A stretch of DNA of 64,000 nt, from positions 472,150-536,149 of the forward strand of contig CAJXKD010000002.1 of the NCBI GenBank assembly GCA_913055735.1, in the 5' to 3' direction. The number at the start of each line of letters is the position of its first letter. The first letter of the stretch is position 1. This document shows, in pieces, positions 1 to 64,000 of this stretch. The stretch is from an uncultured Rhodospirillales bacterium. Its GTDB lineage: Bacteria; Pseudomonadota; Alphaproteobacteria; Rhodospirillales; UBA2165. The position numbers and the translations under genes are program-made. The notes beneath the pieces were generated by a model, which did not search any database, was not told the DNA's origin, and saw only the letters and a program-made list of their open reading frames with translations.

Positions 1-2
1 CA

Positions 3-1025
3 TTGGGTATCTTTGATGTTTGGTTGAACCAAAATAGTGTTGCTGGCGCGGCCCAGATTGCGTCCACGATGCTTGTGTTCGTGCTTTGCCTGATCCTCGC
101 GGAACGTTTCAGCCGGCGCCAACAGCGCTACCATGGCGCGGGCCGCCCGTCCCGGCGGCAGATCCGTATGGTGGCGTCGGGGCCTTTCGCCGCGTTTGTG
201 GTGATCGTATGCCTGATCCCGTTGTCGCTTGGGTTCGTGCTTCCCGTTGCCGTGTTACTGTCCGATGCAGTTTTCGCCGCGGACGCCGACCTCGTAGATT
301 CGTTTCTCCAGCCGGCCGCGAACAGTTTGTTCCTGTCCGGCGCGGCGGCTCTATTGGCTGTTGCAGTCGGGCTATTCCTTGCCTATGCAGTGCGACTGCG
401 TGGCAGCCGTCTTCTCAAGGTGCTGACACGTATTACCGGGCTCGGCTACGCTGTACCCGGGGCAGTTTTGGCCGTGGGGGTGATGATCCCGCTCGCTGCC
501 TTCGATAACTGGGTGGACGGCTATTTCCGACAGATTGCCGGCATTTCCACGGGCCTTTTGCTGAGCGGGACGGTGTTTGCGTTGATTTTTGGGTATGTCG
601 TGCGGTTTCTAGCCCTTTCCCAAGGGGCGATCGAAAGCAGCTTGGCGCGGATTACGCCGAGCATCGATGGTGCCGCCCGGACGCTTGGGGCAACGCCGGG
701 CCGCGTCTTGCGAGATATCCATTTGCCGCTCATTCGAGGCAGCATGCTTTCCGCTGCCATTCTCGTTTTCGTGGACGGTATGAAGGAACTTCCGATGACG
801 ATCGTCATGCGTCCCTTCAACTTCGACACGTTGGCGACGGAAGTCCACCAGTTTGCCGCGGCAGAGCAGTTCGCGGAAGCCTCTCCGGCAGCACTGGCCA
901 TCGTGCTCACGGGGATATTGCCGGTGATCATACTGGTGCGCGTTATGGATCGTGATGCTCGCAAACGCGAGGCGGCCGGAACAAGAATAACCGGCACAGG
1001 ATTGACCAGGACCGGCATAAAATGA
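3..1025 (+). CDS. ABC transporter permease, Fe(3+)/FbpB-like, C-terminal part (5' end lies outside window)
   Basis: Frame is open from the window edge. Multi-TM hydrophobic profile with a permease cytoplasmic loop (DGAARTLGATPGRVLRDIHLPLIRG). The stop overlaps the next ATG (ATGA at 1022-1025). Confidence 0.8.
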   Translation: MGIFDVWLNQNSVAGAAQIASTMLVFVLCLILAERFSRRQQRYHGAGRPSRRQIRMVASGPFAAFVVIVCLIPLSLGFVLPVAVLLSDAVFAADADLVDSFLQPAANSLFLSGAAALLAVAVGLFLAYAVRLRGSRLLKVLTRITGLGYAVPGAVLAVGVMIPLAAFDNWVDGYFRQIAGISTGLLLSGTVFALIFGYVVRFLALSQGAIESSLARITPSIDGAARTLGATPGRVLRDIHLPLIRGSMLSAAILVFVDGMKELPMTIVMRPFNFDTLATEVHQFAAAEQFAEASPAALAIVLTGILPVIILVRVMDRDARKREAAGTRITGTGLTRTGIK

Positions 1026-2083
1026 TCGGTTTAGAGGTCAAAAACCTGTCCCACGCCTTCGGCAGCCATAAGGTTATCGACGACGTCTCGTTGACCGTCG
1101 GGCCGGGCAAGATCATTTGCCTTTTAGGACCGTCAGGGTGCGGCAAAACGACGCTGCTTCGGTTGGCCGCTGGATTGGAACGGGTGCAATCGGGCACGAT
1201 CAAGGTAGACGGCGTGAAGGTTGCCGACCGCAAGCTGCACATACCGCCAGAACAGCGCCACGTGGGCCTGATGTTCCAGGACTACGCCCTGTTTCCGCAT
1301 TTAACCGTCGGTGAGAACGTCGCCTTTGGGCTGGAAGGCCGAAATGTCGGCGATAGAAAGAGCCGAATTGATGAGGTCTTGGGCCAAGTCAATATGCTCG
1401 ATTATCGGGACGCCTATCCGCATGTGCTGTCCGGCGGGCAGCAGCAGCGGGTGGCCTTAGCCCGCGCACTAGCGCCAAAACCGGGAGTCATGCTTCTTGA
1501 TGAACCTTTTTCCGGTTTGGACGAGGCGCTCCGCATCCAGATCCGTGAAGAGACGCTCAGTGTTCTGCGGGAGGCCGGCACCGCGGTATTGATGGTGACC
1601 CATAACCCCGAAGAAGCCTTGTTCATGTCGGACAGGATGCTGGTTATGGGGCCGGGTGGCAGGATTTTGCAGGCGGGCGCTCCCGACGATGTCTACGCAT
1701 GCCCCAAAGATCCCTTTGTCGCGACGTTCTTTGGCCGCACCAACCGGCTCATGGGTGTTGTTTCCGACGGCGTGGTCGCCACGCCGCTCGGGAAATTTCC
1801 GGCACCGCATTACAGCGAGGGGTGCAAGGTGCAGGTTATTTTCCGTACGCACAGCGTCCACCTGGAGATCAACGGCAGCAACGGTATCCCGGTAGATGTC
1901 GTGTCGGCTCGGCCGATGGGGCGGGATACGCGGGTTCAGTTCAAGGTGCCTGGGCGGGGTGACCTGCCGGTTTTCTTGAGCCGCGTTCGTGGCCGGTTTC
2001 CCGAAACGCCATCGGGAAAAGTCACGGCCCGGATCGTCCCTGAAGAGGCGTTCGTATTTCATCGGGACGGCGACGCTTCTTAG
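1022..2083 (+). CDS. ABC importer ATP-binding protein (FbpC/PotA type)
   Basis: Walker A GPSGCGKTT, signature LSGGQQQR, Walker B MLLDEPFSGLD, and a C-terminal TOBE-like extension. Confidence 0.9.
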   Translation: MIGLEVKNLSHAFGSHKVIDDVSLTVGPGKIICLLGPSGCGKTTLLRLAAGLERVQSGTIKVDGVKVADRKLHIPPEQRHVGLMFQDYALFPHLTVGENVAFGLEGRNVGDRKSRIDEVLGQVNMLDYRDAYPHVLSGGQQQRVALARALAPKPGVMLLDEPFSGLDEALRIQIREETLSVLREAGTAVLMVTHNPEEALFMSDRMLVMGPGGRILQAGAPDDVYACPKDPFVATFFGRTNRLMGVVSDGVVATPLGKFPAPHYSEGCKVQVIFRTHSVHLEINGSNGIPVDVVSARPMGRDTRVQFKVPGRGDLPVFLSRVRGRFPETPSGKVTARIVPEEAFVFHRDGDAS

Positions 2084-2224
2084 CGCGTCCAAATTTTCCC
2101 GGAATCCAACGTCTAAATAGGTCTGGGAATTCTGCAGTTTAACCAGTGTGAATTCGCCCTTCCCCCATCGCGGTATCGTGGCTTAGTATGCCCGGAAAGT
2201 GGCACAGAACAATGGGCGAGGGGG

Positions 2225-3457
2225 ATGCCAGGAAGACGCGATCATAAGCGCATCCTAATTTATAGTCATGACAGCTTCGGCTTGGGGCACTTGCGCCGAT
2301 GCCGCACTATCGCGCACGCGTTGGTGGGGGATAGCTCCGGTGTATCCGTTCTGATCCTATCGGGGTCACCGATCATCGGAAGCTTCGACTTCCGGGCGCG
2401 CGTCGATTTCGTTCGCATTCCGGGGGTAATCAAGCTGCGCAACGGCGAATACACGTCGTTGAAGTTGCACCTCGATATCGAGCAAACGCTGAATCTCCGA
2501 AGTTCGATCATTCAGCACACCGCCGACGTTTTTGATCCGGACCTGTTTATCGTCGATAAGGAGCCCTTGGGTCTTCACGGGGAGGTCGGCCCGACATTGG
2601 AGCTTCTGAAGGAGCGTGGCACGCCGCTCGTCCTGGGCCTGCGGGACGTCATGGACGAGCCGGGGCTTTTGGCCCCTGAATGGCAGCGCAAGAATGTGAT
2701 GCCGGCCCTTACCCATTTATATGACGAGATTTGGGTCTATGGACTGCCGCAGATTTACGACCCGCTCTCAGGAATGGAGGTGCCGGATTCCGTTCGCCGT
2801 AAAATGGTCTTCACCGGCTATCTCCGCTACGAAATGCCCGATTCCTTGCAGGCTCAGAAACCGACCACACTAGCGGTCGAAGAACCGTATCTATTGGTCA
2901 CTGCGGGTGGCGGAGGCGACGGCGAAGGGCTGATTGATTGGGTGCTTAAAGCGTACGAGACCGATCCCACTATTCCTTATTCGGCGATGATCGTCTTTGG
3001 CCCGTTCATGCAACCCGATGACCGGGAAGCTTTCTTGAGCCGGGTCGCCAAGCTCGATCGGGTAAAAGCGATAACATTCGATGCCCGGTTTGAGGCGTTG
3101 GTCGAGCGCGCCGTCGGTGTTGTCGCGATGGGCGGTTACAACACGTTTTGTGAAATCCTGTCCTTCGACAAACCGGGGCTGATTGTTCCCCGTAAGAGGC
3201 CGAGGCTGGAACAATTCATTCGGGCATCGCGCGCGCAGGAAATCGGTTTGTTGTCCATGTTGGAGGACGACGGCGTTCGGGATCCGAAGCAGATGGCGAC
3301 CGCGCTTCGTCAGCTGCCGCAACAGAAGCGTCCCTCGGAGTTCGTCGTTCCCGGCTTGTTGGATGGCCTGCCCAATATCTGCCGCCTGGTCGACAAGTGG
3401 GTCGACCGGGAGCGTGAGCGGCCGGGTGATTTGACGGTTGTGCGGGGGTCCGCCTGA
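2225..3457 (+). CDS. GT-B glycosyltransferase, MurG-like / COG4671-type (paralog 1)
   Basis: N-terminal YSHDSFGLGHLRRC motif, TAGGGGDG, and C-terminal MGGYNTFCEIL. Paralogous to 6480-7667. Confidence 0.75.
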   Translation: MPGRRDHKRILIYSHDSFGLGHLRRCRTIAHALVGDSSGVSVLILSGSPIIGSFDFRARVDFVRIPGVIKLRNGEYTSLKLHLDIEQTLNLRSSIIQHTADVFDPDLFIVDKEPLGLHGEVGPTLELLKERGTPLVLGLRDVMDEPGLLAPEWQRKNVMPALTHLYDEIWVYGLPQIYDPLSGMEVPDSVRRKMVFTGYLRYEMPDSLQAQKPTTLAVEEPYLLVTAGGGGDGEGLIDWVLKAYETDPTIPYSAMIVFGPFMQPDDREAFLSRVAKLDRVKAITFDARFEALVERAVGVVAMGGYNTFCEILSFDKPGLIVPRKRPRLEQFIRASRAQEIGLLSMLEDDGVRDPKQMATALRQLPQQKRPSEFVVPGLLDGLPNICRLVDKWVDRERERPGDLTVVRGSA

Positions 3458-3509
3458 CAGGCATGGGGCGCTCCAAGCAACTCCCCATAAAATTCTTCAG
3501 GCAACAACC

Positions 3510-4757
3510 ATGACCACAGCTATTGTCGTCAAAGGCTATCCGCGGCTTTCCGAAACGTTTATCGCGCAGGAGATCGAGGCGCTCGAACGGTCGGGTCTTG
3601 ATATCGTGATCGTGTCGTTGCGCCATCCCACGGACAAGGATGTTCATCCCGTTCACCGTCGGATCAAGGCGCCGGTCTTTTATCTTCCGGAATATTTGTT
3701 GCGAGAGCCGTTGCGGGTTTGGCGGGCTTGGCAGGCCGTGCGTAAATGGCCGGCCTACAAAAACGCCAAATTGGTGTGGCTGAGTGATTTGAGGCGCGAT
3801 CTTACCTCCAACCGCATTCGCCGATTCGGACAGGCTTTGGTGTTGGCCCATGAAATGGCCGATACCGTCGAGCGGCTCTACGCCCATTTTCTGCACACGC
3901 CGTCTTCGGTGGCGCGATATGCTTCCATTCTCCGCGAATTGCCATGGTCGGCGGCGGCGCACGCCGTGGATATCTGGACGACCCCCGAATGGGAGTTGCG
4001 GGAAAAGCTTGAGGACGTGGCTTGGGTGACGACCTGCACCGCGGCCAACCGCGACCGTTTGCAGGCGCTGTCGCCGGATCCATCCAAAGTTTCGCTCAAC
4101 TACCACGGACTGGATGTTGCGCGGTTCGAAACGGACGGCATGATCCCGTCGGAGCGGAAGGGCGATAAGGCGACCGACCCTGTTGTCATTTTGTCGGTCG
4201 GCCGCTTGGTTCCCAAGAAAGGCTATGACGATCTTTTGGCGGCGTTGGCGAAGTTGCCGCGCACCCTTCATTGGCGGTTCATCCACGTCGGCGGCGGTCC
4301 TTTGAAAGATCGCCTGACACAGCAGGCGCGCGGCCTCGGGATCGACGGGAATATCGATTGGCTTGGCGCCCAATCTCAGGAAAAGGTCCTCGATCAGTAC
4401 CGGCGTGCGGACCTGTTCGTCTTGACTAGCCGGATCGCAAAAAATGGCGACCGGGACGGATTGCCCAATGTCTTGATGGAGGCGCAGAGCGTTGGATTGC
4501 CCTGTGTGTCGACCCGCGCGTCCGCGATCCCGGAGCTAATCGTCGATGGCGAAACCGGGTTCCTCGTCGAGCCGGGCGATATCGAGGGAATCGAGCGGCA
4601 CTTGGCGCAACTCATCGGTGATCCGGCGCTGCGCCATCAGTTTGGTAAGGCGGGACAACAGTACGTGCGTGCCCATTTCGATTTTAAGCACTGCGTCGGC
4701 GGAATCCGGAAGCTGTTTGGGTTGAAAGACGGCGCGGCGGATACACAGGTCGCATGA
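3510..4757 (+). CDS. Glycosyltransferase family 4 (WcaL/AmsK-like)
   Basis: ATG at 3510 gives MTTAIVVKGYPRLSETFI, a typical N-terminus for this group. GT1-type C-terminal domain (SRIAKNGDRDGLPNVLMEAQSVGLPCVST, ETGFLV). Confidence 0.8.
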   Translation: MTTAIVVKGYPRLSETFIAQEIEALERSGLDIVIVSLRHPTDKDVHPVHRRIKAPVFYLPEYLLREPLRVWRAWQAVRKWPAYKNAKLVWLSDLRRDLTSNRIRRFGQALVLAHEMADTVERLYAHFLHTPSSVARYASILRELPWSAAAHAVDIWTTPEWELREKLEDVAWVTTCTAANRDRLQALSPDPSKVSLNYHGLDVARFETDGMIPSERKGDKATDPVVILSVGRLVPKKGYDDLLAALAKLPRTLHWRFIHVGGGPLKDRLTQQARGLGIDGNIDWLGAQSQEKVLDQYRRADLFVLTSRIAKNGDRDGLPNVLMEAQSVGLPCVSTRASAIPELIVDGETGFLVEPGDIEGIERHLAQLIGDPALRHQFGKAGQQYVRAHFDFKHCVGGIRKLFGLKDGAADTQVA

Positions 4758-5884
4758 ATATTGCCTTCTATGCACCGATGAAACATCCCGGTGCCTCCGT
4801 TCCCTCCGGGGACGTGGCGATTGCACGCGGAATAATCGCCGCACTGGAGCAGGCCGGGCATCAGGTCGACGTCGTCTCTCGATTGCGGACGTGGCAGGCC
4901 GACCCCGATCCAGAGCGGCAGCTGCGGCTGGCGAAAATAAGCCGCCTCATGGCGCAACGCCTGATGCGGCGTTTTCGTGCCCGTCCCGCCGCGTCACAAC
5001 CCGACCTATGGTTCACCTATCATCTGTATTACAAGGCACCCGATTGGCTGGGGCCGGAAGTAAGCCGGGTGTTGGATATTCCTTACGTGGTTGCCGAAGC
5101 GTCGCATGCGCCGAAACGTTTGGGCGGGCCTTGGGACGTAGGCCATCGTGCCGCGGAAGCGGCGATCAGGGCCGCCGATCGGGTGTTCGGGTTGAACTCG
5201 CTCGATGCCGCTTGTATCCGACCGCTTCTCGACGACCCCGCCAAGCTTGTTCAACTCAGGCCATTCATGGATATTCCGCCGATGATTGAGGTCGATCAAC
5301 GGAACGCGCGACGCGACGTGATTGCCGCTCGATACCGGGTGGACGGCGACGCCGTTTGGCTGTTGACGGTGGCGATGATGCGCGATGATGCAAAATTGGA
5401 GTCCTATAGGGTGTTGGCCGACGCCTACAGGCGGCTGACGCGCCGCGATACCACGTTGTTCGTTGTCGGCGATGGCGCGGCGCGGGAAAGGGTGGAAAAG
5501 GCTTTTGCCGATCAAAAGGTTGTCTTTACCGGGCGTTTGGAGGGGGAGTTGCTCGCTTCCTTGCTGGATACAGCCGACATCTATGTTTGGCCTGCCGTGA
5601 ATGAGGCATATGGGATGGCGCTGCTCGAGGCGCAGGCGCATGGATTGCCGGTGGTCGCGGGCAGGGCCGGCGGGGTTGCGGACATTGTCCGAGACGGTAA
5701 GACGGGCCTGCTGACCCCTGAAGGTGACGCTGCGGCGATGGCGGCGGCAATCGCCGGGTTGTGTGACGACCCGACGCGGCGCAATCAAATGGGAAAAGCG
5801 GCGCGGCACACCGTTGTCGCGGAACATAGTCTTACCGCCGCGACCGCAATCCTCGATGGGGCCCTGCGGGAGATTGCCGCATGA
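4754..5884 (+). CDS. Glycosyltransferase group 1
   Basis: EAYGMALLEAQAHGLPVVAGRAGGVADIVRDGKTGLL (E-x7-E type motif). The start overlaps the upstream stop (4754/4757). Confidence 0.8.
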   Translation: MNIAFYAPMKHPGASVPSGDVAIARGIIAALEQAGHQVDVVSRLRTWQADPDPERQLRLAKISRLMAQRLMRRFRARPAASQPDLWFTYHLYYKAPDWLGPEVSRVLDIPYVVAEASHAPKRLGGPWDVGHRAAEAAIRAADRVFGLNSLDAACIRPLLDDPAKLVQLRPFMDIPPMIEVDQRNARRDVIAARYRVDGDAVWLLTVAMMRDDAKLESYRVLADAYRRLTRRDTTLFVVGDGAARERVEKAFADQKVVFTGRLEGELLASLLDTADIYVWPAVNEAYGMALLEAQAHGLPVVAGRAGGVADIVRDGKTGLLTPEGDAAAMAAAIAGLCDDPTRRNQMGKAARHTVVAEHSLTAATAILDGALREIAA

Positions 5885-6483
5885 CGATCCTCGCGATGAT
5901 CCGGCATGGCGACACGGACTGGAACCGGCAAGGACTGATCCAGGGCCACAGTGATATCCCGCTTGGCGAAGAGGGGGAGCGGGATGTCCGCAGTTGGCGT
6001 TTGCCGCCCGACCTCGAAGAATTCGATTGGATCGCAAGCCCTCTGAAACGGGCTTTGGAAACGGCACGTCTCTTGGCGAAACGGGAACCCCGCATAGAAG
6101 AGCGGCTGACGGAAATGAGTTGGGGCGAATGGGAGGGCCGAACCCTCGCAGCACTGCGCGAGGAACTGGGCGATCTCATGCGCGCCTGGGAAGCCCGAGG
6201 TCTCGATTTTCGGGGGCCCGAAGGCGAAAGCCCCCGCGATGTCCAAGACCGCGTCCGGCCATTATTGGCGGAGTTGGCGCAGGCGGGCAAACCGACGGTT
6301 GCCGTTTGCCATCGCGGCGTCATTCGATCGGTCTATGCGATGGCAACGGGATGGGACATGGTGGAAAAGGCGCCGGTGAAATTGCGCGATGCGGCGGTCC
6401 ATTATTTCATTCTGACGTCGGATGGAACGCCTGCCGTCGATCGGCTCAACGTCAAACTCGGTGCCGATCTGGAGCCGCGATGA
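5881..6483 (+). CDS. Histidine phosphatase family protein (phosphoglycerate mutase-like)
   Basis: RHG motif at the N-terminus (MIRHGDTDWN) and a second His motif (VCHRGVIRS). Overlapping start/stop with both neighbours. Confidence 0.8.
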   Translation: MTILAMIRHGDTDWNRQGLIQGHSDIPLGEEGERDVRSWRLPPDLEEFDWIASPLKRALETARLLAKREPRIEERLTEMSWGEWEGRTLAALREELGDLMRAWEARGLDFRGPEGESPRDVQDRVRPLLAELAQAGKPTVAVCHRGVIRSVYAMATGWDMVEKAPVKLRDAAVHYFILTSDGTPAVDRLNVKLGADLEPR

Positions 6484-7667
6484 CGCGCAAAAATGTCTTT
6501 TTTTATGTCCAGCACCTGTTGGGGATCGGTCACCTCAAACGGGCGGCGACACTTGCGCGCGCCATGTCCGAGGAAGGACTGGACGTCACCGTGGTATCGG
6601 GGGGCGAGGAAGTCGACGTGCTTGACCAACACGGCATGACCTTCGTGCAACTTCCGCCGATCCGCACGCGCGATCGCACTTTCAGCGGACTGGTCGACGC
6701 TAGTGGAGAAGATGTCGGCGAAGACCTCAAGCAACGCCGCGCGGCCGTATTGATCGATGCGTTTACATCGGTCCGACCCGACGTGCTGATCGTCGAACTG
6801 TATCCTTTCGGGCGCCGGCAACTCCGCTTCGAGTTGGATCCGTTGCTCGATGCCGCGGACGCCATGCACCCGCGTCCGGTGATCGTGTCGTCGGTGCGCG
6901 ATATACTGGTTGAAAAGAACCGTCCGGAGCGGGACCGGCAGATGGTCGACACGGCCAAGGCCCGTTTCGATGCCGTCATGGTGCACGGCGATCCGGCGTT
7001 CATCCCCCTCGATGCGACGTTCCCGTTGGCCAAGGAAATCGCGGATATGATCCATTACACCGGCTACGTGGTGGAGAAAACGCTTGCCGATGCCGAGGGC
7101 GGAATACAGGGGGCGGGTGAGGTGATCGTTTCCTCCGGCAGCGGCGCGGTGGGCGAACTGTTGCTGAGGACCGCGATGGCGGCGCGGCCACGCACGGGCC
7201 TGTCGCAGGTGACGTGGCGTCTGTTGGCCGGTCCGAGTTTGCCAGACGACGTGTTTATGGATCTAAAGGCTGCGGCGCCGGATGGGGTCATCGTTGAACG
7301 GGCGCGGCGCGATTTCGTGACGTTGTTGAAGAACTGCCGGTTATCGATCTCGCAGGGCGGCTATAACACGGTCATGGAAATTCTGGCAACGGGGGCAAAG
7401 GGAATTGCCGTGCCCTATGCCGGGGGGCATGAAACCGAACAGACACTGCGGACCCGGTTGCTCGCCGAAAGAGGCGCAATTCTGCAGATTCCCGAATCGG
7501 AACTGAATATCGACCGTCTTATCGACATGATCGAGCGCGCGGAAGGCCTTCCCAAACCGAAACCTTATCCATTGGACATGAACGGCGCCGAAAAAGCGGC
7601 CAAATTGGTCGCAACCTGGGCAGCACACGGCCTTGAAAGCGGCATTGCGGCTAATCAATTGGATTAA
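6480..7667 (+). CDS. GT-B glycosyltransferase, MurG-like / COG4671-type (paralog 2)
   Basis: ATG at 6480 gives MTRKNVFFYVQHLLGIGHLKRA, with SQGGYNTVMEIL near the C-terminus. The longer ORF from 5994 overlaps the phosphatase gene out of frame and was trimmed. Confidence 0.75.
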   Translation: MTRKNVFFYVQHLLGIGHLKRAATLARAMSEEGLDVTVVSGGEEVDVLDQHGMTFVQLPPIRTRDRTFSGLVDASGEDVGEDLKQRRAAVLIDAFTSVRPDVLIVELYPFGRRQLRFELDPLLDAADAMHPRPVIVSSVRDILVEKNRPERDRQMVDTAKARFDAVMVHGDPAFIPLDATFPLAKEIADMIHYTGYVVEKTLADAEGGIQGAGEVIVSSGSGAVGELLLRTAMAARPRTGLSQVTWRLLAGPSLPDDVFMDLKAAAPDGVIVERARRDFVTLLKNCRLSISQGGYNTVMEILATGAKGIAVPYAGGHETEQTLRTRLLAERGAILQIPESELNIDRLIDMIERAEGLPKPKPYPLDMNGAEKAAKLVATWAAHGLESGIAANQLD

Positions 7668-7721
7668 GAACGTAATTTCGCTAGGCTAATTGGCGGCAGA
7701 CCCGCCAAAAACAACAGGGTC

Positions 7722-10700
7722 GTGTCTTTTCGGGGTCGGGCGACAGTATACGGGAAAGGGACCGCGGTGGAGCGGGGCGTCTTCAAATATATCCTGCGCT
7801 ATAGCAGGCCGCAGCAAATCTTGCTGCTGACCCTTTCGGTTCTCTCGTTCCCCGTTTATTACGCGTCTCTGCAGCTCCCCAAGATGATCGTCGATGACGG
7901 TATCGGTGCGGAAGATTTCCCCCGCACGTTCCTCGGCACCGAGTTCGAGCATATTCCTTTTTTGCTGTTTCTCTGCGGCATCTTTCTGGCGCTGGTCTTC
8001 TTCAACGGCGCGTTCAAATACGTCATCAACGTCTTTAAGGGATCGAGCGGCGAGCGCCTGTTGCGCCGTCTCAGATACCAACTTATCTCCCGCGTTCTTC
8101 GCTTCCCGCTGCCGCAGTTCCGGAAAGTGTCGCAAGGCGAATTGGTGTCCATGATCACTGCCGAAACGGAGCCGCTCGGCGGTTTCTTCGGCGAAGGCTT
8201 GGCGACGCCTGTTTATCAAGGCGGAATGTTAGTCACCCTGATGACATTCATGTTCGTGCAGGATTGGAAGCTGGGTCTTGCGGCGGTCGCCCTGTACCCG
8301 TTTCAGGCTTGGCTCATTCCCAAGTTGCAGCGTCAGGTAAATGCGCTCGGCAAGGAGCGGGTGCGAACCGTTCGGCAGTTGTCGGAACGGATTGGCGAGG
8401 CGGTGTCCGGCGCGAGCGAGATTCATGCGAATGATACCGCGCAGTACGAATTGGCCGACTTTTCGTCCCGGTTGGGGCGCATCTATGCCATTCGCTTCGA
8501 GATTTATCTCAAGAAGTTCTTCATCAAGTTCCTGAACAACTTTCTTGCCCAGCTGACACCGTTCTTTTTCTACTCCATTGGCGGCATCCTAGTCATCAAC
8601 GGGCAGATCACGATCGGGGCGCTGATCGCAATCCTTTCGGCTTACAAGGATGTCTTGGCGCCGTGGAAAATTCTGCTCAACTACTATCAGCAGAAAGAGG
8701 ACGCTCGGATCAAATACGAGCAGATCATTGAACGCTTCGAACCTACCGGTCTGCTCGATGAAAAGATGCAGGAGGAAGAGCCGGACGATCTGCCCCGCTT
8801 CGAAGGGCGGCTCGTCGCATCGAACGTCGGCTGGTCCGAGGACGATGGCTTGAAAGTTCTCGACGGGGCGTCGCTCGCCATTGATCTTCCCAAGCACGTC
8901 GCGTTGACCGGCCCGGCCGGCGGCGGGAAGGGGGAGTTCTCGCAACTCCTGGCGCGGCTTTTGGTGCCAAGCAGCGGCCGTATAACGATCGGCGACTCCA
9001 ACCTTATTGAGTTGCCGGAATCGGTAACGGGACGGCGCATCGCCTATGTCGGGCAAAGCCCGTATATGTTCAATGCATCGATCCGCGATAACCTTCTGTA
9101 CGGTCTAAAGCATCGGGTGTTGCAGGAACCCGAATACGACGCCGACGCCCGCAAGGAGCGCGAGAAGGAGATTCTCGAATCCCAAAGATCTGGCAATAGC
9201 GTCTACGATCCTTCAGCGATCTGGGTGGATGTCGGCTCCGCAGGGACTGAAGATGACGAAGCCTTGGCGCACCGGATAAACGAGGTGCTTCGAACGGTGG
9301 GGCTTCGCCGGGACGTCTATCAGATGGGATTGCGCCGGACCATAGACCCGGTGGAGCGGCGGGCCTTGGCCAAGCGGGTGCTTGAGGCGCGCGCCAAGCT
9401 GAGGGAGCGTTTGCTCGACCCTGAGCTCGCCCAATTCGTCGAGACTTTCGATCCGGAAAAATATAATAGCAACGCGTCGGTTGCCGAAAATATCCTGTTC
9501 GGCACGCCGGTCGGCGACCAATTGGCGATCGAGAAGCTCGGGGAAAACAGCTATATGCTGCGTGTTCTCGACGAGGTTGGTCTTGCCCAGGCGTTTCTGG
9601 AAAAGGGCTTGCGGCTCGCGGAGATCATGGTCGATCTGTTCCGCGGCCTGTCACCGGATCACGAGTTCTTCGAGCGGTTCAGCTTCATCAGCTCTGACGA
9701 TTTGCCGGACTTTCAAGCTATTGTACAGCGCGCGGCCCAAAGCGGGCTGGATAGTCTTCCCGAAGACGAGCGGGCGAGACTTCGGGCGTTGCCGTTCCTA
9801 CTGATCCCCGCCCGCCATCACCTGGACATTATCGACGAGCCTTTCCAGCGCCAGTTGTTGGATGCGCGCCGCGCCTTTCATGCCAGCCTCCCCAAGGAAT
9901 TGGCGTCGGCTGTCGAATTCTTCGATGTCGAGAAGTACAACTCCGCGAGTTCCATCCAGGACAATATTCTGTTCGGCAAGCTTGCCCGGGAACGGGCCGG
10001 AAGCGCCGAGAAAGTCGGCGTCTTGCTTGCGGAGGCCGTGGATGAAGTCGGACTTCGCCAGGACATCCTCGAGCTGGGTCTCGACGTCAATGTCGGCATC
10101 GGCGGCAGTCGCTTGTCGGCGCTTCAAAGGCAAAAACTGGCCATCGCCCGAGGCCTGATGAAATGTCCCGATATTTTCATCCTGAACGAAGCGTTGTCGG
10201 GACTCGATCCGGACAACCAATCGTTGTTGCTCGAGAGCGTGTTGCGTGAGCAAGAGGGTCGGTCGGTCGTTTATGTGAACGGACCAACGGCGTCGACGGA
10301 CCATTTCGATCAGGTCATTTCCATCGCCGGTGGGCGAGTGGTCGATCATGGTGTGGGCGCGGCGCCGCCGCTCGAGGAAGCGCCCGCGGTTCCCGCGGAA
10401 GAGGTCGCCGGCGGCGGTTTTGGAGGCGAAATCGATGTTCTGGCGTCGCTTCCCTTGTTTCGTGGCATCGACCGCTCGCGTCTCAAACTGCTGGCCTTCG
10501 CCAGCCAGCGCCACATTTATGACCCGGGTCAGTACGTTATCCGGCAGGGCGAGGTCGGGGAAAACGCCTATATCGTCATTGACGGTGAGGCCGAAATCCT
10601 GCTCGACACGGGAGATGAGTTGAAAAAACTCGCGACATTGAAGCGCAACGACTTGTTCGGCGAACTGGCGCTCCTTTGCGAGGCACCGCGGACCGCCTCG

Positions 10701-11387
10701 ATCGTCGCCTCGACGCCCCTGACGGTTATGAGCATTTCCAAGGACGTTTTCATCAAGCTGGTCGCCGAAGATGTCGAGATGTCGGCGCGGGTGACCCGGT
10801 CTATTGCTGATAGCTTGGTGCGCACGACCGAGGATTTGAGCGAGGCGGCCCGGGTTCACGATTCCACAACGGACCTGCCCGACGCGCGGCTGTTCAACGA
10901 CCGGCTCCGGTATGCGGTTGCGCGCGGACGGCGTTTCCAGGAGGCCGCCGCGATCATTACGTTCAATCTGGAGCGATTCTTCGATGCGGACAGCGGCTAT
11001 TCGGAGGCCGACCGCGATGCTTTGTTAAAAGTCATCGCCGTACGCATCCGCGATGCCATCCGCGAAACAGACATGGCGGCGCGCCTTGATGACCTCGAGT
11101 TCGGGGTTCTCTTAAGTCCGGTCGACGGCAGCCTTTCGCATCAGGATATGGCGCAGCGTATCGCCGACAGTCTGTCTGCGCCTATCGATTTGCCCGAACG
11201 GTCGGTCCGGTTGACTGAAGCATGCGCGTTCAAGTTCCTCCAACTCGACGGCCGGGACGCGGAGGATCAGTTGCGGTCTTGTCGCAAAGGCGAAGGAAAG
11301 GTCATTCAAGTTTCCGGACGGGGGCAGGCGCCGGAACCGCGGCCAAAGGGACAAAATGGTGCCGGTGCCGATCGCAGGTCCACTTAG
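7722..11387 (+). CDS. ABC exporter-type TMD + degenerate/expanded NBD + cNMP-binding domain + degenerate GGDEF domain (1221-aa fusion)
   Basis: Six-TM type I exporter region. NBD-like motifs GPAGGGKGE, LSALQRQ and IFILNEALSGLD. cNMP phosphate-binding cassette FGELALLCEAPRTASIVA. GGDEF-like region with RETD-MAARL-DDLEF. The exact start is uncertain. Confidence 0.8.
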   Translation: MSFRGRATVYGKGTAVERGVFKYILRYSRPQQILLLTLSVLSFPVYYASLQLPKMIVDDGIGAEDFPRTFLGTEFEHIPFLLFLCGIFLALVFFNGAFKYVINVFKGSSGERLLRRLRYQLISRVLRFPLPQFRKVSQGELVSMITAETEPLGGFFGEGLATPVYQGGMLVTLMTFMFVQDWKLGLAAVALYPFQAWLIPKLQRQVNALGKERVRTVRQLSERIGEAVSGASEIHANDTAQYELADFSSRLGRIYAIRFEIYLKKFFIKFLNNFLAQLTPFFFYSIGGILVINGQITIGALIAILSAYKDVLAPWKILLNYYQQKEDARIKYEQIIERFEPTGLLDEKMQEEEPDDLPRFEGRLVASNVGWSEDDGLKVLDGASLAIDLPKHVALTGPAGGGKGEFSQLLARLLVPSSGRITIGDSNLIELPESVTGRRIAYVGQSPYMFNASIRDNLLYGLKHRVLQEPEYDADARKEREKEILESQRSGNSVYDPSAIWVDVGSAGTEDDEALAHRINEVLRTVGLRRDVYQMGLRRTIDPVERRALAKRVLEARAKLRERLLDPELAQFVETFDPEKYNSNASVAENILFGTPVGDQLAIEKLGENSYMLRVLDEVGLAQAFLEKGLRLAEIMVDLFRGLSPDHEFFERFSFISSDDLPDFQAIVQRAAQSGLDSLPEDERARLRALPFLLIPARHHLDIIDEPFQRQLLDARRAFHASLPKELASAVEFFDVEKYNSASSIQDNILFGKLARERAGSAEKVGVLLAEAVDEVGLRQDILELGLDVNVGIGGSRLSALQRQKLAIARGLMKCPDIFILNEALSGLDPDNQSLLLESVLREQEGRSVVYVNGPTASTDHFDQVISIAGGRVVDHGVGAAPPLEEAPAVPAEEVAGGGFGGEIDVLASLPLFRGIDRSRLKLLAFASQRHIYDPGQYVIRQGEVGENAYIVIDGEAEILLDTGDELKKLATLKRNDLFGELALLCEAPRTASIVASTPLTVMSISKDVFIKLVAEDVEMSARVTRSIADSLVRTTEDLSEAARVHDSTTDLPDARLFNDRLRYAVARGRRFQEAAAIITFNLERFFDADSGYSEADRDALLKVIAVRIRDAIRETDMAARLDDLEFGVLLSPVDGSLSHQDMAQRIADSLSAPIDLPERSVRLTEACAFKFLQLDGRDAEDQLRSCRKGEGKVIQVSGRGQAPEPRPKGQNGAGADRRST

Positions 11388-11415
11388 AGGCGAACAGTCA
11401 GAAGATTGAACGAAA

Positions 11416-11907
11416 TTGATGACGCAACCGCATAGATATCCATTTGAGCATCTCCGTGCCGACTATCTACGGGCAGGGGGCGGCGTCGTGCTGTGTTTGG
11501 CCCCCTTTGCCGTCGGGATGCCGTTGTCGGGCGGCGCGTGGGTTCTGTTGGGATGTGCGGCATTGTTTTTGCTCTACGGTCTGCGGACGGGAATGCGCCA
11601 AATGACCCGTGTTTGGGTCACTGATGACGGCATCGTTTCCGACGGCCCCATCAAAACGCGCATTGCCTGGGAAACGCTTGAAGATGTTCGGCTTTCTTAT
11701 TTCTCCACACGCCGCGGATCGGCGTCGGGCTGGCTGCAGCTTCGCCTCAAAGGAGCCGGTGCGACGATCCGGCTGGAATCGACGTTGACCGGTTTCGACG
11801 ATGTCGTGCGGTGCGCACTTCGCAAGGCTGGGGAACGAAGCCTTGCGTTGAACGCCGCGACGCAAAACAATATTTCGGCAATGGGACTTGTGACGGCGGA
11901 TGGCTGA
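11416..11907 (+). CDS. Hypothetical membrane protein (two N-terminal TM segments plus soluble C-terminal domain)
   Basis: 163-aa ORF with hydrophobic N-terminus. Its 3' end overlaps the ATG of the following ABC ATPase by 8 nt (11900-11907). No family recognised. Confidence 0.5.
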   Translation: MMTQPHRYPFEHLRADYLRAGGGVVLCLAPFAVGMPLSGGAWVLLGCAALFLLYGLRTGMRQMTRVWVTDDGIVSDGPIKTRIAWETLEDVRLSYFSTRRGSASGWLQLRLKGAGATIRLESTLTGFDDVVRCALRKAGERSLALNAATQNNISAMGLVTADG

Positions 11908-13831
11908 ACTTTCACAAAAGAGCAACTTGCTTCGGGTCGAGAATCTGAAAGTCGAATTCAGAACGCAATCCGGCGTCGTTTCCGCCGTTGACGGCGTGTC
12001 ATTCGCCGTGGAGCCGGGCGCGACGGTGGCCATTGTTGGTGAGTCCGGATCAGGCAAGTCGACGGTCGCGCAAGCCATCATGGGGATTTTACCGAAAGTC
12101 GCGTCGATCACCGGCGGGCAAATTCTGTTCAACGATCCGGACCACCGGGAAGGCCGGTCGCAATCGATGCAATTCCCGGATGGCGTCGATATCGCCAAGC
12201 TGAAACCGAGTGGCCGTGAGATGCAGTGCATTCGCGGCGGTCGTATCTCCATGATCTTTCAGGAGCCGATGACCTCCTTGTCGCCGCTACATACCATCGG
12301 CAACCAGATCAGCGAAGCCAACATGCTCCATTGCGGAACGAGCAAGAAGGAAGCCCTTGAGGCAACAACCGAGATGTTGCGCCTCGTCGGGTTCCCCGAT
12401 CCTGAGAAGGCCGTTCACACCTACCCCTTCGAGCTTTCCGGCGGATTGCGCCAGCGGGCGATGATCGCGATGGCGTTGGTTTGCGACCCGGCCTTACTGA
12501 TCGCCGATGAGCCGACGACGGCGCTGGACGTGACCATCCAGGCGCAGATCTTGAAGCTGATCAGCGATTTGCAATACCGATTGAAGATGGCGGTGCTAAT
12601 TATCACGCACGATCTCGGTGTCGTGGCCAACGTCGCCGACAATGTGGTGGTTTTGTACAACGGCCAGGTGATGGAATCTGGGCCCGTTCAGGAGATATTC
12701 GAAAAACCTGAGCATCCGTATTTGAAATCGCTCTTCCGCGCGGTGCCGCATTTCGACATGAAACCAGGAGAGCGGTTGGTCCCCATTCGGGAAATCAAGC
12801 ACACCACGGGGCATTTGTTGGCGCCGAAGGAAGATGCAGTTGCCGGAGGGCAGGACGACGCGCCGCTGCTCAGCGTCAAGAACCTGAGTAAGTCGTTCAC
12901 GGTCCGTCAGGAAGGGTTGCTCGGCGGCGGTACGACCCGCATAAGGGCCGTTCAGGATGTCAGCTTCGATATCGCGCGCGGTGAGACTCTCGGACTGGTG
13001 GGGGAAAGCGGGTGCGGCAAAACCACCGTGAGCAAGATGATCATGCGGGCGGTCAACCCCGATGGCGGTCAAATTCTGTTCAGGGACGGCGGCAACGTGA
13101 TTGATCTGACGTCCTTGAGCCAACGGGAGCTCATCCCTTACCGGCGTAAGTTTCAATATGTTTTCCAGGATCCTTTCGGCTCGCTCAATCCGCGCATGAC
13201 GGTCTACGACATCATCAGCGAGCCGCTGATGATCCACGACATCGGGGATGCCGATTATAAGCGGGAGATGGTGAAGGAGCTCATGAACCTCGTGGGACTG
13301 GACCCGAGATTCCTCAATCGGTACCCGCACAGTTTCTCCGGCGGTCAACGGCAACGGATCAGTATCGCGCGGTCCCTGGCACTCAAACCGGAACTATTGC
13401 TGTGCGATGAGCCTGTCTCCGCATTGGATGTTTCCGTGCAAGCGCAAATCCTCAATCTTATGAAAGACTTACAAGAAGAACTTGGCCTTACTTATCTATT
13501 CGTTTCGCACAATTTGGCGGTTGTCGATTATGTTGCGGACCGGATCGCCGTCATGTGCGCGGGGCAAATGGTCGAGTTGGCGCGGCGTGAGGAATTATTT
13601 AAGAATCCCGTTCATCCTTATACGAAAGCCCTCTTGGCGGCGGTTCCGTTTCCCGATCTCGATCGGCGTCTCGACTTGACCGCGCTCATGGAAGGCAAGG
13701 CGTCGGTTCCGTCATTATGGCCCGAACCGTTCGCCGTAAAACCGGGGGTGAACCCGGTATTGGTGGATATCGGGAACGAACATTTTGTCAGGGTTTCAGG
13801 CGAAGCGTCTGATTTGAGGGAAGCATCATGA
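11900..13831 (+). CDS. Peptide/opine-type ABC importer ATPase with duplicated NBD (DppD-DppF fusion, YejF-like)
   Basis: Two full NBDs: GESGSGKST...LSGGLRQR...[11 protein letters not shown] and GESGCGKTT...FSGGQRQR...[11 protein letters not shown]. Confidence 0.9.
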
Positions 13832-15735
13832 GACGGTTAGCGGGCATTTTTCTTGCTGCGTGGGTGATTGCGGTCGGCGTTGGCGTCGCGCCGTTGGGCG
13901 CGATGACGTTCAAGGAAACGCCAAGCCTGGAAGACGCGGTCAAATCCGGGAAATTACCGCCCATCGCCGAGCGCCTTCCGGACAATCCGTCGGTGGTGAA
14001 GTTCACCCGCCCGGACCGCGGTCTGGGGACGCCTGGCGGTACGTTGAATACGTTGATGGGCGCCGAGAAAGACGTGCGCCAGATGGTCGTGTACGGCTAT
14101 GCGCGGCTCATCGGCTATGACGAAGACTTCGAATTGGTGCCGGACATCGCCGAAAAGATCGATGTGGAGGAGGGGCGGATTTTCACGTTCCACCTGCGCA
14201 AGGGGCACCGGTGGTCCGACGGGCACCCGTTTACTGCGGAAGATTTCCGGTATTGGTGGGAGGACATGGCCCTCAATCCGGATATATCCAAACTCGGCCC
14301 CCCCGCGTTCATGATGGCTGACGGCGAGCGGCCGAAATTCGAGGTCATCGATGAAACGACCGTGCGGTATAGCTGGTCACGGCCGCAGCCGGACTTTCTG
14401 ACACGGCTTGCCGGTGCGCGCCCGGAGTTCATCTATCGCCCGGCGCATTATATGAAGCAATTTCACGCCAAGTATCAGGATCCGGCGAAACTCGAACAAC
14501 TGGTCAAGGAAGAACACCGGCGCAATTGGGTCGCCCTCCATTTCTTCCACGATCGCCCGTACAAGAACGACAATCCGCATTTCCCGACGTTGCAGCCATG
14601 GATGCTGACCAACGAACCACCTGCCAAGCGCTTCGTTTTCAAGCGTAACCCGTATTATTACCGCGTCGACGAAGCCGGGCGGCAATTGCCTTACATCGAT
14701 GAGGTGATCGTGACGATCGCGAGCGCCAAACTGATCCCGCCCAAGACAGGTACCGGGGAAACCGATCTCCAGGCCCGTGGGCTGACGCTCAAGAATTTCC
14801 CGTTCCTCAAAAAAGCGGAGAAACGGAACGGCTACAGAATTTATCTTTGGCCGACGGCCAAAGGTTCCGAGATGGTTCTCTATCCCAATCTGAATCACAA
14901 CGATCCCGAATGGCGAAAACTGTTCCGCGACATTCGCTTCCGGCGCGCACTGTCGTTGGCAACCGACCGCGGGCAGATCAACAAGCTGATCTATTTCGGT
15001 TTGGCGTCCCCCTCCGCAAACGCGATCCTGCCGGAAAGCCCCTTGTACAAAGCGAAGTATGGGGAGCACTGGGCGGAGTACGATTTAAAGAAGGCCAACG
15101 CACTTTTGGACGAAATGGGCCTGACCAAGCGCAATGACAGCGGCATTCGCGTTTTGCCCGACGGGCGTCCGTTGGAAATCACGGTGGAAACCTCTGGCGA
15201 GAACCTGGAGCAAACGGATGTTCTCCAACTGGTGGCGGAAACCTGGAAAAAGGCCGGCGTAAAGATGTTTATCAAGCCGTCGCAGCGCGAGGTCCTGCGT
15301 AACCGGGTTTTCTCAGGCGAAACGCAAATGGCCGTGTGGTCGGGGCTCGAGAACGGCGTGCCGACGGCTGAATCGAGCCCCGCGGAACTGGCGCCCTTGA
15401 GTCAGCAGCATCTTCAATGGCCGAAATGGGGACAGTACCTGGAAACCAATGGCAAGGCCGGCGAGCCGATCGATATGCCCAAGGCTAAGCACCTCATGGA
15501 CCTCTACGATAATTGGACCATGGCAACCTCGACGGACGAGAAACGGAAAATCTGGCACGAGATGCTCGATATCTACACCGAGCAGGTCTACACGATTGGA
15601 TTGATTTCCCGCGTGCCGCAGCCGGTCGTCGTGAACTCCCGTCTTCGGAACGTTCCCGATAAGGCGATCTACAACTGGGATCCGGGTGCCCATTTCGGCA
15701 TCTACCATCCCGATACATTTTGGTTTGAGCAATAG
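13828..15735 (+). CDS. ABC transporter substrate-binding protein, family 5 (peptide/nickel/opine type)
   Basis: Signal peptide ([25 protein letters not shown]), 635 aa, family-5 SBP-like sequence. Start overlaps the upstream stop. Confidence 0.85.
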   Translation: MRRLAGIFLAAWVIAVGVGVAPLGAMTFKETPSLEDAVKSGKLPPIAERLPDNPSVVKFTRPDRGLGTPGGTLNTLMGAEKDVRQMVVYGYARLIGYDEDFELVPDIAEKIDVEEGRIFTFHLRKGHRWSDGHPFTAEDFRYWWEDMALNPDISKLGPPAFMMADGERPKFEVIDETTVRYSWSRPQPDFLTRLAGARPEFIYRPAHYMKQFHAKYQDPAKLEQLVKEEHRRNWVALHFFHDRPYKNDNPHFPTLQPWMLTNEPPAKRFVFKRNPYYYRVDEAGRQLPYIDEVIVTIASAKLIPPKTGTGETDLQARGLTLKNFPFLKKAEKRNGYRIYLWPTAKGSEMVLYPNLNHNDPEWRKLFRDIRFRRALSLATDRGQINKLIYFGLASPSANAILPESPLYKAKYGEHWAEYDLKKANALLDEMGLTKRNDSGIRVLPDGRPLEITVETSGENLEQTDVLQLVAETWKKAGVKMFIKPSQREVLRNRVFSGETQMAVWSGLENGVPTAESSPAELAPLSQQHLQWPKWGQYLETNGKAGEPIDMPKAKHLMDLYDNWTMATSTDEKRKIWHEMLDIYTEQVYTIGLISRVPQPVVVNSRLRNVPDKAIYNWDPGAHFGIYHPDTFWFEQ

Positions 15736-15771
15736 ACGGCTCCGGAGCGGGCGACGGAGAGCTGACCGTTC

Positions 15772-16767
15772 ATGTTGAATTATCTCGCACGCCGCATATT
15801 GGTGATGATCGTAACCTTGGCGATCATCAGCCTGATGGTGTTCGTGATCATTCAATTGCCGGAAGGTGATTTCCTCACCAGCTATATCACCGAGTTGCAA
15901 AGCCAGGGCGAGGCGGTCGACAAGCAGAAGATCGAATATCTACGGGCGCAATATGGCCTCGATCAACCCTTGTGGCAGCAATACCTCACCTGGGTCGGCG
16001 GATTGGTGCAAGGCGACCTCGGATATTCCTTCGAGTACGACCTGCCGGTGACGGTCGTTCTCGGTGACCGATTGCTCCTGACCATCGTCGTCAATTTCTT
16101 TTCTGTTCTGTTCATCTACATCATTGCGTTCCCCATCGGTGTCTATTCGGCGGTGCGCCAATACAGTTGGGGCGACTACGGCCTGACGCTGGTCGGATTC
16201 TTGGGGCTGGCGACGCCCAATTTTTTGCTGGCGCTGATCCTCATGTATCTCGCCAACCGCTATTTCGGCACCTCCATCGGCACGTTGATGGCACCCGAAT
16301 ACCTCGATCAACCCATGTCCTTCGGCAAGATGATTTCCATCCTCGAACATCTGGCGGTGCCGGTGATCATTATCGGCACGGCGGGCACGGCGGGGATGAT
16401 CCGCCGGCTGCGCGCCAATCTTCTCGACGAATTGTTCAAGCAGTATGTGGTGACAGCCCGCGCCAAAGGTCTGTCCGAGGGTAAGTTGCTGGTCAAATAC
16501 CCGCTGCGTATGGCGCTCAACCCGTTTATCGCCGACATCGGCAATTTGCTGCCGCAAGTGGTCTCGGGCTCGGTCATCGTGTCCATCGTCATGGGCCTGG
16601 AAACCGTCGGTCCGCCGCTGGTCAAGGCGTTGCAGAGCCAGGATTTCTTCCTCTCCGGGGCGGTGTTGATGTTTGTCGCGCTGCTCACCGTCATCGGCAT
16701 GTTCATTTCTGATCTGGCACTGGCGGTTCTCGATCCCCGTATCCGGTTGCAGGGGGGCGCGCGGTAA
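15772..16767 (+). CDS. ABC transporter permease (DppB/YejB-like)
   Basis: N-terminal MLNYLARRILVMIVTL motif typical of DppB-type permeases, and an EAA loop (ARAKGLSEGKLLVKYPLRMALNP). Confidence 0.9.
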   Translation: MLNYLARRILVMIVTLAIISLMVFVIIQLPEGDFLTSYITELQSQGEAVDKQKIEYLRAQYGLDQPLWQQYLTWVGGLVQGDLGYSFEYDLPVTVVLGDRLLLTIVVNFFSVLFIYIIAFPIGVYSAVRQYSWGDYGLTLVGFLGLATPNFLLALILMYLANRYFGTSIGTLMAPEYLDQPMSFGKMISILEHLAVPVIIIGTAGTAGMIRRLRANLLDELFKQYVVTARAKGLSEGKLLVKYPLRMALNPFIADIGNLLPQVVSGSVIVSIVMGLETVGPPLVKALQSQDFFLSGAVLMFVALLTVIGMFISDLALAVLDPRIRLQGGAR

Positions 16768-17921
16768 TGAGCGACCGCATGGATCATTTCGTTTCCACCG
16801 AGCCGTTCGACCCGCAGGCGATCGAGGCCCTTTCGCCCGAACAGGAACGCTATTACATGGCGTCCCAGTGGAAGATGATGTGGTGGCGTCTCCGCCGGCA
16901 TAAACTGGCGGTGATTTCAGGCTTCGTGCTGCTGGTGATGTACGTATCCGTGGTGATCACCGAGTTCCTGGCGCCCTACGAACTTTCTACCCGTAACGTC
17001 GATTATCTTTTCGCGCCGCCGCAGGGCATTCACCTGTTCCATGAGGGGCGGTTCGTCGGCCCGTTTACCTATGGGCTCGAGCAGACCTTGAACATGGAAA
17101 CGCTGCAGCGGGAATACGCGGTCGATGAAACCAATGTGCAGCCATTGCGCTTTTTCTGCAGCGGCGACCCTTACAGATTCTGGGGATTGTTCGAAGCCGA
17201 CCTCCATCTTGTTTGTCCGGCGGAGGACGGCACGCTGTTCCTATTGGGGACCGACCGGTTGGGTCGCGATATGTGGTCGCGCATTCTGTATGGGGCGCGG
17301 GTGTCGTTGACCGTCGGTTTGATCGGCATCACCTTGAGTTTTATCCTCGGCATCGTGATCGGCGGTGCTGCCGGGTACTTCGGCGGCTGGGTCGACAGCA
17401 TCGTCCAGCGGGTCATCGAAATTCTCCGTTCCTTGCCCGAACTGCCCTTGTGGATGGCACTATCGGCGGCCCTGCCGGCCCGGTGGAGCCCCATCGTGAT
17501 TTATTTCGGCATCACCATTATTTTGGCGCTCGTCGATTGGCCGGGGCTCGCGCGCGCGGTGCGATCGAAACTCCTGGCTCTGCGGGAAGAGGATTTCGCG
17601 ACGGCGGCGACCCTCATGGGTGCCCGACCGCGCCGCGTGATCGCCCGCCATCTCCTACCCAATTTCATGAGCCACCTGATCGCGTCCGCGACCCTTTCTA
17701 TTCCCAGCATGATCCTGGCGGAAACCGCGTTGAGCTTCCTGGGACTTGGTTTGCGCCCGCCGGTGACGAGTTGGGGCGTATTGTTGATCGAGGCGCAAAA
17801 TATCGAGGCGGTGACGCTGTTCCCATGGTTGATGACGCCGATGGTGCCGGTCATCATCACGGTGCTCGCTTTCAATTTCCTTGGGGACGGATTGCGCGAC
17901 GCCGCCGATCCTTACAAATAG
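16767..17921 (+). CDS. ABC transporter permease (DppC/YejE-like)
   Basis: GTDRLGRDMWSRILYGARVSL motif and an EAA-type loop (AATLMGARPRRVIARHLLPN). Confidence 0.9.
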   Translation: MSDRMDHFVSTEPFDPQAIEALSPEQERYYMASQWKMMWWRLRRHKLAVISGFVLLVMYVSVVITEFLAPYELSTRNVDYLFAPPQGIHLFHEGRFVGPFTYGLEQTLNMETLQREYAVDETNVQPLRFFCSGDPYRFWGLFEADLHLVCPAEDGTLFLLGTDRLGRDMWSRILYGARVSLTVGLIGITLSFILGIVIGGAAGYFGGWVDSIVQRVIEILRSLPELPLWMALSAALPARWSPIVIYFGITIILALVDWPGLARAVRSKLLALREEDFATAATLMGARPRRVIARHLLPNFMSHLIASATLSIPSMILAETALSFLGLGLRPPVTSWGVLLIEAQNIEAVTLFPWLMTPMVPVIITVLAFNFLGDGLRDAADPYK

Positions 17922-17928
17922 AAAACGG

Positions 17929-18642
17929 ATGAAGTTCGACGACGTCCGCAAAATCGTGGAGGGCGTGCCCTATCTCGGCATCGACGAAGGGTGGGAACTC
18001 TATCACTTCGTCCTCAACCACCGGCCGGAGCGCTGTCTGGAACTTGGCCATGCGCACGGGGTGTCGTCCCTCTATATCGCCGCCGGCTTGGATGAAATCG
18101 GGGGCGGTCATTTGGACACCGTCGATTTGATCGGCTCGGCCAACCGGGACCCCAATGTGGAAACGCTTCTCGACCAGGCAGGGCTGCAATCTTATGTGTC
18201 GGTCCATCGGGAGAAAAACTCGTACACCTGGTTCCTCAAGAAACAGATCGAGCGCCAAACACGAAACGGCGCCTGCACACCTTGTTACGATTTCTGTTTC
18301 ATTGACGGACCGAAGAACTGGACCATTGACGGCTTGGCCTTCTTCCTCGTCGACAAGCTGATGCGCGAGAGGGGATGGATCCTGTTCGACGACTATAAAT
18401 GGACCCACGGCAAGCACCCCGAGCGGGAGCAGACCGACGGGATCACCATCCGCAGCTTGTCCGACGAGGAGATCAACGAGCCCCACATCGAAGCCATTTT
18501 CAGGCTGCTGGTCATGCAGCATCCTGCCTACGGCAATTTCGAGGTCCAGGACGATTGGTGGGCCTGGGCGCAGAAGACGGCGGGTGCCGGTCAGGAGCTG
18601 AAAAAGACGCGGATGGCCTATCACCTCCGCGACGATGGTTAA
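17929..18642 (+). CDS. Class I SAM-dependent methyltransferase (Methyltransf_24 / O-MTase-like)
   Basis: ATG at 17929 (MKFDDV) lies just after the upstream stop. CLELGHAHGVSSLYIAAGL resembles a SAM motif I, and FIDGPKNW follows. Confidence 0.65.
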   Translation: MKFDDVRKIVEGVPYLGIDEGWELYHFVLNHRPERCLELGHAHGVSSLYIAAGLDEIGGGHLDTVDLIGSANRDPNVETLLDQAGLQSYVSVHREKNSYTWFLKKQIERQTRNGACTPCYDFCFIDGPKNWTIDGLAFFLVDKLMRERGWILFDDYKWTHGKHPEREQTDGITIRSLSDEEINEPHIEAIFRLLVMQHPAYGNFEVQDDWWAWAQKTAGAGQELKKTRMAYHLRDDG

Positions 18643-18667
18643 GAGAAGGGCGGCGGCCAGATTTTTT

Positions 18668-18681
18668 GGCTGAATTTGGCC
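18668..18681. repeat. Copy 1 of recurrent intergenic quasi-palindrome GGCTGAAT-type (ggctgaatttggcc) preceded by a T-run
   Basis: Read directly. Lies 26 nt after the stop at 18642. Confidence 0.5.
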
Positions 18682-18748
18682 GATTTCAGAAAATTTAAAT
18701 GGTTAACGTTCTCTTGTCCCGGTGCGTGGAAAAGCACATATTTAGGGT

Positions 18749-19195
18749 ATGACATCGCCAAAGACGCCAATTACGTCATTGCCGGATAACTGCCCGGTTC
18801 CCGTTGCGCGGCCGTATTTGCGGCCGTTGCTGATCGCCTTGGGGTTCACCTGTGTGGGGCTCGGCGCGGTGGGGGTCGTCGTGCCCGGCATGCCGACGAC
18901 GGTGTTCCTGATCATGGCGGCCTGGGCCTTCGCCCGGTCTTCCCAGCGGTTCCATACCTGGCTTTATAGCCGCCCGCGTTTTGGCCCGTTGCTCATCAAC
19001 TGGGAACAACACCGGGTGATCCCGATGCGGGCCAAGGTAATCGCGGTCGGTTGTATGACGCTCAGTTTTGTCTATGTGGCGGGGTTCGTCGCCCAGGATT
19101 GGGTGCTGCCCGCGACGTTGTTGGCGGTTATGGTGCCGGCCGCTATCTATATTTTGACACGCGCAAGCCGGGTTCCCAACTCAGAGCTTGCGTAG
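18749..19195 (+). CDS. ybaN: DUF454 / YbaN family inner-membrane protein
   Basis: PGMPTTVFLIMAAWAFARSSQRFHTWL...WEQHRVIPMRAK is the characteristic YbaN-family signature. Confidence 0.75.
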   Translation: MTSPKTPITSLPDNCPVPVARPYLRPLLIALGFTCVGLGAVGVVVPGMPTTVFLIMAAWAFARSSQRFHTWLYSRPRFGPLLINWEQHRVIPMRAKVIAVGCMTLSFVYVAGFVAQDWVLPATLLAVMVPAAIYILTRASRVPNSELA

Positions 19196-20026
19196 CCACA
19201 AGCTGCTTTCCGGCGCCTTGTCTCGGCCCGGCAACTTTCCCGCAACCGATCCAGCTACCTCATCCTTGAGCCGTGTCGCCACATAGTGGCTGGCGAAGAT
19301 GATGTCATAGCCGTCACCCTGGATCAGTGTCGAAACGCCCAGTTGTTCGTTATAGCCGCGCCAATCCCAATCGGCGGGATAGTCGTCCGGCAGGAAGATA
19401 TCGTGGATGTGGACGAACACGCCCGAGGCGAGGCGGGGCAGAACCCGGTTGAACAAGTGATCGACGTCGCTGCCCGGCATCAGGATATGGCTGGAATCGA
19501 TAAACAGGAAATCGCCATCCTCCAAGCTGTCGAACTCGGCCAACGGGATGCCGTGCACCAGCTTCTTCTGAATGCTGATCGGCAGCGTTTCGATGGTTGC
19601 GCGGGGCGCCGGGTCGATAGCGGTGATCTGAGTTTTTAGTTTTCCGTCCCGAACGGCGCGAGCGAAAAACCGGGTGGAATGGCCCGATCCCACTTCGATG
19701 ATCCGCTTTGGCGTCATCCAACGGGTCATGGCATAGGCGACGGCGCCATCGAGGCCCGGGAACCAAACCTGATCCCAGCGGGGCTCCGGCGGGTTGTCCC
19801 GCCCGATGGCCAGGAGGTCTCCGCTAAGGGAGGTGAGGGAGCCGAGAACCTCTGAAAACGATGCCCGGCGGCTGGCGAAGATGGCCTCCAGAGAGTCGTA
19901 TGCCGCCCGCTTGCCGGCCGACGGCAGATCGTCGGCATGGCGGTAAGGGATAAAGAAGCCTTGCCTACGGAACCCGAGTGCGGTGGAAAGGGCCATGCGA
20001 AATGACCGCCAGCGTGGTTTGCCCAT
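19181..20026 (-). CDS. Class I SAM-dependent methyltransferase (Methyltransf_24-like)
   Basis: IIEVGSGHSTRFFARAV (motif I) and FLFIDSSHILMPGSDV. Its 3' end overlaps ybaN convergently. Confidence 0.7.
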   Translation of the reverse strand: MGKPRWRSFRMALSTALGFRRQGFFIPYRHADDLPSAGKRAAYDSLEAIFASRRASFSEVLGSLTSLSGDLLAIGRDNPPEPRWDQVWFPGLDGAVAYAMTRWMTPKRIIEVGSGHSTRFFARAVRDGKLKTQITAIDPAPRATIETLPISIQKKLVHGIPLAEFDSLEDGDFLFIDSSHILMPGSDVDHLFNRVLPRLASGVFVHIHDIFLPDDYPADWDWRGYNEQLGVSTLIQGDGYDIIFASHYVATRLKDEVAGSVAGKLPGRDKAPESSLWLRKL

Positions 20027-20155
20027 CTTGTTATAAATGTCCTCTATCGTTGGGATTTTTCCCGCTTTTTCAATGCCCTGTCCGTCCCACGGAAGCGCGC
20101 CTGATTTTTGTTGTAAAGTGTTTTCCTGGCGAAAGGAACTGATATAGTCCGCGCC

Positions 20156-21820
20156 ATGACAAAACTATCTTTATCAGGGACACCGCTCGCGCCGATCACC
20201 GAGATCGGCGCGAAGCTCAATATACCGGCAGATGCGCTCAGCCTCTATGGCGCCGAGATGGCTAAACTGTCTTGGGCGTTCATGGACGGTCTGAAAGACC
20301 GGCCGGATGGCAAACTCATTTTGGTTTCGGCGATGACGCCGACCAAATTCGGCGAAGGCAAGACGACCACCAGCGTCGGTTTATCCGACGGCCTTTCCAG
20401 ATTGGGAAAAAAGGTCGGTCTGTGCTTGCGTGAACCGAGTCTCGGGCCGGTCTTCGGCATGAAGGGCGGCGGCACCGGCGGCGGTAAGTCGACCATGGAG
20501 CCGTCGAACGAGATCAATCTCCATTTCACCGGCGACCTGCACGCCATCACGTCGGCGCACAATCTGCTCGCCGCGGTTCTCGACAACCACATCTATTGGG
20601 GCAACGAGCTCGACATCGATATCCGCCGGGATATTTGGGGCCGTTCCATGGATATGAACGAGCGCGCGCTGCGTAGCGTCGTGATGAACCTGGGGGGCGT
20701 TGCCAATGGTTATCCCCGCCAAGGCGGTTTCGACATTACCGCCGCGTCCGAGGTCATGGCCATTCTGTGTCTCGCCGAGAACATCGACGATCTGAAAACG
20801 CGCTTGGGCGATATCGTCGTCGGCCGCAATAAGGGCCGCCAGCCGGTGGCGGCGCGCGAACTCAAGACCGAAGGCGCCATGGCGGCGCTTCTCGCCGAGG
20901 CGCTGCGCCCCAATCTGGTGCAGACCGCGGAAGGCACGCCGGCTTTCGCGCACGGCGGTCCCTTCGCCAATATCGCGCACGGCTGCAACTCGGTTATCGC
21001 CACCAAGACCATGCTGAAGCTGGCCGACTATGTGGTCACGGAGGCCGGGTTCGGCGCCGATCTCGGTGCCGAGAAGTTCCTCGACATCAAATGCCGCGTT
21101 GCGGGTCTTAACCCGTCGGCGGCGGTCATCGTTGCCACCATCCGGGCGCTCAAGTCGCATGGCGGTGTCGGCATGGACGATATCGAGAAAGAAAACGTCA
21201 AGGCGGTTGAAGAAGGTTTTGCAAACCTAGCCCGTCACGGCGAAAACATGAAGAACTTCGGATTGCCCGTTGTCGTCGCGCTCAATCAGTTCGGCACCGA
21301 CACGGACGCCGAAATCGCCACGGTGAAGCGTCTCTGCGAAGCGGGCGGCCTGTCGTTCGTGCCGTGCAGCCACTTTGCCGACGGCGGCGCGGGTGCCGAA
21401 AAGCTGGCGGAGCAAGTTGTCGATCTGGTTGCGGGCGATCCGCCGCAGATTAACTATACTTACGATTTGTCGGAGAAGATCACCGACAAGATCAAGGCCA
21501 TTGCCACAAAGATCTATCGCGCAGACGGCATTGAGATCAGTCCCAATGCCGGGCGTCAGATCGCCGAATTGCAAAGCGGCGGTTGGGGCGACCTCCCGGT
21601 CTGCATGGCAAAGACCCAGTATAGCTTCTCGGCCGATCCGGGCCTGTCGGCGGCGCCGACGGGATTCACGGTGCCCATCCGCGAAGTGCGGTTGAGCGCC
21701 GGGGCGCGGTTCGTGGTTGCGATCTGCGGCGACATGATGACCATGCCCGGATTGCCGCGTAAGCCGGCGGCCGAAACCATTTCGGTCGACGATAACGGCA
21801 ACATCACGGGCGTTTTCTAA
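20156..21820 (+). CDS. fhs: Formate--tetrahydrofolate ligase
   Basis: [16 protein letters not shown]-loop, 554 aa, recognisable full-length FTHFS sequence. Confidence 0.95.
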
Positions 21821-21831
21821 CCCGTATTTTT

Positions 21832-21845
21832 GGCTGAATTCAGCG
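21832..21845. repeat. Copy 2 of GGCTGAAT-type quasi-palindrome (ggctgaattcagcg)
   Basis: Sits exactly between the convergent stops of fhs (21820) and nadB (21846). Preceded by tattttt. Confidence 0.5.
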
Positions 21846-23465
21846 TTACGCTTTGGCAGCCGGCGGTGTCAGCACCGTCGGCTGCGGCGTTTTGGAATCG
21901 TCGTGTTCCGGATGATCCAGATTGTAGTGGATGCCCCGGCTTTCCTTGCGCGCCATGGCCGACTGGACGATCAGATCGGCGACGACCGCCAAGTTGCGCA
22001 GTTCCAGGAGATCGTTGGTGACGGTGAAGTTGCTGTAGTACTCGTTGATTTCCGACAGCAGCAAGTCGATCCGATGTTTTGCGCGTTCCAGGCGCTTGTC
22101 GGTGCGCACGATGCCCACATAGTCCCACATGAACCGGCGCAGTTCGTCCCAGTTGTGAGTAACGACGATTTGTTCGTCCGAATCCTCGACCCAGCTTTCG
22201 TCCCAAGGCGTCAGCTCGGGCGTTTCCGGTATCGAGGTCAGCCGGTCCCGAATGTCGTCGCCGGCGGCGCTCGACATCACCACACATTCCAGTAGCGAAT
22301 TGCTGGCGACGCGGTTGGCGCCGTGCAGGCCGGTGTAGGCGGCCTCACCGACAGCGTAGAGGTTTTCGATGTCGGTGTGGCCCGACAGGTCAGTCATGAT
22401 GCCGCCGCAGGTATAATGCGCGGCGGGCACGACGGGTAGGCGATCCCGGGTCATGTCGAAGCCGAACCGCAAACAGCGTGCATAGATCATGGGGAAATGG
22501 GATTCGATGAATTCAGGCGACATGTGGGTCGTGTCCAAATAGACACAATCGATGCCGAGGCGCTTCATTTCATGGTCTATGGCGCGGGCAACGATGTCGC
22601 GCGGTGCAAGCTCGGCACGTTTGTCGAACTTGGGCATGAAACGCGTGCCGTCGGGTAGCTGCAGGGTGGCGCCTTCGCCCCGTACCGCTTCGGAAATAAG
22701 GAAGGATTTGGCCTCGGGATGGTAGAGGCAGGTCGGGTGGAACTGGGTGAATTCCATATTGGCCATCCGGCATCCCGCGCGCCACGCCATGGCAATACCG
22801 TCGCCCGTGTTGCTATCGGGGTTGCTGGTATAGAGGTAAACCTTGCTGGCGCCGCCCGTCGCAACCACGACGACACGGGCGCGGAGGGCGCGGACGCGGT
22901 TGTGCTCCTGGTCGAAGACGTAAAACCCGACGCACCGCCCGCGGCGGTTGGCTTGGTCCTCGCGGATTAGGTCGATTGCCGTGAAACGTTCGAATACCGT
23001 GATGTTGGACCGCTCCGACACCCGCTCGGCCAAGGTCATCTCGACCGCGTGACCGGTCGAGTCGGCGGAATGCACGATGCGGCGATGTGAATGGCCGCCC
23101 TCGCGCGTGAGGTGATACCGGTTCGTACCCTGGGCATCGGGTTCACGGGTGAAATCGACGCCGAGGTTGGCAAGTTGCTCGATGGCCTCGGCGCCGTGCC
23201 CGACGATAAACCGGACGGCTTTTTCGTCACACAGGCCGGCGCCCGCGATCAGCGTGTCTTCGATGTGGGAGTCGACCGTATCGCCCTCGTCGAGAACCGC
23301 GGCAATACCGCCTTGCGCCCAATTGGTGCTGCCACCCTGCAGTTCGCCTTTGGACAGGATCGCGATCCGCGTATCGGGCGAGAGGTGAAGGGCAACGGTC
23401 AGGCCGGACGCACCGCTGCCGATAATGGCGACGTCGAAATCCAGATTTTCGCTTATGGGTGCCAC
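21846..23465 (-). CDS. nadB: L-aspartate oxidase
   Basis: FAD motif DVAIIGSGASGL and succinate DH/fumarate reductase flavoprotein-like body, 539 aa, adjacent to nadC. Confidence 0.95.
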   Translation of the reverse strand: MAPISENLDFDVAIIGSGASGLTVALHLSPDTRIAILSKGELQGGSTNWAQGGIAAVLDEGDTVDSHIEDTLIAGAGLCDEKAVRFIVGHGAEAIEQLANLGVDFTREPDAQGTNRYHLTREGGHSHRRIVHSADSTGHAVEMTLAERVSERSNITVFERFTAIDLIREDQANRRGRCVGFYVFDQEHNRVRALRARVVVVATGGASKVYLYTSNPDSNTGDGIAMAWRAGCRMANMEFTQFHPTCLYHPEAKSFLISEAVRGEGATLQLPDGTRFMPKFDKRAELAPRDIVARAIDHEMKRLGIDCVYLDTTHMSPEFIESHFPMIYARCLRFGFDMTRDRLPVVPAAHYTCGGIMTDLSGHTDIENLYAVGEAAYTGLHGANRVASNSLLECVVMSSAAGDDIRDRLTSIPETPELTPWDESWVEDSDEQIVVTHNWDELRRFMWDYVGIVRTDKRLERAKHRIDLLLSEINEYYSNFTVTNDLLELRNLAVVADLIVQSAMARKESRGIHYNLDHPEHDDSKTPQPTVLTPPAAKA

Positions 23466-23477
23466 GGACCGGTTCGC

Positions 23478-24359
23478 TCAGGCCCATGACCAGTCGAGGC
23501 CGATATTGGCGGCGGCGGCGGAGTGGGTGAGGCGCCCGACGGAGACGAAATCAACGCCCGTTTCTGCGATTTCCCGGATGGTTTCCAAGGTCACGTTGCC
23601 CGACGCCTCGAGCGGCACCTTCCCGCCGACCATGGAAACTGCCTCGCGCATCTTCGCGGGCGACATGTTGTCGAGGAGAATACGTTGCGCGCCGCTGGCC
23701 AGTGCCTCCGCGACCTGATCGAGGGTATCGCATTCCACTTCAACGTTCTGCAAACCGGCGTTCAAGGCCCGGTGCACGGCTTCGGTCAGGCTTCCGGCGA
23801 CGGCAATATGGTTGTCTTTGATGAGAACGCCGTCGCTCAACCCCATGCGGTGATTGGTCGCGCCGCCCATGCGCGTCGCATATTTGGCGAGTTTGCGCAG
23901 TCCGGGGATGGTCTTGCGGGTATCCAAGAGCACCGCGCCGGTTCCGGCGATTTCATCGGCATAGATCCGCGCCAGGGTGGCAATTCCGGACAGATGCTGG
24001 ACGAAGTTTATGGCCGTTCGCTCCGCGGCAAGCAATGCTACGGCCGGCCCCCGCACGAATGCAATTTCCGCACCTTTTTGCAGCCTGTCGCCGTCGGTGG
24101 CGCGGGCTTGGAACTCGATAGCCGGGTCGAATTTCTCGAACACCATTGCCGCGACCGGGAGACCCGCGACGACCATGGGCTCGCGCGCGGCCATGACGCC
24201 CTCGAAGTTTTCACTCTTGCCGATAACGGCAAGCGACGTGATATCGCCGTCACCGACATCTTCGGCAATTGCCCGGTCGACGATCTCCTGCAGATCGGTC
24301 AAATCCAACTCGGTGGAAGCGTTTGGCGCGGCCATGTGCGAGGCTCTTCGGTGGGTCAA
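23478..24359 (-). CDS. nadC: Nicotinate-nucleotide pyrophosphorylase (carboxylating)
   Basis: Typical QPRTase sequence (LLDTRKTIPGLRKLAKYA, KDNHI, LDNM). Confidence 0.95.
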   Translation of the reverse strand: MTHRRASHMAAPNASTELDLTDLQEIVDRAIAEDVGDGDITSLAVIGKSENFEGVMAAREPMVVAGLPVAAMVFEKFDPAIEFQARATDGDRLQKGAEIAFVRGPAVALLAAERTAINFVQHLSGIATLARIYADEIAGTGAVLLDTRKTIPGLRKLAKYATRMGGATNHRMGLSDGVLIKDNHIAVAGSLTEAVHRALNAGLQNVEVECDTLDQVAEALASGAQRILLDNMSPAKMREAVSMVGGKVPLEASGNVTLETIREIAETGVDFVSVGRLTHSAAAANIGLDWSWA

Positions 24360-24530
24360 AACAGCCGCCTCGGAGGCATGAATTCGATGCCGCCCCGTTG
24401 CGGAAAATAGGCGGAAAACATGGCTGAAAATATGGTCAAGTCAAGACGTGTTGCGGTTGAGCGACGGATCGGAATTCGCCACACTGAGGCAAGACGCGGG
24501 AAATCGTCTAAGCCCGTGGGAGGAGAGAAA

Positions 24531-25694
24531 ATGGCCCTGATCGACCGCATCCGTGATCTGTCATCCGAGGTCGCCGAATGGCGTCACGCGATCCATGCGC
24601 ACCCTGAGACTGCTTTTGAAGAGACCCGGACCGCCGATCTCGTCGCCGAGAAGCTGGCCGAGTTCGGGATCGACGTGGACCGGGGGCTCGCCAAGACCGG
24701 GGTCGTCGGGACGCTGACCAACGGTGACGGCCCCGCAATCGGCCTGCGCGCCGATATGGACGCCCTCAATATGGACGAGCATACCCAGCTTGATTACCGC
24801 TCCAAGGTGCCGGGGAAAATGCATGCCTGCGGCCATGATGGGCACACCGCGATGCTGCTTGGCGCGGCCAAATATCTGGCCGAGACCCGCAACTTCAACG
24901 GTACGGTCAGGTTCATTTTCCAGCCGGCCGAGGAAATGGCAGGCGGCGGCCGCGTAATGGTGGAGGAGGGCTTGTTCGACCGGTTCCCCGTGGACAGCGT
25001 CTACGGCATGCACAACTGGCCCGGTATGCCCGCGGGTATGTTGAGTATCGGCGCGGGCCCCGGCATGGCGGCGGCGGCATCCTTCGAGATCACGGTACGA
25101 GGGAGAGGCAGCCATGCTGCGGCACCTCATCAGGGAATCGATCCGATCGTTATCGGCGCGGAGATCGTCTCGGCGCTGCAAACCATCTCAAGCCGTCTGG
25201 TCAGTCCCATCGAGCCTGTCGTTGTGTCGGTCACCCAATTCCATGCGGGTGATGCCATGAATGTCATCCCGGACACGGCGGTACTCAAGGGAACTGCCCG
25301 GTCCTTCGCGGAGAAACCAGAAGAAACCATTGCCCCGGCCATGCGGAAGATCGCCGAAGGCATCGCCCATGCACATGGCGCGGAGATCGAATTTTCCTAC
25401 GACCAGCTCTATCCCGTTCTGATCAACAATGCGCCGGAAAGCGAGATAGCTCGCGCTGTCGCCAACGACGTGGTGGGGGCGGAAAACGTCGATCCGACCT
25501 ATCCGCCGACCATGGCATCGGAGGATTTTTCGTTCATGCTGAATGCGCGTCCCGGCTGTTTCGTCCGGATCGGTTCGGGATTTTCCGATCGCGAGAGCTT
25601 CCCGCTGCACAATTCAAAGTATGAATTCAACGACGTGATTCTGCCGATCGGCGCCTCTTTTTGGGCGAAGTTGGTGGAAACAGTACTGAAATAG
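24531..25694 (+). CDS. M20 family amidohydrolase (hippurate hydrolase / N-acyl-amino-acid amidohydrolase-like)
   Basis: ATG at 24531 preceded by ggaggagag. WRHAIHAHPETAFEE, MHACGHDGH and FQPAEE motifs. Confidence 0.85.
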   Translation: MALIDRIRDLSSEVAEWRHAIHAHPETAFEETRTADLVAEKLAEFGIDVDRGLAKTGVVGTLTNGDGPAIGLRADMDALNMDEHTQLDYRSKVPGKMHACGHDGHTAMLLGAAKYLAETRNFNGTVRFIFQPAEEMAGGGRVMVEEGLFDRFPVDSVYGMHNWPGMPAGMLSIGAGPGMAAAASFEITVRGRGSHAAAPHQGIDPIVIGAEIVSALQTISSRLVSPIEPVVVSVTQFHAGDAMNVIPDTAVLKGTARSFAEKPEETIAPAMRKIAEGIAHAHGAEIEFSYDQLYPVLINNAPESEIARAVANDVVGAENVDPTYPPTMASEDFSFMLNARPGCFVRIGSGFSDRESFPLHNSKYEFNDVILPIGASFWAKLVETVLK

Positions 25695-25873
25695 ATGGAT
25701 TCTAATATTTATCCGTTTTCTAAAGAAATCAGGGGTTTTTCCAACCGATTTGCGCGAATACCAATAAGGAAAACAAGCAAAATTTACATTCGATTTACGA
25801 ATCTATCCTCCACTATGTCCATATTTCGCGAATCAATCATCGTGAAACCAGGTCATTATGTTAGGAGGACTTG

Positions 25874-26113
25874 ATGGACTTTTTGAACGTTGCGAAGAAA
25901 TGGATCGCGCAGGTGACCCAAATCTTCCTCATTCTGGTACCGCTTGCGGTTGTACTGCAGGTCCTGTTCGGTGAAACCACGCAGATGTTCGGTTCCGTCG
26001 TTCAAAATCTGATCGGCCTGATCAGTGAGTTCAGCCGGCAAGGCCTTATCGGCCTTGTGGCGCTGGGTATCGTAGCTTGGATCTTTGGGCAGGCGCACAG
26101 CTCATCCCGTTAA
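25874..26113 (+). CDS. Small (79-aa) predicted two-TM membrane protein, no family recognised
   Basis: Strong RBS (taggagga) 5 nt upstream, two hydrophobic stretches, and an intrinsic terminator follows. Preceded by a 176-nt AT-rich spacer. Confidence 0.45.
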   Translation: MDFLNVAKKWIAQVTQIFLILVPLAVVLQVLFGETTQMFGSVVQNLIGLISEFSRQGLIGLVALGIVAWIFGQAHSSSR

Positions 26114-26155
26114 GGGTTGTGTGGCTTGGTAGCACCCACTTCAGGCTAGCAGAGG

Positions 26156-26184
26156 AACCGCCGGGAGACCGGCGGTTTCTTTTT
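26156..26184 (+). terminator. Rho-independent terminator
   Basis: 9-bp stem aaccgccgg/ccggcggtt, loop gaga, followed by tcttttt. Confidence 0.65.
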
Positions 26185-26189
26185 GTACG

Positions 26190-27194
26190 CTATTTAGCAG
26201 TTGGGGGTGGGCCAAACGGCGTCATGCGGGCGTCCTCGACCTTTTTCAGTAGCTTCTTGTCCGCTTCGTCCTGATCCTCTGAGGGAAACAGGCTATCGAG
26301 GAGTTCGATAAGGTCGTCGGTCTCGAACGGCTTACCGATCATCCCATCAACTCCGACGTCTTTCGCAATTGCCCGTGCCTGTTCCTTGGTTACATGGGCG
26401 CATTCCGGCGATATGCAGACAACACGCAGCTTCTTCTTCCGGTCGCGCATGACGTCCAGCGTCTCCTTGATCCCGCCAACTTCATTCTGGCTGGCGAAAT
26501 GAAGCTCCGACACGACGACATCGAAATTGATCTTGTCGAAGCCGAGAAGGGCGTCATTGAGGTCTGATCCGACCACGGTGTAATTGCTTTCGAAAAGCAG
26601 GGCAGTAACCTCGCCCACCATTTCCGAATCTTCGGATATTAAGAGGAGGCGGTGAGGCTTCTTCTGTTTCTTGCGACTTGCATCCCGCTCGGCTTCCCGA
26701 ACCGTGCGACGGCGGTCCGTCGCAACACCGTGTTGGCGGGAAAATTCGACCGTTTCCTTGCGAAGCTTATTCGTGCGCCCGGCCATCCGTTCGAGGCGGT
26801 GAAGTTGCCGCTCGGCCTCTTCCTTGTCTTCGATGGCGTGCATCTGCTGGCTATACCCGGCGTAAAGGACGATCGGCGGGCCGAATAGGATTCCGAGGAT
26901 GATGAGCCAGTTATTGAACTTTTGCCGCTCGGCGGCGCGCAACATGTCCGCGGCACACTCGGTCCGTTCCTGGAAGGTCCCCGAACATTCCCGCAATATC
27001 CGGTAGGACACCGCATCCTCGGGCTTTTGCGAGATGCCGCCGGCCGCAATCCGATCCCATTGCATCCAGCCGGCCCCGGCGATCCATAAGAGTGCGGCCA
27101 GGAGGCACAGCCATTTAACTATCGATTTGGATCGCTCTTGCATCGCGGAAAGACGCCAATTCGCGCCGGCCTTTCTAGAAATCCGGGCCGTCAA
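26190..27194 (-). CDS. Membrane-anchored receiver-like (REC) domain protein with Glu at the phospho-acceptor position
   Basis: Two TM segments and a Lys/Arg/Glu-rich linker. C-terminal REC fold: LLLISEDSEM...FDVVVSELHF...VVCISP...GKPF. Confidence 0.7.
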   Translation of the reverse strand: MTARISRKAGANWRLSAMQERSKSIVKWLCLLAALLWIAGAGWMQWDRIAAGGISQKPEDAVSYRILRECSGTFQERTECAADMLRAAERQKFNNWLIILGILFGPPIVLYAGYSQQMHAIEDKEEAERQLHRLERMAGRTNKLRKETVEFSRQHGVATDRRRTVREAERDASRKKQKKPHRLLLISEDSEMVGEVTALLFESNYTVVGSDLNDALLGFDKINFDVVVSELHFASQNEVGGIKETLDVMRDRKKKLRVVCISPECAHVTKEQARAIAKDVGVDGMIGKPFETDDLIELLDSLFPSEDQDEADKKLLKKVEDARMTPFGPPPTAK

Positions 27195-27238
27195 AAAAAT
27201 GGTCGGCCATCAAAAATATGGGCGATCCTTCCTCAAAC

Positions 27239-27258
27239 AGATTACGAATTTGTAATCT
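27239..27258. promoter_or_regulatory. Perfect 7-bp inverted repeat AGATTAC-N6-GTAATCT in divergent intergenic region (candidate operator)
   Basis: Read directly (agattacgaatttgtaatct). Lies between the receiver-like gene start and degP. Confidence 0.3.
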
Positions 27259-27379
27259 TTCGGAAAGCTTGCCGTTAGGTGCCCCTCCTTAGATTGGCAG
27301 CCAGATGAGGCGGTGAAAGACCTTCGCGATGGCGCAGAAACCCGCCGCCCAGGCTTTCGAACAATCTTGGAGGGATGAG

Positions 27380-28930
27380 ATGCCTAACAAAGTCTTTCGT
27401 TTCCCGGCGTCCAAATCCCTGAGGGCTCTGGCCGTGGTTGCCACCGTTGTCGGGGTCGGCGCCGCCGGTGTGGCCATGAAGCCGGTCCTCTTCTCCTCGA
27501 CGGCGCTGGCAACGCAGCCGGTTCAGGCAGTGCAAGCGGTTCCGGTGCCGGCGCTGCCCGTCAATATAGCGGACGTCGTGGAGAAAGTGACCCCGGCGGT
27601 CGTCACGATTAAGACCAGTTCTTCACAGCAAGGTCGGGGGCAAGGTCCGGCAGGTGCCCGGGAGGCCGTTCCGCCACAATTCAGAGAATTCTTCCAAAGA
27701 TTCTTCGGCCCCGACGCTCCCTGGCAGTTCGATGACCGTTCCGGCGGGCAACAGTCCGTTCCGGCACCTCATCCCCATGCCCGCGGACTGGGGTCGGGTT
27801 TCGTCATCGAAAAGGACGGTCTGATCGTGACCAATAACCATGTCATCGACGGTGCCGATACCATCACGGTCGAACTCAATGACGGCCGTGAAGTCGCCGC
27901 CAAGGTTATCGGTACGGATGACAAAACCGACTTGGCCCTTCTCAAAGTCGATGCCGGTAAGGATCTGCCGACGATCAAATTCGGGAATTCGGACCGGATG
28001 AGGGTCGGTGATTGGGTAATTGCCGTCGGCAATCCGTTCGGTGTGGGTAAAACGGCGACGGTCGGGATTATCTCTGCACGTCACCGTGATATCGGTGCCG
28101 GTCCGTTTGACGACTTCCTGCAGATCGATGCGCCCATCAATCAAGGGAATTCGGGAGGACCGGCCCTTAACCTCAACGGCGAGGTTGTCGGCATCAACGC
28201 CGCGATCTTTACGCCGTCCGGCGGCAACGTCGGCATCGGGTTTGCCATTCCTTCGACGATGGCGCAGGAGGTGATCGCGGACCTCAAAGACGACGGCGAG
28301 ATCGATCGCGGCTGGCTCGGGGTTCACATTCAGGGCCTTACCCCGGCAATCGCCGATAGTCTCAACCTCAAAAAGCCGGAAGGCGCCTTGGTTGCTAAAG
28401 TGAATGAGGACAGTCCGGCCGCCAAAGGCGGGCTACGCCAAGGTGACGTCATTCTGGCCGTTGACGGAAAGGACGTGACGCGGCTTCGCGATCTGCCCCG
28501 CTATATCGCCAGCCTGAATGCCGGCGACAAAGCCGAGATCGTTGTCTGGCGTGACGGCAAGAAACAGTCGCTCAAGGTGACCATCGGCGAAGCTCCCGCC
28601 AAACCGCAACTGCTCGCCTCTGCGGAACCGGACACCGTGAACGGGCTGGGGCTGGCATCCCTCGATCAAAGCAGCCGTCGGAACTTCGACATTGGCGCCG
28701 ATGTTTCGGGTGTGGTTATCACGGAGGTCGACCCACGGAGCCCCGCGGCTCAACAAGGTCTCCACCCAGGAGATGTGATCCTTGCCGTCGGCGGCAAGTC
28801 CGTCTCCACGCCGTCCGAGGTCAAGGGTGCTTTCCAACGGGCGCAAAGCCACAAAGCCCGAGCTGTACTGCTCTTGGTACAGCGGCAGTCCGTGGAACGG
28901 TTTGTCGCGCTCCCCCTTCGCGACGCCTAA
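27380..28930 (+). CDS. degP: Periplasmic serine endoprotease DegP/HtrA (Do) family with two PDZ domains
   Basis: Catalytic motifs TNNHV, D(K)TDLALLK and GNSGGPALN. ATG at 27380 preceded by ggaggga, then a signal peptide. Confidence 0.9.
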   Translation: MPNKVFRFPASKSLRALAVVATVVGVGAAGVAMKPVLFSSTALATQPVQAVQAVPVPALPVNIADVVEKVTPAVVTIKTSSSQQGRGQGPAGAREAVPPQFREFFQRFFGPDAPWQFDDRSGGQQSVPAPHPHARGLGSGFVIEKDGLIVTNNHVIDGADTITVELNDGREVAAKVIGTDDKTDLALLKVDAGKDLPTIKFGNSDRMRVGDWVIAVGNPFGVGKTATVGIISARHRDIGAGPFDDFLQIDAPINQGNSGGPALNLNGEVVGINAAIFTPSGGNVGIGFAIPSTMAQEVIADLKDDGEIDRGWLGVHIQGLTPAIADSLNLKKPEGALVAKVNEDSPAAKGGLRQGDVILAVDGKDVTRLRDLPRYIASLNAGDKAEIVVWRDGKKQSLKVTIGEAPAKPQLLASAEPDTVNGLGLASLDQSSRRNFDIGADVSGVVITEVDPRSPAAQQGLHPGDVILAVGGKSVSTPSEVKGAFQRAQSHKARAVLLLVQRQSVERFVALPLRDA

Positions 28931-28954
28931 ATCTCTGCCCGGGACGGCAGACCT

Positions 28955-28995
28955 GGCGCCCAGTGCCCGCAAACCGGGGCTGGGCGCCTTTTTTT
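28955..28995 (+). terminator. Rho-independent terminator
   Basis: 9-bp stem ggcgcccag/ctgggcgcc followed by a T7 run. Confidence 0.7.
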
Positions 28996-29031
28996 AGCCT
29001 AGGTGAAAATGCCGATGAAATGGGGTAACTA

Positions 29032-29715
29032 ATGAGCATGCGGGTGTTGGTTATCGAAGATGATCGGGAAGCGGCGGCCTATATGTGCCGTGGCCTTTCG
29101 GAAAGCGGTTACGTCGCCGATCAGGCATCCGACGGCGAAGAAGGTTATGCCATGGCGTCGAATGGCGGCTACGACGTTCTCGTCGTCGACCGGATGCTGC
29201 CGAAAATGGATGGCCTCAGCGTCGTTGAGCGTTTGCGTGGCGAAGGAGAGAAAACACCGATCCTGTTCCTCAGCGCCCTTGGCGATGTCGATGACCGGGT
29301 CAAGGGCCTCAAAGCCGGCGGCGACGACTATCTTGTCAAACCTTATGCCTTTGCCGAATTGCTCGCCCGCCTCGAGGCGCTGGTCCGCCGCCAAGCGCCC
29401 GATCAGGTCGAGGTTAATCTAAAGGTGGGCGACCTCGAAATGGATGTGCTGGCGCGCAGGGTGACCCGAGCCGGGAACGACATCCTCCTCCAACCGCGCG
29501 AGTTCCGCCTTCTCGAATATCTCATGCGTCATGCCGGGCAGACAGTGACACGCACGATGCTGCTGGAAAACGTGTGGGACTATCATTTCGATCCGCAGAC
29601 CAACGTGATCGACGTGCACATCAGCCGCTTGCGCGCCAAAATCGACAAAGGGTTCGAGCCGCCGCTTCTCCATACGGTGCGCGGTGCCGGATATTGTCTC
29701 CGTGCAGCTCCCTAG
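29032..29715 (+). CDS. OmpR-family response regulator
   Basis: REC (VLVIEDD...VVDRMLPKMDG...KPY) plus a winged-helix trans_reg_C domain (REFRLLEYLMRH...VRGAGY). Confidence 0.9.
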   Translation: MSMRVLVIEDDREAAAYMCRGLSESGYVADQASDGEEGYAMASNGGYDVLVVDRMLPKMDGLSVVERLRGEGEKTPILFLSALGDVDDRVKGLKAGGDDYLVKPYAFAELLARLEALVRRQAPDQVEVNLKVGDLEMDVLARRVTRAGNDILLQPREFRLLEYLMRHAGQTVTRTMLLENVWDYHFDPQTNVIDVHISRLRAKIDKGFEPPLLHTVRGAGYCLRAAP

Positions 29716-31075
29716 GCTCGTCCGCACCTCGACCTTTCGGCTGTCGCTGATCTACCTGTCGGTATTCGGCGTCTCTGTTCTGCTTCTGCTCGGCTTCATC
29801 TATTGGTCGACGACCCAATTGGCGATATTGCAGACCGAGGAAACCATCGAAGCGGAAATCACCGGGCTGGAAGAACAGTTCCGGCGCCGCGGGATGCTGG
29901 GGTTGACCGAGGTGGTGCGCGAGCGCAGCGCAAACCAGCGCCAAAGCCTCTATCTGTTGACCAATTCCGAACGTTTCGTCATTGCCGGCAATCTCAATGC
30001 CTGGCCTGAGGTGGAAACGGAAGTAGGCGGCTGGTTTGATTTTCCTTATCAGCGGCCGATCGGGGGCGAGGTCGAAACCCACGTCGCGCATGCACGTCAT
30101 ATCGTGGTGCCGGGCCAGTTTCAGCTTCTCGTTGGCCGTGACGTGCATGAACAGCGCGAGGTGACGAAATTCATCAAGACGTCGCTGCTGTGGGCCTTGG
30201 CGCTGACCTTGGCGCTCGGCTTGGCCGGCGGCGTGGTGATGAGCCGCAACCTGTTGCGCCGGGTGGAGAGCGTCAATCGGATCAGCCGGGCGGTGATGGA
30301 GGGTAATCTCGACCGCAGGGTGCCCATGACGGGCTCCAACGACGAGATGGACCGGCTGGCGCAAAACCTCAACGCCATGCTCGATCAGATCCAGCGGCTG
30401 ATCACCAGCATGCGCGAAGTGACCGACAACGTCGCCCACGATCTGCGCAGCCCGCTGAACAGGTTGCGCAGCCGTCTTGAGGTCACCTTAATGGGGCGTC
30501 CGACGGATGCGGAATTGCGGGAAGCGATCGAGCAAACCATTGGCGAAGCGGACGAACTGCTCGCCACCTTCAACGCGCTTCTCAATATCGCCAAGGCGGA
30601 GGCCGGAACGTTGGAGGTTGCCAGCGCGCCGATCGATGTCGCGCATATGGTGGCCGACATCGCGGAACTTTACGAACCGGCGGCGTCCGAGAAATCCATC
30701 ATGCTCGAGGTCGCCGTAAGTGATGGCTTGAATGTCGATGGCGACCGTCAGCTATTGTCCCAGGCGCTGGCCAATCTCGTCGATAACGCCATAAAATATG
30801 CGCCATCCAATGGCGTGGTAATGCTCCGCGGTGCGCGTGATGACGGTCAGGTGGAACTGTCGGTTACCGATTCAGGGCCGGGTATTCCGGAAATGGACCG
30901 CAAGCGAGTGGTCGAACGTTTCGTGCGTCTGGAAGCAAGCCGCAACAGCCCGGGCAGCGGTCTGGGGCTCAGCCTTGTCAGCGCGGTCGCGCACCTTCAT
31001 AAGGGTGAGTTGAGGCTGGAGGATGCGCGCCCCGGATTGCGGGCAGTGCTGCGGCTTCCCGTTGCGGCTGATTAG
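29684..31075 (+). CDS. Sensor histidine kinase (two TM, HAMP, HisKA, HATPase_c)
   Basis: H-box VAHDLRSPL, N-box LVDNAIKY, G-boxes DSGPGI and GSGLGL. Start position uncertain because it overlaps the RR gene. Confidence 0.9.
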   Translation: MPDIVSVQLPRLVRTSTFRLSLIYLSVFGVSVLLLLGFIYWSTTQLAILQTEETIEAEITGLEEQFRRRGMLGLTEVVRERSANQRQSLYLLTNSERFVIAGNLNAWPEVETEVGGWFDFPYQRPIGGEVETHVAHARHIVVPGQFQLLVGRDVHEQREVTKFIKTSLLWALALTLALGLAGGVVMSRNLLRRVESVNRISRAVMEGNLDRRVPMTGSNDEMDRLAQNLNAMLDQIQRLITSMREVTDNVAHDLRSPLNRLRSRLEVTLMGRPTDAELREAIEQTIGEADELLATFNALLNIAKAEAGTLEVASAPIDVAHMVADIAELYEPAASEKSIMLEVAVSDGLNVDGDRQLLSQALANLVDNAIKYAPSNGVVMLRGARDDGQVELSVTDSGPGIPEMDRKRVVERFVRLEASRNSPGSGLGLSLVSAVAHLHKGELRLEDARPGLRAVLRLPVAAD

Positions 31076-31087
31076 GATTTTATTTTC

Positions 31088-32005
31088 GTGGCAACCGTTG
31101 TTCCGCTGATCAAGGACTTCTCCTGCGAGTACGGGGTGATCGAAACCGTGTCGCCATTGATCCGGCGCATCGTGGCGCGCAATCCCGGGCCGTTCACCTT
31201 CAAGGGCACGGGAACCTACGTGATCGGCACGGGCCGTGTCGCGGTGATCGATCCCGGGCCCGATCTGGAGGAGCATGTCGAGGCCCTGCTTGGTGCGCTG
31301 AACGCCGAGGAGATCACCCATATTCCGGTAACCCACACCCATATCGATCATTCCCCGGCGAGCGGCCCGGTACGCGCGGCGAGCGGTGCGAAGACTTTTG
31401 CTTTTGGCCCGCATGGATCGGGCAAGGCGAGTGACGGCATCACCGTGGAGGAAGGCGGGGATCACGAATTCGTGCCTGACGTGGAGCTTCGCCACGGCGA
31501 TGTCATCGAGGGCGATGGCTGGACACTCGAATGCGTCTATACGCCGGGCCATACGTCCAACCACCTTTGCTACCGGCTAGCGGAGGAAAACGCCTTGTTT
31601 TCCGGCGATCACGTCATGGGATGGTCGACGACGGTGGTCTCGCCGCCCGATGGCGACATGGGTGAATATATGGCGAGCCTTCGCATGCTGCTTGATCGGG
31701 ACGAAGGGATTTATTGGCCGACCCACGGCGCACCGATCCGCGATCCCAAACCATTCCTGGCGGCGTTGATTGCGCACCGAGAGGAACGCGAGGAGCAGAT
31801 CGCCGATTGCATGGCGCGAGGCATCGTGCAAATTCCGGATATGGTCGCGGAGATGTACAAACCGCTCGATCCGCGACTTGTCCCTGCGGCCCGTCGCTCG
31901 GTTTTCGCACATATGATACATATGGTGGAAACCGACCGTGCGGCGTGTGATGGCACCCCCGCCGAAGACAGTCGGTACCGGCCGGCGAAACGATCTGGCA
32001 AGTAG
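31088..32005 (+). CDS. MBL-fold metallo-hydrolase
   Basis: THTHIDHSPA metal-binding motif and a later TPGHTSNH. Confidence 0.85.
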   Translation: MATVVPLIKDFSCEYGVIETVSPLIRRIVARNPGPFTFKGTGTYVIGTGRVAVIDPGPDLEEHVEALLGALNAEEITHIPVTHTHIDHSPASGPVRAASGAKTFAFGPHGSGKASDGITVEEGGDHEFVPDVELRHGDVIEGDGWTLECVYTPGHTSNHLCYRLAEENALFSGDHVMGWSTTVVSPPDGDMGEYMASLRMLLDRDEGIYWPTHGAPIRDPKPFLAALIAHREEREEQIADCMARGIVQIPDMVAEMYKPLDPRLVPAARRSVFAHMIHMVETDRAACDGTPAEDSRYRPAKRSGK

Positions 32006-32018
32006 GAAGGCGCACTTC

Positions 32019-32510
32019 ATGAAGAAAGTCATCATCGCGTTTCTGATCGGCGGCATCCTCGGGGGCGGCGCGGGGTTCGGTGCCGGTATCTTTCTGTTTC
32101 CCTTCCTGTTCCAATCCGACATCGTCGCCATCGAAGCGCCGCCGGAAGGCGGCACGATGGAGGTCGTGGCGACGGGCCGCTTCATCCATGCCGATCCGTC
32201 GGATTCGCTTCATTACGGCAAGGGTAAGCTGACGGTCTATGGCGATACCATCCATCTCGGTGCCGATTTCGAAGTGGGGCCGGGGCCCAAATACCGCGTG
32301 TATCTGGTCGACATCGCCGACATCAAAGAGTCCGACGATGTGAAGAATGCGAATTTCGTCGATATCGGTCCGTTGCGCGCTTTCAAGGGAAGTCAGAACT
32401 ATAAGATACCGGCCAATGTATCGCTCGGTGATTACAAGAGCGTGGTAATTTGGTGCGAGGCGTTCGGCGTACTGGTGTCGCCGGCCAATCTGGAATTCAC
32501 CGGTTCGTAA
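32019..32510 (+). CDS. DM13 domain-containing protein with N-terminal membrane anchor
   Basis: ATG at 32019 (MKKVIIAFLIGG...). GKGKLTVYGD...GPGPKYRVYL...VVIWCEAFGV resembles the DM13 pattern. Confidence 0.65.
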   Translation: MKKVIIAFLIGGILGGGAGFGAGIFLFPFLFQSDIVAIEAPPEGGTMEVVATGRFIHADPSDSLHYGKGKLTVYGDTIHLGADFEVGPGPKYRVYLVDIADIKESDDVKNANFVDIGPLRAFKGSQNYKIPANVSLGDYKSVVIWCEAFGVLVSPANLEFTGS

Positions 32511-32518
32511 CGTTTCGC

Positions 32519-33406
32519 ATGAAGTTCAACATCCTGCTTGCCAACCTGAAGCCGCATCTCTGGGAGATGGTCTCAGATACGGTGCACTTCGTACGCGGCG
32601 CGCTGGAGGCGTGCGGTGAAACGGTCACGGTTTCGACCAACCAGCTCGACCCCGACGCGATCAACCTGTTTATCGACCGTTTCTATGAGGAACCGGAGTT
32701 TCCGCTCAAACTGAAAGCGGGCGGGTATCGGTTCGGCCTCGTGTGCACGGAAGTAATCGGTGAGGACGGCAGTTGGAACTACGGCGCGGAGCAGGACGAT
32801 CCGAACGTATATGCGCTCTATCGCCTTGCTGCCGAGGCCGCGGAGTTCGTTTGGGTCCTGTTGGAAGAATCGCTTGCCGCGTGCCGCGCGATGAATCCCA
32901 ACAGCGCCGTTCTGCCCCTCGGATATCTGGACAGCATCGAAACGCTGCCGAAGACGCCGTGGGAAAGCCGGGATATCGATTTTCTCTTGTGCGGCTTTGG
33001 CTCGCCGCGCCGGGGCAAGGTGGTCCAGGCATTGGCGGAGGCCGGACACACGGTGGTTTATCCCGCGATCCCCGTGCCCGCCTACGTTCGCGATTCCCTG
33101 ATGGAGCGGACCAAGATCAATATGTCGGTTCAGAAGACGGACCGTCACGGGATCGTTTCGGCGACCCGGCTTTGCCATTCGATTATCAACCGGGTACCGG
33201 TATTGCTCGAATATAGCGGTGGGGCGACGCCCTATGACACCTATTGCCTGCGGGCGGAGCCCAAGACGTTGGTCGATGATTGTTTGGCCGCATTGGCGCG
33301 CGATGATCTCGAGGCCCATGCCGAGACCGCGTACCGCCGGTTCAAGGAAGACCGGCCGATGATGTCGATGATGCAACGCGTACTGACGGAAACCCTGAGG
33401 CAATGA
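32519..33406 (+). CDS. Hypothetical protein (possibly a GT-B/CgeB-like C-terminal half); function unknown
   Basis: 295-aa ORF from the ATG at 32519. Coding-like composition, and its 3' end overlaps the next gene start. No confident family assignment. Confidence 0.55.
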   Translation: MKFNILLANLKPHLWEMVSDTVHFVRGALEACGETVTVSTNQLDPDAINLFIDRFYEEPEFPLKLKAGGYRFGLVCTEVIGEDGSWNYGAEQDDPNVYALYRLAAEAAEFVWVLLEESLAACRAMNPNSAVLPLGYLDSIETLPKTPWESRDIDFLLCGFGSPRRGKVVQALAEAGHTVVYPAIPVPAYVRDSLMERTKINMSVQKTDRHGIVSATRLCHSIINRVPVLLEYSGGATPYDTYCLRAEPKTLVDDCLAALARDDLEAHAETAYRRFKEDRPMMSMMQRVLTETLRQ

Positions 33407-33852
33407 CCGAAAAAGACACGATGACGCAATTGACCGATCGCGCGGTCTATGTGACTTGGACGAAAGACCGGGTACGCTATAGCGATCTCGATCCCAACGG
33501 TCACGTGAACAACGGCGCCATCAATCAGTTCTTCGAAGACGGACGGGTGCATTTCCGCGAGGCCCGCATGAGCACCGGTGGGGCCGGCGTCATCTTGGCC
33601 GGCTTTGTCGTCGTCCGCTTTGCCTGCGTATACCACGCCGAGCTTGGGTATCCCGGTGAGGTCGAGATCGGTACCGTCATCCTCAGGGTCGGCAACAGTT
33701 CCTATACGCTGGGGCAGGGCGTTTTCGCCGGCGATACCTGCATTGCCACAGCGGAAGTGGTCACCGTTTGCGTCGATCCGGCGACGAAGAAAACCAAGCC
33801 GATCGAGGGGAAATTGCGCGACGCTCTGGAAAGCAGTCTGCTTAAGGCGTAG
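33403..33852 (+). CDS. Acyl-CoA thioesterase, hotdog fold (YbgC/4HBT-like)
   Basis: VRYSDLDPNGHVNNGAINQFFE is the typical catalytic Asp region. Confidence 0.8.
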   Translation: MTEKDTMTQLTDRAVYVTWTKDRVRYSDLDPNGHVNNGAINQFFEDGRVHFREARMSTGGAGVILAGFVVVRFACVYHAELGYPGEVEIGTVILRVGNSSYTLGQGVFAGDTCIATAEVVTVCVDPATKKTKPIEGKLRDALESSLLKA

Positions 33853-33858
33853 TGGTGG

Positions 33859-34641
33859 TTACCGGGTGCCGTTGCGGCGCCTAGCCCGTTCGCGAGCGGC
33901 CTCGCCGAATTTCTTATAGAGTATGCGCGACAGATCGTGGTTCTCGGGGTACCACTCGCAATGCCATTGGACGCCCACGGCGAAACTTTTGGCGCCGTTC
34001 ACGGTGATCGCTTCAATCACGCCGTCGGGCGAAACGGCTTCGACGTCGAGGCCGTCGGCAAGGCGGTCGATGCCCTGTCCGTGCAATGAATTCACCATTA
34101 ACTCGTCAACCCCCATCATTTCCTCGAATTGGCCGCCGGGGGACAGCTTGATCGGATGGCGGAGCGCGAATATCTCTTCGGCCGTCGCCTCGGGATCGCG
34201 CGGCATACGGTGGTCCATTTTTCCCGGCAAGAGATGGATGCGGTAGTGCAACGAGCCGCCCAGGGCGACGTTGATTTCCTGAATGCCGCGGCAGCTGCCG
34301 AGAATGGGCACGCCTTCGTCGAGACAGGCGCGGACGAGCGGTAGCACGCAGGCGTCGCGGTCGGGATCGATGGGTTCGTCGTCGGGGAAGGGTGGTCCGC
34401 CGTAATGGTGGGGCTCGACATTCGCGCGTCCGCCGGTGAGCAGAAGCCCGTCGATGCGGCGCACCGTGTCCTTCACATCCGCCGCGCCTGGGAAGGAGGG
34501 CAGCAAGACGGGGGTGACCTCGGAAAACTCCACCAGCGTTTCCACGTACCGGGTTCCGGACGTGTGGCTCATATGGCGGCGTTCGGTAATTTGCATGACG
34601 CTGGTCGGAATGCCGACCACCGGCCTGGACTTTTCAGACAT
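33859..34641 (-). CDS. Gamma-glutamyl-GABA hydrolase-like class I glutamine amidotransferase (peptidase C26, PuuD-like)
   Basis: Nucleophile elbow GSCRGIQ and a later QWHCEW (His of the triad). Confidence 0.85.
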   Translation of the reverse strand: MSEKSRPVVGIPTSVMQITERRHMSHTSGTRYVETLVEFSEVTPVLLPSFPGAADVKDTVRRIDGLLLTGGRANVEPHHYGGPPFPDDEPIDPDRDACVLPLVRACLDEGVPILGSCRGIQEINVALGGSLHYRIHLLPGKMDHRMPRDPEATAEEIFALRHPIKLSPGGQFEEMMGVDELMVNSLHGQGIDRLADGLDVEAVSPDGVIEAITVNGAKSFAVGVQWHCEWYPENHDLSRILYKKFGEAARERARRRNGTR

Positions 34642-34696
34642 GTTTCTTGGCTATCACGTTCGCCGGGGTGCGGCAAGCAACCTCGGGACTCGCTAT

Positions 34697-35485
34697 TTAG
34701 GCTGGTGTCATAATGGTTTCAATGGGGCCTTCGGCGCGGCTGTGGATGAACTGATCGACGTAGGGATTGCCGGTTTCCTCCACCTCGTCGGCGGGTCCGG
34801 TCCAGATGATCTTACCGCCATGGAGCATGGCGATCCGGTCGGCGATCTTGCGCGCGCCGTCCATGTTGCTGGTGATGGACAGCACTGTGGCGCCCAGCCG
34901 ATGGACACCGTCGAGGATCAGTTCATTGATGATGTTGGTCATGATGGGGTCGAGCCCCGCCGTCGGTTCATCGAGGAAGATGATCTCCGGATCCCCGGCG
35001 ATGGCACGCGCGAATCCGACCCGTTTCTGCATGCCGCCGGAGAGATCGGCGGGCAGAAGATTCGCCACCTCCGCATCCATACCGACATCGGCCAACTTCT
35101 GAATGGCGACCTGTTTTGCGTCGCGGCGGGACATTGCCCCGTTCCGGCCCCGGTTCTGCATCAGCCGGAAGGCGACGTTTTCCCAAACCGTGAGGCTGTC
35201 AAACAACGCGGACTGCTGAAAAAGCATACCGGTACGGCGCAGGAGTTCTTCGCGGTCCGCCGGGGGAAGCCCCACTGTCTCCTGACCGTCGATCTTGATG
35301 CTGCCGGAATCCGGTGGGATGAGGCCGAGGATGCATTTGAACAAAAGCGTCTTGCCGCAGGCGGACGGGCCCACCAGCACGACCGATTCCCCGTTGGCAA
35401 CGTCGAGATCGACCCCGGTGAGCACATGCTCGTTCCCGAAGCTTTTGGTGACGCCCCTTAGACTGATCTTCGGTGTGCCGGTCAC
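34697..35485 (-). CDS. Orphan ABC ATP-binding protein (MlaF-like)
   Basis: GTG start. Walker A GPSACGKT, signature LSGGMQKR, Walker B IIFLDEPTAGLD. No cognate permease gene is adjacent. Confidence 0.85.
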   Translation of the reverse strand: MTGTPKISLRGVTKSFGNEHVLTGVDLDVANGESVVLVGPSACGKTLLFKCILGLIPPDSGSIKIDGQETVGLPPADREELLRRTGMLFQQSALFDSLTVWENVAFRLMQNRGRNGAMSRRDAKQVAIQKLADVGMDAEVANLLPADLSGGMQKRVGFARAIAGDPEIIFLDEPTAGLDPIMTNIINELILDGVHRLGATVLSITSNMDGARKIADRIAMLHGGKIIWTGPADEVEETGNPYVDQFIHSRAEGPIETIMTPA

Positions 35486-35814
35486 TGGCTATTTTCCAAC
35501 AAATAATCGACCGCGTGCTTGAAATCTTCGTCGGTATAGCCGCGCCGCCCGCGCCGCGCTGTCATGTGCTGCAGGCCGTTGAGAACCGAATCGTACAATG
35601 CCTCGCGACCCTTGGCGATACGCGGCGCCCAAGCCGTCTTGTCGCCGAATTTTGGCGCGCCGACGGTGCCTTCATCGTGGCAAAAAGAACAGGTTTTCTT
35701 ATAAACCGTACCACCGTTCCCGGGCAGGTCCTTGTCGAACGGCGTCTGGGCGTAAGCGGGGAAGGCCAGCAGCGACGCGCAAAAAAGACCGGCAACGAAC
35801 TTCGGTTTGATCAT
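35482..35814 (-). CDS. Class I c-type cytochrome (cytochrome c5-like), periplasmic
   Basis: Signal peptide and haem motif CSFCH. The stop overlaps the GTG of the ABC ATPase (GTGA). Confidence 0.85.
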   Translation of the reverse strand: MIKPKFVAGLFCASLLAFPAYAQTPFDKDLPGNGGTVYKKTCSFCHDEGTVGAPKFGDKTAWAPRIAKGREALYDSVLNGLQHMTARRGRRGYTDEDFKHAVDYLLENSQ

Positions 35815-35956
35815 GAAATGAGCCTAGCGGGCTTTTGCCTTTTCGTACAGAGGCCCGCCATAGGTACAAACCCGATAGTATGTTGGAATTCAATGGAAAC
35901 ATCGGTGCGGGCCGATATGATGGCGTCAACACGACGAAACCAATAAGGAGGAAGAT

Positions 35957-36604
35957 GTGAGCCTCGCAGAAAAACTTGCCGAAATCGCCGAAGCCGGCAA
36001 GCAGCGCATGCCCGAACAGGTACGCAATACGCTCGGCCAATTCGTACAGTCGCTACGTGATTCCGGCATCATGGAACGCGCCATCAAGGTGGGCGATCCA
36101 TTGCCGGCTTTTTCGTTGCCCAACGCCAACGGCGAGATGGTCAATTCCGCCGACCTTTTGGCCAAGGGACCGCTTGTTGTTACCGTCTTCCGCGGCCATT
36201 GGTGACCCTACTGTAATGCAGAGCTGTATGCTTTGCAGGACGCTGTCGGAGACCTGAACGACTTAGGGGCGACCCTGGTGGCGATCACGCCGCAACTTCC
36301 CGAAAAAAGCCGGGAACTGATCGAAAAGCACAATATTTCGTTCGAGATGCTGAGCGATAAGGGCAATGCCTATATCGAAGAGCTCGGGATCAAGTTCGAG
36401 TTGTCGCCCGAGGTCAAAAAAATCTATGCCGGTGGCGGTATCGATCTGCTGGCGACCAATGGTGACGACAGCTGGACCCTGCCAATGCCCGCGCGATTGG
36501 TGGTGGATACCAGCGGCATCGTCCGTGCCGCCGACATCGATCCCAACTACGGCCAACGGCCGGAACCGGAAAAGACCATCGCCGACGTCAAAGCTCTCGG
36601 CTGA
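35957..36604 (+). CDS. Peroxiredoxin-like (AhpC/TSA, thioredoxin-fold) protein with in-frame UGA at 36203-36205, predicted selenocysteine (W-U-P-Y-C)
   Basis: The ORFs 35957-36205 and 36233-36604 share one frame, and the 27 nt between them are open. The UGA sits where family members have the first Cys of WCPYC. RBS aaggagg precedes the GTG at 35957. Confidence 0.7.
36217..36237 (+). promoter_or_regulatory. Candidate bacterial SECIS hairpin
   Basis: 8-bp stem tgcagagc/gctttgca (one G-U), 5-nt loop ugUau containing GU. Starts 11 nt after the UGA codon. Confidence 0.5.
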
Positions 36605-36639
36605 CGTTTCGAGCGATATCCTGAAATTGGCGGTTCACC

Positions 36640-36659
36640 GGCGGGTGGGCCGCCTTTTT
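36640..36659 (+). terminator. Possible weak intrinsic terminator
   Basis: GC-only 5-bp stem ggcgg/ccgcc with a 5-nt loop, followed by T5, 36 nt after the stop. Confidence 0.4.
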
Positions 36660-36768
36660 CATGTTCGGGTCCCATCAAGCTGTCTACAATGGTCTCGTTT
36701 GGGGCCTTGTTTGGCCCACCCGATCGGCTATCTAGAAGGCCGAACAAGAACCACAGGAGAAGGATCCC

Positions 36769-37056
36769 ATGGCGAACGAAGGCTACCACGAACCCCTCGA
36801 AGAACTGTCGGACGAAACCCGGGACATGCACCGGGCGATCGTTTCTTTGATGGAGGAACTGGAAGCGGTCGACTGGTATAACCAGCGCGTCGACGCGTGC
36901 AAGGACGAGGAATTGAAGGCCATCCTCGCGCACAACCGCGATGAGGAAAAAGAGCACGCCGCCATGGTTCTCGAATGGATCCGCCGCCAGGATCCGACCT
37001 TCGACAAGGAGCTGAAGGACTACCTGTTCACGACGAAATCCCTAAAGCACGACTAA
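36769..37056 (+). CDS. Encapsulated-ferritin-like (EncFtn family) protein lacking an obvious C-terminal targeting extension
   Basis: HEPLEELS...MEELEAVDWYNQRVDA...ILAHNRDEEKEHAAMVLEWIRR closely resembles my recollection of Rhodospirillum rubrum EncFtn. Only 95 aa. RBS aggagaagg. Confidence 0.8.
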   Translation: MANEGYHEPLEELSDETRDMHRAIVSLMEELEAVDWYNQRVDACKDEELKAILAHNRDEEKEHAAMVLEWIRRQDPTFDKELKDYLFTTKSLKHD

Positions 37057-37070
37057 GTCAAAACGGCGGG

Positions 37071-37616
37071 TTAGGCGGATCTCACCAGCTTGAGGTCCGC
37101 GCTGCTGCCTTCCAGCGACCATTTGTACCGTTTGGCGTAGCGTTGCACGTCGAAAACCTGCCAGGCCTTGGCGATTTCATCGGCGGGAATGTCGGTGTTT
37201 GCGGTGATCTCGTCGGCGCTCAGTTCGTTTTTGTCCGAATGGCGAATGAGCCAGCACAGCGCTTCCCATCCAGACCGGTTGCCGCGCGGCGAGGGAACTG
37301 ACTCTACCAAGCCGCGCCCTTCCGGCGCGCCGCTCACCTCAACCTCACCGTAGAAGGCGACGCGGTCTTTGATCACGGCCGCCTCTTCGTAGGGCTCCGC
37401 GTAATACCAGGCGCCACCTTCAAACACCTTGCCGCCAACACGGATGTCGTAGTAATCGGCGAAGCCCTTCCAATGACAATAGGTGCGGTCGGTTCCGGTG
37501 CTTTCGCTGAACAGATCCTTGTTTAACGAGTCCACCGGGAAATACGCGTTGCCTTCGACCAGCGCGATATCGTCGCTTTCGGCAAGCGTTGCGCCGTTCC
37601 AAACTGCCTTGGCCAT
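37071..37616 (-). CDS. DUF427 domain protein with ~80-aa C-terminal extension
   Basis: MAKAVWNGATLAESDD...VEGNAYFP...YCHWKG.A.YY is the characteristic DUF427 N-terminal pattern. Confidence 0.7.
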   Translation of the reverse strand: MAKAVWNGATLAESDDIALVEGNAYFPVDSLNKDLFSESTGTDRTYCHWKGFADYYDIRVGGKVFEGGAWYYAEPYEEAAVIKDRVAFYGEVEVSGAPEGRGLVESVPSPRGNRSGWEALCWLIRHSDKNELSADEITANTDIPADEIAKAWQVFDVQRYAKRYKWSLEGSSADLKLVRSA

Positions 37617-37631
37617 ATCAACCCTCCTCGG

Positions 37632-38633
37632 TTAGGGGATCATCACCACCGCGCCAGTGGTTTTGCGCGCTTCGGCATCCTTGTGCACCTGTACCGCGTC
37701 GCGGAGACGGTAGGTGTGTCCTATCTTAACCTTGACCGCGCCCGATTTCATCATCCGGAATAGGTGGCGCGTGCTTGCCCTTTCGATCTCGGGCGAGGTC
37801 ATGTAATTGACCGTGGTTGCGCGCGTGAAATAGGCCGATGTCTTGACCCCGTCGGCGGCGATATCCAAAGGCGGCGGCGGGCCCGACGCACTGCCGAAAC
37901 TGACCACCAGCCCCAAACGGCGGACGCATTTGATGGAGCCGTTCCAGGTATCCTTGCCAACGGAATCGTAGACGACGTCAACGCCCTTATTCTTGGTGAA
38001 GCGCATGACTTCCGAGACGAAATCCTGTTTGCGGTAATTGATGACGTGTTTGGCGCCGTACCGTTTGGCGAGGCGGCATTTCTCGTCGGTACCGGCGGTG
38101 CCGATCAAAGTGGCGCCCACCGCCTTCGCCCATTGACAGGCGATCAAGCCGACGCCGCCCGCGGCGGCGTGGAACAGGATGGTGTCGCCGCGTTTGAGCT
38201 TGTGCGTGCGGTTGAATAGATACTGCACGGTGCGGCCCTTGGAGAGGGCGGCTGCTGCCGTCTCGTCGTCGAGCCAGGCCGGAATCTTGCTCAAATGGAC
38301 TGCGTCGATCACGCGTGCCTCGGCATAAGCACCCAATGGACCGCCGGCGTAAACGACCCGGTTGCCGGGTTTGAAGCCCTCGACGCCCGGGCCGACCGCT
38401 TCGATCACGCCGGCGGCTTCGAGGCCGGCGCCCATGGGCATCGGATCGCGCGGCGGATAGAGACCTTTGCGGAAATAGGTCTCGACCATGTTGAAGCCGA
38501 TGGCGGTATGACGGATCAGCACTTGGCCTTTCTTGGGCTTCGGCAGGTCGACCTCTTCCCATTTCATCACGTCGGGACCGCCGGTCTCATGAACGCGAAA
38601 GGCGTGCGTTTTCATTGGCATTTTGGCGGGCAT
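37632..38633 (-). CDS. NADPH:quinone oxidoreductase (zeta-crystallin / MDR family)
   Basis: MDR fold with the nucleotide motif AAAGGVGL, 333 aa. Confidence 0.85.
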   Translation of the reverse strand: MPAKMPMKTHAFRVHETGGPDVMKWEEVDLPKPKKGQVLIRHTAIGFNMVETYFRKGLYPPRDPMPMGAGLEAAGVIEAVGPGVEGFKPGNRVVYAGGPLGAYAEARVIDAVHLSKIPAWLDDETAAAALSKGRTVQYLFNRTHKLKRGDTILFHAAAGGVGLIACQWAKAVGATLIGTAGTDEKCRLAKRYGAKHVINYRKQDFVSEVMRFTKNKGVDVVYDSVGKDTWNGSIKCVRRLGLVVSFGSASGPPPPLDIAADGVKTSAYFTRATTVNYMTSPEIERASTRHLFRMMKSGAVKVKIGHTYRLRDAVQVHKDAEARKTTGAVVMIP

Positions 38634-38646
38634 GGAAGCTCGGTTC

Positions 38647-39675
38647 CTAGCGGACGGCGGCAGGGCTTTCCTGAAACTCCGGCATGATCTCGCGGGCGAA
38701 AATGCGCAGCGTTTCGATGTCGTCCGGGAACAGGATCAGCATATACTCGAAGCCCATGTCACGGAACTGGCGAACTCGTGCCGCGACCTGTTCCGGAGAG
38801 CCGATGATCGCCGCATCTTCCATGGCGAGATTGGCGTCCGCATAAGTTTCCGGCTGTACGGGGCCGTCTTTCTTTTCAAGGCCGGGCAGGGCGCCATAGC
38901 TTTTGAACATGCTGCTCACGCGCTTGAGCCGTTGTTCGACCGCTGCTTCGTATTCTGCGTCGCTCGTCGTGATGGTCATGCCGCGCGCAAGGGCGACCTC
39001 CATGGGATTGAACGGCCGGTCCACCTGTTTGCAGGCGGTTCGCCAGACATCCAGCCGTTCCTTTGTGCGCTGCGGCGAGCCGAAATGATCGAGCAGCAAA
39101 TTAAATCCGGTGCCCGCGACCCGCGTGATCGACTCGTCGGTGCCCGCCGCCGTCCAGAGAGGCGGATGGGGTTTCTGGATGCAAGGCGGCTCGACGACGA
39201 TGTCCTTGAAGTTCCAGAAGCGGCCTTCGTGGCTGAAACGTTCCTCGGAAACCCAGGATTTGACGATCAGGTCAACCGACTCCTCGTAGCGGGGCAGGGC
39301 CTCTTCCTTGGGGACGCAAAAGGCATCGAACTCGACGTCGCGATACCCCTTGCCGACGCCGAAGTCGAGGCGCCCGCCCGACAAGAGATCGAGCGTTGCC
39401 GCCTGTTCGGCGATCAGTACGGGGTTGTGCCAGGGGAGCACCGTCACCGCGGTTCCCAGGCGCATGTTTTTGGTGAGCGCCGCGATATAGGTGAGCAGGT
39501 TCAGCGACGCCGAGATCTGACCGGAGCCGGAGAAATGGTGCTCGACGAGGAAAATGCTGTGAAAGCCCAAATCCTCGGCTTCCAGCGCCATGTCGAGCAT
39601 GCCTTTGTAGCCCTGGCTGTCGGCGGTGGCGTCCCCCCGTTTGGCGACCGCGCCGCCGAATACGCCGAATTTCAT
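38647..39675 (-). CDS. LLM-class (luciferase-like) flavin-dependent oxidoreductase
   Basis: MKFGVF...EDLGFHSIFLVEHHF is a typical LLM N-terminus. Confidence 0.85.
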   Translation of the reverse strand: MKFGVFGGAVAKRGDATADSQGYKGMLDMALEAEDLGFHSIFLVEHHFSGSGQISASLNLLTYIAALTKNMRLGTAVTVLPWHNPVLIAEQAATLDLLSGGRLDFGVGKGYRDVEFDAFCVPKEEALPRYEESVDLIVKSWVSEERFSHEGRFWNFKDIVVEPPCIQKPHPPLWTAAGTDESITRVAGTGFNLLLDHFGSPQRTKERLDVWRTACKQVDRPFNPMEVALARGMTITTSDAEYEAAVEQRLKRVSSMFKSYGALPGLEKKDGPVQPETYADANLAMEDAAIIGSPEQVAARVRQFRDMGFEYMLILFPDDIETLRIFAREIMPEFQESPAAVR

Positions 39676-39708
39676 GATGCGTGTGTCCCCTGTTTGTAAG
39701 CGATTTTC

Positions 39709-40554
39709 TTAGTCGTTGAAGAAGGCGAAGGTGCGCACTTCGATACTTTCGCGCGGCGGCACGCCGGCGGGTTGATCGGCAAGTTCCGCCGCGCCATGGG
39801 CGTTGAAGCGGGTGCGGCCGTCGGTGGCGGAATCGTAGCACTTGATCAACACCGCCTCGTCCGGCGTCATGTCGGAAAAGTAGTACCACTGCTGCCCGTC
39901 GCTATAGGCGACGCGGTAGGTCTCGCCACGGCGGTTGTGATAGATATGCGCGGCGGCGATAAAGTCGTCAGGGCCCATGGTGGTGGCATCGCACAGCGCG
40001 AGGGGCGCCGTTTTGACTGGCCCGTGCAGCGGCCGCCACACGTTGATGCTGGTGAAATGGCGTTGGAGCCGCGCGTCGGCTTCTTCCGGCGGATAAAGAT
40101 CGCGGATGCGCTTCTTACCCGACCAGTCGGTGAAATCGTTATGCACGGTCGGAACCGGCCCGCGAACGTCCTTGGCGGCACGCTTATCACGGTCCTCGAC
40201 GCGGATGGTATGGTCGAACACCATCACCTCGTCCGCACCCGTGAGTTTTTTCACCAATTCGATGCATTCCGGGTAATAGATACGTCTGACTTCGTCGTCG
40301 TCGTAGAAATCGGTGACGGCGGTTTCGTCGTCGACAAGGATGAACCCTTCGCGGTCGAGACTGAACCGGTCCCGTATCGTGCGGCCGTCGCGCAGCGTTA
40401 CCGTGCGCGTCTCGTACTTGCCGACGTTGCGCGTGGGATCGTCTACATCCCGCTCGGGATAGGTTTCTATCTTTTCGCCCGTGTCGACGGCGAAGGTGAG
40501 GCTTCCTTCGATAACGTCCGCTTCCAGCATCTCGGGCATAGCGCTCTCTGTCAC
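39709..40554 (-). CDS. CmcJ/NvfI/AsaB-like oxidoreductase (hydroxylase/desaturase family)
   Basis: Family-like features: FDHTIR, VHNDFT and INVWRPL motifs. Confidence 0.65.
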   Translation of the reverse strand: MTESAMPEMLEADVIEGSLTFAVDTGEKIETYPERDVDDPTRNVGKYETRTVTLRDGRTIRDRFSLDREGFILVDDETAVTDFYDDDEVRRIYYPECIELVKKLTGADEVMVFDHTIRVEDRDKRAAKDVRGPVPTVHNDFTDWSGKKRIRDLYPPEEADARLQRHFTSINVWRPLHGPVKTAPLALCDATTMGPDDFIAAAHIYHNRRGETYRVAYSDGQQWYYFSDMTPDEAVLIKCYDSATDGRTRFNAHGAAELADQPAGVPPRESIEVRTFAFFND

Positions 40555-40651
40555 TCGTGGCCTATCTTATTCGTTCCAGTCTTATAGAAGATTAGCGCCC
40601 AAATTCGGCTGCGTACAGACCATCGACGAGAGGGTGTCACCGGCGGCCGAT

Positions 40652-41257
40652 TTACCGGCTCAGCGGTTTGCCGTCGAGCCAATCCTTGCCGTGGGCGTAC
40701 AGTTTCTCGACCTCGGGTCCTTTCAGACCCGGCATATCCTTTTTGACGTCGTAGCCGAGCTTGAATTGCAGATAGGCAAGGTGTTTGTAACCCACCGGGT
40801 ATTGATCGAGGATGTTCTGATCCAGTTTGAGGGTCACCGACGGATCGATGGGGGCGATCCAGTCCTTCTCGTAGATGGGTTGGCGCAGGACGAAACCCCA
40901 CTTGCCGTTACGCTTTTCGAGGAAATCGTAGAAGCGCCCGAGGCACACGACGTCACACCACACGCCGTCCACGGGCGCACGCTGGTTGATGGTCATTTTG
41001 GTCATGGCGATGGCGCGGTTTCCGGCGAGGTCGATGGTGGTTCCGAGCAACGTGTGAATGATGCTGACGTCGCTTTCGAACACTTTCTTGCTGCCGGCGA
41101 TGAAGGTATCGGGATCGGCCTGCAGCCAAGTGGCCATCATGCGTCCGTCGTCGTGCCATACGGTGCGGAAGCGTTCCCACATGCCGGAATCGCGCCACAA
41201 CGCCCAGTTCTCGACCAGGTCACGGATCGCCAAACGTTCAAGGATTTCCTCATTCAT
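40652..41257 (-). CDS. NTF2-like / SnoaL-like family protein
   Basis: ATG at 41257 with ggagg upstream. ERLAIRDLVENWALWRD is a typical NTF2-like N-terminus. The longer ORF to 42067 overlaps the TRAP permease out of frame. Confidence 0.6.
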   Translation of the reverse strand: MNEEILERLAIRDLVENWALWRDSGMWERFRTVWHDDGRMMATWLQADPDTFIAGSKKVFESDVSIIHTLLGTTIDLAGNRAIAMTKMTINQRAPVDGVWCDVVCLGRFYDFLEKRNGKWGFVLRQPIYEKDWIAPIDPSVTLKLDQNILDQYPVGYKHLAYLQFKLGYDVKKDMPGLKGPEVEKLYAHGKDWLDGKPLSR

Positions 41258-41337
41258 CGTGGGCAGCCTCCCCCCCATGCGTGTTTTGACGTTTATTGGG
41301 ACGAAAATGTCCTCTGGGGGTGGTTTTGTCCAGCCCG

Positions 41338-43293
41338 TTAGCCGCGCTGCGCGGAAGTGCTCCAGCGGGCGATGAAATCCCGGCCGAAGAGGAGCCCGAT
41401 GAATATTACGCCGGCGATATCTGTGAAAACGGCGCCAGGGAACATGCCCGCCGGAATCAGCAGAGCGAGGCCGCCGACGATAATGATCGCGCGCGCGAGA
41501 GTGCTGAGGTTGGTGCGGAAATAACCGATCAATCCGGCCGAGACCATCCACACGCCGATGACAGCGGTGCCGACATCGTGCACCAACGTTAGGGGATCGC
41601 CGTCGAGCAGCAGGCTCGGCGAGAACACGAACAGCACTGGCACCACGAAGGCCGACCAGCCGAAGCGGGTCGCGGCCCAGCCCGTACTCATTGGATGACT
41701 TTCCGCGAGTTTCGCCGCCGCGAAGGCGGCGATTGCAATGGGCGGGGTAATGAAAGATAGCATGCCGAAATAGAGGACATACATGTGCGCGGCCATGGGT
41801 GTGACGCCGACCTCGATCATCGCCGGTGCGACGAGGGCTGATACCAGGACATAAACGCCGATGGTCGGCATGCCCATGCCGAGGATAATGCAAACGACGG
41901 CGGCGAGGATCAGCAGCAGCACGAAATTGCCGTCGCCCAGTTGCGACAGCACCAGGGTGAGGGCGAAGCCGAGACCCGATTTGGCGAGGATGCCGATGAT
42001 CATGCCGACGGCGGTACCGATCATCACGAGGTCGATGATCAATACGCCCGTTTCGGCGACCGCCCAAAAGATGTCCTTGAGGGTCATGCGCCGACCCTTA
42101 TAGCCGAAGGCCATACCAAGCACGATTAGGGCCAAGCAAGCGTCGAGCGCGGCCTCTTCCGGTTCGTAGTTGAGCCAGAACAGCCCGACAATGAGAATGG
42201 CGAAGGGGATCAGAAAGATCCAGCCTTGCTTGAGGACCGTCCATAGATTGGGGATCAGTTCCTCGGGGACACGGCTGATGCCTTCCTTAGCGGCTTCCAG
42301 GTCGGCCTGTACGAACAAGCCGGCGTAATAGAGGAACGATGGCACCAGCGCTGCGATGGCGACGTATTTGTATTCGGTGTTCAAGTCCTCGGCCATGAGA
42401 AAGGCGACCGCGCCCATGACCGGCGGCATCAGTTGGCCGCCGGTGGAAGCGACGGCCTCGATGGCGCCCGCCGACACGGGCCTGTAGCCGCCGCGCTTCA
42501 TCAACGGGATGGTGATGGCGCCGGTCGACATGACGTTGGAAACGGTGGAGCCGGAGATAGAGCCGAACAGGCTCGATGCGGTGATGGCGACTTTGGCGGC
42601 GCCGCCGCGGTAACGCCCCATTAGGGCGATAGCAACGTCGTTGAGGAATTCGCCGGCGCCGGAGCGCTGCATCAATGCCGCCATCAACAGGAAGGCGACG
42701 ACGACGGTGGTGACGATCTTGGTCGGCAGGCCCATGAGGGCATTGGTGTCGAAGGTGAGGTAAGTGACGAGATCGCCGAACTCGATCTTCTGGCCCTGCA
42801 GCGAGCCGGGCACATATTGACCGGCAACGCCGAACAGGATGAAAAATACCAGCACCGACAGCAGCACCATACCGACCGTGCGGCGCAAGCCTTCGGCGCA
42901 CAGCAAGAGGATAATGGAGCCGCAAATGACCGCGTCGAGCGGTTGGTAGGCCACTTCATCGGCCAAGCGGGCGTAGTTCACCGATAGATAGGAACAGGTG
43001 AGAAGCCCCGCGAGGCCCGCCAGCCAGTCATACCACGGCACCGGTCCGGCGCGTTTGCCGTAACTCGCCGGCACATGGACGTATGTGAGCAGCAATCCGA
43101 TCCCGATCATCGGGAACAGGAACTGCTGATCGTAGAGCTGTAATTGCAGCAGTTCGCGATAAAGGTCGAGGGATTTGAAAATGGAGGCGATGACCAACAG
43201 CACCCCGAGGCCGATGATAAAGGCCCGGAGGCGCGGCGGCGCGGGGGAAATCCGTTCCGCTTCGTTGCTATGGAGCGAACTGGTCAAACTCAT
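41338..43293 (-). CDS. TRAP transporter fused 4TM/12TM permease (TAXI-type)
   Basis: 651 aa, highly hydrophobic throughout, adjacent to a TAXI binding protein. Confidence 0.9.
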   Translation of the reverse strand: MSLTSSLHSNEAERISPAPPRLRAFIIGLGVLLVIASIFKSLDLYRELLQLQLYDQQFLFPMIGIGLLLTYVHVPASYGKRAGPVPWYDWLAGLAGLLTCSYLSVNYARLADEVAYQPLDAVICGSIILLLCAEGLRRTVGMVLLSVLVFFILFGVAGQYVPGSLQGQKIEFGDLVTYLTFDTNALMGLPTKIVTTVVVAFLLMAALMQRSGAGEFLNDVAIALMGRYRGGAAKVAITASSLFGSISGSTVSNVMSTGAITIPLMKRGGYRPVSAGAIEAVASTGGQLMPPVMGAVAFLMAEDLNTEYKYVAIAALVPSFLYYAGLFVQADLEAAKEGISRVPEELIPNLWTVLKQGWIFLIPFAILIVGLFWLNYEPEEAALDACLALIVLGMAFGYKGRRMTLKDIFWAVAETGVLIIDLVMIGTAVGMIIGILAKSGLGFALTLVLSQLGDGNFVLLLILAAVVCIILGMGMPTIGVYVLVSALVAPAMIEVGVTPMAAHMYVLYFGMLSFITPPIAIAAFAAAKLAESHPMSTGWAATRFGWSAFVVPVLFVFSPSLLLDGDPLTLVHDVGTAVIGVWMVSAGLIGYFRTNLSTLARAIIIVGGLALLIPAGMFPGAVFTDIAGVIFIGLLFGRDFIARWSTSAQRG

Positions 43294-43386
43294 CTCAGAG
43301 CCTCACCCAAGAAGATTGTTGGTAGGCAGAATTGGGGGACGACCGCAGCCGGAACGTCACCGGCTGCGGTCTATCCTCAGCGGTTG

Positions 43387-44349
43387 TTAACTGCCGCCCT
43401 GTGTCAGGCCCATTTCCTTGTAGAACTTCATCGCACCCGGATGGATATCGACCCCCGGGATTTTGACGAGCATATTCTTCGGATTGAAGGAGCGGAACAC
43501 CGGCGAGACTTTGACCAGCCCGTCCTTGCCTTCGTAGAGAGCCTTGACCGACTTATAGACGACGTCTTCCGGCGTCTTGGTGGAGGTCATCAGTACCATG
43601 TCGAAAGCCATGGTCCAGGTTTCCCCTTCAACGCCCGGAGTCTTCTCGTCGAGCTTGACGAGATAAGAGCCCGGATATTCCTTCTGCATGGCGGCGACAC
43701 CTTCAGCAGAATTATCCATCTTGAGGATGCGAATGCCGCCGACCTTGGCTGCCGCGTTACGCAAGCGCGCGCCGCCGAGCGACGAAGGTGTGCCTTCGAT
43801 GTTGCCCTTGAGGAACAGTTCGGTTCCCGCCGACGTGTTGGGTACGTTCACGCAATCAAGCTCGTTCTCGGACATCTTGGCGTTGGCGAGATAGGCATCG
43901 AGAATGACCTTCACGGTCTTATGTGCCGTGAAGCCGCAGGCGTACTTCTTGCCTTTCATGTCGGCCAGTGTCTTGTAAGGCGAGTCGGCGCGTACCAGCG
44001 TGCCTACGGGCAGCGGCACGAGGCGGCTGGCGATGACCCAATCCTTGGAGACCGGATGGCCTTCGAATGCATTTCGGCCGGCGAGGGCGTCGTTGATGTC
44101 TCCGGTGGAGCTGACGCCGAAGGTGATGTTGCCTTTTTCGACGAGTGGCGTGTGATGGGCGTTGGAGGTGTGGGGCACGGCGCGCGTGTTGAGCCCGGCA
44201 CCGTCGGCGATGACCTTGGCAACGCCGGAACCGAGCCGGTTGGTTAGGGACGCCTGCGGGCCCGTGCCGACGCCGATGGATTGCGCCGAGGCGGCACCGG
44301 TGATGAAAAGCGCCGCAACCGCGGTCGCAACGAACGCAAATCTGTTCAT
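43387..44349 (-). CDS. TAXI-family TRAP transporter solute-binding protein
   Basis: Signal peptide MNRFAFVATAVAALFITGAASA. C-terminal HPGAMKFYKEMG is typical of TAXI (Imp-like) SBPs. Confidence 0.85.
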   Translation of the reverse strand: MNRFAFVATAVAALFITGAASAQSIGVGTGPQASLTNRLGSGVAKVIADGAGLNTRAVPHTSNAHHTPLVEKGNITFGVSSTGDINDALAGRNAFEGHPVSKDWVIASRLVPLPVGTLVRADSPYKTLADMKGKKYACGFTAHKTVKVILDAYLANAKMSENELDCVNVPNTSAGTELFLKGNIEGTPSSLGGARLRNAAAKVGGIRILKMDNSAEGVAAMQKEYPGSYLVKLDEKTPGVEGETWTMAFDMVLMTSTKTPEDVVYKSVKALYEGKDGLVKVSPVFRSFNPKNMLVKIPGVDIHPGAMKFYKEMGLTQGGS

Positions 44350-44472
44350 AAGAAGTCTCCCAGTTGGCATATGTATCTGGCGTTTTTTCCAGAGGCCAAT
44401 TCAATTGATTTGATTTTGTAGGCCAGCCAATACGATAGCGTGTTCCCGTTTCGCGGCCAAACGGTAACGGCT

Positions 44473-44500
44473 CAAAAAAGAGTTTGTCCGAAATCGGACC
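44473..44500 (-). terminator. Possible weak terminator of gcdH
   Basis: On the minus strand: gtccg-attt-cggac hairpin, then aaactctttttt. Confidence 0.3.
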
Positions 44501-44523
44501 GGGGAGTGGGAAAAGTCCCTAAA

Positions 44524-45717
44524 TTACGCAGTAAACGCCTGAATGCCGGTCTGGGCGCGGCCGAGGATGAGGGCATGAACGTCGTGGGTGCCCTCATAGG
44601 TGTTGACGGTTTCCAGGTTCATCAAATGACGGATGACGTGGAACTCGTCGACGATGCCGTTGCCGCCGTGCATGTCGCGCGCCAGACGGGCGATGTCGAG
44701 GGCCTTGCCCGCGTTGTTGCGCTTCATGATGGAGATGATCTCGGGGGCGCATTTGCCTTCGTCCATCAGGCGCGCCATGCGCAAGACGCCTTGCAGACCG
44801 AGAGTGATCTCGGTCTGCATGTCGGCGAGTTTCTTTTGGATCAATTGATTGGCGGCGAGGGGGCGGCCGAACTGGATACGGTCGAGGGTATATTGCCGCG
44901 CTGCGTGCCAGCAGAATTCCGCCGCGCCCATTGTGCCCCAGGCGATGCCGAAGCGCGCCTTGTTAAGGCAACCAAACGGCCCGCCGAGGCCGCTGATACC
45001 GGGGAGCAGGTTCTCTTCCGGCACTTCGACCCCGTCCATGACGATCTCGCCGGTGGCCGAGGCGCGCAGGCTGAACTTGCCTTCGATCTTGGGCGCTGAC
45101 AGGCCCTTCATGCCTTTTTCGAGAATGAAGCCGTGGATACGCCCGTCGAGCTTGGCCCAGACGACGAATACGTCGGCATGGGGCGCGTTGGAGATCCACA
45201 TCTTGTTGCCGGTGAGTTTGTAGCCGCCGTCGATCTTCTCGGCGCGGGTGTTCATGGAGCCAGGATCGGAGCCGTGATCGGGTTCCGTCAGGCCGAAGCA
45301 GCCGATCAGTTCGCCCTTGGCGAGACCGGGCAGGTATTTCTTGCGCTGCTCATCGGAGCCGTAGGTGTTGATGGGATGAATGACGAGGGAGGTTTGCACG
45401 CTCATGGTCGAGCGGTACGCGCTATCGACGCGCTCCACCTCGCGGTTCACCAAGCCGTAGCACACGTGGTTCATGGCGGAACCGCCGAATTCCTCGGGCA
45501 GCAGAATGCCGAACAGGCCAAGTTCGCCCATCTCGCCGAACATATCCCGGTCGAAGCTTTCGTTGCGGTGGGCTTCGAGAATGCGCGGCATCAGCTTGTC
45601 CTGCGCATAATCGCGGGCCGTGTCGCGGACCATCCGCTCTTCCTCATTCAACTGTTCCTCGAACAGGAAGGGATCGTCCCATTGGAAGCTTGCTTGCTTG
45701 GTCATTTGCCCATCCAT
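44524..45717 (-). CDS. gcdH: Glutaryl-CoA dehydrogenase (acyl-CoA dehydrogenase family)
   Basis: [30 protein letters not shown]-terminus and full ACAD architecture, consistent with GCDH. Confidence 0.8.
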
Positions 45718-45749
45718 GATTTGCCTCCGGTATTCTATCTTACTTTTCT

Positions 45750-46184
45750 TTATCCGTTATCTGGGATCACGGCGGTCGCTTCAAGTTCGATCACCGCCTC
45801 GTCTTCCAAAAGGGCGCTGACGAACACAAGGCTCATGGCCGGATAGTGACGCCCCATATGTTCGCGCCATACTGGGCCCAGTTCCTTGCGTCCGGCAAGA
45901 TAGGCGGCCTTGTCCGTGCAGAAAGCCGTAATCCGGCAGACATGTTCCGGCTTGCCGCCCGCCTTTTCGACCACCGCCACGAGGTTTTTCAGTGCCTGAC
46001 CGAACTGGGAAACCAAATCCTTTGCCTCGAATACCTCGTCGGCATTCCAGCCGATCATGCCGCCGACAAACACTACGCGCCCTTGCGGCGCCAAAATACC
46101 GTTGGCGTAGCCGACAGGATCTTTCCAACCATCGGGGAGGAGGGCCAAGGATTGTCCGTGCGCGGTATTCGGGGAAGAGGTCAT
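45750..46184 (-). CDS. RidA/YjgF family protein
   Basis: RITAFCTD...[17 protein letters not shown] is a typical RidA C-terminus. Confidence 0.8.
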
Positions 46185-46273
46185 GTGGGAGGTCCGTCAC
46201 TGTCAAAAAAGCGAGGGACCGTACCCCGTGGACCGCGCGGGGTAAAGTGCCGTTAGCCGTTAGGCCGAACTTC

Positions 46274-46540
46274 TCAAAACATGCGGATTTTGGGTAAATC
46301 CGCCGTTCCGAAGCTGCGCGTAACACATACCGCTGAAAACAGGAAATAGGCACCGCTCACACCCAAGAGCGCGATATGACCTGCGGTCATGTGCGCGCCT
46401 AAACCGTCATAGATGTAAAGGGGGATACAGAACAGGGCGAAGTTGCCGAAGATGCCGATCACCCAATAGGTGAAGGCGGCGCTGATCTGCCCCGTCCATA
46501 GATAGAAAACAAAGGATACGACGTTCTGGGTTGTGCGCAT
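46274..46540 (-). CDS. Hypothetical small membrane protein
   Basis: Three hydrophobic segments. Start chosen at MRTTQNV. No family recognised. Confidence 0.4.
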   Translation of the reverse strand: MRTTQNVVSFVFYLWTGQISAAFTYWVIGIFGNFALFCIPLYIYDGLGAHMTAGHIALLGVSGAYFLFSAVCVTRSFGTADLPKIRMF

Positions 46541-46659
46541 GTCCGTCTGCCTTTCTGCCCGGGACCTCGCGGCACCCGGATCGGTGAAACAGTTTCGGAC
46601 CACACGTCTCCCAGCAGTGTGTCAGCTAGAAGATTAGAGGAATTGCATAGACGGGAGTC

Positions 46660-46696
46660 CCCTCATTTCCGAAACCCAGCCGTTCGGAAATGAGGG
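46660..46696. repeat. Perfect 14-bp inverted repeat / hairpin (9-nt loop), no U-tract on either strand
   Basis: ccctcatttccgaa-acccagccg-ttcggaaatgaggg, read and paired by hand. Confidence 0.6.
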
Positions 46697-46725
46697 ATGT
46701 GAGAGAAATCTAATATTGAGAAATT

Positions 46726-46739
46726 GGCTGAATTGAGCC
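46726..46739. repeat. Copy 3 of GGCTGAAT-type quasi-palindrome (ggctgaattgagcc)
   Basis: Lies 2 nt from the stop codon of the minus-strand FAD-subunit gene. Confidence 0.5.
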
Positions 46740-46741
46740 GT

Positions 46742-47719
46742 TTACCCGGCCAATTGCGCGGTGAGCCTGCGAGCAAGGGCGCCGACCACCCGGCGGCGGT
46801 ACCAGGGTGCGACCGTGGTCGTCCGCATGGGCTTGGCCTGCTTACGCACGTTCTCGCGCAGGGCATCGAGGGCATCCTCGTCGAGGGGCTTGCCGATAGC
46901 GGTATCGGCGCCCTTGACCACCTGCGGGTAGGGGTTCACGCCGGTGAGCGCGATCTTGATGTTGGCGACCTTACCGCCGTCCATCACCAGGCGCACGGCG
47001 GCCCCCGCCAGCGGGAAATCGATGGAGCCCCGGATGCGGGCCTTCTCATAGGCCGACGGTTGCTCCGCGAGGGACTTCGGTAGATGTACCGCCGTCACCA
47101 GATCGCCCGGCTCGAGGGTCAGATGGTTGAGGCCGTCATTGCGGTAAAGCTCGGTCAGCGGCTGGCGGCGCAACTCTCCGTTTGCGCCCAGGATGTCGAT
47201 CTCCGCATCGTAGACCAGCATGGCCGGCGCGACGTCGCCCGAAAAGGCGGCGAAGCAGCGCTTGCCTCCCGGCGCCACGTGGCAAATCTCGCCGCGCTCC
47301 TTGAGGCAATAGTCGTTCGATTGCCGCCACCATTCGCTTTGGTTGTAGAACAGGCAGCGCGTATCGAGGCAAAGATTGCCGCCGACGGTGCCGTAGTCCT
47401 GGTGGGTGGGGCCGGCAACGGCGCGCGCGGCCTGGGCGACCGCCGGATAATCCCGTTGCACCAGCTCGTTCGTGGCGAGATCGCGGAGCGTCACGCCCGC
47501 GCCGATATGCAGGCCGTCCTCGTCCTCAGCGATCGATTTGATATCGTCGATAGCGGTGACGTCGATCAGTGCCTTGGGCTGTTCGATACCGCGCCGAACG
47601 TTGACCAGCATGTCGGTGCCGCCGGCCACGAACAGGGCATCCTCGGTGTCGGCACGCAACTTGGCCGCCTCGGCGGCGGTGGCCGGGCGATGGAGTTTGA
47701 AATCGGGCATGAACTCCAT
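46742..47719 (-). CDS. hcrB: Xanthine-dehydrogenase-family FAD-binding subunit with Cys-rich insertion (4-hydroxybenzoyl-CoA reductase beta-type)
   Basis: FAD_binding_5 motif (FVAGGTDMLV). Insertion CLDTRCLFYNQSEWWRQSNDYCLKERGEICHVAPGGKRCFAAFSGD carries four spaced Cys residues. Confidence 0.7.
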   Translation of the reverse strand: MEFMPDFKLHRPATAAEAAKLRADTEDALFVAGGTDMLVNVRRGIEQPKALIDVTAIDDIKSIAEDEDGLHIGAGVTLRDLATNELVQRDYPAVAQAARAVAGPTHQDYGTVGGNLCLDTRCLFYNQSEWWRQSNDYCLKERGEICHVAPGGKRCFAAFSGDVAPAMLVYDAEIDILGANGELRRQPLTELYRNDGLNHLTLEPGDLVTAVHLPKSLAEQPSAYEKARIRGSIDFPLAGAAVRLVMDGGKVANIKIALTGVNPYPQVVKGADTAIGKPLDEDALDALRENVRKQAKPMRTTTVAPWYRRRVVGALARRLTAQLAG

Positions 47720-50103
47720 CAGGCCATTTCCTCTTCTTCTTGGGCGGCGGCAACCCGTGCATCTGTTTCCTGTTTCTCGATCAACTCCATCAAGCGATCG
47801 GGCGTCACCGGCAGATCGATGGGCCGGACGCCGAGCGCGTTGGCGATGGCGTTGACATAGGCCGGGATGAACGCGGCGAGGGAGGTTTCTCCAGCCTCCT
47901 TGGCACCGAATGGCCCGTGCGGATCGACGCTTTCGACGATGTGCGTTTCGATGGGTGGGGATTCGACGATGGACGGCACCCGGTAGTCGAGCATGTTGCC
48001 GGTGATCGGCAGGCCGTTGTGGAAGCGCGTGCCTTCGCAGAAGGCCTGCCCCATGCCCATCCAGACGGAGCCCTGGATCTGCCCTTCAACCGACAGGGGA
48101 TTCAGCGCCCGGCCGACGTCCTGTGCGGCCCAGACACGCTCCACCGTCACTTCGGCGGTGTCGGGATCGATGCACACCTCCACCACCTCGGCGGCATAGG
48201 CATAGGCCATGGAGCCGCCGACGGCGCCGCCGCGGTACTTCTTGGTGCCGTGCGATTCGGGCAGGGTATCGAAATTGCCTTTCACGGTGATGGTACCGGT
48301 GCCCTCGAGAGCGGCCATCACCACTTCCTGGAAGCTAAGGCCTTTGTCCTGGCTGGCGGCACGATAGACCTCGCCCAGGCATTCGATGTCCTCGGGTTTG
48401 GCGTCTAGCTTGCGCGCCGCCGCTTCGATGAGCACGTTCTTCAAATTTTCGGCGGCCTGAATGGCGGCATTGCCGACCATGTAGGTGATCCGCGATGAAT
48501 AGGCGCCGTTGTCTTTGGGGACCAGCTTGCTGTCGCCGGTGTGGACGCGGAAACGCGACATATCGAGGCCGAGGGTTTCGGCAGCACATTGGGTAATGAC
48601 AGTCGACGAACCTTGGCCGATTTCGGGCGCCCCGGTGAGGAGCGTGATATTGCCGTCCCAGTCGAGCTTGAGGTTCACGGTGGCGTGGGGCTCGCCCGTC
48701 CAGTTCACCGGCTTCGAGGCGCCGCACGGATAGTGCGCGCAGCCGAGGCCCAGGCCACGCAGCTTGCCGTCCTTATCCCGGTTCTTGGGGCCCATCTTGG
48801 CAAGGCGCTTCTTCCAGCCGCTTTCCTTCTCGATCCAATCGAGGCATTCGCCGAGGCCGTAGCTGTTGATCAGCAGGTCATTGATGGTGGTTGTCGGCGC
48901 CTTCAACAGGTTCTTGCGGCGCACCTCGAAGGGATCGAGGCCCAATTCACCGGCCATCTCGTCCAGTAAGGATTCGAAGCCGTAGCGCACGTCGACCGTG
49001 CCGTGGCCGCGCATGGCGCCGGGCGGCGGCGTGTTGGTCAGAACACGCAGACCTTTGTAGCGGGCATGATCAAACTTGTAGATGCCATTGATCAGCGAGC
49101 CGGCATAGAGAATGGTGACGATGCCGTAGCCGCCATAGGCGCCGCCGCGCTGCGTCGCGGTGCAATCGACGGCGAGGATGGTGCCGTCCTTCTTCATGCC
49201 GATCTTCACCCGCACGTCGGTTTCGGGCCGGCCGCGATGGGTGATGAAGGTTTCCTCGCGGCTGACCACTAAACGCACCGTGCCTTCGGCCTTGCGGGCG
49301 AGGAGGGCAGCAATGAGTTCTACGTTCAAGCACTCGGTACGGCAGCCGAAGCCGCCGCCGATGTAGGGTTTGATTACCCGGATGCGTGACTGGTCCATCT
49401 TCAGGGTCTTGGCCAGCATGAGATGGACGTAGAACGGCACCTGGGTGGAGGCGCGCACTGTCATTTCGCCGCGTTCGGCATCGTATTCGGCGACGGCGGC
49501 GTGGGGCTCGGTCTGAACCTGGCAAATTTCGGCGCAGTTGTAGGTGCGCTCCATCACCAGATCGGCAGCCACCATGTTTTCATCGACCTCGCCGAGGTCG
49601 TAATCCACTTCGCGTTCCAGGTTGCCGGGACGGTCCTCGTGGATCAGCGCCGCGCCGGGCTCCATTGCCTCGGCGGCGGTGAAATAGGCAGGCAGTTCGT
49701 TGTAGTGGAAATCAATGAGATCGAGTGCCTTCTGCGCGGTCTCCACATCACGGGCGGCAACGGCGGCGACCGGTTCACCGCGATAGCGGACTTTGCCGCG
49801 GGCGAGGGGATACTCGTACCTGGCGATGGGTAGGACGCCGAAGCCTTCGTCACAGTCGTCGCCGGTAACGACGGAATAGACGCCGTCGAGAGCGAGCGCC
49901 TTCGACACGTCAACTTTGACGATCTCGGCATGGGCGACGGGACTGCGGAAGATGCGCCCGACATAATGGTCGTGCGGGATGTAGTCGGCGGTGTAGTCGG
50001 CCTTGCCCGAGACCTTCTCCGGGCCGTCGACCAACGGCATCGGAACGCCGATCATTTTTACTGGTTTATCAATGGGTTGCGGCGATTTCTTCATCTCGTT
50101 CAT
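47719..50103 (-). CDS. hcrA: Xanthine-dehydrogenase-family molybdopterin-binding large subunit (HcrA-type)
   Basis: 794 aa with aldehyde oxidase/XDH a/b-hammerhead and MoCo domains (GGGFG, GEPH..., FGAKEAGE). Confidence 0.75.
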
Positions 50104-50606
50104 GCCGCAGCTCCCGTCTTTTCATTCTTGAGTTCGGCAGCGGCGAATTGAACGGCTTCGATAATTTTGACATAGCCGGTGCAGCGGCAAATGTTGGCTG
50201 CCAGCCCTTGCCGGATATCGTCCTCGGTGGGATCGGGATTGTCGCGCAACAGGCCTTCGGCGGCCATGATCATGCCCGGCGTGCAGAAGCCGCATTGGGC
50301 GCCGAGCTTTTCGTTGAAACCCCGCTGCAGTGCGTTCAGACGGCCACTGCGATCCAGGGCTTCGATGGTTTCGATGTCGGTGCCGTTACACACGGCAGCG
50401 AGGGTGAGGCAGGCATGACGCGGACGCCCATCGACCAACACAGTGCAACAGCCACATTCGCCGCCGTCACAGCCGATCTTAGTACCGGTCAGTCCGATGT
50501 GCTCACGCAGATAGTCGACGAGCAACATGTTGTCCGGAACCACATCATCACGGCGTCGGCCGTTGACGGAGCAACTCACGATGGTGCGGTGGTCGGTGTC
50601 GGTCAT
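50100..50606 (-). CDS. hcrC: (2Fe-2S)-binding small subunit (HcrC/CoxS-type)
   Basis: Plant-type C-x4-C-x2-C (CDGGECGCC) and a second cluster motif (CGFCTPG...CRCTGY). Confidence 0.8.
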
Positions 50607-50879
50607 CCGGTGGTCCTTGTCATTTTCGGTCCTGGCTCAGCCTTGGCCCAGATCTGCTTTTTTGGTGTGTGTATGTTGGCTTGGTATTGCTTTTGGCGGC
50701 CGCACTCGGTCCTATGGGCCGCTTCTTGTTGGCCTGTTCGCCTTCGCAAAAATGTTTGGTAGACGAACAGTTCGGTGGGCATCATATTCAGGTGTCGAAT
50801 TCGGGACAACAAGAATCGTTCTTAATTGTGTGAAAAACCCGGTTTTTGTGCGGTTTTTCGAGCCTAAGAAAAGGAAAAA

Positions 50880-51320
50880 ATGACCGAAAATTCCATGCCC
50901 TACCGCCATCACCGGATTGTTCGCTGGGGAGAATGCGATCCAGAGGGGGTGATCTATACCCCGCGCGCCTTCGACTATCTCATGGAAGCCATCGAATCCT
51001 GGCACGAAGAGATCCTTGGCGTCCGCTGGATCGACCTCAAGCACAAGCGCAACATGGGTTCACCCACCGTCCGCACCGAATGTGAGTTTCTGGACGTGCT
51101 GCGTGCCGGGATGGAGGTCGATGTGGTGGTCCGGGTCGCCAAGCTTGGCAACGCCTCTGTGACGTTCAACATCGAGGTCGTCGATGCGAGCGGCCACCAC
51201 TATTTGCGGTTCAGCCATGTCAGCTGCTACATCACATTGGATGGGTTCAAGTCGATGACCGCCCCCGATGATTTCCGGGAACGGATCGAAGCCTATCAGC
51301 GCGCGTGCGGCGACGCCTAA
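50880..51320 (+). CDS. Hotdog-fold acyl-CoA thioesterase (4HBT/YbgC-like)
   Basis: RWGECDPEGVIYTPRAFDY is a catalytic Asp region typical of 4HBT-class thioesterases. Confidence 0.75.
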   Translation: MTENSMPYRHHRIVRWGECDPEGVIYTPRAFDYLMEAIESWHEEILGVRWIDLKHKRNMGSPTVRTECEFLDVLRAGMEVDVVVRVAKLGNASVTFNIEVVDASGHHYLRFSHVSCYITLDGFKSMTAPDDFRERIEAYQRACGDA

Positions 51321-51337
51321 CGGGAGGAGGATGCAAT

Positions 51338-51793
51338 ATGTCAAAAGAAGAATTTCAGTCGCTCATTCAGGAAGTGACCGGGGTGATTGCCGGAAAGCCG
51401 GTGGATGGCGCCTTGGCTGACGAATTGAACAGCAAATTTCCCGCCGGCGGCGACACGCTTAATGCGATCCGCTCGGCGTGCGAAACGGGCGTTGCCGAAG
51501 GCTGGATGTGCGAGAATGAGCACGGCGGCATCAAATTCGGCCGCGTGATCAAGGATGTCGACGGATTCAGCGTCGACGTCGTTCACATGGACAACATCGT
51601 TGGGCCGCACCACCGCCATCCCAACGGCGAGATCGACCTGATCATGCCGATTTCGCCGGACGCCAAGTTCGACGGCCACGGCGCGGGCTGGATGGTCTAT
51701 GGCCCGGACACGGCGCACAAGCCCACGGTATCGGATGGCGAGGCCTACGTGCTGTATCTGCTCCCGGGCGGCGCGATAGAGTTCACCCGTTAG
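51338..51793 (+). CDS. DUF4863 family protein (4-hydroxylaminobenzoate lyase-like)
   Basis: ATG at 51338 after gggaggagg. HHRHPNGEIDLIMP is a metal-binding-like motif. Family recalled from memory, not searched. Confidence 0.55.
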   Translation: MSKEEFQSLIQEVTGVIAGKPVDGALADELNSKFPAGGDTLNAIRSACETGVAEGWMCENEHGGIKFGRVIKDVDGFSVDVVHMDNIVGPHHRHPNGEIDLIMPISPDAKFDGHGAGWMVYGPDTAHKPTVSDGEAYVLYLLPGGAIEFTR

Positions 51794-51811
51794 GGCTATC
51801 GGGATAGGCGA

Positions 51812-51851
51812 GGCAGGCGAGTAAGGCCCCTCCGGCCGACTTTCGCCTGCC
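51812..51851 (+). other. Extended GC-rich stem-loop (9-bp outer plus 4-bp inner stem) without U-tract
   Basis: ggcaggcga...tcgcctgcc with inner ggcc/ggcc, 19 nt after the stop at 51793. Confidence 0.35.
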
Positions 51852-51882
51852 GCATTCAGGTCTTAATTGCCAGAATATATTT

Positions 51883-51904
51883 GGCTCAAATCAGCCCATT
51901 ATTA
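51883..51904. repeat. Copy 4 of quasi-palindrome (ggctcaaatcagcc) plus attatt tail; near-identical to the copy at 60413
   Basis: 19 of 21 positions identical to 60413-60433 by hand alignment. Confidence 0.5.
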
Positions 51905-52077
51905 GCGTGCGCGTGGCCGTGGCGGCCGCAGCCTCCTCGAACAACCTGAACGAAAACATCGGTTAACGTTTCAGCGGTAAATTTACAAGCCGTCGTCGGC
52001 GGCTGTCACGGGCGGCGTCTCGAGATTTGGCCGTTGGCCCGGAATCGTAGCCGCATGGTATTTGCAGGTTGTTCCGA

Positions 52078-52632
52078 ATGCCGCATTTCGAGCCTCAGGG
52101 GAGGGAGTATCCGACGGGCGTGTTGTACTGGCTTACCGGGCTTGCCGGTGCCGGGAAAACCACCCTGGGACACCTTCTTTTCGAGGAAATCCGTACCCGC
52201 AGGCCGCAGTCAGTGTTTCTGGACGGCGACGTGCTGCGCAAAGTGTTCGATATCGAAGGGGGCACAAAGCCGGCCGAACGGCTGCAGCTTGCGATGCGCT
52301 ACGCGCGGCTTTGCCGTGATTTGACGGCGCAGGACATCGATGTCGTCTGCTGCACGATTTCTCTTTTTCCAGAAGTGTGGAACTGGAACCGGGAAAATAT
52401 CCCCAGCTATCGGGAAATCTACGTCCGTGTTCCGATGGACGTGCTGAAGCAGCGTGACAAGAAAGGCCTCTATTCGTCAGCCGAATCGGGGGAGGTCCAA
52501 AATGTCGTCGGTGTGGATCTGCCTTTTAACGAACCAGTCAATCCCGATCTAATCGTCGACAACGACGGAACCTCCGATCCGGCAACGGTCGTATCGGGGA
52601 TCGTCTCGGCTTTAGGAGCCTGTCGGCCATGA
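52078..52632 (+). CDS. APS-kinase-family P-loop kinase; predicted cytidine diphosphoramidate 3'-kinase (Cj1415-like)
   Basis: GLAGAGKTTLG P-loop and LDGD motif, ~185 aa. Translationally coupled to the three partner enzymes. Confidence 0.7.
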   Translation: MPHFEPQGREYPTGVLYWLTGLAGAGKTTLGHLLFEEIRTRRPQSVFLDGDVLRKVFDIEGGTKPAERLQLAMRYARLCRDLTAQDIDVVCCTISLFPEVWNWNRENIPSYREIYVRVPMDVLKQRDKKGLYSSAESGEVQNVVGVDLPFNEPVNPDLIVDNDGTSDPATVVSGIVSALGACRP

Positions 52633-55019
52633 ATTTCTTCCCGCCGGTATTCGGAACCAAGGCCGAAACCCTTGCCGCATTGGGGCGCCATACGCATGAC
52701 TTCCGGGTTCCGGACACGTATTTCTTTACGGTCTCGGATTGGACACGGGATTCCGCTGACATCATACGAACAATCGGCACGCGATTTGCCGACCGCGTCG
52801 CCGTGAGAAGCAGCGCGGTGTCGGAGGATGGCAATACCGCCTCGCTGGCGGGTAAATACGTCAGCCGTTTAAATATCAACGCGCAATGCCCGGATGACTG
52901 TACCGACGCCATCGAGTGTGTCATCGCGTCCTATGACGGAAACGCCAGCGATCAAATTTTGATCCAGGAAATGGTCGGAGACGTAGAGGTTGCCGGTGTC
53001 ATCATGTCCCACAATTTGGATGACGGCGCTCCGTACTACGTGTTCGGTTACGATGATGAGTCTGGGCGGACCGATGCTGTCACCGGCGGGTTCGGCGTGC
53101 ATAAAACTGTACTCGTTCATCATGAGGCTGATGAGCGCCATATACGGTCGGTTCGAATCCAAAAGATGCATGCGCTGATACGTAATCTGGAGACCGTCTT
53201 CGGCCGGCGCCCCATGGACGTGGAGTTTGCGATAGACCGGTCGGGCGTTGCCCATGTCTTTCAGGTCCGGCCGATAACCACGTCGGAGAAGTGGTCGGCG
53301 GCGACCACTCGTTGCGTCAACCGAGAGCTTCCTCGTATGGAAAGTATTCTCAAACGTTACGCGGCACGCCGGCCGGGTCTTGCCGGGAGAACAAACATCC
53401 TTGGCAATATGCCCGACTGGAATCCGGCGGAAATCATCGGCTCCTCACCGAGACCATTGGCAACATCGCTATATCGGCATCTTGTCACCAAGGATGTCTG
53501 GCACATAGCACGTGCCGCGATGGGGTACCGGAAGCTGCCGGGTGTAGAACTGCTGGTGGAGATGGCCGGCCGGCCCTTCATCGATGTCCGCGCCAGCTTT
53601 AACTCGTTCTTGCCGAACGCGACGGATGCGGGCACGGCGGAAAAGTTGGTGGACAGCTGGTTGTCGCGGCTCGACCGGCATCCGGAATTTCACGATAAGA
53701 TTGAGTTCGAAATTGCCAGCACGGCGTACGACTTTCTTTTCGAACAAAACCAATCTGAACGCTATCCCGGCGTTCTCTCCACGGAGGCGTTGGCGGCCTA
53801 TAGAAACGACCTAAAGGCCCTAACCGCACGCAACCTTGCCTTAGATCGCAAAAGTTTTCTCGGAACTGCCGAGCGTCAGCTGGAGACGTTGCGATCACGG
53901 CGAACGATTTACGAGAAAGAGAACAAAGCCGATCCTGTGAACCTCCTCGGTCAGGTGGTGCTGCTGTTGAACGATTGCCGCCGCCTCGGCACTCAACCTT
54001 TTGCCGTTATTGCGCGCCAGGCGTTTATTGCAGAGGCGCTATTGCGGTCCGCCGTGGCCCGTGGCGCCATTTGCGATAACCGGGTTCTGGAGCTCAAAAG
54101 ATCTATAAACACGGTTTCGCGTGATATCTCACGCGATCTGAATTCAGTGTGCAAAGGCGCGTTGGATAAGTCCGTGTTTTGGCTCAACTATGGCCATCTC
54201 CGACCGGGATCTTACGACATTACCTCGCCCCGATATTCGGATCGGAAGAATCTGTTTGAGAATGGCGTTACCGCCGCCGATGCGCCGGAGACGGGGCCGT
54301 TTGTTTTGAACCCAGCAGAGGCGAGGGGCCTCGATGGGCTGTTGAAAGAGTCAGGATTGGACCACCTCACCGCGGCACAGCTTATCGAGTATGCCGGACG
54401 GGCGATACGGGGGCGAGAATACGGTAAGCTGATCTTTACCTGGAATTTGTCCGCTGCATTGGAAAACATTGCCGAATGGGGGAAGCTTCTCGGTCTCAGC
54501 CGAGACGACGTCTCGTTTCTCCCGGTTGACGAAATTCTTTCAATGGGGCGTCCGAGTTCCCTCGAAGATCGGGCCAGAGCTTTTGTGGATCAGATAGCGG
54601 CGGCCCGTGAGGACTTTGCTGATTCTCATGCGGTGAAACTGGGATATTTGATCCGGGACGTACACGATCTTTATGTCCTGCCTGTCCACCGAAGTGCGCC
54701 GAATTTTGTTACCAGCAAGCGAACAGAGGGCCGCGTGGCTCATTTAGAAAACAGAACCTCGGCGGCGGCCGATTTACGCGGTGCAATTGCATGCATCGAA
54801 AATGCGGATCCAGGATTCGACTGGATTTTTGCAAAGGGTATTTCCGGCTTGATTACCAAATTCGGTGGAATGAATTCACACATGGCTGTTCGTTGCGCGG
54901 AATTTGGGTTGCCCGCCGCGATCGGGTGCGGTGAAGATTTGTTCGACCGGATCGTCGGCGGCCCGTCAGCCGTGCTGGATTGCGCAAATAAAACGCTCGT
55001 TTCGGCAGATGAATACTGA
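52629..55019 (+). CDS. PPDK/PEP-synthase-like ATP-grasp plus swivelling phosphohistidine-domain enzyme; predicted L-glutamine kinase (Cj1418-like)
   Basis: N-terminal PPDK_N-like region (VRSSAVSEDGNTASLAGKY) and C-terminal PEP-utilizer motif GGMNSHMAVRCAEFGLPA, 796 aa. Confidence 0.7.
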   Translation: MNFFPPVFGTKAETLAALGRHTHDFRVPDTYFFTVSDWTRDSADIIRTIGTRFADRVAVRSSAVSEDGNTASLAGKYVSRLNINAQCPDDCTDAIECVIASYDGNASDQILIQEMVGDVEVAGVIMSHNLDDGAPYYVFGYDDESGRTDAVTGGFGVHKTVLVHHEADERHIRSVRIQKMHALIRNLETVFGRRPMDVEFAIDRSGVAHVFQVRPITTSEKWSAATTRCVNRELPRMESILKRYAARRPGLAGRTNILGNMPDWNPAEIIGSSPRPLATSLYRHLVTKDVWHIARAAMGYRKLPGVELLVEMAGRPFIDVRASFNSFLPNATDAGTAEKLVDSWLSRLDRHPEFHDKIEFEIASTAYDFLFEQNQSERYPGVLSTEALAAYRNDLKALTARNLALDRKSFLGTAERQLETLRSRRTIYEKENKADPVNLLGQVVLLLNDCRRLGTQPFAVIARQAFIAEALLRSAVARGAICDNRVLELKRSINTVSRDISRDLNSVCKGALDKSVFWLNYGHLRPGSYDITSPRYSDRKNLFENGVTAADAPETGPFVLNPAEARGLDGLLKESGLDHLTAAQLIEYAGRAIRGREYGKLIFTWNLSAALENIAEWGKLLGLSRDDVSFLPVDEILSMGRPSSLEDRARAFVDQIAAAREDFADSHAVKLGYLIRDVHDLYVLPVHRSAPNFVTSKRTEGRVAHLENRTSAAADLRGAIACIENADPGFDWIFAKGISGLITKFGGMNSHMAVRCAEFGLPAAIGCGEDLFDRIVGGPSAVLDCANKTLVSADEY

Positions 55020-55671
55020 AGAAAACGGCCTTCGTATCGGCGTAACCATGCGTGTAGCTGAGGCCTCGTCCTATCGCGAGACGCGGGATCTCTTGGCGCG
55101 GGATTGGGGAAAGTTTCTCGCGGCCGCTCTGCCGTCAGTGCCGTGGATGCCGATTCCCAATCGGGAAAACGACGTTCATACCATCGTTCGCGATTGGGGC
55201 TTGAACGGCTTTATCCTTACAGGTGGCGATGACTGGGGAACAACACCGGTACGTGATCGGACGGAAGAGACAATTCTGCAGATTGCCGAAGAGAATTCGT
55301 TTCCCTTGCTGGGCGTTTGCCGTGGCCTGCAAGCGATGCAAATTCGTTCGGGTGGCCGACTTGCCGCATGTCCCTGCGACGCCCATGTCGCGACCCAACA
55401 CACCGTCAGATTTGTTCGCCCGGTGGGCGGCTCCCGTTTCGGCGATGGTGAAATGACCGTCAACTCGTTCCATGCCAATGGCATTCTGGAAGGGGAATTG
55501 GCCGACGACCTTGAAGCCATTGCAATAAGTGCAGACGGATTTATCGAGGCTGCCTCCCACGGGAGATATCCCCAGCTGGGCGTCATGTGGCACCCGGAAC
55601 GAGCGCGAGCCTTTCACCCAACAGACGTCGGGCTGTTGCGCTCCTTGTTCGGTTTTAAAGAAACGCCATGA
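55009..55671 (+). CDS. Class I glutamine-amidotransferase-like hydrolase; predicted gamma-glutamyl-CDP-amidate hydrolase (Cj1417-like)
   Basis: Nucleophile elbow GVCRGLQ and a later MWHPE (His-Glu of the triad). Overlaps both neighbours. Confidence 0.7.
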   Translation: MNTEENGLRIGVTMRVAEASSYRETRDLLARDWGKFLAAALPSVPWMPIPNRENDVHTIVRDWGLNGFILTGGDDWGTTPVRDRTEETILQIAEENSFPLLGVCRGLQAMQIRSGGRLAACPCDAHVATQHTVRFVRPVGGSRFGDGEMTVNSFHANGILEGELADDLEAIAISADGFIEAASHGRYPQLGVMWHPERARAFHPTDVGLLRSLFGFKETP

Positions 55672-56423
55672 AGGGGATAATTCTTGCCGCGGGGCGAGGC
55701 AGCCGCATGGGGAGCGCGACCGATGACAGGCCCAAATGCTTTGCCAAGATAGACGGCCGCCGGCTCATCGACTGGCAAATTGCTGCACTTCGTGACGCGG
55801 CGCTCGACGACATCACAATCGTTGGCGGGTATCGACGGGAAATGCTTGCGCCATACGCGGATCAAGTTCTTGCGAACTGCCATTGGGCGGAGACCAACAT
55901 GGTCACCAGTTTGGTGTGTGCCGCCGACATTCTGCGAAGTCACGATTGCATCGTTTCGTATTCCGATATCCTTTACCACCCGGATATCGTACGCGCTCTC
56001 TCGGCGTCGAATGCGGATATCGCGATATCTTTCGATGAAGACTGGAGGTCGCTCTGGTCGGACCGTTTCACCGATCCGCGGAATGACGCCGAGGGTTTCG
56101 AGGCCAAAGACGGTTATCTCGTTTCAATCGGCGATCGGCCAGAAGACCTCGATGACGTTCGGGGGCAATATATGGGGCTTTTGAGAATTTCGCCGCGCGG
56201 TTGGCAAGAGATCGAGGGCTATTTGTCGACGCTCGACGGCGCGAGACGTGATTGTCTCGATATGACGGGGCTGCTCGCGGCCTTGTTGGATAAGGGCGTC
56301 GGAATTGAAACCATTGCCATTACGGGTAAATGGTGTGAAGTGGACAGCGCAGACGATTTGACCCTTTATCGCCATAGAATTTCGGAAGCGGCGGCGTGGT
56401 CCCATGATTGGCGGTGGAAGTAG
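55668..56423 (+). CDS. Nucleotidyltransferase (LicC-like); predicted CTP:phosphoglutamine cytidylyltransferase (Cj1416-like)
   Basis: GIILAAGRGSRMG...PKCF signature of sugar/small-molecule NTP transferases, 251 aa. Confidence 0.7.
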   Translation: MKGIILAAGRGSRMGSATDDRPKCFAKIDGRRLIDWQIAALRDAALDDITIVGGYRREMLAPYADQVLANCHWAETNMVTSLVCAADILRSHDCIVSYSDILYHPDIVRALSASNADIAISFDEDWRSLWSDRFTDPRNDAEGFEAKDGYLVSIGDRPEDLDDVRGQYMGLLRISPRGWQEIEGYLSTLDGARRDCLDMTGLLAALLDKGVGIETIAITGKWCEVDSADDLTLYRHRISEAAAWSHDWRWK

Positions 56424-56485
56424 GACGAGACGCGTGGCGGCTCATTCTCATGACAACTTAGATGAGTGAACCGCTCAGAGGCCGC

Positions 56486-57733
56486 TTAACGTTTCCAGCC
56501 GCAATCTTCAAGTATCCGGTCCGGCGTTAAATCCTGAATTTTCTTCTGTTGTGACGGCGTTAGACCGGTGCGCCAGGCATCGAGGCTGCCCTTCAACACT
56601 TCGTTGCTATGATGCTCATATTGGAGCTGCCGATCGTTTTTTAGCAGTTTCTCGTCAAAGCCGAAAAAATCTGCGATTTCCGCGAAATATCCTTCTGGAT
56701 CGGTCTTGAACTTTTCGAAGGTTACCAGCTTAACCTCCATACCGGAGGCGGGTGATCGTGCGAATTCATTCCAACCTGCTACCCAATCAGCCCATAAAGG
56801 TTCGTAGGCGTTGTCTATGTTCCAATCGATTTTCTTTTCGATGGGAAGGTCCTCATATCCGCGCGGCAGATGTTCGTAATACATGTGGCGGAGCTGCCAT
56901 GTCTGGTGCTCCAAATGATAAAAGAATGAAAAGAATGCTTGCCGAGGGTCGCGGAGATGGACCAGCATTTTCGACAGGTGAGACCGCGATAGGGTGTTCA
57001 GGTTGGCGTCGCTGGGCAGCGGGTGGCTCGTGCTCACCGCGGCGCCGCGCTGAAAATCGTCAAGTAGAACCGGAGCAAAAATGGACCGCGGAAAATTGTT
57101 CAACGTGGTCGGAAATATGCAGACGTCCAAACCGCATGCCATATAGTAAAGGATGTATTGTGAGGCCGCGCTCGGCATGGAGACCATAAGTATGGGCGGA
57201 ATACCGGCAGTGATCGCCGCCTCGCGCTTTTCTATTTGTTCGGGTAGGTTCTGGTAATTCAGACTAAGGAAGTCTTTGGGGCTGTAACTTCGTGCACCGT
57301 TCGCCGGACTCGATTTCGCCGATGACGAAAGGCCGTTACATTGGTCAACGAGGTGGTTTCGCAGTTTCTCATAAAGTTGCGCGTTGCTCTCGCCCCTAAG
57401 AAGCCTATCAAGGGTAAGTGCCTGATTGATACAATTGACGCTCAAATCCGGGCGGTCTGCTTTTAGTAGGCACAACGACTGCAAGAAAAATAGATAGTCG
57501 TTTGACTGATGTGTTTGCAGGAGCTTTTCCAGGATCCCGCTAAGGCTTCCGAAATTTCGGCTCGTAATCAGGTGGCGCAGGATCTCAGAGATATTTTCCG
57601 GAATATCTTCCAGGGGATTACCTGCTTCGAGAATGTCATGCGCCATTTCTTCAAAGGCTGATATCTCAAAATCGGGCATCATTGGCACAGAACTTTCGGA
57701 AGCCGGCAACCGAGAACAGGGGAATCGGGACAA
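56486..57733 (-). CDS. Sulfotransferase-fold protein with helical N-terminal domain; candidate phosphoramidate transferase
   Basis: ILMVSMPSAASQYIL (5'-PSB-like loop lacking Lys), MLVHLRDPRQAFFSFFYH (3'-PB motif), VTFEKFKTDPEGYFAEIADFFGF, KGSLDAWRTGLT. About 50% GC. Confidence 0.65.
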   Translation of the reverse strand: MSRFPCSRLPASESSVPMMPDFEISAFEEMAHDILEAGNPLEDIPENISEILRHLITSRNFGSLSGILEKLLQTHQSNDYLFFLQSLCLLKADRPDLSVNCINQALTLDRLLRGESNAQLYEKLRNHLVDQCNGLSSSAKSSPANGARSYSPKDFLSLNYQNLPEQIEKREAAITAGIPPILMVSMPSAASQYILYYMACGLDVCIFPTTLNNFPRSIFAPVLLDDFQRGAAVSTSHPLPSDANLNTLSRSHLSKMLVHLRDPRQAFFSFFYHLEHQTWQLRHMYYEHLPRGYEDLPIEKKIDWNIDNAYEPLWADWVAGWNEFARSPASGMEVKLVTFEKFKTDPEGYFAEIADFFGFDEKLLKNDRQLQYEHHSNEVLKGSLDAWRTGLTPSQQKKIQDLTPDRILEDCGWKR

Positions 57734-57792
57734 ACGGACTTATGATCAAACGCGGCCAGAAATAGGCTAGAAAGCGATTGTAAATATTATGT

Positions 57793-58566
57793 TTATTGCT
57801 TTCTCGCGCTCCAAGCACGGGTGAGGTAGCTGCAGGAAATGGTGCCCGATTTGGCTGTTTTCTCCTCAACGAAGCTCAGGAATTTCTTGAATTCCGACTC
57901 GCCGAGTTGTGCACGCACGTCATTAACGGATTTCCACACCCCGACGTAGCGTTCGGGGGACATTTCGATGGTGTGAGGCCCCTCCAAGAAAACGACGTCG
58001 TCAAAAAATCCGCATGATTGGAGACGCTCACTCAAACCTTCGGTGATCCCGCCTTTCCCTGAAGACTTCCGTTGAAGCCCGGGCTTCAAACTGTAAAGAA
58101 ATGCTTCGATCTCCTCCAACATGGGGTTGTCTTGGATGTGTCTCGGATTCCAGAGGCACACAAATCGCCCGCCCGGCTTTAAAATTCTATTGAATTCATT
58201 TACTGCCGCATCGAAATCCGCCCAGTGAAATGAGGAAGCCATGCTGACCCAATCGTACGTAGCGTCGGGCAGGCCCGTCTCCTCCGCGCGTCCAGTCAGC
58301 CATGTCACGGGAGTTGAAATGGACTGGGCTTTTCCGACCCGGCGCATGTCATCGTTTGGTTCAATGGCCGTAATCCGGCGAACGCCGAAATCGGCAAGCA
58401 TCGCGGTGAATATTCCGGTGCCGGCGCCGACATCGACCGCTTGGACTTCCTCTATTGGCCGATCAAGGAGTGCCAGTGTCGCTAAGACAACCGAGTGCGA
58501 ATAATCCGGCCTAAAACGCGCGTATGCATCGGCAAGCCCAGAAAAATCACCCAGGGGTAAGCTCAT
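57793..58566 (-). CDS. Class I SAM-dependent methyltransferase (Methyltransf_11-like)
   Basis: ATG at 58566 after gggaga. Motif I VDVGAGTGIF, then LKPGGRFV. Confidence 0.8.
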   Translation of the reverse strand: MSLPLGDFSGLADAYARFRPDYSHSVVLATLALLDRPIEEVQAVDVGAGTGIFTAMLADFGVRRITAIEPNDDMRRVGKAQSISTPVTWLTGRAEETGLPDATYDWVSMASSFHWADFDAAVNEFNRILKPGGRFVCLWNPRHIQDNPMLEEIEAFLYSLKPGLQRKSSGKGGITEGLSERLQSCGFFDDVVFLEGPHTIEMSPERYVGVWKSVNDVRAQLGESEFKKFLSFVEEKTAKSGTISCSYLTRAWSARKQ

Positions 58567-58777
58567 TTTTCTCCCACGCATCGACAGCCAAGACAACCGG
58601 GTATCCGCTAACAAATAGGGTGCTGTAGTTGAAAATTCGTAACTATTCGCCAGTGGATGAAAATTGCGGTGAGGCTGAGGATTTTTCCCACTGCGCGTTC
58701 GCTACGAGGCTGAATCCCCATACCTTCATGCGCGATTCCGGTATCTGTAGTGGACTCGTCCCGGACGGGACCACAAT

Positions 58778-60406
58778 ATGGCCGCCATGCAAAACTCTTC
58801 TTCAATGCCTGGCGAGTTCGATTACGTCATCGTCGGCGCCGGGTCGGCCGGATGCGTTCTCGCCAACCGGTTGTCTGCCGATCCATCGGTCAAGGTTCTG
58901 TTGCTCGAAGCGGGTGGCAAGGACGATTACTTCTGGATCAAAGTGCCCATGGGGCTGTCGAAGGTTCTTGGCAATTCCCGCGTCGACTGGTGTCTGCAAA
59001 GCGAGCCCGAGCCGTATCTGAACAACCGCATCGTTCCCTTGCCGCGCGGCAAGACTCTCGGCGGTAGCTCGTCTATCAACGGCATGGTCTATGTCCGGGG
59101 AATTGCGCGCGACTACGACGATTGGGCGCAGCGCGGCAATCGCGGCTGGGGCTGGGACGACGTTCTGCCCTATTTCAAGAAAAGCGAAGACTTCCAATCC
59201 GGTGCCAATGATTTCCATGGAGCGGGAGGTGAATTGGGGGTGTGCGATCCGGGCATCCGGTGGGAAATCCTGGACGCGTTCCGAGAGGCGGCCGGTCAGT
59301 CGGGTGTCCCCTTGACCGACGATTACAATACCGGGGAAGGCGAGGGCATTCAGTATTTCCAAGCGACCATCAGGGACGGCATGCGCGCATCGACAGCGCG
59401 GTCTTTCCTTCGGTCCGCCGAGAACCGGTCCAACCTGAAGATCGTCACGGGCGCGACAGTGCGCCGGATTCTCGTCAAGGATAAGCGGGCGAACGGCGTT
59501 GAGTTCTGGCGCGGCAACGAGCTGACGACCGCGACGGCAAAGGCCGAAGTGATTTTGGCCAGCGGCGCTTATGCCTCGCCGCAGCTCCTGCAGCTTTCGG
59601 GCATCGGGCCCGGCGATCTGTTGCGGCAACATGGCATCGATGTCGTCCACGACCTGCCGGGCGTCGGCGAGAACCTGCACGACCATTGGCAGGTGCGCAT
59701 GCAATACCGCGTACAGAACACCACCACGCTGAACGCCTGGGTGAACAACCCGGTGCGCAAGATGGCGATGGGCCTGAACTATCTTCTGTTCCGCAAGGGC
59801 CCTATGAGCGCGCAACCGCCGCTCCTGGCGGCGTTCGCCAAGACCAAGCCGTCGTTGGACGTTCCCGATATCCAATTCCACGTTACCGCCGCAAGCTACG
59901 ACAAGGTCGGTGGGCCGTTGGATGACTTCGCCGGGTTCACCAACGGGGTCTGCATCCTGCGGCCAACCAGCCGCGGGCATGTGCGCATCAAGTCGAGCGA
60001 CCCGCGCCAGCCTCCGGCCATGCTGCACAACTACCTTGAAACGCCCGAGGACCAGCAGATTGCCATCGACTGCGTCCGCTTTGCCCGCAAGATCGCAAAA
60101 TCGCCAGTGCTTGCCCGCTTCCATCCCGAGGAAACCAAGCCCGGGGCGCGCTACGAAAGCGATGAAGACCTGCTCGATTATGCCCGCGATGTCGCCACGA
60201 CCGTCTTCCATCCCGTCGGTACGTGCAAGATGGGGCAGGACCCCTTGGCGGTCGTGGACGACCGGCTGCGGGTAAGGGGGCTAGAGGGGCTCCGGGTGGT
60301 CGATGCCTCGATCATGCCCGCAATTCCGTCGGGCAATACCAACGCGCCCACGATCATGATCGCGGAGAAAGCCTCGGACATGATCCGCGAGGATCGAAGG
60401 GCCTAA
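58778..60406 (+). CDS. GMC-family FAD oxidoreductase (choline/alcohol dehydrogenase-like)
   Basis: [20 protein letters not shown]...LLLEAGG, and C-terminal HPVGTCKMG and [13 protein letters not shown]. Confidence 0.9.
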
Positions 60407-60412
60407 AAAACA

Positions 60413-60433
60413 GGCTAAAATCAGCCTATTATT
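60413..60433. repeat. Copy 5 of quasi-palindrome (ggctaaaatcagcc) plus attatt tail
   Basis: Lies 7 nt after the GMC stop. aggct/agcct 5-bp stem possible. Confidence 0.5.
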
Positions 60434-60508
60434 GCATTATCCAGTGGTGTATCATTACAAAGTTCTATAAAGTTATAGAAACAAGCACTCACGGGGAGAC
60501 ATCTTGTT

Positions 60509-61696
60509 ATGCTCAGAAAAACCTTGATGGCCGCATCGGCCTTCGCGCTGATGGCGGCGACGTCCGTTGCCCAGGCGGCGGAGATCAAAGTCGGCTTTAT
60601 TACGACGCTCACCACCGGTGCCGCCGTTATCGGCAACGATATGAAAAAGGCGGTCGATCTCGCCGTCGAACATATGGGCGGCAAAATGGGGCCGCTGGAC
60701 CTCGAAGTCATCTATGCCGATGACGAATTCAATCCGCAGAAAGGCAAGCAGGCGACCGAGCGCCTCGTCAAACGTGACGATGTCGATATCGTGGCGGGTT
60801 ATATCTGGTCGCACGTCCTACTCGCGTCCAAGAACGTGGTGCTTGATGAAGGTAAGTTCCTGCTCAGCGCCAACGCCGGACCGTCGCCGATGGCCGGGGA
60901 ACAATGCCACAAGAACTTCTTCAGCTTCTCCTGGCAGAACGACCAGACACCTATGGCCATGGGTGAATTGCTCAACCAACGGGGCGTCAAGTCGTTGTAC
61001 GTCATCGCGCCGAACTACGCCGCCGGCCAGGACATGGTCGCGGGCGCGGAGCGGACCTTCAAAGGCAAGATCGTCGGCAAGGACATGACGGCTTGGCCGA
61101 CCCAGAAGGACTGGGCCGCCGAGTTCACCAAGGTGAAGGCCGCCAATCCGGACGGTGTGTTCACGTTCTATCCGGGCGGTCACGGACCGGCCTTTTTGAA
61201 GCAGTACGAGCAAGCCGGCCTGACGGGCAAGGTACCGCTTTATTCGGTCTTTACGCTCGATGCCATCAGTCTGCCGCTGTTGCAAAAGGCGGGCATGAAG
61301 AGCGCCATGGGCACCTACATGACCCAATTCTGGGTGCAGGATCTCGACAATGCCCAGAACAAGCGTTTCGTCGCTGATTTCAAAAAGAAGTACGGTTCCT
61401 ATCCGTCCTTCTATGCGGCGCAATCCTATGATGCCATGTTCGCGATCAAAGCGGCCGTCGAGGCGGTCAACGGCGATCTGAAGAACATGGACGGCATGCG
61501 CAAGGCATTCGAAAGCGCCGATTTCCCGTCGGTGCGCGGTTCCTTCAAGATGGGGCCCAACCACTTCCCGATCCAGAACTTCTATGCGCGTGAAGTGGTT
61601 GCCGACGCAGACGGAAGCTGGACGACGGTGAACCGCGGCGTCGTGCTCGCCAATCACCAGGATTCGTATGCTAGCAAGTGCAACATGAAAATGTAG
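60509..61696 (+). CDS. Branched-chain amino acid-type ABC substrate-binding protein (LivJ/K family)
   Basis: Signal peptide and a type I periplasmic binding fold pattern (IKVGFITTLTTGAAVIGND...), 395 aa. Confidence 0.9.
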   Translation: MLRKTLMAASAFALMAATSVAQAAEIKVGFITTLTTGAAVIGNDMKKAVDLAVEHMGGKMGPLDLEVIYADDEFNPQKGKQATERLVKRDDVDIVAGYIWSHVLLASKNVVLDEGKFLLSANAGPSPMAGEQCHKNFFSFSWQNDQTPMAMGELLNQRGVKSLYVIAPNYAAGQDMVAGAERTFKGKIVGKDMTAWPTQKDWAAEFTKVKAANPDGVFTFYPGGHGPAFLKQYEQAGLTGKVPLYSVFTLDAISLPLLQKAGMKSAMGTYMTQFWVQDLDNAQNKRFVADFKKKYGSYPSFYAAQSYDAMFAIKAAVEAVNGDLKNMDGMRKAFESADFPSVRGSFKMGPNHFPIQNFYAREVVADADGSWTTVNRGVVLANHQDSYASKCNMKM

Positions 61697-61750
61697 AAAC
61701 AGCGCTCCGCTGTTTCTAAGGCTAAGGCGGGGATGCGTGTGCATCCCCGC
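61696..61750 (+). terminator. Two tandem hairpins after the SBP gene (attenuator/partial terminator)
   Basis: gaaacagcg-ctc-cgctgtttc (9 bp) and gcggggatgc-gtgt-gcatccccgc (10 bp), followed by ttccacttt. Confidence 0.5.
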
Positions 61751-61809
61751 TTCCACTTTCCAAGACCGGCCAGCTTCGACATTCGTGCCGAAGATTGGTA
61801 TCCAATGCG

Positions 61810-62736
61810 ATGAACTACGTCCTATTCGCCGAACAATTTCTCAACGGTTTTCAGCTGGGGATGATCCTGTTCCTGCTGGCGGCCGGGCTGACCCTGGTGT
61901 TCGGTATCATGGACTTGGTCAATCTGGCGCACGGCTCGCTCTATATGCTGGGAGCCTATTTCGCCGCCACCTTTTCCCATCTGACGGGTTCGTTCGTTTG
62001 GGCCATCCTCCTCGCCGTACCGGCGATGGTGGCGGCGGGCATCATCATCGAGATGATCGCGCTCAGAACGCTTTATGCGCGCGACCATCTGGATCAGGTG
62101 CTCGCGACCTTCGGCTTGATCCTGTTTTTCAATGAATTGACACGCATCGTGTGGGGCCCGGAAGGGCAAGTTATACCGCTGCCCGCTTACCTCGACGGCA
62201 GCGTCGCGCTACCCCTGGGGATCGACTATCCGGTCTATCGCCTGGTGATCATCGGCTGCGGTCTCGCGGTTGCGCTCGGCTTGTGGGTGCTCGTTTCCAA
62301 GACGCGGATCGGCATGCTCATCCGGGCCGGTTCGTCGAACCGCGAGATGGCCGGGGCGCTCGGCGTCAACATCGCCACGCTATTCACCGTGGTGTTTGGG
62401 ATCGGCGCCGCACTTGCTGGCTTTGGCGGCATGATCATCACGCCCATCACCCAGGCTGAGGTAGGGATGGGGGAGATCATCCTCATTCAGGCCTTCGTCG
62501 TCGTGGTGATCGGCGGTATCGGCTCCATCAAGGGGGCATTCATTGCCGCCATTCTGATCGGCGTGATCGATACCATGGGCCGCTCGTTCCTGGATCTCCT
62601 GCTTCTGTTCATTCTACCTGCCAACGCGGCGGAGGCGGCGGGGCCCGCGTTGTCTTCCATGCTGATCTTCATCCTGATGGCGGGCATCCTGTTCTTCCGG
62701 CCGCAGGGCCTGTTTCCGCCCAAGGGCGCGCGGTAG
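61810..62736 (+). CDS. Branched-chain amino acid ABC permease (LivH-like)
   Basis: FAEQFLNGFQLGMILFLLAAGLTLVFG is a typical LivH N-terminus. Hydrophobic throughout. Confidence 0.9.
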   Translation: MNYVLFAEQFLNGFQLGMILFLLAAGLTLVFGIMDLVNLAHGSLYMLGAYFAATFSHLTGSFVWAILLAVPAMVAAGIIIEMIALRTLYARDHLDQVLATFGLILFFNELTRIVWGPEGQVIPLPAYLDGSVALPLGIDYPVYRLVIIGCGLAVALGLWVLVSKTRIGMLIRAGSSNREMAGALGVNIATLFTVVFGIGAALAGFGGMIITPITQAEVGMGEIILIQAFVVVVIGGIGSIKGAFIAAILIGVIDTMGRSFLDLLLLFILPANAAEAAGPALSSMLIFILMAGILFFRPQGLFPPKGAR

Positions 62737-62747
62737 AGGGAAGAGGG

Positions 62748-63743
62748 ATGAAGGTGCTGCTCGACATTCAGGCCTTGAAGACGCCGCGTGGAATCGTTGC
62801 CACCATCGTCGTTCTGCTGTGTGGCCTGATGCCTATTATCGCGCCGGCCATCGGCGAAAGCTTTTATGTCGACGTGTTCGCCCGCACCATGATCTGGGCG
62901 ATTGCCGCGGTGAGCCTCAACCTGATCATGGGGTATGGCGGCATGATCAGCTTCGGGCACGCGGCCTTCTTCGGTATCGGCGCCTATACCATCGGCATTT
63001 TAGCGTTCCACGGCGTTACCAGCGCCTGGGTACAGTGGCCCGTCGCTTTGATCCTGTCGGCGCTCGTGGGACTGGTGTTCGGTGCCATCAGTCTGCGCAC
63101 CAAAGGCGTTTATTTCATCATGATTACCCTGGCACTGGCTCAAATGCTGTATTTTCTTAGTGTCAGTGCGCAGCGCTACGGTAGTGATGACGGTTTAACC
63201 ATTAACGACCGTAGCGATTTCGGCATCGGGTTCTTCAACCTCGATGATGACCTCACCCTCTATTATCTCATCTTCGCGGTCTTGCTCCTCTGCGTTTATG
63301 TCTCGTGGCGGATCGTCAACTCGCCCTTCGGTATGGTAGTGCGCGGCGCCAAGTCCAATGATAACCGCATGCAGGCTTTGGGGTATCCGACCACGCGCTA
63401 CAAACTGACCGCTTTCGTCATCGCCGGCGTGATGTGCGGCATGGCCGGGGTTCTCGATGCCAATCTCGAGGAATTCGTCAGTCCCGATGCGCTCAACTGG
63501 CCGCGCTCGGGCGAGATGATCTTCATGGTCGTCCTCGGCGGTATGGGCAGCCTGTTCGGGCCGGTGACCGGCGCCGTGGTGTTCTGGCTGTTGCAGGACT
63601 TCCTTGCCAATTGGCGCGGGTTCATCGGCGATCACTGGGCGATCATTTTCGGGCCTTTCCTGATCCTAGTCGTGCTTTTCGCGCGCGGCGGTATCCATGG
63701 TCTCGTCGATAGGCTGTTTTCGCGAAAAGGGGGCGCCCAATGA
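62748..63743 (+). CDS. Branched-chain amino acid ABC permease (LivM-like)
   Basis: LNLIMGYGGMISFGHAAFFGIGAY motif typical of LivM. Confidence 0.9.
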   Translation: MKVLLDIQALKTPRGIVATIVVLLCGLMPIIAPAIGESFYVDVFARTMIWAIAAVSLNLIMGYGGMISFGHAAFFGIGAYTIGILAFHGVTSAWVQWPVALILSALVGLVFGAISLRTKGVYFIMITLALAQMLYFLSVSAQRYGSDDGLTINDRSDFGIGFFNLDDDLTLYYLIFAVLLLCVYVSWRIVNSPFGMVVRGAKSNDNRMQALGYPTTRYKLTAFVIAGVMCGMAGVLDANLEEFVSPDALNWPRSGEMIFMVVLGGMGSLFGPVTGAVVFWLLQDFLANWRGFIGDHWAIIFGPFLILVVLFARGGIHGLVDRLFSRKGGAQ

Positions 63744-64000
63744 CCGGCGTACAAGATCCCCTGGCCTCGATGTTGTCCGCTGAGAGCCTGATCAAGAATT
63801 TCGGCGGAATTGTCGCGACCGACTCCTTGAGTTTCGATGTCGCCCAGGGAGAGATTCACGCGATCATCGGGCCCAACGGTGCGGGTAAGACGACACTTAT
63901 CTCGCAATTGTCGGGTACCCTAATGCCCGACGGCGGACAAATCCGCTTCGACGGGAGCGATATCACACGGATGACGGCGCCGCAGCGGGCGCGCCGCGGC
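63740..64000 (+). CDS. ABC ATP-binding protein (LivG-like), 3' end outside window
   Basis: My own translation from the ATG at 63740: MTGVQDPLASMLSAESLIKNFGGIVATDSLSFDVAQGEIHAIIGPNGAGKTTLISQL. Walker A is present and the frame is open to the window end. Confidence 0.85.
   Translation, partial: MTGVQDPLASMLSAESLIKNFGGIVATDSLSFDVAQGEIHAIIGPNGAGKTTLISQLSGTLMPDGGQIRFDGSDITRMTAPQRARRG

What the first reader, a model, noticed from the sequence alone, without database searches (positions are those of the whole stretch)
7722..11387. ABC exporter fused to a cNMP-binding domain and a degenerate GGDEF that retains its RxxD I-site
One 1221-aa ORF combines four parts. It has a type I exporter TMD and an NBD-like region. 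It has a cyclic-nucleotide-binding domain whose phosphate-binding cassette keeps the Arg (FGELALLCEAPRTASIVA, about 10655-10710). It also has a GGDEF-like domain in which GGDEF is replaced by DDLEF (11088-11102) and the upstream catalytic positions are also changed (FNLE for DxD; YSEADRD for GHxxGD). Exactly five residues upstream of DDLEF is RETD (11061-11072), the canonical spacing of the RxxD inhibitory site. A dead active site with a preserved I-site is the hallmark of c-di-GMP receptor domains of the PelD/PopA type. Next to a glycosyltransferase operon, this predicts a polysaccharide export component gated by two second messengers. I have not seen this architecture described.
Basis: partly seen in the sequence, partly recalled or inferred. 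Interest (0 to 1): 0.75.

Follow-up and report, generated by a model that had tools for sequence, protein, structure and literature searches.

The report
Messenger-sensing pseudo-ABC exporter with c-di-GMP I-site
A conserved membrane protein of marine Rhodospirillales has the fold of an ABC exporter but its ATPase motifs are dead, and it carries two intact-looking second-messenger sensors (a cyclic-nucleotide domain and a c-di-GMP 'I-site' in a dead GGDEF domain), so it probably lets the cell switch the output of a neighbouring sugar-adding gene cluster on or off.

Summary
It is not a chimera: more than 100 protein clusters and 198 species genomes, mostly Rhodospirillales, have relatives.

RETD aligns with the RxxD I-site of YfiN and PleD. 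Among 98 family members no one keeps GG[DE]EF, yet R1114, D1117 and R1146 (PleD R359, D362, R390) are kept in 97, 96 and 89. The cNMP phosphate-binding cassette is invariant.

Two corrections matter:
- **The NBD is a pseudo-ATPase.** Walker B Asp is Asn in 119/121, the H-loop His is absent, LSGGQ and the A-loop are degenerate, and a 270-aa insert made of duplicated NBD segments splits the domain. This is ancestral to a wider sensor-less family.
- **The context is not a classical polysaccharide locus.** It is a conserved module of four glycosyltransferases, a histidine phosphatase, this protein and an Opp/Yej-like importer.

Best reading: an ATPase-dead exporter-fold conduit or flippase for an unknown glycoconjugate, controlled by c-di-GMP and a cyclic nucleotide. 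Ligand binding and substrate are untested. This is a new variant of a known receptor kind.

The parts
7767..11387 (+). Gene for the 1206-aa ABC_membrane / pseudo-NBD / cNMP / GGDEF-like protein.
   Evidence: ORF list and translation. A database protein P0001, 100% identical, starts at 7767. GGAAAGGG lies before the GTG. The family consensus begins MExGIF.
7767..8756 (+). Transmembrane domain with six long helices, type IV / ABCB-MsbA-like exporter fold. It is the best-conserved part of the protein.
   Evidence: Pfam ABC_membrane, 83 bits. AF2 shows helices 5-46, 62-110, 115-162, 177-222, 225-277 and 283-323. Foldseek hits ABCB1, TmrAB and TM287/288. Mean pairwise identity is 0.66.
8757..9128 (+). 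N-terminal half of the pseudo-NBD. Walker A is GPAGGGKG (nt 8910-8933), with Gly where Ser/Thr should follow the Lys.
   Evidence: Pfam ABC_tran stretch 380-480. Walker A Lys is present in 102/121 members, but Ser/Thr after it in only 55/121. The A-loop position is aromatic in 38/121.
9129..9956 (+). Family-specific, mostly helical insert of about 270 aa inside the NBD, built from duplicated copies of the Q-loop-to-helical-subdomain segment.
   Evidence: aa 560-700 against aa 700-830 gives local alignment score 123, z = 16.7 against shuffles. No Pfam model covers it. AF2 pLDDT exceeds 90. The insert alone finds 590 cluster representatives at E <= 1e-10.
9957..10361 (+). C-terminal half of the pseudo-NBD. 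The signature is LSALQ (nt 10113-10127) and Walker B is FILNE with Asn for Asp (nt 10176-10190). There is no H-loop His.
   Evidence: PDB alignment to ABCB4. Walker B is Asn in 119/121 members. The H-loop column is D/P/T/G/E/N and never His. The same degeneracy is seen in the wider family.
10362..10436 (+). Flexible Ala/Pro/Glu/Gly-rich linker between the NBD and the sensor module.
   Evidence: AF2 pLDDT is below 50 for model residues 864-885. Pairwise identity is 0.27.
10437..10781 (+). Cyclic-nucleotide-binding domain. The phosphate-binding cassette FGELALLCEAPRTASIVA is at nt 10656-10709.
   Evidence: Pfam cNMP_binding, E = 6.7e-20, profile positions 4-89 of 89. G980, E981, A983, R990 and A992 are kept in 118-119 of 119 members. 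PDB hits are CNB domains of PKG.
10782..10859 (+). Long helix running from the cNMP C-helix into the GGDEF-like domain (stalk).
   Evidence: AF2 helices 992-1001 and 1003-1028 in model numbering.
10860..11282 (+). Catalytically dead GGDEF-fold domain that keeps the I-site: RETD (nt 11061-11072), R1146 (nt 11157-11159) and invariant R1071 (nt 10932-10934). DDLEF (nt 11088-11102) replaces GGDEF.
   Evidence: Pfam GGDEF, 53 bits. PDB phmmer hits YfiN at E = 1e-14. The AF2 domain model has pLDDT 87, with Foldseek TM 0.70-0.78 to GGDEF structures.
2225..7667 (+). Conserved upstream module. It comprises a GT-B glycosyltransferase with a weak GT28_C match (2225-3457), GT4 (3510-4757), GT4 (4754-5884), a His_Phos_1 phosphatase (5881-6483) and a GT28_C-like glycosyltransferase (6480-7667).
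   Evidence: Pfam and NCBIfam. Gene calls in L001. Synteny is kept in 26 of 37 species loci that have 6 kb or more of flank on both sides.
11488..17921 (+). Conserved downstream module. It comprises a small membrane ORF (11488-11907), a fused double ATPase (11900-13831), an SBP_bac_5 binding protein (13828-15735) and two permeases (15772-16767, 16767-17921), forming an Opp/Yej-type ABC importer.
   Evidence: Pfam and NCBIfam. Synteny including rearranged and single-operon forms.

Best explanation
The gene encodes a homodimer-type, ABCB/MsbA-fold inner-membrane protein. Its nucleotide-binding domain has lost the residues needed to hydrolyse ATP. Two ligand sensors hang from its C-terminus on a flexible linker.

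**Shown by computation**
- The architecture.
- The dead GGDEF active site.
- Family-wide retention of the three primary I-site residues.
- The intact cNMP cassette.
- The degenerate ATPase motifs.
- The linkage to a module of four glycosyltransferases, a phosphatase and an importer.

**Inferred**
- c-di-GMP, probably as an intercalated dimer, binds R1114, D1117 and R1146. It may bridge to the invariant R1071 of the partner subunit, as in product-inhibited PleD and WspR.
- A cyclic nucleotide (cAMP or cGMP) binds the cassette and moves the C-helix, which continues as the stalk helix into the GGDEF-like domain.
- Together these two events fix or release the pair of pseudo-NBDs. That sets the conformation of the highly conserved transmembrane domain, which serves as a gated conduit or flippase (or a PelD-like activating partner) for the still unidentified small glycoconjugate made by the neighbouring enzymes.

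The sensors are lineage-specific additions to an older sensor-less pseudo-ABC family.
For: **Domains and fold:**

**I-site**
- RETD aligns with RESD of YfiN.
- PleD R359, D362 and R390 map to R1114 (97/98), D1117 (96/98) and R1146 (89 Arg plus 5 Lys of 98).
- PleD catalytic residues D327, D329, K332, N335, D344, GGEEF, K442 and R446 are unconserved.
- 0 of 98 members have GG[DE]EF. There are 27 different RxxD variants, with only the R and D fixed.
- The domain is the fastest-evolving one, at 29% pairwise identity.
- RETD sits at the alpha2-beta2 turn and DDLEF on the beta2-beta3 hairpin of the models.

**cNMP cassette:** invariant.

**Pseudo-NBD:**

**Precedents**
- PssE has a degenerate GGDEF with RxxD five residues upstream and is the last gene of an EPS operon. 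It binds c-di-GMP with Kd 0.79 uM and a 2:1 stoichiometry (PMC4125290).
- HetC is an ABC exporter with a required cNMP-type domain (PMC10986499).

**Context:** conserved through rearrangements and across Alpha- and Gammaproteobacteria.
Against: - No binding data exist for any family member.
- YfiN, the closest solved relative, keeps RxxD, yet from my recollection of the literature it is not feedback-inhibited. RxxD alone is therefore not sufficient.
- The invariant R1071 is three residues away from the position aligned with PleD R313. Its role as a secondary I-site is conjecture.
- No residue outside the GGDEF-like domain is conserved specifically in GGDEF-bearing members. That gives no sign of a docking surface on the NBD or the cNMP domain.
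- About 20% of close relatives lack the GGDEF-like domain in the same gene context, so it is dispensable for the core function.
- A subclade at about 44% identity lies outside the glycosyltransferase cluster.
- The substrate is unknown. A partner half-transporter with a working NBD encoded elsewhere cannot be excluded.
- cNMP-type domains can bind other ligands (PMC10986499).
Confidence: 0.6

Rival explanations
1. The protein is a working ATP-driven ABC exporter of an exopolysaccharide, and its pump cycle is gated by cAMP/cGMP and c-di-GMP.
For: It is homologous to MsbA, HepA, PglK and ChvA-type exporters. In this protein the Walker A Lys, the Glu after Walker B and the D-loop Asp are present. 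It lies next to glycosyltransferase genes.
Against: Walker B Asp is Asn in 119/121 members. The H-loop His is absent. Ser/Thr after the Walker A Lys is present in only 55/121. The LSGGQ glycines are lost and the A-loop is aromatic in 38/121. In the wider family the Walker A Lys is present in only 29/60 and the Q-loop Gln in 4/60. By my own knowledge, engineered Asp-to-Asn changes at Walker B abolish ATPase activity in P-glycoprotein. The conserved cluster has no polymerase, co-polymerase or outer-membrane export genes.
Confidence: 0.12
2. The GGDEF-like domain is an evolutionary remnant kept only as a dimerisation or structural module. It binds no nucleotide, and only the cNMP domain (if anything) senses a ligand.
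For: It is the least conserved domain, at 29% identity. It is absent from about 20% of close relatives in the same context. No co-conserved partner surface was found. R1108, another invariant Arg, matches an Arg that YfiN, the 5m3c GGDEF domain and PleD (R353) also carry. Some conserved Arg residues could therefore be structural.
Against: Decay without function would not keep R1114, D1117 and R1146 at 91-99% while every catalytic position drifts. If 9 of 141 columns are the most conserved, the chance that they include all three PleD I-site positions is about 2e-4 (my calculation). The same signature correctly predicted c-di-GMP binding in PssE (PMC4125290).
Confidence: 0.15
3. The protein is not a conduit. 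It is a membrane-anchored regulator or scaffold of PelD type that recruits or activates the cytoplasmic glycosyltransferases when messengers bind. The ABC-fold part serves only as anchor and dimeriser.
For: The pseudo-NBD argues against pumping. By my own knowledge, PelD is a membrane protein with a degenerate GGDEF I-site that controls a GT4 enzyme, PelF, and two GT4 genes are in this cluster.
Against: The transmembrane domain is the most conserved region (66% identity, with dozens of invariant residues). That is more than an anchor would need. The sensor-less core form is the commonest one and keeps the same gene context, so the core function does not depend on sensing.
Confidence: 0.13

Closest known systems
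PssE of Listeria monocytogenes (I-site c-di-GMP receptor; PMC4125290) and PelD of Pseudomonas aeruginosa (PelD from my own knowledge)
   Same: All have a degenerate GGDEF domain that keeps RxxD five residues before the dead motif. All are encoded within or at the end of a glycosyltransferase cluster. PssE binds c-di-GMP at 0.79 uM with a 2:1 stoichiometry.
   Different: PssE and PelD are simple membrane-anchored receptors; PelD has TM, GAF and GGDEF domains. Here the receptor domain is fused behind a cNMP domain to an ABC-exporter-fold protein. No binding has been measured.
PleD and WspR diguanylate cyclases (allosteric product inhibition at the I-site)
   Same: The GGDEF fold is the same (Foldseek TM 0.67-0.78). 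R359, D362 and R390 of PleD align with R1114, D1117 and R1146. An Arg sits at the end of helix alpha1, near PleD R313.
   Different: All catalytic residues are lost, so no c-di-GMP can be made. R1071 is offset by three residues from R313. The output is a membrane module rather than cyclase activity.
HetC of Nostoc PCC 7120 (PMC10986499)
   Same: It is an ABC exporter carrying a cNMP-type ligand-binding domain that is required for function.
   Different: In HetC the domain is N-terminal and next to a C39 peptidase. It binds ppGpp in vitro, and the catalytic ATPase residue is essential. HetC has no GGDEF domain.
MsbA / ABCB-type (type IV fold) half-transporters
   Same: The TMD and NBD are homologous (MsbA model E = 5.6e-55; ABCB1 and TmrAB by fold).
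   Different: Scores are far below every NCBIfam cut-off (187 bits against 602 for MsbA). The catalytic motifs are degenerate, and a 270-aa duplicated insert splits the NBD.
ABC proteins with degenerate nucleotide sites (CFTR NBD1, TAP1, TM287/288, Pdr5; from my own knowledge)
   Same: They have non-hydrolytic nucleotide sites that regulate rather than power the cycle.
   Different: Those proteins keep one working site. Here a homodimer would have two degenerate sites, and the natural Walker B Asp-to-Asn change is, to my knowledge, not a feature of those examples.

Membership tests
ABC type IV (ABCB/MsbA-like) exporter | Six-helix ABC_membrane domain followed by an ABC_tran domain | tested here: met
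   Pfam scores of 83 and 46 bits are above the cut-offs. The AF2 model matches ABCB1, TmrAB and TM287/288 by Foldseek.
ABC type IV (ABCB/MsbA-like) exporter | Catalytically competent NBD: Walker A GxxGxGK[ST], Walker B hhhhDE, LSGGQ, H-loop His and an A-loop aromatic residue | tested here: not met
   The motifs here are GPAGGGKG, FILNE and LSALQ, with no H-loop His. Asn at Walker B is present in 119/121 members, the A-loop is aromatic in 38/121, and the wider family is even more degenerate.
ABC type IV (ABCB/MsbA-like) exporter | ATP-dependent substrate translocation | not testable with these tools
   This needs ATPase and transport assays.
cNMP_binding (CAP/PKA-type) domain | Beta-roll with a phosphate-binding cassette G-E-L-A...R-[ST]-A | tested here: met
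   Pfam E = 6.7e-20 with full-length coverage. G980, E981, A983, R990 and A992 are kept in at least 118 of 119 members.
cNMP_binding (CAP/PKA-type) domain | Binding of cAMP or cGMP | not testable with these tools
   The RTA[ST] motif occurs in both cAMP and cGMP binders (my own knowledge). HetC's domain binds ppGpp (PMC10986499).
Active diguanylate cyclase (GGDEF) | GG[DE]EF motif plus metal- and GTP-binding residues (PleD D327, E370, N335, D344, K442, R446) | tested here: not met
   DDLEF replaces the motif here. 0 of 98 family members have GG[DE]EF, and all the listed positions are unconserved.
Degenerate-GGDEF I-site c-di-GMP receptors (PelD, PopA, PssE type) | GGDEF fold with an inactive A-site | tested here: met
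Degenerate-GGDEF I-site c-di-GMP receptors (PelD, PopA, PssE type) | RxxD exactly five residues before the motif position, plus the third I-site Arg (PleD R390) | tested here: met
   RETD, then five residues, then DDLEF. The equivalents of R359, D362 and R390 are conserved in 97, 96 and 89 of 98 members.
Degenerate-GGDEF I-site c-di-GMP receptors (PelD, PopA, PssE type) | Measured I-site-dependent c-di-GMP binding | not testable with these tools
   This needs ITC, DRaCALA or equilibrium dialysis, with R1114A, D1117A and R1146A controls.
Classical polysaccharide export loci (Wzx/Wzy, ABC Wzm/Wzt-KpsMT, or synthase-dependent) | Priming transferase, polymerase or synthase, co-polymerase and outer-membrane export protein in the cluster | tested here: not met
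   The conserved genes are four GT-B glycosyltransferases, a His_Phos_1 phosphatase, this protein, a small ORF and an Opp/Yej-type importer. None of the hallmark families appears.

The most novel reading that the evidence does not exclude
The whole insert-bearing family could be a class of 'pseudo-ABC' exporters that no longer use ATP hydrolysis at all. In the Rhodospirillales branch, opening and closing would be driven by second-messenger binding (c-di-GMP cross-linking the two tails, and a cyclic nucleotide moving the stalk). The protein would then be a messenger-gated release valve for a small secreted glycoside, which the co-encoded Opp-like importer takes back up. The logic would match opine metallophore systems: make, release, recapture.
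Probability: 0.12. Interest if true: 0.85.

Novelty: new variant of a known kind. Interest (0 to 1): 0.55.

Why it matters
Degenerate GGDEF domains with a preserved I-site are an established way for cells to read c-di-GMP. Known cases act on synthases, glycosyltransferases or cell-pole factors. Here the receptor is built into a transporter-fold protein, together with a second, different nucleotide sensor. That would put two messenger systems on one membrane output.

The ABC module itself has lost its ATPase motifs across a family of several hundred sequence clusters, yet its transmembrane domain is strongly conserved. This raises the question of what an exporter fold does without a motor.

The family, with its partner cluster of four glycosyltransferases, a phosphatase and an importer, is widespread in marine and freshwater Rhodospirillales and some Gammaproteobacteria. 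It has no characterised member, so identifying the product would assign a function to a common, unannotated gene cluster.

Tried and rejected
- **Assembly chimera: rejected.** The same architecture occurs at 45-64% identity in more than 100 protein clusters, including complete chromosomes such as OZ243926.1.
- **RETD as a chance match: rejected** by alignment to YfiN and PleD and by family conservation.
- **Active cyclase: rejected**.
- **Secondary I-site outside the GGDEF-like domain.** I searched for columns conserved only in GGDEF-bearing members and found none.
- **Identifying the two GT28_C-like enzymes.** There are no sequence relatives in the PDB at E <= 0.1 and no NCBIfam equivalog for any cluster gene. 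The product remains unknown.
- **Riboswitches or other RNA elements** (for example c-di-GMP riboswitches) in the window: no Rfam or tRNA hits.
- **Promoter and terminator scans** around the gene gave only chance-level matches. Co-transcription with the upstream genes is neither shown nor excluded.
- **Cyclase, GGDEF or EAL genes elsewhere in the window.** None was found among 20 further ORFs scanned between 21.8 and 55 kb.
- **Context of the ~44% identity subclade** (unknown 330-aa protein, PmbA/TldD, YegS-like lipid kinase, hybrid kinase) gave no clear functional lead.
- **Literature.** Six searches found no description of the fusion. The library lacks most subscription journals, so absence is not proof.

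Full report
**1. The observation**

The ORF 7722-11387 on the + strand is present and uninterrupted. Pfam finds four domains above their curated cut-offs:
- ABC_membrane, aa 81-306.
- ABC_tran in two separated stretches, aa 380-480 and about 737-866.
- cNMP_binding, aa 933-1017.
- GGDEF, aa 1045-1183.

The phosphate-binding cassette lies at nt 10656-10709, RETD at 11061-11072 and DDLEF at 11088-11102, with five residues between RETD and DDLEF.

The start is probably GTG 7767 rather than 7722. The identical database protein starts there. The family consensus begins MExGIF. GGAAAGGG precedes that GTG.

**2. It is a real, conserved gene**

A search of 5.8 billion protein clusters gave more than 100 clusters at 45-64% identity with the same four Pfam domains. 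About a fifth end after the cNMP domain, at roughly 1030 aa. A scan of one genome per species found 198 genomes with a relative. These are mostly Rhodospirillales MAGs, but they include complete chromosomes and cultured Roseospira, Zavarzinia and Defluviicoccus. The chimera explanation is excluded.

**3. The GGDEF-like domain**

*Alignment to solved structures.* The closest solved relative by sequence is the GGDEF domain of YfiN/TpbB (E = 1e-14). In that ungapped alignment RETDMAARLDDLEF lies on RESDLVARLGGDEF.

I then aligned it with the 98 family members that have the domain.
- PleD R359, D362 and R390, the primary I-site by established knowledge of PleD, map to R1114, D1117 and R1146.
- These are conserved in 97, 96 and 89 (plus 5 Lys) of 98 members.
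- PleD D327, D329, K332, N335, D344, G368-F372, K442 and R446 map to unconserved positions.

*Motif variation.* No member has GG[DE]EF, and more than 60 different pentapeptides occur at that position. RxxD is kept with 27 different middle pairs.

*Rate of evolution.* The domain is the fastest-evolving part of the protein, at 29% mean pairwise identity. Only nine columns reach 90% conservation, and three of them are the I-site trio. I calculate about 2e-4 for that by chance.

*Other invariant arginines.* R1071 (93/98) lies at the end of helix alpha1, three residues after the position aligned with PleD R313. R1108 aligns with R353 of PleD and with an Arg in YfiN and the 5m3c GGDEF domain.

*Structure predictions.*
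- The AlphaFold models (full length: pLDDT 85, pTM 0.71; domain alone: pLDDT 87, pTM 0.84) give the GGDEF topology.
- RETD sits at the alpha2-beta2 turn and DDLEF on the beta2-beta3 hairpin.
- Foldseek returns only GGDEF domains (TM 0.70-0.78, rmsd about 2 A). Several of those structures contain bound c-di-GMP.

RETD is at the I-site.

**4. The cNMP domain**

The domain covers the full Pfam profile. G-E-L-A and R-T-A of its cassette are invariant in 118-119 of 119 members. It is the second-best conserved domain, at 54% identity. Its C-helix runs into a long helix that leads to the GGDEF-like domain. The sequence cannot tell whether the ligand is cAMP, cGMP or something else. The cNMP-type domain of the ABC exporter HetC binds ppGpp (PMC10986499).

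**5. The ABC part is not an ordinary pump**

The transmembrane domain has the type IV exporter fold. It is the most conserved region, at 66% identity.

The NBD is degenerate in the following ways:
- Walker A is GPAGGGKG. The Lys is kept in 102/121 members, but Ser/Thr after it in only 55/121.
- The A-loop position is aromatic in 38/121.
- The signature is LSALQ, and the two glycines are lost family-wide.
- Walker B is FILNE. Asn replaces Asp in 119/121.
- No His occurs at the H-loop.

Between the Q-loop and the signature lies an insert of about 270 aa that Pfam does not cover. It arose by duplication: aa 560-700 and aa 700-830 align with z = 16.7, and a third, weaker copy starts at the Q-loop. 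It is confidently modelled as helical.

Searching the insert alone against 1.84 billion cluster representatives gives 872 hits at E <= 1e-3, 590 at E <= 1e-10 and 202 at E <= 1e-30. Of 60 near-full-length representatives, 42 have no sensor domain, 15 have cNMP only and 3 have both. Their ATPase motifs are even more degenerate: Walker A Lys in 29/60 and Q-loop Gln in 4/60.

The pseudo-NBD is therefore ancestral, and the sensors are later additions. From established knowledge, Asp-to-Asn at Walker B abolishes ATPase activity in engineered ABC proteins. I infer little or no hydrolysis here.

**6. Context**

The gene sits in a conserved arrangement:
- A GT-B enzyme with a weak GT28_C match.
- Two GT4 enzymes.
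- A His_Phos_1 phosphatase whose best, sub-threshold match is alpha-ribazole phosphatase.
- A second GT28_C-like enzyme.
- This gene.
- A small membrane ORF.
- An Opp/Yej-type importer: fused double ATPase, SBP_bac_5 binding protein and two permeases.

Of 37 species loci with 6 kb or more on both sides, 26 keep at least three of the five glycosylation genes. That includes 16 of 20 GGDEF-bearing forms. The linkage survives inversion of the ABC gene (for example L046, L066, L074). In some loci (for example L070 and L072) all eleven genes lie on one strand, consistent with a single operon.

None of the hallmark genes of polysaccharide polymerisation and export is present. A subclade at about 44% identity lies in other contexts.

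A small glycoconjugate made through a phosphorylated intermediate, released and perhaps re-imported fits better than a polymer. This is inference.

**7. Mechanism proposed**

The computed results are the architecture, the dead A-site, the preserved I-site and cassette, the pseudo-NBD and the gene linkage.

The inferred steps are these:
- c-di-GMP binds R1114, D1117 and R1146 and may bridge the two tails of the dimer through R1071.
- A cyclic nucleotide moves the C-helix and stalk.
- Together they set the state of the pseudo-NBD pair and hence of the transmembrane conduit.

I put 0.6 on this overall reading. The rivals are a true ATP-driven pump (0.12), a vestigial GGDEF domain (0.15) and a pure regulator or scaffold (0.13).

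**8. Comparison with what is known**

The receptor logic matches PssE (PMC4125290) and PelD. The I-site geometry matches PleD and WspR. A cNMP-type domain on an ABC exporter has a precedent in HetC.

The protein is not a member of any NCBIfam-defined transporter family; the best hit, MsbA, scores 187 bits against a cut-off of 602. It fails the catalytic tests for both an ABC ATPase and a diguanylate cyclase. No paper with this fusion was found. Database names are generic.

**9. Verdict**

The finding is a new variant of a known receptor kind, attached to an unusual, apparently motor-less ABC family. Interest is 0.55.

Noticed in passing
window 9129-9956 (aa 470-745 of the ORF): The NBD is split by an insert of about 270 aa made of duplicated copies of its own Q-loop-to-helical-subdomain segment (z = 16.7 for two copies). 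No Pfam model covers it. The insert defines a family of about 590 sequence clusters, most of which have no sensor domains.
   Followed up: partly
window 10176-10190 (Walker B FILNE): Asn replaces the Walker B Asp in 119 of 121 close relatives. This is a fixed, apparently selected substitution rather than random decay. The neighbouring catalytic Glu is kept in only 87/121.
   Followed up: partly
window 11488-17921: The Opp/Yej-like importer has an unusual gene order: a small membrane ORF, then the fused double ATPase, the binding protein and the two permeases, with overlapping stop and start codons. It stays linked to the glycosyltransferase genes even in genomes where the ABC gene has moved to the other strand. 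In some distant loci a 245-255 aa protein (faint DUF2334 match in L005) replaces the small ORF.
   Followed up: partly
window 2225-3457 and 6480-7667: The two GT-B proteins with only weak GT28_C matches have no PDB sequence relative at E <= 0.1 and no NCBIfam family. The first is nonetheless one of the best-conserved genes of the cluster (59-77% identity across species).
   Followed up: partly
window 3-2083: The end of an SBP_bac_1 / BPD_transp_1 / ABC_tran importer lies just upstream. It is syntenic only in the closer relatives (L001-L004), so it is probably not part of the conserved module.
   Followed up: partly
L042, L044, L047, L049, L051, L052, L056 (about 44% identity homologues): A GGDEF-bearing subclade lies outside the glycosyltransferase cluster. 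Its neighbours are an unannotated 330-aa protein, PmbA/TldD, a YegS-like lipid kinase and a Cache hybrid histidine kinase with a single-domain response regulator.
   Followed up: partly
window 26190-27194 (-), 32450-33406 (+), 39709-40554 (-): Three ORFs of 280-334 aa have no Pfam match or only a marginal one. The first has a sub-threshold receiver-domain hit at its C-terminus.
   Followed up: no
PDB entries 9g85 and 9g86 in the fold search: Recent PleD structures contain ppGpp or pppGpp as well as c-di-GMP. (p)ppGpp should therefore be included when testing ligands of this GGDEF-like domain.
   Followed up: no

What the first reader, a model, noticed from the sequence alone, without database searches (positions are those of the whole stretch)
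8907..10200. Every catalytic ATPase motif of the NBD is substituted
Walker A reads GPAGGGKGE, so Gly replaces the Ser/Thr after Lys (about 8907-8936). The signature reads LSALQ instead of LSGGQ (about 10112-10132). Walker B reads IFILNEA, so Asn replaces Asp (about 10172-10200). The position I align with the H-loop reads VYVNGP, with no His. A half-transporter homodimer would then have two degenerate sites, and no second ABC exporter gene is adjacent. The protein may bind but not hydrolyse ATP. It could act as a regulated conduit or scaffold, or it needs an unlinked partner.
Basis: partly seen in the sequence, partly recalled or inferred. Interest (0 to 1): 0.6.

Follow-up and report, generated by a model that had tools for sequence, protein, structure and literature searches.

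The report
ATPase-dead ABC exporter with messenger sensors
This gene encodes a membrane protein built like an ATP-driven ABC exporter, but its ATP-using motifs are replaced across a large, conserved and undescribed family, and sensor domains for cyclic nucleotides are attached, so second messengers rather than ATP hydrolysis probably control it.

Summary
"Every catalytic motif" overstates it. The Walker A Lys, Q-loop Gln, catalytic Glu and D-loop Asp are kept.

The substitutions are not decay. Among 120 homologues, Walker B Asn occurs in 118, no signature is LSGGQ, and no H-loop His is present. The transmembrane domain is the best conserved part.

- A conserved insert of about 270 residues sits inside the nucleotide-binding domain. 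It arose by triplication of the Q-loop/helical-subdomain unit and has no solved structural relative.
- An intact cNMP-binding domain follows.
- A degenerate GGDEF domain keeps its RxxD c-di-GMP site.

The insert marks at least 658 protein clusters. All examined members have degenerate motifs. Nearly all have a cNMP sensor, fused or encoded next door.

No partner exporter is adjacent in about 50 loci. In Rhodospirillales the gene sits in a conserved 11-gene block with four glycosyltransferases, a phosphatase and a Yej/Gsi-like importer.

Best reading: a homodimeric exporter-fold protein that does not hydrolyse ATP and is gated by second messengers. Its substrate is unknown.

The parts
7767..11387 (+). 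Gene for the pseudo-ATPase ABC exporter-like protein. The likely start is GTG 7767 (1206 aa); the maximal ORF starts at 7722 (1221 aa).
   Evidence: ORF. Identical to P0001. All homologues start MExGIF. Four Pfam domains.
7779..8741 (+). Type-IV (MsbA/ABCB-like) transmembrane domain, about aa 20-340. It is the most conserved part of the protein.
   Evidence: PF00664 E 3.8e-23. Closest solved sequences are BmrD/YheH, MsbA, ABCB10 and BmrA. Foldseek matches to TmrAB, TM287/288 and BmrA have TM-scores of about 0.6. 42% of columns are at least 90% conserved.
8838..8840 (+). A-loop position. Glu373 stands where canonical exporters have the adenine-stacking Tyr, inside an acidic run (SEDDG; family consensus EEDEG).
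   Evidence: Alignment. Column counts are Glu 87 and Asp 11 of 114.
8910..8936 (+). Deviant Walker A, GPAGGGKGE. The Lys is kept, Ser/Thr is replaced by Gly, and an acidic residue follows.
9045..9062 (+). Q-loop YVGQSP, with Gln445 retained. This begins repeat unit R1.
9105..9911 (+). Conserved helical insert of about 270 aa (about aa 462-730) inside the NBD, between the Q-loop segment and the pre-signature segment. It contains repeat unit R2 (aa 573-631, nt 9438-9614) and invariant residues including W501, R557, H647, H699 and R716.
   Evidence: Pfam splits ABC_tran into two stretches. Self-BLAST of aa 573-631 against 731-788 gives 47% identity, E 2e-11. hhalign: R2-R3 96.7%, R1-R3 86%. AF2 pLDDT 92.6. 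No PDB fold match, best E 0.55. The insert alone finds 658 cluster representatives at E<=1e-10.
9912..10085 (+). Repeat unit R3 (aa 731-788). This is the copy that leads into the signature helix.
10113..10127 (+). Degenerate signature LSALQ. The family pattern is R-L-S-x-x-Q-R-Q-K; no member has the canonical LSGGQ.
10173..10208 (+). Walker B IFILNE, with Asn822 in place of Asp and Glu823 kept, followed by the D-loop SGLD.
   Evidence: Asn is present in 118 of 120 homologues.
10269..10286 (+). H-loop region VYVNGP. Gly854 aligns with the catalytic His.
   Evidence: No His at this column in 120 homologues.
10518..10772 (+). cNMP-binding domain (aa 933-1017). Its phosphate-binding cassette GELALLCEAPRTA (nt 10659-10697) is intact.
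   Evidence: PF00027 E 6.7e-20. G980, E981, A983 and R990 are invariant, and T991 is present in 103 of 114.
10854..11270 (+). Degenerate GGDEF domain (aa 1045-1183). The A-site reads DDLEF (nt 11088-11102). The RxxD I-site RETD (nt 11061-11072) sits five residues upstream and is retained.
   Evidence: PF00990 E 4.5e-14. R1114 is present in 95 of 96 and D1117 in 94 of 96, while the A-site is variable.
2225..7667 (+). Upstream conserved genes: a GT-B/GT28-like protein (2225-3457), GT4 (3510-4757 as called in L001; the maximal ORF starts at 3438), GT4 (4754-5884), a histidine phosphatase (5881-6483) and a GT28_C glycosyltransferase (about 6480-7667). The last four overlap by 4 bases.
   Evidence: The order is conserved in about 22 Rhodospirillales loci.
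11416..17921 (+). Downstream conserved genes: a small membrane protein (11416/11488-11907), a double-NBD YejF/GsiA-like ATPase (11900-13831), an SBP_bac_5 binding protein (13828-15735) and two Opp-type permeases (15772-16767 and 16767-17921).

Best explanation
The gene encodes a half-size, type-IV (MsbA/ABCB-like) ABC exporter-fold protein. Its nucleotide-binding domain has been converted by selection into a non-catalytic pseudo-NBD.

The pseudo-NBD keeps the RecA-like and helical scaffold, the D-loop and the Q-loop. These are the elements that form the NBD-NBD and NBD-TMD interfaces. It has lost the Mg2+ and gamma-phosphate chemistry: Walker A Ser/Thr, Walker B Asp, the signature Gly-Gly, the H-loop His and the A-loop Tyr. 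It has gained a triplicated helical subdomain.

The protein most likely works as a homodimer. Its inward/outward or open/closed equilibrium would be set by second messengers instead of an ATP hydrolysis cycle. A cyclic mononucleotide would bind the intact cNMP domain. In this subfamily, c-di-GMP would bind the RxxD I-site of the degenerate GGDEF domain. Ligand-induced association of the C-terminal domains would stand in for ATP-induced NBD closure.

The protein would then act as a regulated facilitator, flippase or channel, or as a regulated membrane scaffold. Its cargo would be the unknown glycoconjugate made by the four co-transcribed glycosyltransferases and the phosphatase, and it would cooperate with the adjacent Yej/Gsi-type importer.

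Shown here: the motif substitutions, their family-wide conservation, the insert and its origin, the intact sensor motifs, the synteny, and the absence of an adjacent partner.

Inferred: loss of ATPase activity, the homodimeric state, gating by messengers, and the link to the glycosyltransferase product.
For: - Motif placement comes from alignment to solved ABCB exporters and from Pfam.
- The pattern is under purifying selection, not decay. Walker B Asn is in 118 of 120 homologues, the signature is always LSxxQ, no H-loop His occurs, and the A-loop position is acidic in 98 of 114. The TMD is the most conserved region, and the insert carries invariant residues.
- Degeneracy extends to 65 near-full-length representatives of the wider insert-bearing family. 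None has an LSGGQ signature.
- The AF2 model is confident (pLDDT 84.7; NBD and insert blocks mostly 84-96, majority >=90) and matches type-IV exporters.
- The sensor motifs are intact. The cNMP phosphate-binding cassette has an invariant Arg and Thr/Ser. RxxD is 95-94 of 96 while the GGDEF A-site is degenerate.
- The link to a cNMP sensor survives gene fission. A stand-alone cNMP_binding gene lies directly downstream of TMD+pseudo-NBD-only members P0133, P0129 and P0209. A second cNMP gene follows the Granulosicoccus members.
- No second type-IV exporter is in the window or adjacent in about 50 loci.
- Linkage to the glycosyltransferase cluster and the Yej-like importer holds in about 22 loci, and persists after rearrangement in L022, L024, L049 and L050.
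- Precedents exist. Degenerate GGDEF I-site receptors PelD and BcsE control polysaccharide secretion (PMC7439463). SbmA shows that an ABC-type TMD can run alternating access without ATP (PMC8442886, PMC13316013).
Against: - No biochemical data exist for any member.
- The Walker A Lys (84%), the catalytic Glu (72%) and the Q-loop Gln (71%) are retained. This is hard to explain if nucleotide plays no role. A conserved Glu or Asp two residues after the Walker A Lys could in principle rebuild a Mg2+ site.
- The GGDEF domain is absent from many members, so c-di-GMP control cannot be general.
- No adenylate, guanylate or diguanylate cyclase gene was found in the window.
- The oligomeric state was not modelled.
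- The link to the glycosyltransferase product rests on synteny only. It is absent in the Granulosicoccus loci and in the P0118 locus (L005).
- My literature searches cover open-access text only.
Confidence: 0.55

Rival explanations
1. The protein forms an obligate heterodimer with an unlinked canonical half-transporter, which supplies one working ATP site, as in TM287/288, BmrCD or TmrAB.
For: Natural ABC exporters with degenerate motifs are usually heterodimers (papers listed). The rest of the genome could not be searched. The D-loop and Q-loop needed for NBD pairing are retained.
Against: In known heterodimers the two genes are adjacent. Here none is adjacent in the window or in about 50 loci spanning 39-64% identity. 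The degenerate Walker A, Walker B and H-loop and the degenerate signature all lie on the same chain, so pairing with a canonical chain would impair both composite sites rather than one. The bulky insert in the helical subdomain would have to fit against a normal NBD.
Confidence: 0.12
2. The NBD still binds and slowly hydrolyses ATP, or another NTP, through a rewired site. The conserved Glu after the Walker A Lys would replace the Walker B Asp and Walker A Ser as Mg2+ ligand. The protein would be a slow, messenger-modulated primary exporter.
For: The Walker A Lys, the Walker B Glu, the Q-loop Gln and a near-invariant Asn-Glu pair are conserved. An acidic residue at position +2 after the Lys occurs in 95 of 120 homologues. 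Strict conservation of Asn822 suggests a specific role rather than neutral loss.
Against: Five separate elements are lost together: the A-loop Tyr, the Walker A Ser/Thr, the Walker B Asp, the signature GG and the H-loop His. From my own knowledge of the ABC literature, not checked here, single mutations of the Walker B Asp or the H-loop His nearly abolish ATPase activity in P-glycoprotein, MalK and HlyB. In more distant members the Walker A Lys itself is often Arg, Ala or Gln.
Confidence: 0.18
3. The pseudo-NBD with its insert is a binding or enzymatic module for something other than ATP, such as a sugar nucleotide, a glycosyltransferase partner or the transported glycoconjugate. The protein would mainly be a scaffold that organises the glycosyltransferases at the membrane.
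For: The insert is strongly conserved, with invariant His, Arg and Trp residues. It is confidently folded and has no solved relative. Linkage to four glycosyltransferases is tight.
Against: The TMD, not the insert, is the most conserved part, which argues for a membrane-translocation role. Family members in Granulosicoccus lack the glycosyltransferase cluster. No catalytic family matches the insert.
Confidence: 0.12
4. The finding is an artefact: a misaligned motif assignment, or a decaying pseudogene.
For: The Pfam ABC_tran score is low (46 bits) and split into two stretches.
Against: The alignments have high posterior probability at the motif columns. The reading frame is intact over 1206 codons and is identical on several independent contigs. 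There are 120 or more homologues with the same pattern. The AF2 model is confident.
Confidence: 0.01

Closest known systems
Homodimeric type-IV ABC exporters (MsbA, BmrA, Sav1866, ABCB10)
   Same: Half-transporter layout with a six-helix PF00664 TMD followed by an NBD. These are the best sequence and fold matches. The Q-loop, D-loop and the helix after the signature are retained.
   Different: The Walker A Ser/Thr, Walker B Asp, signature GG, H-loop His and A-loop Tyr are all replaced. An insert of about 270 aa from a triplicated helical-subdomain unit is present. cNMP and GGDEF domains are fused at the C-terminus. Scores against every curated NCBIfam exporter model are far below cut-off, for example MsbA at 187 against 602 bits.
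Heterodimeric ABC exporters with one degenerate site (TM287/288, BmrCD, TmrAB, Rv1273c/72c; also CFTR and SUR)
   Same: They carry naturally degenerate catalytic motifs in an exporter fold. In CFTR and SUR the fold is used for gating or regulation rather than pumping.
   Different: Those proteins keep one consensus site and hydrolyse ATP there. Their degeneracy is split between two chains or halves, which are adjacent genes or fused. Here all elements are degenerate on a single chain with no adjacent partner, so both sites of a homodimer are affected.
SbmA/BacA (SLiPT) peptide transporters
   Same: An ABC type-IV TMD fold that performs alternating access without ATP hydrolysis (PMC8442886, PMC13316013). 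Like BacA and YejABEF in rhizobia, this gene is associated with a Yej-like importer (the BacA/YejABEF link is from my own knowledge).
   Different: SbmA has no NBD at all. This protein keeps a large modified NBD plus sensor domains. Its TMD is closer in sequence to BmrD and MsbA, and SbmA does not appear among the hits.
PelD and BcsE: degenerate GGDEF domains that sense c-di-GMP through the I-site and activate polysaccharide secretion
   Same: A GGDEF fold with a lost A-site and a conserved RxxD motif. The domain is attached to, or associated with, an envelope export machine encoded beside glycosyltransferases.
   Different: Here the domain is fused to an ABC exporter-fold protein and preceded by a cNMP-binding domain. 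It is dispensable in many family members, which are about 880 or about 1030 aa long.

Membership tests
Type-IV ABC exporter half-transporter (MsbA/ABCB-like) | Six-helix ABC_membrane (PF00664) TMD with long intracellular loops | tested here: met
   PF00664 at 83 bits against a cut-off of 28. AF2 model matches TmrAB, TM287/288 and BmrA with TM-scores of about 0.6. phmmer of the TMD alone hits BmrD and MsbA.
Type-IV ABC exporter half-transporter (MsbA/ABCB-like) | C-terminal NBD of the ABC_tran fold | tested here: met
   PF00005 at 46 bits against a cut-off of 25, in two stretches separated by about 300 aa. Both halves align to ABCB1 and ABCB4 NBDs.
Type-IV ABC exporter half-transporter (MsbA/ABCB-like) | Consensus catalytic motifs: A-loop aromatic, GxxGxGK[ST], hhhhDE, LSGGQ, H-loop His | tested here: not met
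   Residues are E373, GPAGGGKGE, IFILNE, LSALQ and G854. The same pattern holds across the family.
Type-IV ABC exporter half-transporter (MsbA/ABCB-like) | ATP hydrolysis coupled to transport | not testable with these tools
   Needs ATPase and transport assays.
Curated exporter equivalogs (MsbA, HepA, CydDC, NdvA/ChvA, T1SS ABC) | Score above the NCBIfam curated cut-off | tested here: not met
   The best hit, MsbA TIGR02203, scores 187 bits against 602. All others are also far below cut-off.
Heterodimeric ABC exporter with one degenerate site | A partner half-transporter gene is adjacent, and degeneracy is complementary between the two chains | tested here: not met
   No other PF00664-type ORF is in the window or next to homologues in about 50 loci. 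All degenerate motifs lie on one chain.
cNMP-binding domain (CAP/PKA type) | Beta-barrel domain whose phosphate-binding cassette has the Gly-Glu pair and the Arg-Thr/Ser pair | tested here: met
   PF00027 at 71 bits. The cassette GELALLCEAPRTAS has G, E and R invariant, and T/S in 112 of 114 sequences. Ligand identity was not tested.
Active diguanylate cyclase (GGDEF) | GG[DE]EF active-site motif | tested here: not met
   The motif reads DDLEF and is variable in the family.
Degenerate-GGDEF c-di-GMP receptor (PelD/BcsE type) | GGDEF fold with the A-site lost and RxxD five residues upstream conserved | tested here: met
   PF00990 at 53 bits. R1114 is present in 95 of 96 and D1117 in 94 of 96, with the spacing RETD-MAARL-DDLEF.
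Degenerate-GGDEF c-di-GMP receptor (PelD/BcsE type) | Measured c-di-GMP binding | not testable with these tools
   Needs DRaCALA, ITC or a co-structure.
SbmA/BacA (SLiPT) | ABC-type TMD without any NBD, driven by the proton gradient | tested here: not met
   An NBD-derived domain is present. SbmA is not among the TMD hits. Energy coupling was not testable.

The most novel reading that the evidence does not exclude
This is the founding example of a widespread, undescribed class of ABC-exporter-fold membrane proteins, comprising at least 658 protein clusters at 50% identity. In this class the ATP-hydrolysis engine has been retired and replaced by second-messenger control. Binding of a cyclic mononucleotide, and in one subfamily c-di-GMP, to C-terminal or co-encoded sensor domains would drive the closure and opening that ATP normally drives. 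A triplicated helical subdomain would transmit this to the membrane domain. The protein would thus be a ligand-gated transporter or channel for a glycoconjugate or peptide-like solute.
Probability: 0.3. Interest if true: 0.85.

Novelty: new variant of a known kind. Interest (0 to 1): 0.66.

Why it matters
ABC exporters are defined by ATP-driven NBD dimerisation. Natural exceptions are few: CFTR, SUR, and SbmA, which lacks an NBD altogether. Each has taught something about how the fold couples to energy.

This family is large and under selection. It keeps the NBD scaffold but discards five catalytic elements on a single chain. It inserts a new conserved domain made from duplicated NBD parts, and it is consistently tied to cyclic-nucleotide sensors. 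That gives a natural test of whether the exporter fold can be driven or gated by ligands other than ATP.

It would also add a new kind of cAMP/cGMP and c-di-GMP effector in marine Alphaproteobacteria and Gammaproteobacteria. Finally, it points to an uncharacterised 11-gene glycoconjugate and importer module conserved in Rhodospirillales.

Current annotation calls these proteins 'ABC transporter ATP-binding protein' or 'multidrug transport system fused ATPase/permease'. The 'ATPase' label is unlikely to be right, and 'multidrug' has no support.

Tried and rejected
- Pseudogene or alignment artefact: rejected.
- Adjacent partner exporter: none in the window or in related loci. The only nearby type-IV exporter, in L005, belongs to an unrelated type-I secretion cluster on the other strand.
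- RNA elements or riboswitches near the gene: none in the window at Rfam gathering thresholds.
- Promoter and terminator scan: counts no higher than in shuffled sequence, and no terminator-like site falls in the short gaps between cluster genes.
- A cyclase or diguanylate cyclase gene in the window that could supply the ligand: none found among the ORFs scanned.
- Naming the glycosyltransferase product: only sub-threshold hits to EpsE, BshA, MshA and sucrose-phosphate synthase for the GT4 genes, alpha-ribazole phosphatase for the histidine phosphatase, and MJ1255, MurG or PseG for the GT28-like genes. None reaches its curated cut-off, so the product stays unknown. I considered a link to low-molecular-weight thiols (BshA/MshA-like GT4, a phosphatase, a GsiA-like importer and CydDC-like exporter hits) but set it aside as unsupported.
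- Literature: six full-text searches found no paper on this architecture or on a doubly degenerate bacterial exporter family.
- Relation to SbmA/BacA: not supported by sequence.
Full report
**What is at the locus.** The finding lies in a single + strand ORF, 7722..11387 (1221 aa). The database copy, P0001, starts 15 codons later at GTG 7767, and all homologues begin MExGIF there. I use the 1221-aa numbering throughout. Pfam finds four domains: ABC_membrane (81-306), ABC_tran in two separated stretches, cNMP_binding (933-1017) and GGDEF (1045-1183). NCBIfam matches many exporter models (MsbA, HepA, TAP, CydD/C, type-I secretion ABC). All score far below their curated cut-offs; MsbA scores 187 bits against 602.

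**Checking the observation.** phmmer alignments to solved ABCB4 and ABCB1 chains place the motifs with high posterior probability.
- Walker A: GSSGCGKST aligns to GPAGGGKGE (nt 8910-8936). Lys403 is kept, the Mg-ligand Ser/Thr is Gly404, and Glu405 follows.
- Q-loop: VSQEP aligns to VGQSP, so Gln445 is kept.
- Signature: LSGGQ aligns to LSALQ (nt 10113-10127).
- Walker B: ILLLDEA aligns to IFILNEA (nt 10173-10193). Asp is replaced by Asn822, and the catalytic Glu823 is kept.
- D-loop: SALD aligns to SGLD, so it is kept.
- H-loop: IAHRLS aligns to VNGPTA, so His is replaced by Gly854.

Two corrections are needed. First, four classical positions (Walker A Lys, Q-loop Gln, catalytic Glu, D-loop Asp) are retained, so "every motif" is an overstatement. 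The adenine-stacking A-loop Tyr aligns with Glu373, inside an acidic run.

**The pattern is selected, not decay.** A protein search returned 120 listed homologues at 39-100% identity, mostly from uncultured marine Rhodospirillales. Most share the four-domain architecture; the rest lack the GGDEF domain. Counts out of 120:

| Position | Count |
|---|---|
| Walker B Asn | 118 |
| Residue after that Asn | Glu 86, Gln 14 |
| Walker A Lys | 101 |
| Residue after that Lys is Ser/Thr | 55 |
| Next residue is Glu/Asp | 95 |
| Q-loop Gln | 85 |
| D-loop Asp | 96 |
| Signature with LSGGQ | 0 (pattern R-L-S-x-x-Q-R-Q-K) |
| His at the H-loop column | 0 |

The A-loop column is Glu or Asp in 98 of 114 sequences. 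The TMD is the most conserved part of the protein, with 42% of columns at least 90% conserved. The frame is intact, and the identical protein occurs on several independent contigs.

Walker A and the signature are about 400 residues apart instead of about 100. The extra 270-300 residues (about aa 462-730) are conserved and carry invariant Trp, Arg and His residues. They were built by duplication of NBD sequence.
- Self-BLAST of aa 573-631 against 731-788 gives 47% identity, E 2e-11.
- Profile-profile comparison gives R2-R3 96.7% probability (E 3e-10), R1-R3 86% (E 5e-6) and R1-R2 40%.

Each unit runs from the Q-loop strand through the "SI.DNILFG" helix to a "VGL...GL" segment. Only R1 keeps the Q-loop Gln, and only R3 leads into the signature helix.

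AlphaFold2 models the whole protein with pLDDT 84.7 and pTM 0.71. NBD and insert blocks are mostly 84-96, the majority at or above 90. The insert alone reaches pLDDT 92.6. The full model matches type-IV exporters; TmrAB, TM287/288 and BmrA give TM-scores of about 0.6. The insert has no PDB match at E<=0.001.

**The wider family.** Searching the insert alone against 1.84 billion cluster representatives found 960 proteins at E<=1e-3, 658 at E<=1e-10 and 262 at E<=1e-30. Lengths cluster in three classes: about 880 aa (TMD and pseudo-NBD only), about 1030 aa (with cNMP) and about 1180 aa (with cNMP and GGDEF). In 65 representatives of 820 aa or longer, no signature is LSGGQ. Walker B is NE, DD, NQ, ND or occasionally DE. 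The Walker A Lys is often replaced. An H-loop His is rare. Degeneracy therefore goes with the insert across the whole family. Named genomes include Rhodospirillales MAGs, Granulosicoccus (one cultured isolate, L028), an Ectothiorhodospiraceae MAG and a Muproteobacteria MAG.

**The sensor domains.** The cNMP phosphate-binding cassette, GELALLCEAPRTAS, has invariant Gly, Glu, Ala and Arg, and Thr/Ser in 112 of 114 sequences. The GGDEF A-site reads DDLEF and varies within the family. The RxxD motif five residues upstream is nearly invariant: R1114 in 95 of 96 and D1117 in 94 of 96. Further conserved arginines occur at 1071, 1108 and 1146. This is the signature of a c-di-GMP I-site receptor such as PelD or BcsE (PMC7439463).

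The association with a cNMP sensor survives gene fission. Three of four distant members of about 880 aa (P0133, P0129, P0209) are followed immediately by a 150-179-aa stand-alone cNMP_binding gene. The fourth, P0156, lies on a 5-kb contig. The Granulosicoccus members have a fused cNMP domain and also a second stand-alone one.

**Genomic context.** In about 22 Rhodospirillales loci the gene sits in the same 11-gene block on one strand, often with overlapping genes. The order is:
- a GT28-like protein;
- GT4;
- GT4;
- a histidine phosphatase;
- GT28_C;
- this gene;
- a small membrane protein;
- a YejF/GsiA-like double ATPase;
- an SBP_bac_5 binding protein;
- two Opp-type permeases.

The association persists after rearrangement in L022 and L024. 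It also appears in distant members: L049 has GT4, GT28_C and a YejF-like gene placed divergently, and in L050 the gene directly follows an OppC-type permease. It is absent in Granulosicoccus and in the P0118 locus L005. None of the neighbouring enzymes reaches a curated family cut-off, so the product is unknown.

No second type-IV exporter lies in the window or adjacent in any related locus. No Rfam element and no cyclase gene was found in the window.

**Interpretation.** The shown facts point to a pseudo-NBD. Selection keeps the interface elements (Q-loop, D-loop, the helix after the signature) and a near-invariant Asn-Glu pair. Selection has removed the residues that hold Mg2+, contact the gamma-phosphate across the dimer, polarise the attacking water and stack the adenine.

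From my own knowledge of the ABC literature, not checked here, single substitutions of the Walker B Asp or the H-loop His nearly abolish hydrolysis in P-glycoprotein, MalK and HlyB. Losing five elements together on one chain makes a canonical ATPase cycle very unlikely in a homodimer. It would also impair both composite sites in a heterodimer.

The most economical mechanism is that second messengers set the conformational equilibrium of the highly conserved TMD. These would be a cyclic mononucleotide throughout the family and c-di-GMP in the GGDEF-bearing subfamily. Ligand-induced association of the C-terminal domains would take over the role of ATP-induced NBD closure. SbmA shows that this TMD fold can carry out alternating access without ATP (PMC8442886, PMC13316013).

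Which substrate moves, in which direction, and whether the protein is a facilitator, flippase, channel or scaffold are all inferences. Synteny suggests the glycoconjugate made by the adjacent glycosyltransferases and a functional tie to the Yej/Gsi-like importer.

**Rivals.**
- An unlinked canonical partner cannot be excluded without the whole genome, but it lacks any support from synteny and does not rescue either site.
- Residual, rewired nucleotide chemistry remains possible. The retained Lys, Glu and Gln and the conserved acidic residue after the Walker A Lys are otherwise unexplained.
- A non-nucleotide ligand or a scaffolding role for the insert is also open.
- An artefact or a pseudogene is excluded.

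**Novelty.** Six full-text searches found no description of this architecture or of a doubly degenerate bacterial exporter family. Public annotations are generic: "ATP-binding cassette domain-containing protein", "cyclic nucleotide-binding domain-containing protein", "multidrug transport system fused ATPase/permease".

I rate it a new variant of a known kind. It is an ABC exporter-fold family with a conserved non-catalytic NBD, a new NBD-derived insert domain and obligatory second-messenger sensors. It is interesting to ABC-transporter and second-messenger specialists and directly testable. Function remains unproven.

Noticed in passing
window 9105-9911 (with 9045-9104 and 9912-10085): The NBD contains three tandem copies of the segment from the Q-loop strand to the pre-signature helices. 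This creates a conserved insert of about 270 aa that is confidently modelled and has no PDB fold match.
   Followed up: yes
window 2225-17921: An 11-gene block on one strand is conserved in about 22 Rhodospirillales loci: four glycosyltransferases, a histidine phosphatase, this gene, a small membrane protein and a Yej/Gsi-like ABC importer. Many genes overlap by 4-8 bases. The product is unknown.
   Followed up: partly
window 11416-11907 (annotated start about 11488): A small predicted membrane protein (139-163 aa) has no Pfam or NCBIfam match. It is conserved directly downstream of the gene in Rhodospirillales, and its end overlaps the start of the YejF-like ATPase. In L024 it stays with the glycosyltransferase and importer genes when the pseudo-ABC gene is moved.
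   Followed up: partly
L046 10689-11144; L049 8666-9205; L050 4444-4896; L028 13181-13672: Stand-alone cNMP_binding proteins of 150-179 aa are encoded immediately downstream of distant family members. This includes members that already carry a fused cNMP domain.
   Followed up: yes
L042 9950-13128: In one long-read Alphaproteobacteria MAG the homologue appears as three consecutive ORFs: TMD (346 aa), pseudo-NBD (596 aa) and cNMP (164 aa). This is either a real gene fission or frameshift errors.
   Followed up: no
window 7722 vs 7767: The maximal ORF starts at GTG 7722. The database protein and all homologues support a start at GTG 7767, 15 codons downstream.
   Followed up: yes
window 32450-41341: Several ORFs here have no Pfam match (32450-33406, 38623-39699, 40481-41341), and some in this stretch have lower third-position GC (0.51-0.67 against about 0.75 elsewhere). 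An ABC ATPase on the minus strand at 34700-35488 was masked by a longer plus-strand ORF in a naive gene call.
   Followed up: no
window 55668-58614 and L046 1-1737: A trio of NTP-transferase, sulfotransferase and SAM-methyltransferase genes lies about 45 kb from the gene in this window. A similar trio lies about 6 kb upstream of the distant family member P0133. This may be coincidence or a further functional link.
   Followed up: no

Follow-up and report, generated by a model that had tools for sequence, protein, structure and literature searches.

Locus structure and reading frame

The question raised by positions 35957 to 36604 of the window (the whole 64-kb stretch of DNA analysed here) is whether two short genes lie there, or one gene in which an internal TGA is read as selenocysteine (Sec). 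The ORF listing gives 35957-36205 (82 aa) and 36233-36604 (123 aa, TTG start) in a common frame, and the public gene calls at the identical locus in the JGI and Logan assemblies are likewise an 82-aa and a 123-aa ORF. The original prediction held that the TGA at 36203-36205 is the sole interruption of one frame, and this is borne out by the sequence and its translation. A single frame on the forward strand opens with a GTG at 35957 and closes with the TGA at 36602-36604, with no other internal stop, and the joined product reads ...VVTVFRGHW-U-PYCNAELYALQD... Taken together, the comparisons described below argue that 35957-36604 is very probably a single gene encoding a 215-residue selenoprotein of thioredoxin/peroxiredoxin fold, within the Prx-like thiol:disulfide oxidoreductase family. 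The features of the locus are as follows.

35482-35814, reverse strand: cytochrome c gene, neighbour of the predicted selenoprotein gene
35945-35951, forward strand: Shine-Dalgarno sequence AAGGAGG, read directly, 5 nt before the GTG start
35957-36604, forward strand: predicted selenoprotein CDS, 215 codons plus stop, GTG start, Sec as codon 83
36203-36205, forward strand: in-frame UGA, predicted Sec (U83), first position of the U-P-Y-C redox motif, from homolog alignment and TGA conservation
36212-36214, forward strand: TGT codon of Cys86, the predicted partner of Sec83, invariant in the alignments
36217-36237, forward strand: SECIS-type hairpin, from RNAfold, covariation and codon fixation
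36629-36659, forward strand: hairpin resembling an intrinsic terminator, with TTTTT; 11 pairs (8 G-C), 25 nt past the stop, from a terminator scan
36769-37056, forward strand: EncFtn-like protein gene, neighbour of the predicted selenoprotein gene

Homologs begin with M-S/T-L at the same place as the GTG, which confirms the start, and the strong ribosome-binding site claimed for the gene is present as the AAGGAGG listed above. The gene looks monocistronic, given the terminator-like hairpin and T-run past its stop codon. Neighbours with a redox theme had also been put forward in support of the prediction. The cytochrome c and EncFtn-like genes are indeed there, but their synteny with orthologs of the predicted selenoprotein gene is absent outside the source species. 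Since these neighbours are not found beside orthologs elsewhere, the redox neighbourhood adds little and was dropped as evidence.

A screen of the window, by sequence context only, returned 19 other candidate pairs of ORFs joined by a TGA. Their contexts look non-coding, and a Cys-type redox motif was found in none of the 19 pairs by this screen.

One protein domain across the TGA

With Cys put at the TGA position, the 215-residue product matches profile positions 1-123 of the 124 of Pfam AhpC-TSA (pfam00578). The match extends over residues 45-191, across the TGA, with an E value of 1.8e-25 and a score of 89.7 bits against a cut-off of 26; Redoxin is also matched. Among 5.8 billion proteins searched, 1,853 are homologs at E <= 1e-10; the highest-ranking are 214-224 aa long and cover 100% of the query.

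The UGA had been assigned to the first Cys of a WCPYC motif, and the homologs agree with this. Among the 117 listed homologs that bear the motif, the residue at the TGA position is Cys (WCPYC) in 107, Ser in 4 and, as given in the database, 'W' in 6. The DNA behind P0001 and P0012, two of these 'W' entries, was read, and the codon is TGA in both. As neither gene gives its database protein under genetic code 11, the callers of these two entries had evidently switched to code 4.

Conservation of the TGA in other genomes

The pattern GGNNNNTGGTGACCNTWYTGYAA, which places no constraint past codon +4, was scanned in one genome per GTDB species. At least 120 matches were obtained and, when read through the TGA, essentially all are AhpC/TSA homologs. 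At least 70 distinct full-length orthologs have TGA at the same codon, with identities of 36-63% and E values down to 1e-104. Alignment with Cys-containing and Sec-containing homologs displays the Cys/Sec pair anticipated for this position. The TGA orthologs listed come from Acidobacteriota, Desulfobacterota, Alphaproteobacteria/Rhodospirillales, Chloroflexota, Planctomycetota and others. The closest among the matches listed (L027, 63%) belongs to the Alphaproteobacteria/Rhodospirillales.

The same TGA is found in the independent assemblies L002-L005 and L257 (JGI, Logan). Because the TGAs are identical in independent assemblies, a sequencing error is excluded; a TGC or TGT at this codon would have spoken against Sec, and all five assemblies, including that of a 2.6%-diverged strain, have TGA.

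Two metagenome contigs (L003, L004) represent a strain 98.7% identical over 12.9 kb, and the window gene differs from its counterpart there at 17 sites, 16 of them third-position and synonymous and one an Ala-to-Thr replacement. Upstream of the TGA are 8 of the synonymous changes and the one replacement; downstream are the other 8, with no non-synonymous change. Codons 66-119, which contain the TGA and the hairpin described below, show no differences. As the changes are nearly all synonymous and are spread over both halves, the whole frame is translated, and 8 synonymous to 0 non-synonymous changes past the TGA are incompatible with a dead downstream half.

Reassignment of TGA to Trp or Gly was considered and rejected, given that TGA terminates 14 of the 51 predicted genes of the window, the selenoprotein gene included. 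The window also encodes an FTHFS which, in a homology search, is only 62-64% identical to those of Stappia, Rhodobacterales and Methylobacterium. The host is an uncultured, deep-branching alphaproteobacterium without close named relatives.

A SECIS-type hairpin directly after the TGA

An 8-bp hairpin with a GU-containing apical loop had been described 11 nt after the UGA, and RNAfold recovers it exactly. It is made up of tgcagagc (36217-36224), tgtat (36225-36229) and gctttgca (36230-36237), that is, a perfect 8-bp stem closed by the 5-nt loop UGUAU, with G then U at loop positions 2-3. From the A of the TGA to the first stem base there are 11 nt, and from the UGA to the loop 19 nt. A spacer of 11 nt is also reported for the minimal E. 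coli fdhF element (Liu et al. 1998). Folding of 36203-36262 gives exactly this stem, with a minimum free energy (MFE) of -17.6 kcal/mol for the 60-nt stretch; shuffled sequences average -11.5 (z = -2.46), and 4 of 200 shuffles reach an energy as low.

The published bacterial SECIS model calls for a loop of 3-9 nt, a stem of 4-16 bp, 16-37 nt from UGA to loop, an MFE of -7.5 kcal/mol or lower, and a G at loop position 1 or 2, as a rule with G or U after it (PMC13188914). The element at 36217-36237 satisfies these constraints in its loop, its stem, its G-then-U and its 19-nt distance, and in energy when the -17.6 kcal/mol of the 60-nt stretch, in which the hairpin stem is the predicted structure, is taken. 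Rfam gave no hit anywhere in the window at gathering score, nor in 36100-36400 at E <= 10, a result that is uninformative and not negative.

The hairpin was compared between Sec and Cys forms of the gene, the Cys control being the 32 orthologs that passed the BLAST criteria of the Sec set when the same pattern was used with TGY at the site. In the register of the window hairpin the mean number of pairs, out of 8, is 6.5 in Sec forms vs 3.1-3.3 in Cys forms, the latter coming from metagenomes, a different collection, and lying further from the window protein than the Sec set. Paired cells make up 81.6% of the total across the 70 Sec orthologs, with the inner six pairs at 81-99%, and 39.5% across the Cys orthologs, the same as in shuffles. 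The observed pairing is reached by none of 500 shuffles for Sec forms vs 313 of 500 for Cys forms. Double-sided changes occur at 6 of the 8 pairs in Sec forms vs 2 of 8 in Cys forms, and the compensatory changes in Sec forms include GC 31 / CG 9 at one pair and CG 26 / UG 18 / UA 13 at another. When the register is slid by 1-3 columns, Sec forms show 30-51% pairing only; in Cys forms the hairpin register is indistinguishable from the slid ones.

Codon choice within the hairpin follows the same division. The Glu codon is GAG in 65 of 65 Sec forms (GAG elsewhere in Sec genes, 51%), and in Cys forms it is GAA in 10 and GAG in 5. For Leu, CTG is used in 66 of 69 Sec forms and 12 of 28 Cys forms (36% elsewhere in Sec genes), and for Ala, GCT in 61 of 68 and 2 of 23, respectively (12% elsewhere in Sec genes). 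Nominal binomial probabilities for this fixation, which ignore shared ancestry, range from 1e-19 to 1e-48. Given the relatedness of the sequences, these values exaggerate the significance; yet synonymous sites should saturate at 36-63% protein identity. The loop is UG[G/U]NN in 63 of the 70 Sec orthologs, most of them having UGGNN, and the window has UGUAU. These comparisons mark the hairpin as an RNA element maintained by selection in Sec forms only.

Alternative readings of the TGA

Among the alternatives the one that survives best, although it is quite unlikely, is that the gene derives from a selenoprotein gene but that Sec decoding has been lost, the TGA now being read through inefficiently by near-cognate tRNA-Trp or tRNA-Cys, or the gene being a relic in the course of replacement. 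The search for Sec machinery leaves room for this. ARAGORN detected no tRNA gene of any kind, hence no tRNA-Sec, in the 64-kb window, and Pfam detected no SelA, SelB or SelD domain among its approximately 55 genes (36 predicted genes plus the Pfam table of the central 20 kb). In tblastn against the window and the fetched loci, E. coli SelA and SelD had no match and E. coli SelB only weak GTPase similarity in two unrelated loci. Alphaproteobacteria may have selC nested within selB (Mukai 2021, cited in PMC13188914). A 2006 survey of sequenced genomes listed FdhA as the sole selenoprotein of Alphaproteobacteria (PMC1794560). Sec loss also occurs in the clade, as the nearest non-Sec relatives (P0002, P0003, P0005 and P0006) have Ser at the Sec position. 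Where the DNA of Ser forms was read (L007, L252, L253), Ser is encoded by TCA or TCG, codons a single step away from TGA and not from TGC or TGT, and the SECIS-type hairpin is retained in two of these three loci. Against loss of Sec decoding in the window gene stand its intact hairpin with all 8 bp, the absence of change between strains in codons 66-119, the purifying selection on both halves, and the Sec orthologs with intact hairpins in several Alphaproteobacteria/Rhodospirillales MAGs (L027, L041, L050, L087, L021). We infer Sec competence of the source genome because the hairpin is intact and selected, and the sequence data indicate, without proving, that this uncultured deep-branching alphaproteobacterium decodes Sec.

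The Ser forms may point to a direct Sec-to-Ser replacement in the sister clade in place of the usual Sec-to-Cys route, a possibility suggested by their codons but regarded here as rather doubtful. If true, a UxxC thioredoxin-like site would be turning into the canonical peroxiredoxin SxxC while the SECIS decays, and the window gene would be the surviving Sec state of a clade switching its catalytic strategy.

That the TGA is a true stop, leaving two separate genes or a truncated 82-residue product and a separately initiated 123-residue product, is very unlikely. The JGI and Logan callers do report the locus in this form, and a TTG start is available at 36233. However, that TTG lacks a Shine-Dalgarno sequence, and the conserved PYCNAELYA is encoded by the 27 nt separating the ORFs. 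One and the same Pfam domain extends over both sides of the TGA; split there, the thioredoxin fold would be incomplete in either half, and the stop would divide the U/CxxC motif. Homologs encoded as two genuinely separate genes would have favoured the true stop, but the Cys homologs are all single proteins of 214-224 aa.

A recent nonsense mutation, or an assembly or sequencing error, in a Cys-type gene is hardly credible, for although TGA is one base from TGC or TGT, the codon is identical in the five assemblies, a diverged strain among them, and is shared by at least 70 diverged orthologs, the changes downstream of it are 8 synonymous to 0 non-synonymous, and the hairpin-specific codon fixation would be left unexplained.

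Fold, active site and proposed mechanism

With the TGA read as Sec, the 215-residue product can be placed among proteins of known structure. By sequence, its best match in the PDB is a BCP peroxiredoxin, 2cx3 (E 2.6e-9), in which S-P-V-C is aligned over U-P-Y-C, and the next is 3hdc, a WCPYC thioredoxin-family protein. From the 2cx3 alignment, Cys86 would hold the position of the peroxidatic Cys, and Sec83 would stand where the Prx signature has Thr/Ser. The canonical PxxxT/SxxC signature itself is absent, with Arg79 in place of the Pro and Sec83 in place of the Thr/Ser, and the NCBIfam peroxiredoxin cut-offs are not reached (NF006960, 47.6 bits vs 140; NF053650, 27.7 vs 260). Because of Arg79 and of scores so far below the cut-offs, the site is read as a thioredoxin-like U-x-x-C on a Prx scaffold. 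R180 is nearly invariant in the alignments and precedes the LVVD strand.

The AlphaFold model of a Cys homolog (P0007, 54% identical; pLDDT 95.6, pTM 0.91) has a Prx/BCP-like core and an N-terminal helical extension of about 40 residues (helices 3-14, 19-34 and 37-40). In it the residue equivalent to Sec lies directly before helix 83-94. Foldseek searches with the model place BCP/PrxQ/AhpE first (target TM-scores 0.85-0.89), then ResA.

In standard bacterial Sec decoding, SelB-GTP-Sec-tRNA(Sec) binds the apical loop of the SECIS as the ribosome reaches the UGA. By analogy with this established pathway, the hairpin at 36217-36237 would present its G-containing apical loop and so recruit SelB-GTP-Sec-tRNA(Sec) to the ribosome, and the UGA at 36203-36205 would be read as Sec. 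The UGA at 36602, which has no such hairpin, would be read by RF2 and end translation. In the protein as modelled, Sec83 would directly precede the active-site helix at its N-terminal end, with Cys86 in the first turn of that helix, the geometry of a thioredoxin-like CxxC, and on account of this geometry Sec83 is taken as the attacking nucleophile. Fold and motif suggest that Sec83 would attack a disulfide or a peroxide, that Cys86 would resolve the intermediate as a selenenylsulfide, and that a cellular reductant would then recycle the selenenylsulfide.

Comparison with known systems

Kryukov and Gladyshev are said to have given the original description of the Prx-like selenoprotein family in 2004. 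The UxxC family of this name is catalogued in the Sargasso Sea (PMC1088965) and GOS (PMC2398784) sets; in the latter 'Prx-like 1, pfam00578, UxxC' comprises 225 selenoproteins and 2,740 Cys homologs (PMC2398784). A 'Prx-like thiol:disulfide oxidoreductase, PF00578, UxxC/UxxU' is given as a high-confidence prediction in recent reviews (PMC9312934, PMC13188914). Two sequences filed under '#Prx-like 1' in GOS Dataset S1, JCVI_READ_1565530 (48% identical to the window protein, E 3e-67) and JCVI_READ_1091141146517 (47%, E 2e-71), match it over nearly the full length, and both carry ...VFRGHWUPYCNAELYALQ... and ...SWTLP... In the window protein W-U-P-Y-C occupies residues 82-86, a UxxC with Sec first. 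The original prediction had likened the replacement of Cys by Sec to that in known Prx-like families, and these UxxC orthologs uphold the likeness. As they are orthologs at 47-48% identity, the family is already known and, judged by sequence, the window gene is a new mis-annotated member of it and not a new kind of selenoprotein.

The practical value is an annotation fix for a selenoprotein locus. Selenoproteome papers have covered the family, with its UxxC motif and SECIS, since 2005-2008, and no new question is opened. Protein databases misrepresent the catalytic residue, because the locus is called as split ORFs (82 + 123 aa) and orthologs are mistranslated with Trp (code 4). With the well-supported SECIS consensus of the family, GAGCUG-[G/U]NN-GCUC located 11-14 nt downstream of the UGA, the many orthologs of Acidobacteriota, Desulfobacterota, Alphaproteobacteria and further phyla could be annotated anew.

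Like the E. coli fdhF SECIS and the bacterial model, the window hairpin lies within the CDS right after the UGA and has a small apical loop with G then G/U. Unlike the fdhF element, with which it shares no sequence similarity, it belongs to a family whose core is GAGCUG-G/U-NN-GCUC, partly dictated by the codons for A/L-E-L-x-A-L.

Among proteins, the entry 'Peroxiredoxin-like family protein (cd02970), UxxS' (PMC13188914) shares with the window gene the NCBI name of its Cys homologs and a Sec placed first in the motif. The window gene has UxxC instead of UxxS, and its membership of cd02970 is suggested by homolog names only. The Sec-containing true peroxiredoxins (TxxU; PMC1088965, PMC2398784) likewise have an AhpC/TSA domain with Sec in the region of the active-site helix. 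In those, however, Sec takes the place of the peroxidatic Cys in the last position of the motif, whereas in the window protein the predicted Sec comes three residues earlier and the Cys at the peroxidatic position is kept. BCP/PrxQ peroxiredoxins (PDB 2cx3, 3drn, 5epf) share the fold, and Cys86 aligns over their peroxidatic Cys; R180 of the window protein, before the LVVD strand, may correspond to the Prx Arg. The window protein departs from them in having Arg79 for Pro at -7, Sec83 for Thr/Ser at -3 and, according to the model, an extra N-terminal extension of about 40 residues.

The closest counterpart is 'Prx-like 1' itself, a broad bin that includes shorter and distant subfamilies, such as one with ...FYRGHWUPYCRRQL... 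that is 33% identical to the window protein over 58 aligned residues. The pfam00578 domain, the UxxC with Sec first and the SECIS directly after the UGA are common to 'Prx-like 1' and the window gene. Nothing essential separates the two; the window copy differs in being unannotated, split into two ORFs and derived from an uncultured alphaproteobacterium.

Serine-bearing relatives of the selenoprotein

The closest relatives without selenocysteine, P0002, P0003, P0005 and P0006, share 57-58% identity with the window protein and carry Ser at the Sec position. The DNA loci behind the Ser form in P0002, P0003 and P0006 are the following.

Ser-form genes at homologous loci
L007, 79-726, Ser codon TCG
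L252, 102-770, Ser codon TCA
L253, 812-1465, Ser codon TCA

These TCG and TCA codons are one step away from TGA and not from TGC or TGT. The SECIS-type hairpin is retained at L007 (GCAGAGC-TGATC-GCTCTGC) and also at L253, and is decayed at L252. A Zn_peptidase_2 gene is the common downstream neighbour at all three loci, followed in L007 and L252 by a Peripla_BP_6 gene. The Ser relatives suggest a replacement of Sec by Ser, giving the canonical SxxC motif of peroxiredoxins.

Mistranslated orthologs in databases

Public gene calls for the homologs P0001 and P0012 (loci L006, L008 and L009) place Trp at the active site, HW-W-PYC, where the underlying DNA reads TGA. Evidently the gene callers had moved to genetic code 4 on short contigs, and the same Trp-for-TGA miscall probably accounts for P0017, P0021, P0025 and P0026. 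With TGA read as Trp, selenoprotein orthologs are therefore stored in databases with an incorrect catalytic residue.

A further ortholog with the TGA, at L061 (CAMATU010000054.1) in a MAG labelled Klebsiella pneumoniae, shares 56% identity with the window protein. Its hairpin is of the alphaproteobacterial type with the UGUAU loop, and the contig is probably mis-binned.

Surrounding genes and other loci of the window

Features considered here
7722-11387, + strand, ORF of 1,221 residues with ABC_membrane, partial ABC_tran ATPase, cyclic-nucleotide-binding and GGDEF diguanylate cyclase domains
36769-37056, + strand, EncFtn-like gene, 95 residues
46742-50606, - strand, three-gene molybdopterin hydroxylase cluster: 2Fe-2S subunit, MoCo-binding large subunit and FAD subunit
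52069-58614, cluster encoding APS kinase, a PPDK_N/PEP-utilizer protein, MobA-like nucleotidyltransferase, sulfotransferase and methyltransferase

No encapsulin shell gene adjoins the EncFtn-like gene, the next gene past it encoding an NTP_transf_9/DUF427 protein on the opposite strand, nor was an EncFtn-like gene seen adjoining the Sec orthologs of other genomes. The 1,221-residue ORF is an unusual fusion of transporter and signalling domains. The cluster at 52069-58614 may be an acquired sulfation island; its third-position G+C is 0.58-0.67, lower than the 0.70-0.84 of the remaining window.

Stop codons of the 51 predicted window genes, a small sample, are TAA in 21, TAG in 16 and TGA in 14, making TGA the least used stop at a G+C of 59%. 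At such G+C, TGA is usually the commonest stop. Across the whole window (1-64000) no tRNA genes were found, and no Rfam family reached its gathering threshold.

The molybdopterin hydroxylase cluster is of the CoxSLM/xanthine dehydrogenase type. Some enzymes of the molybdopterin hydroxylase class use a labile selenium cofactor.
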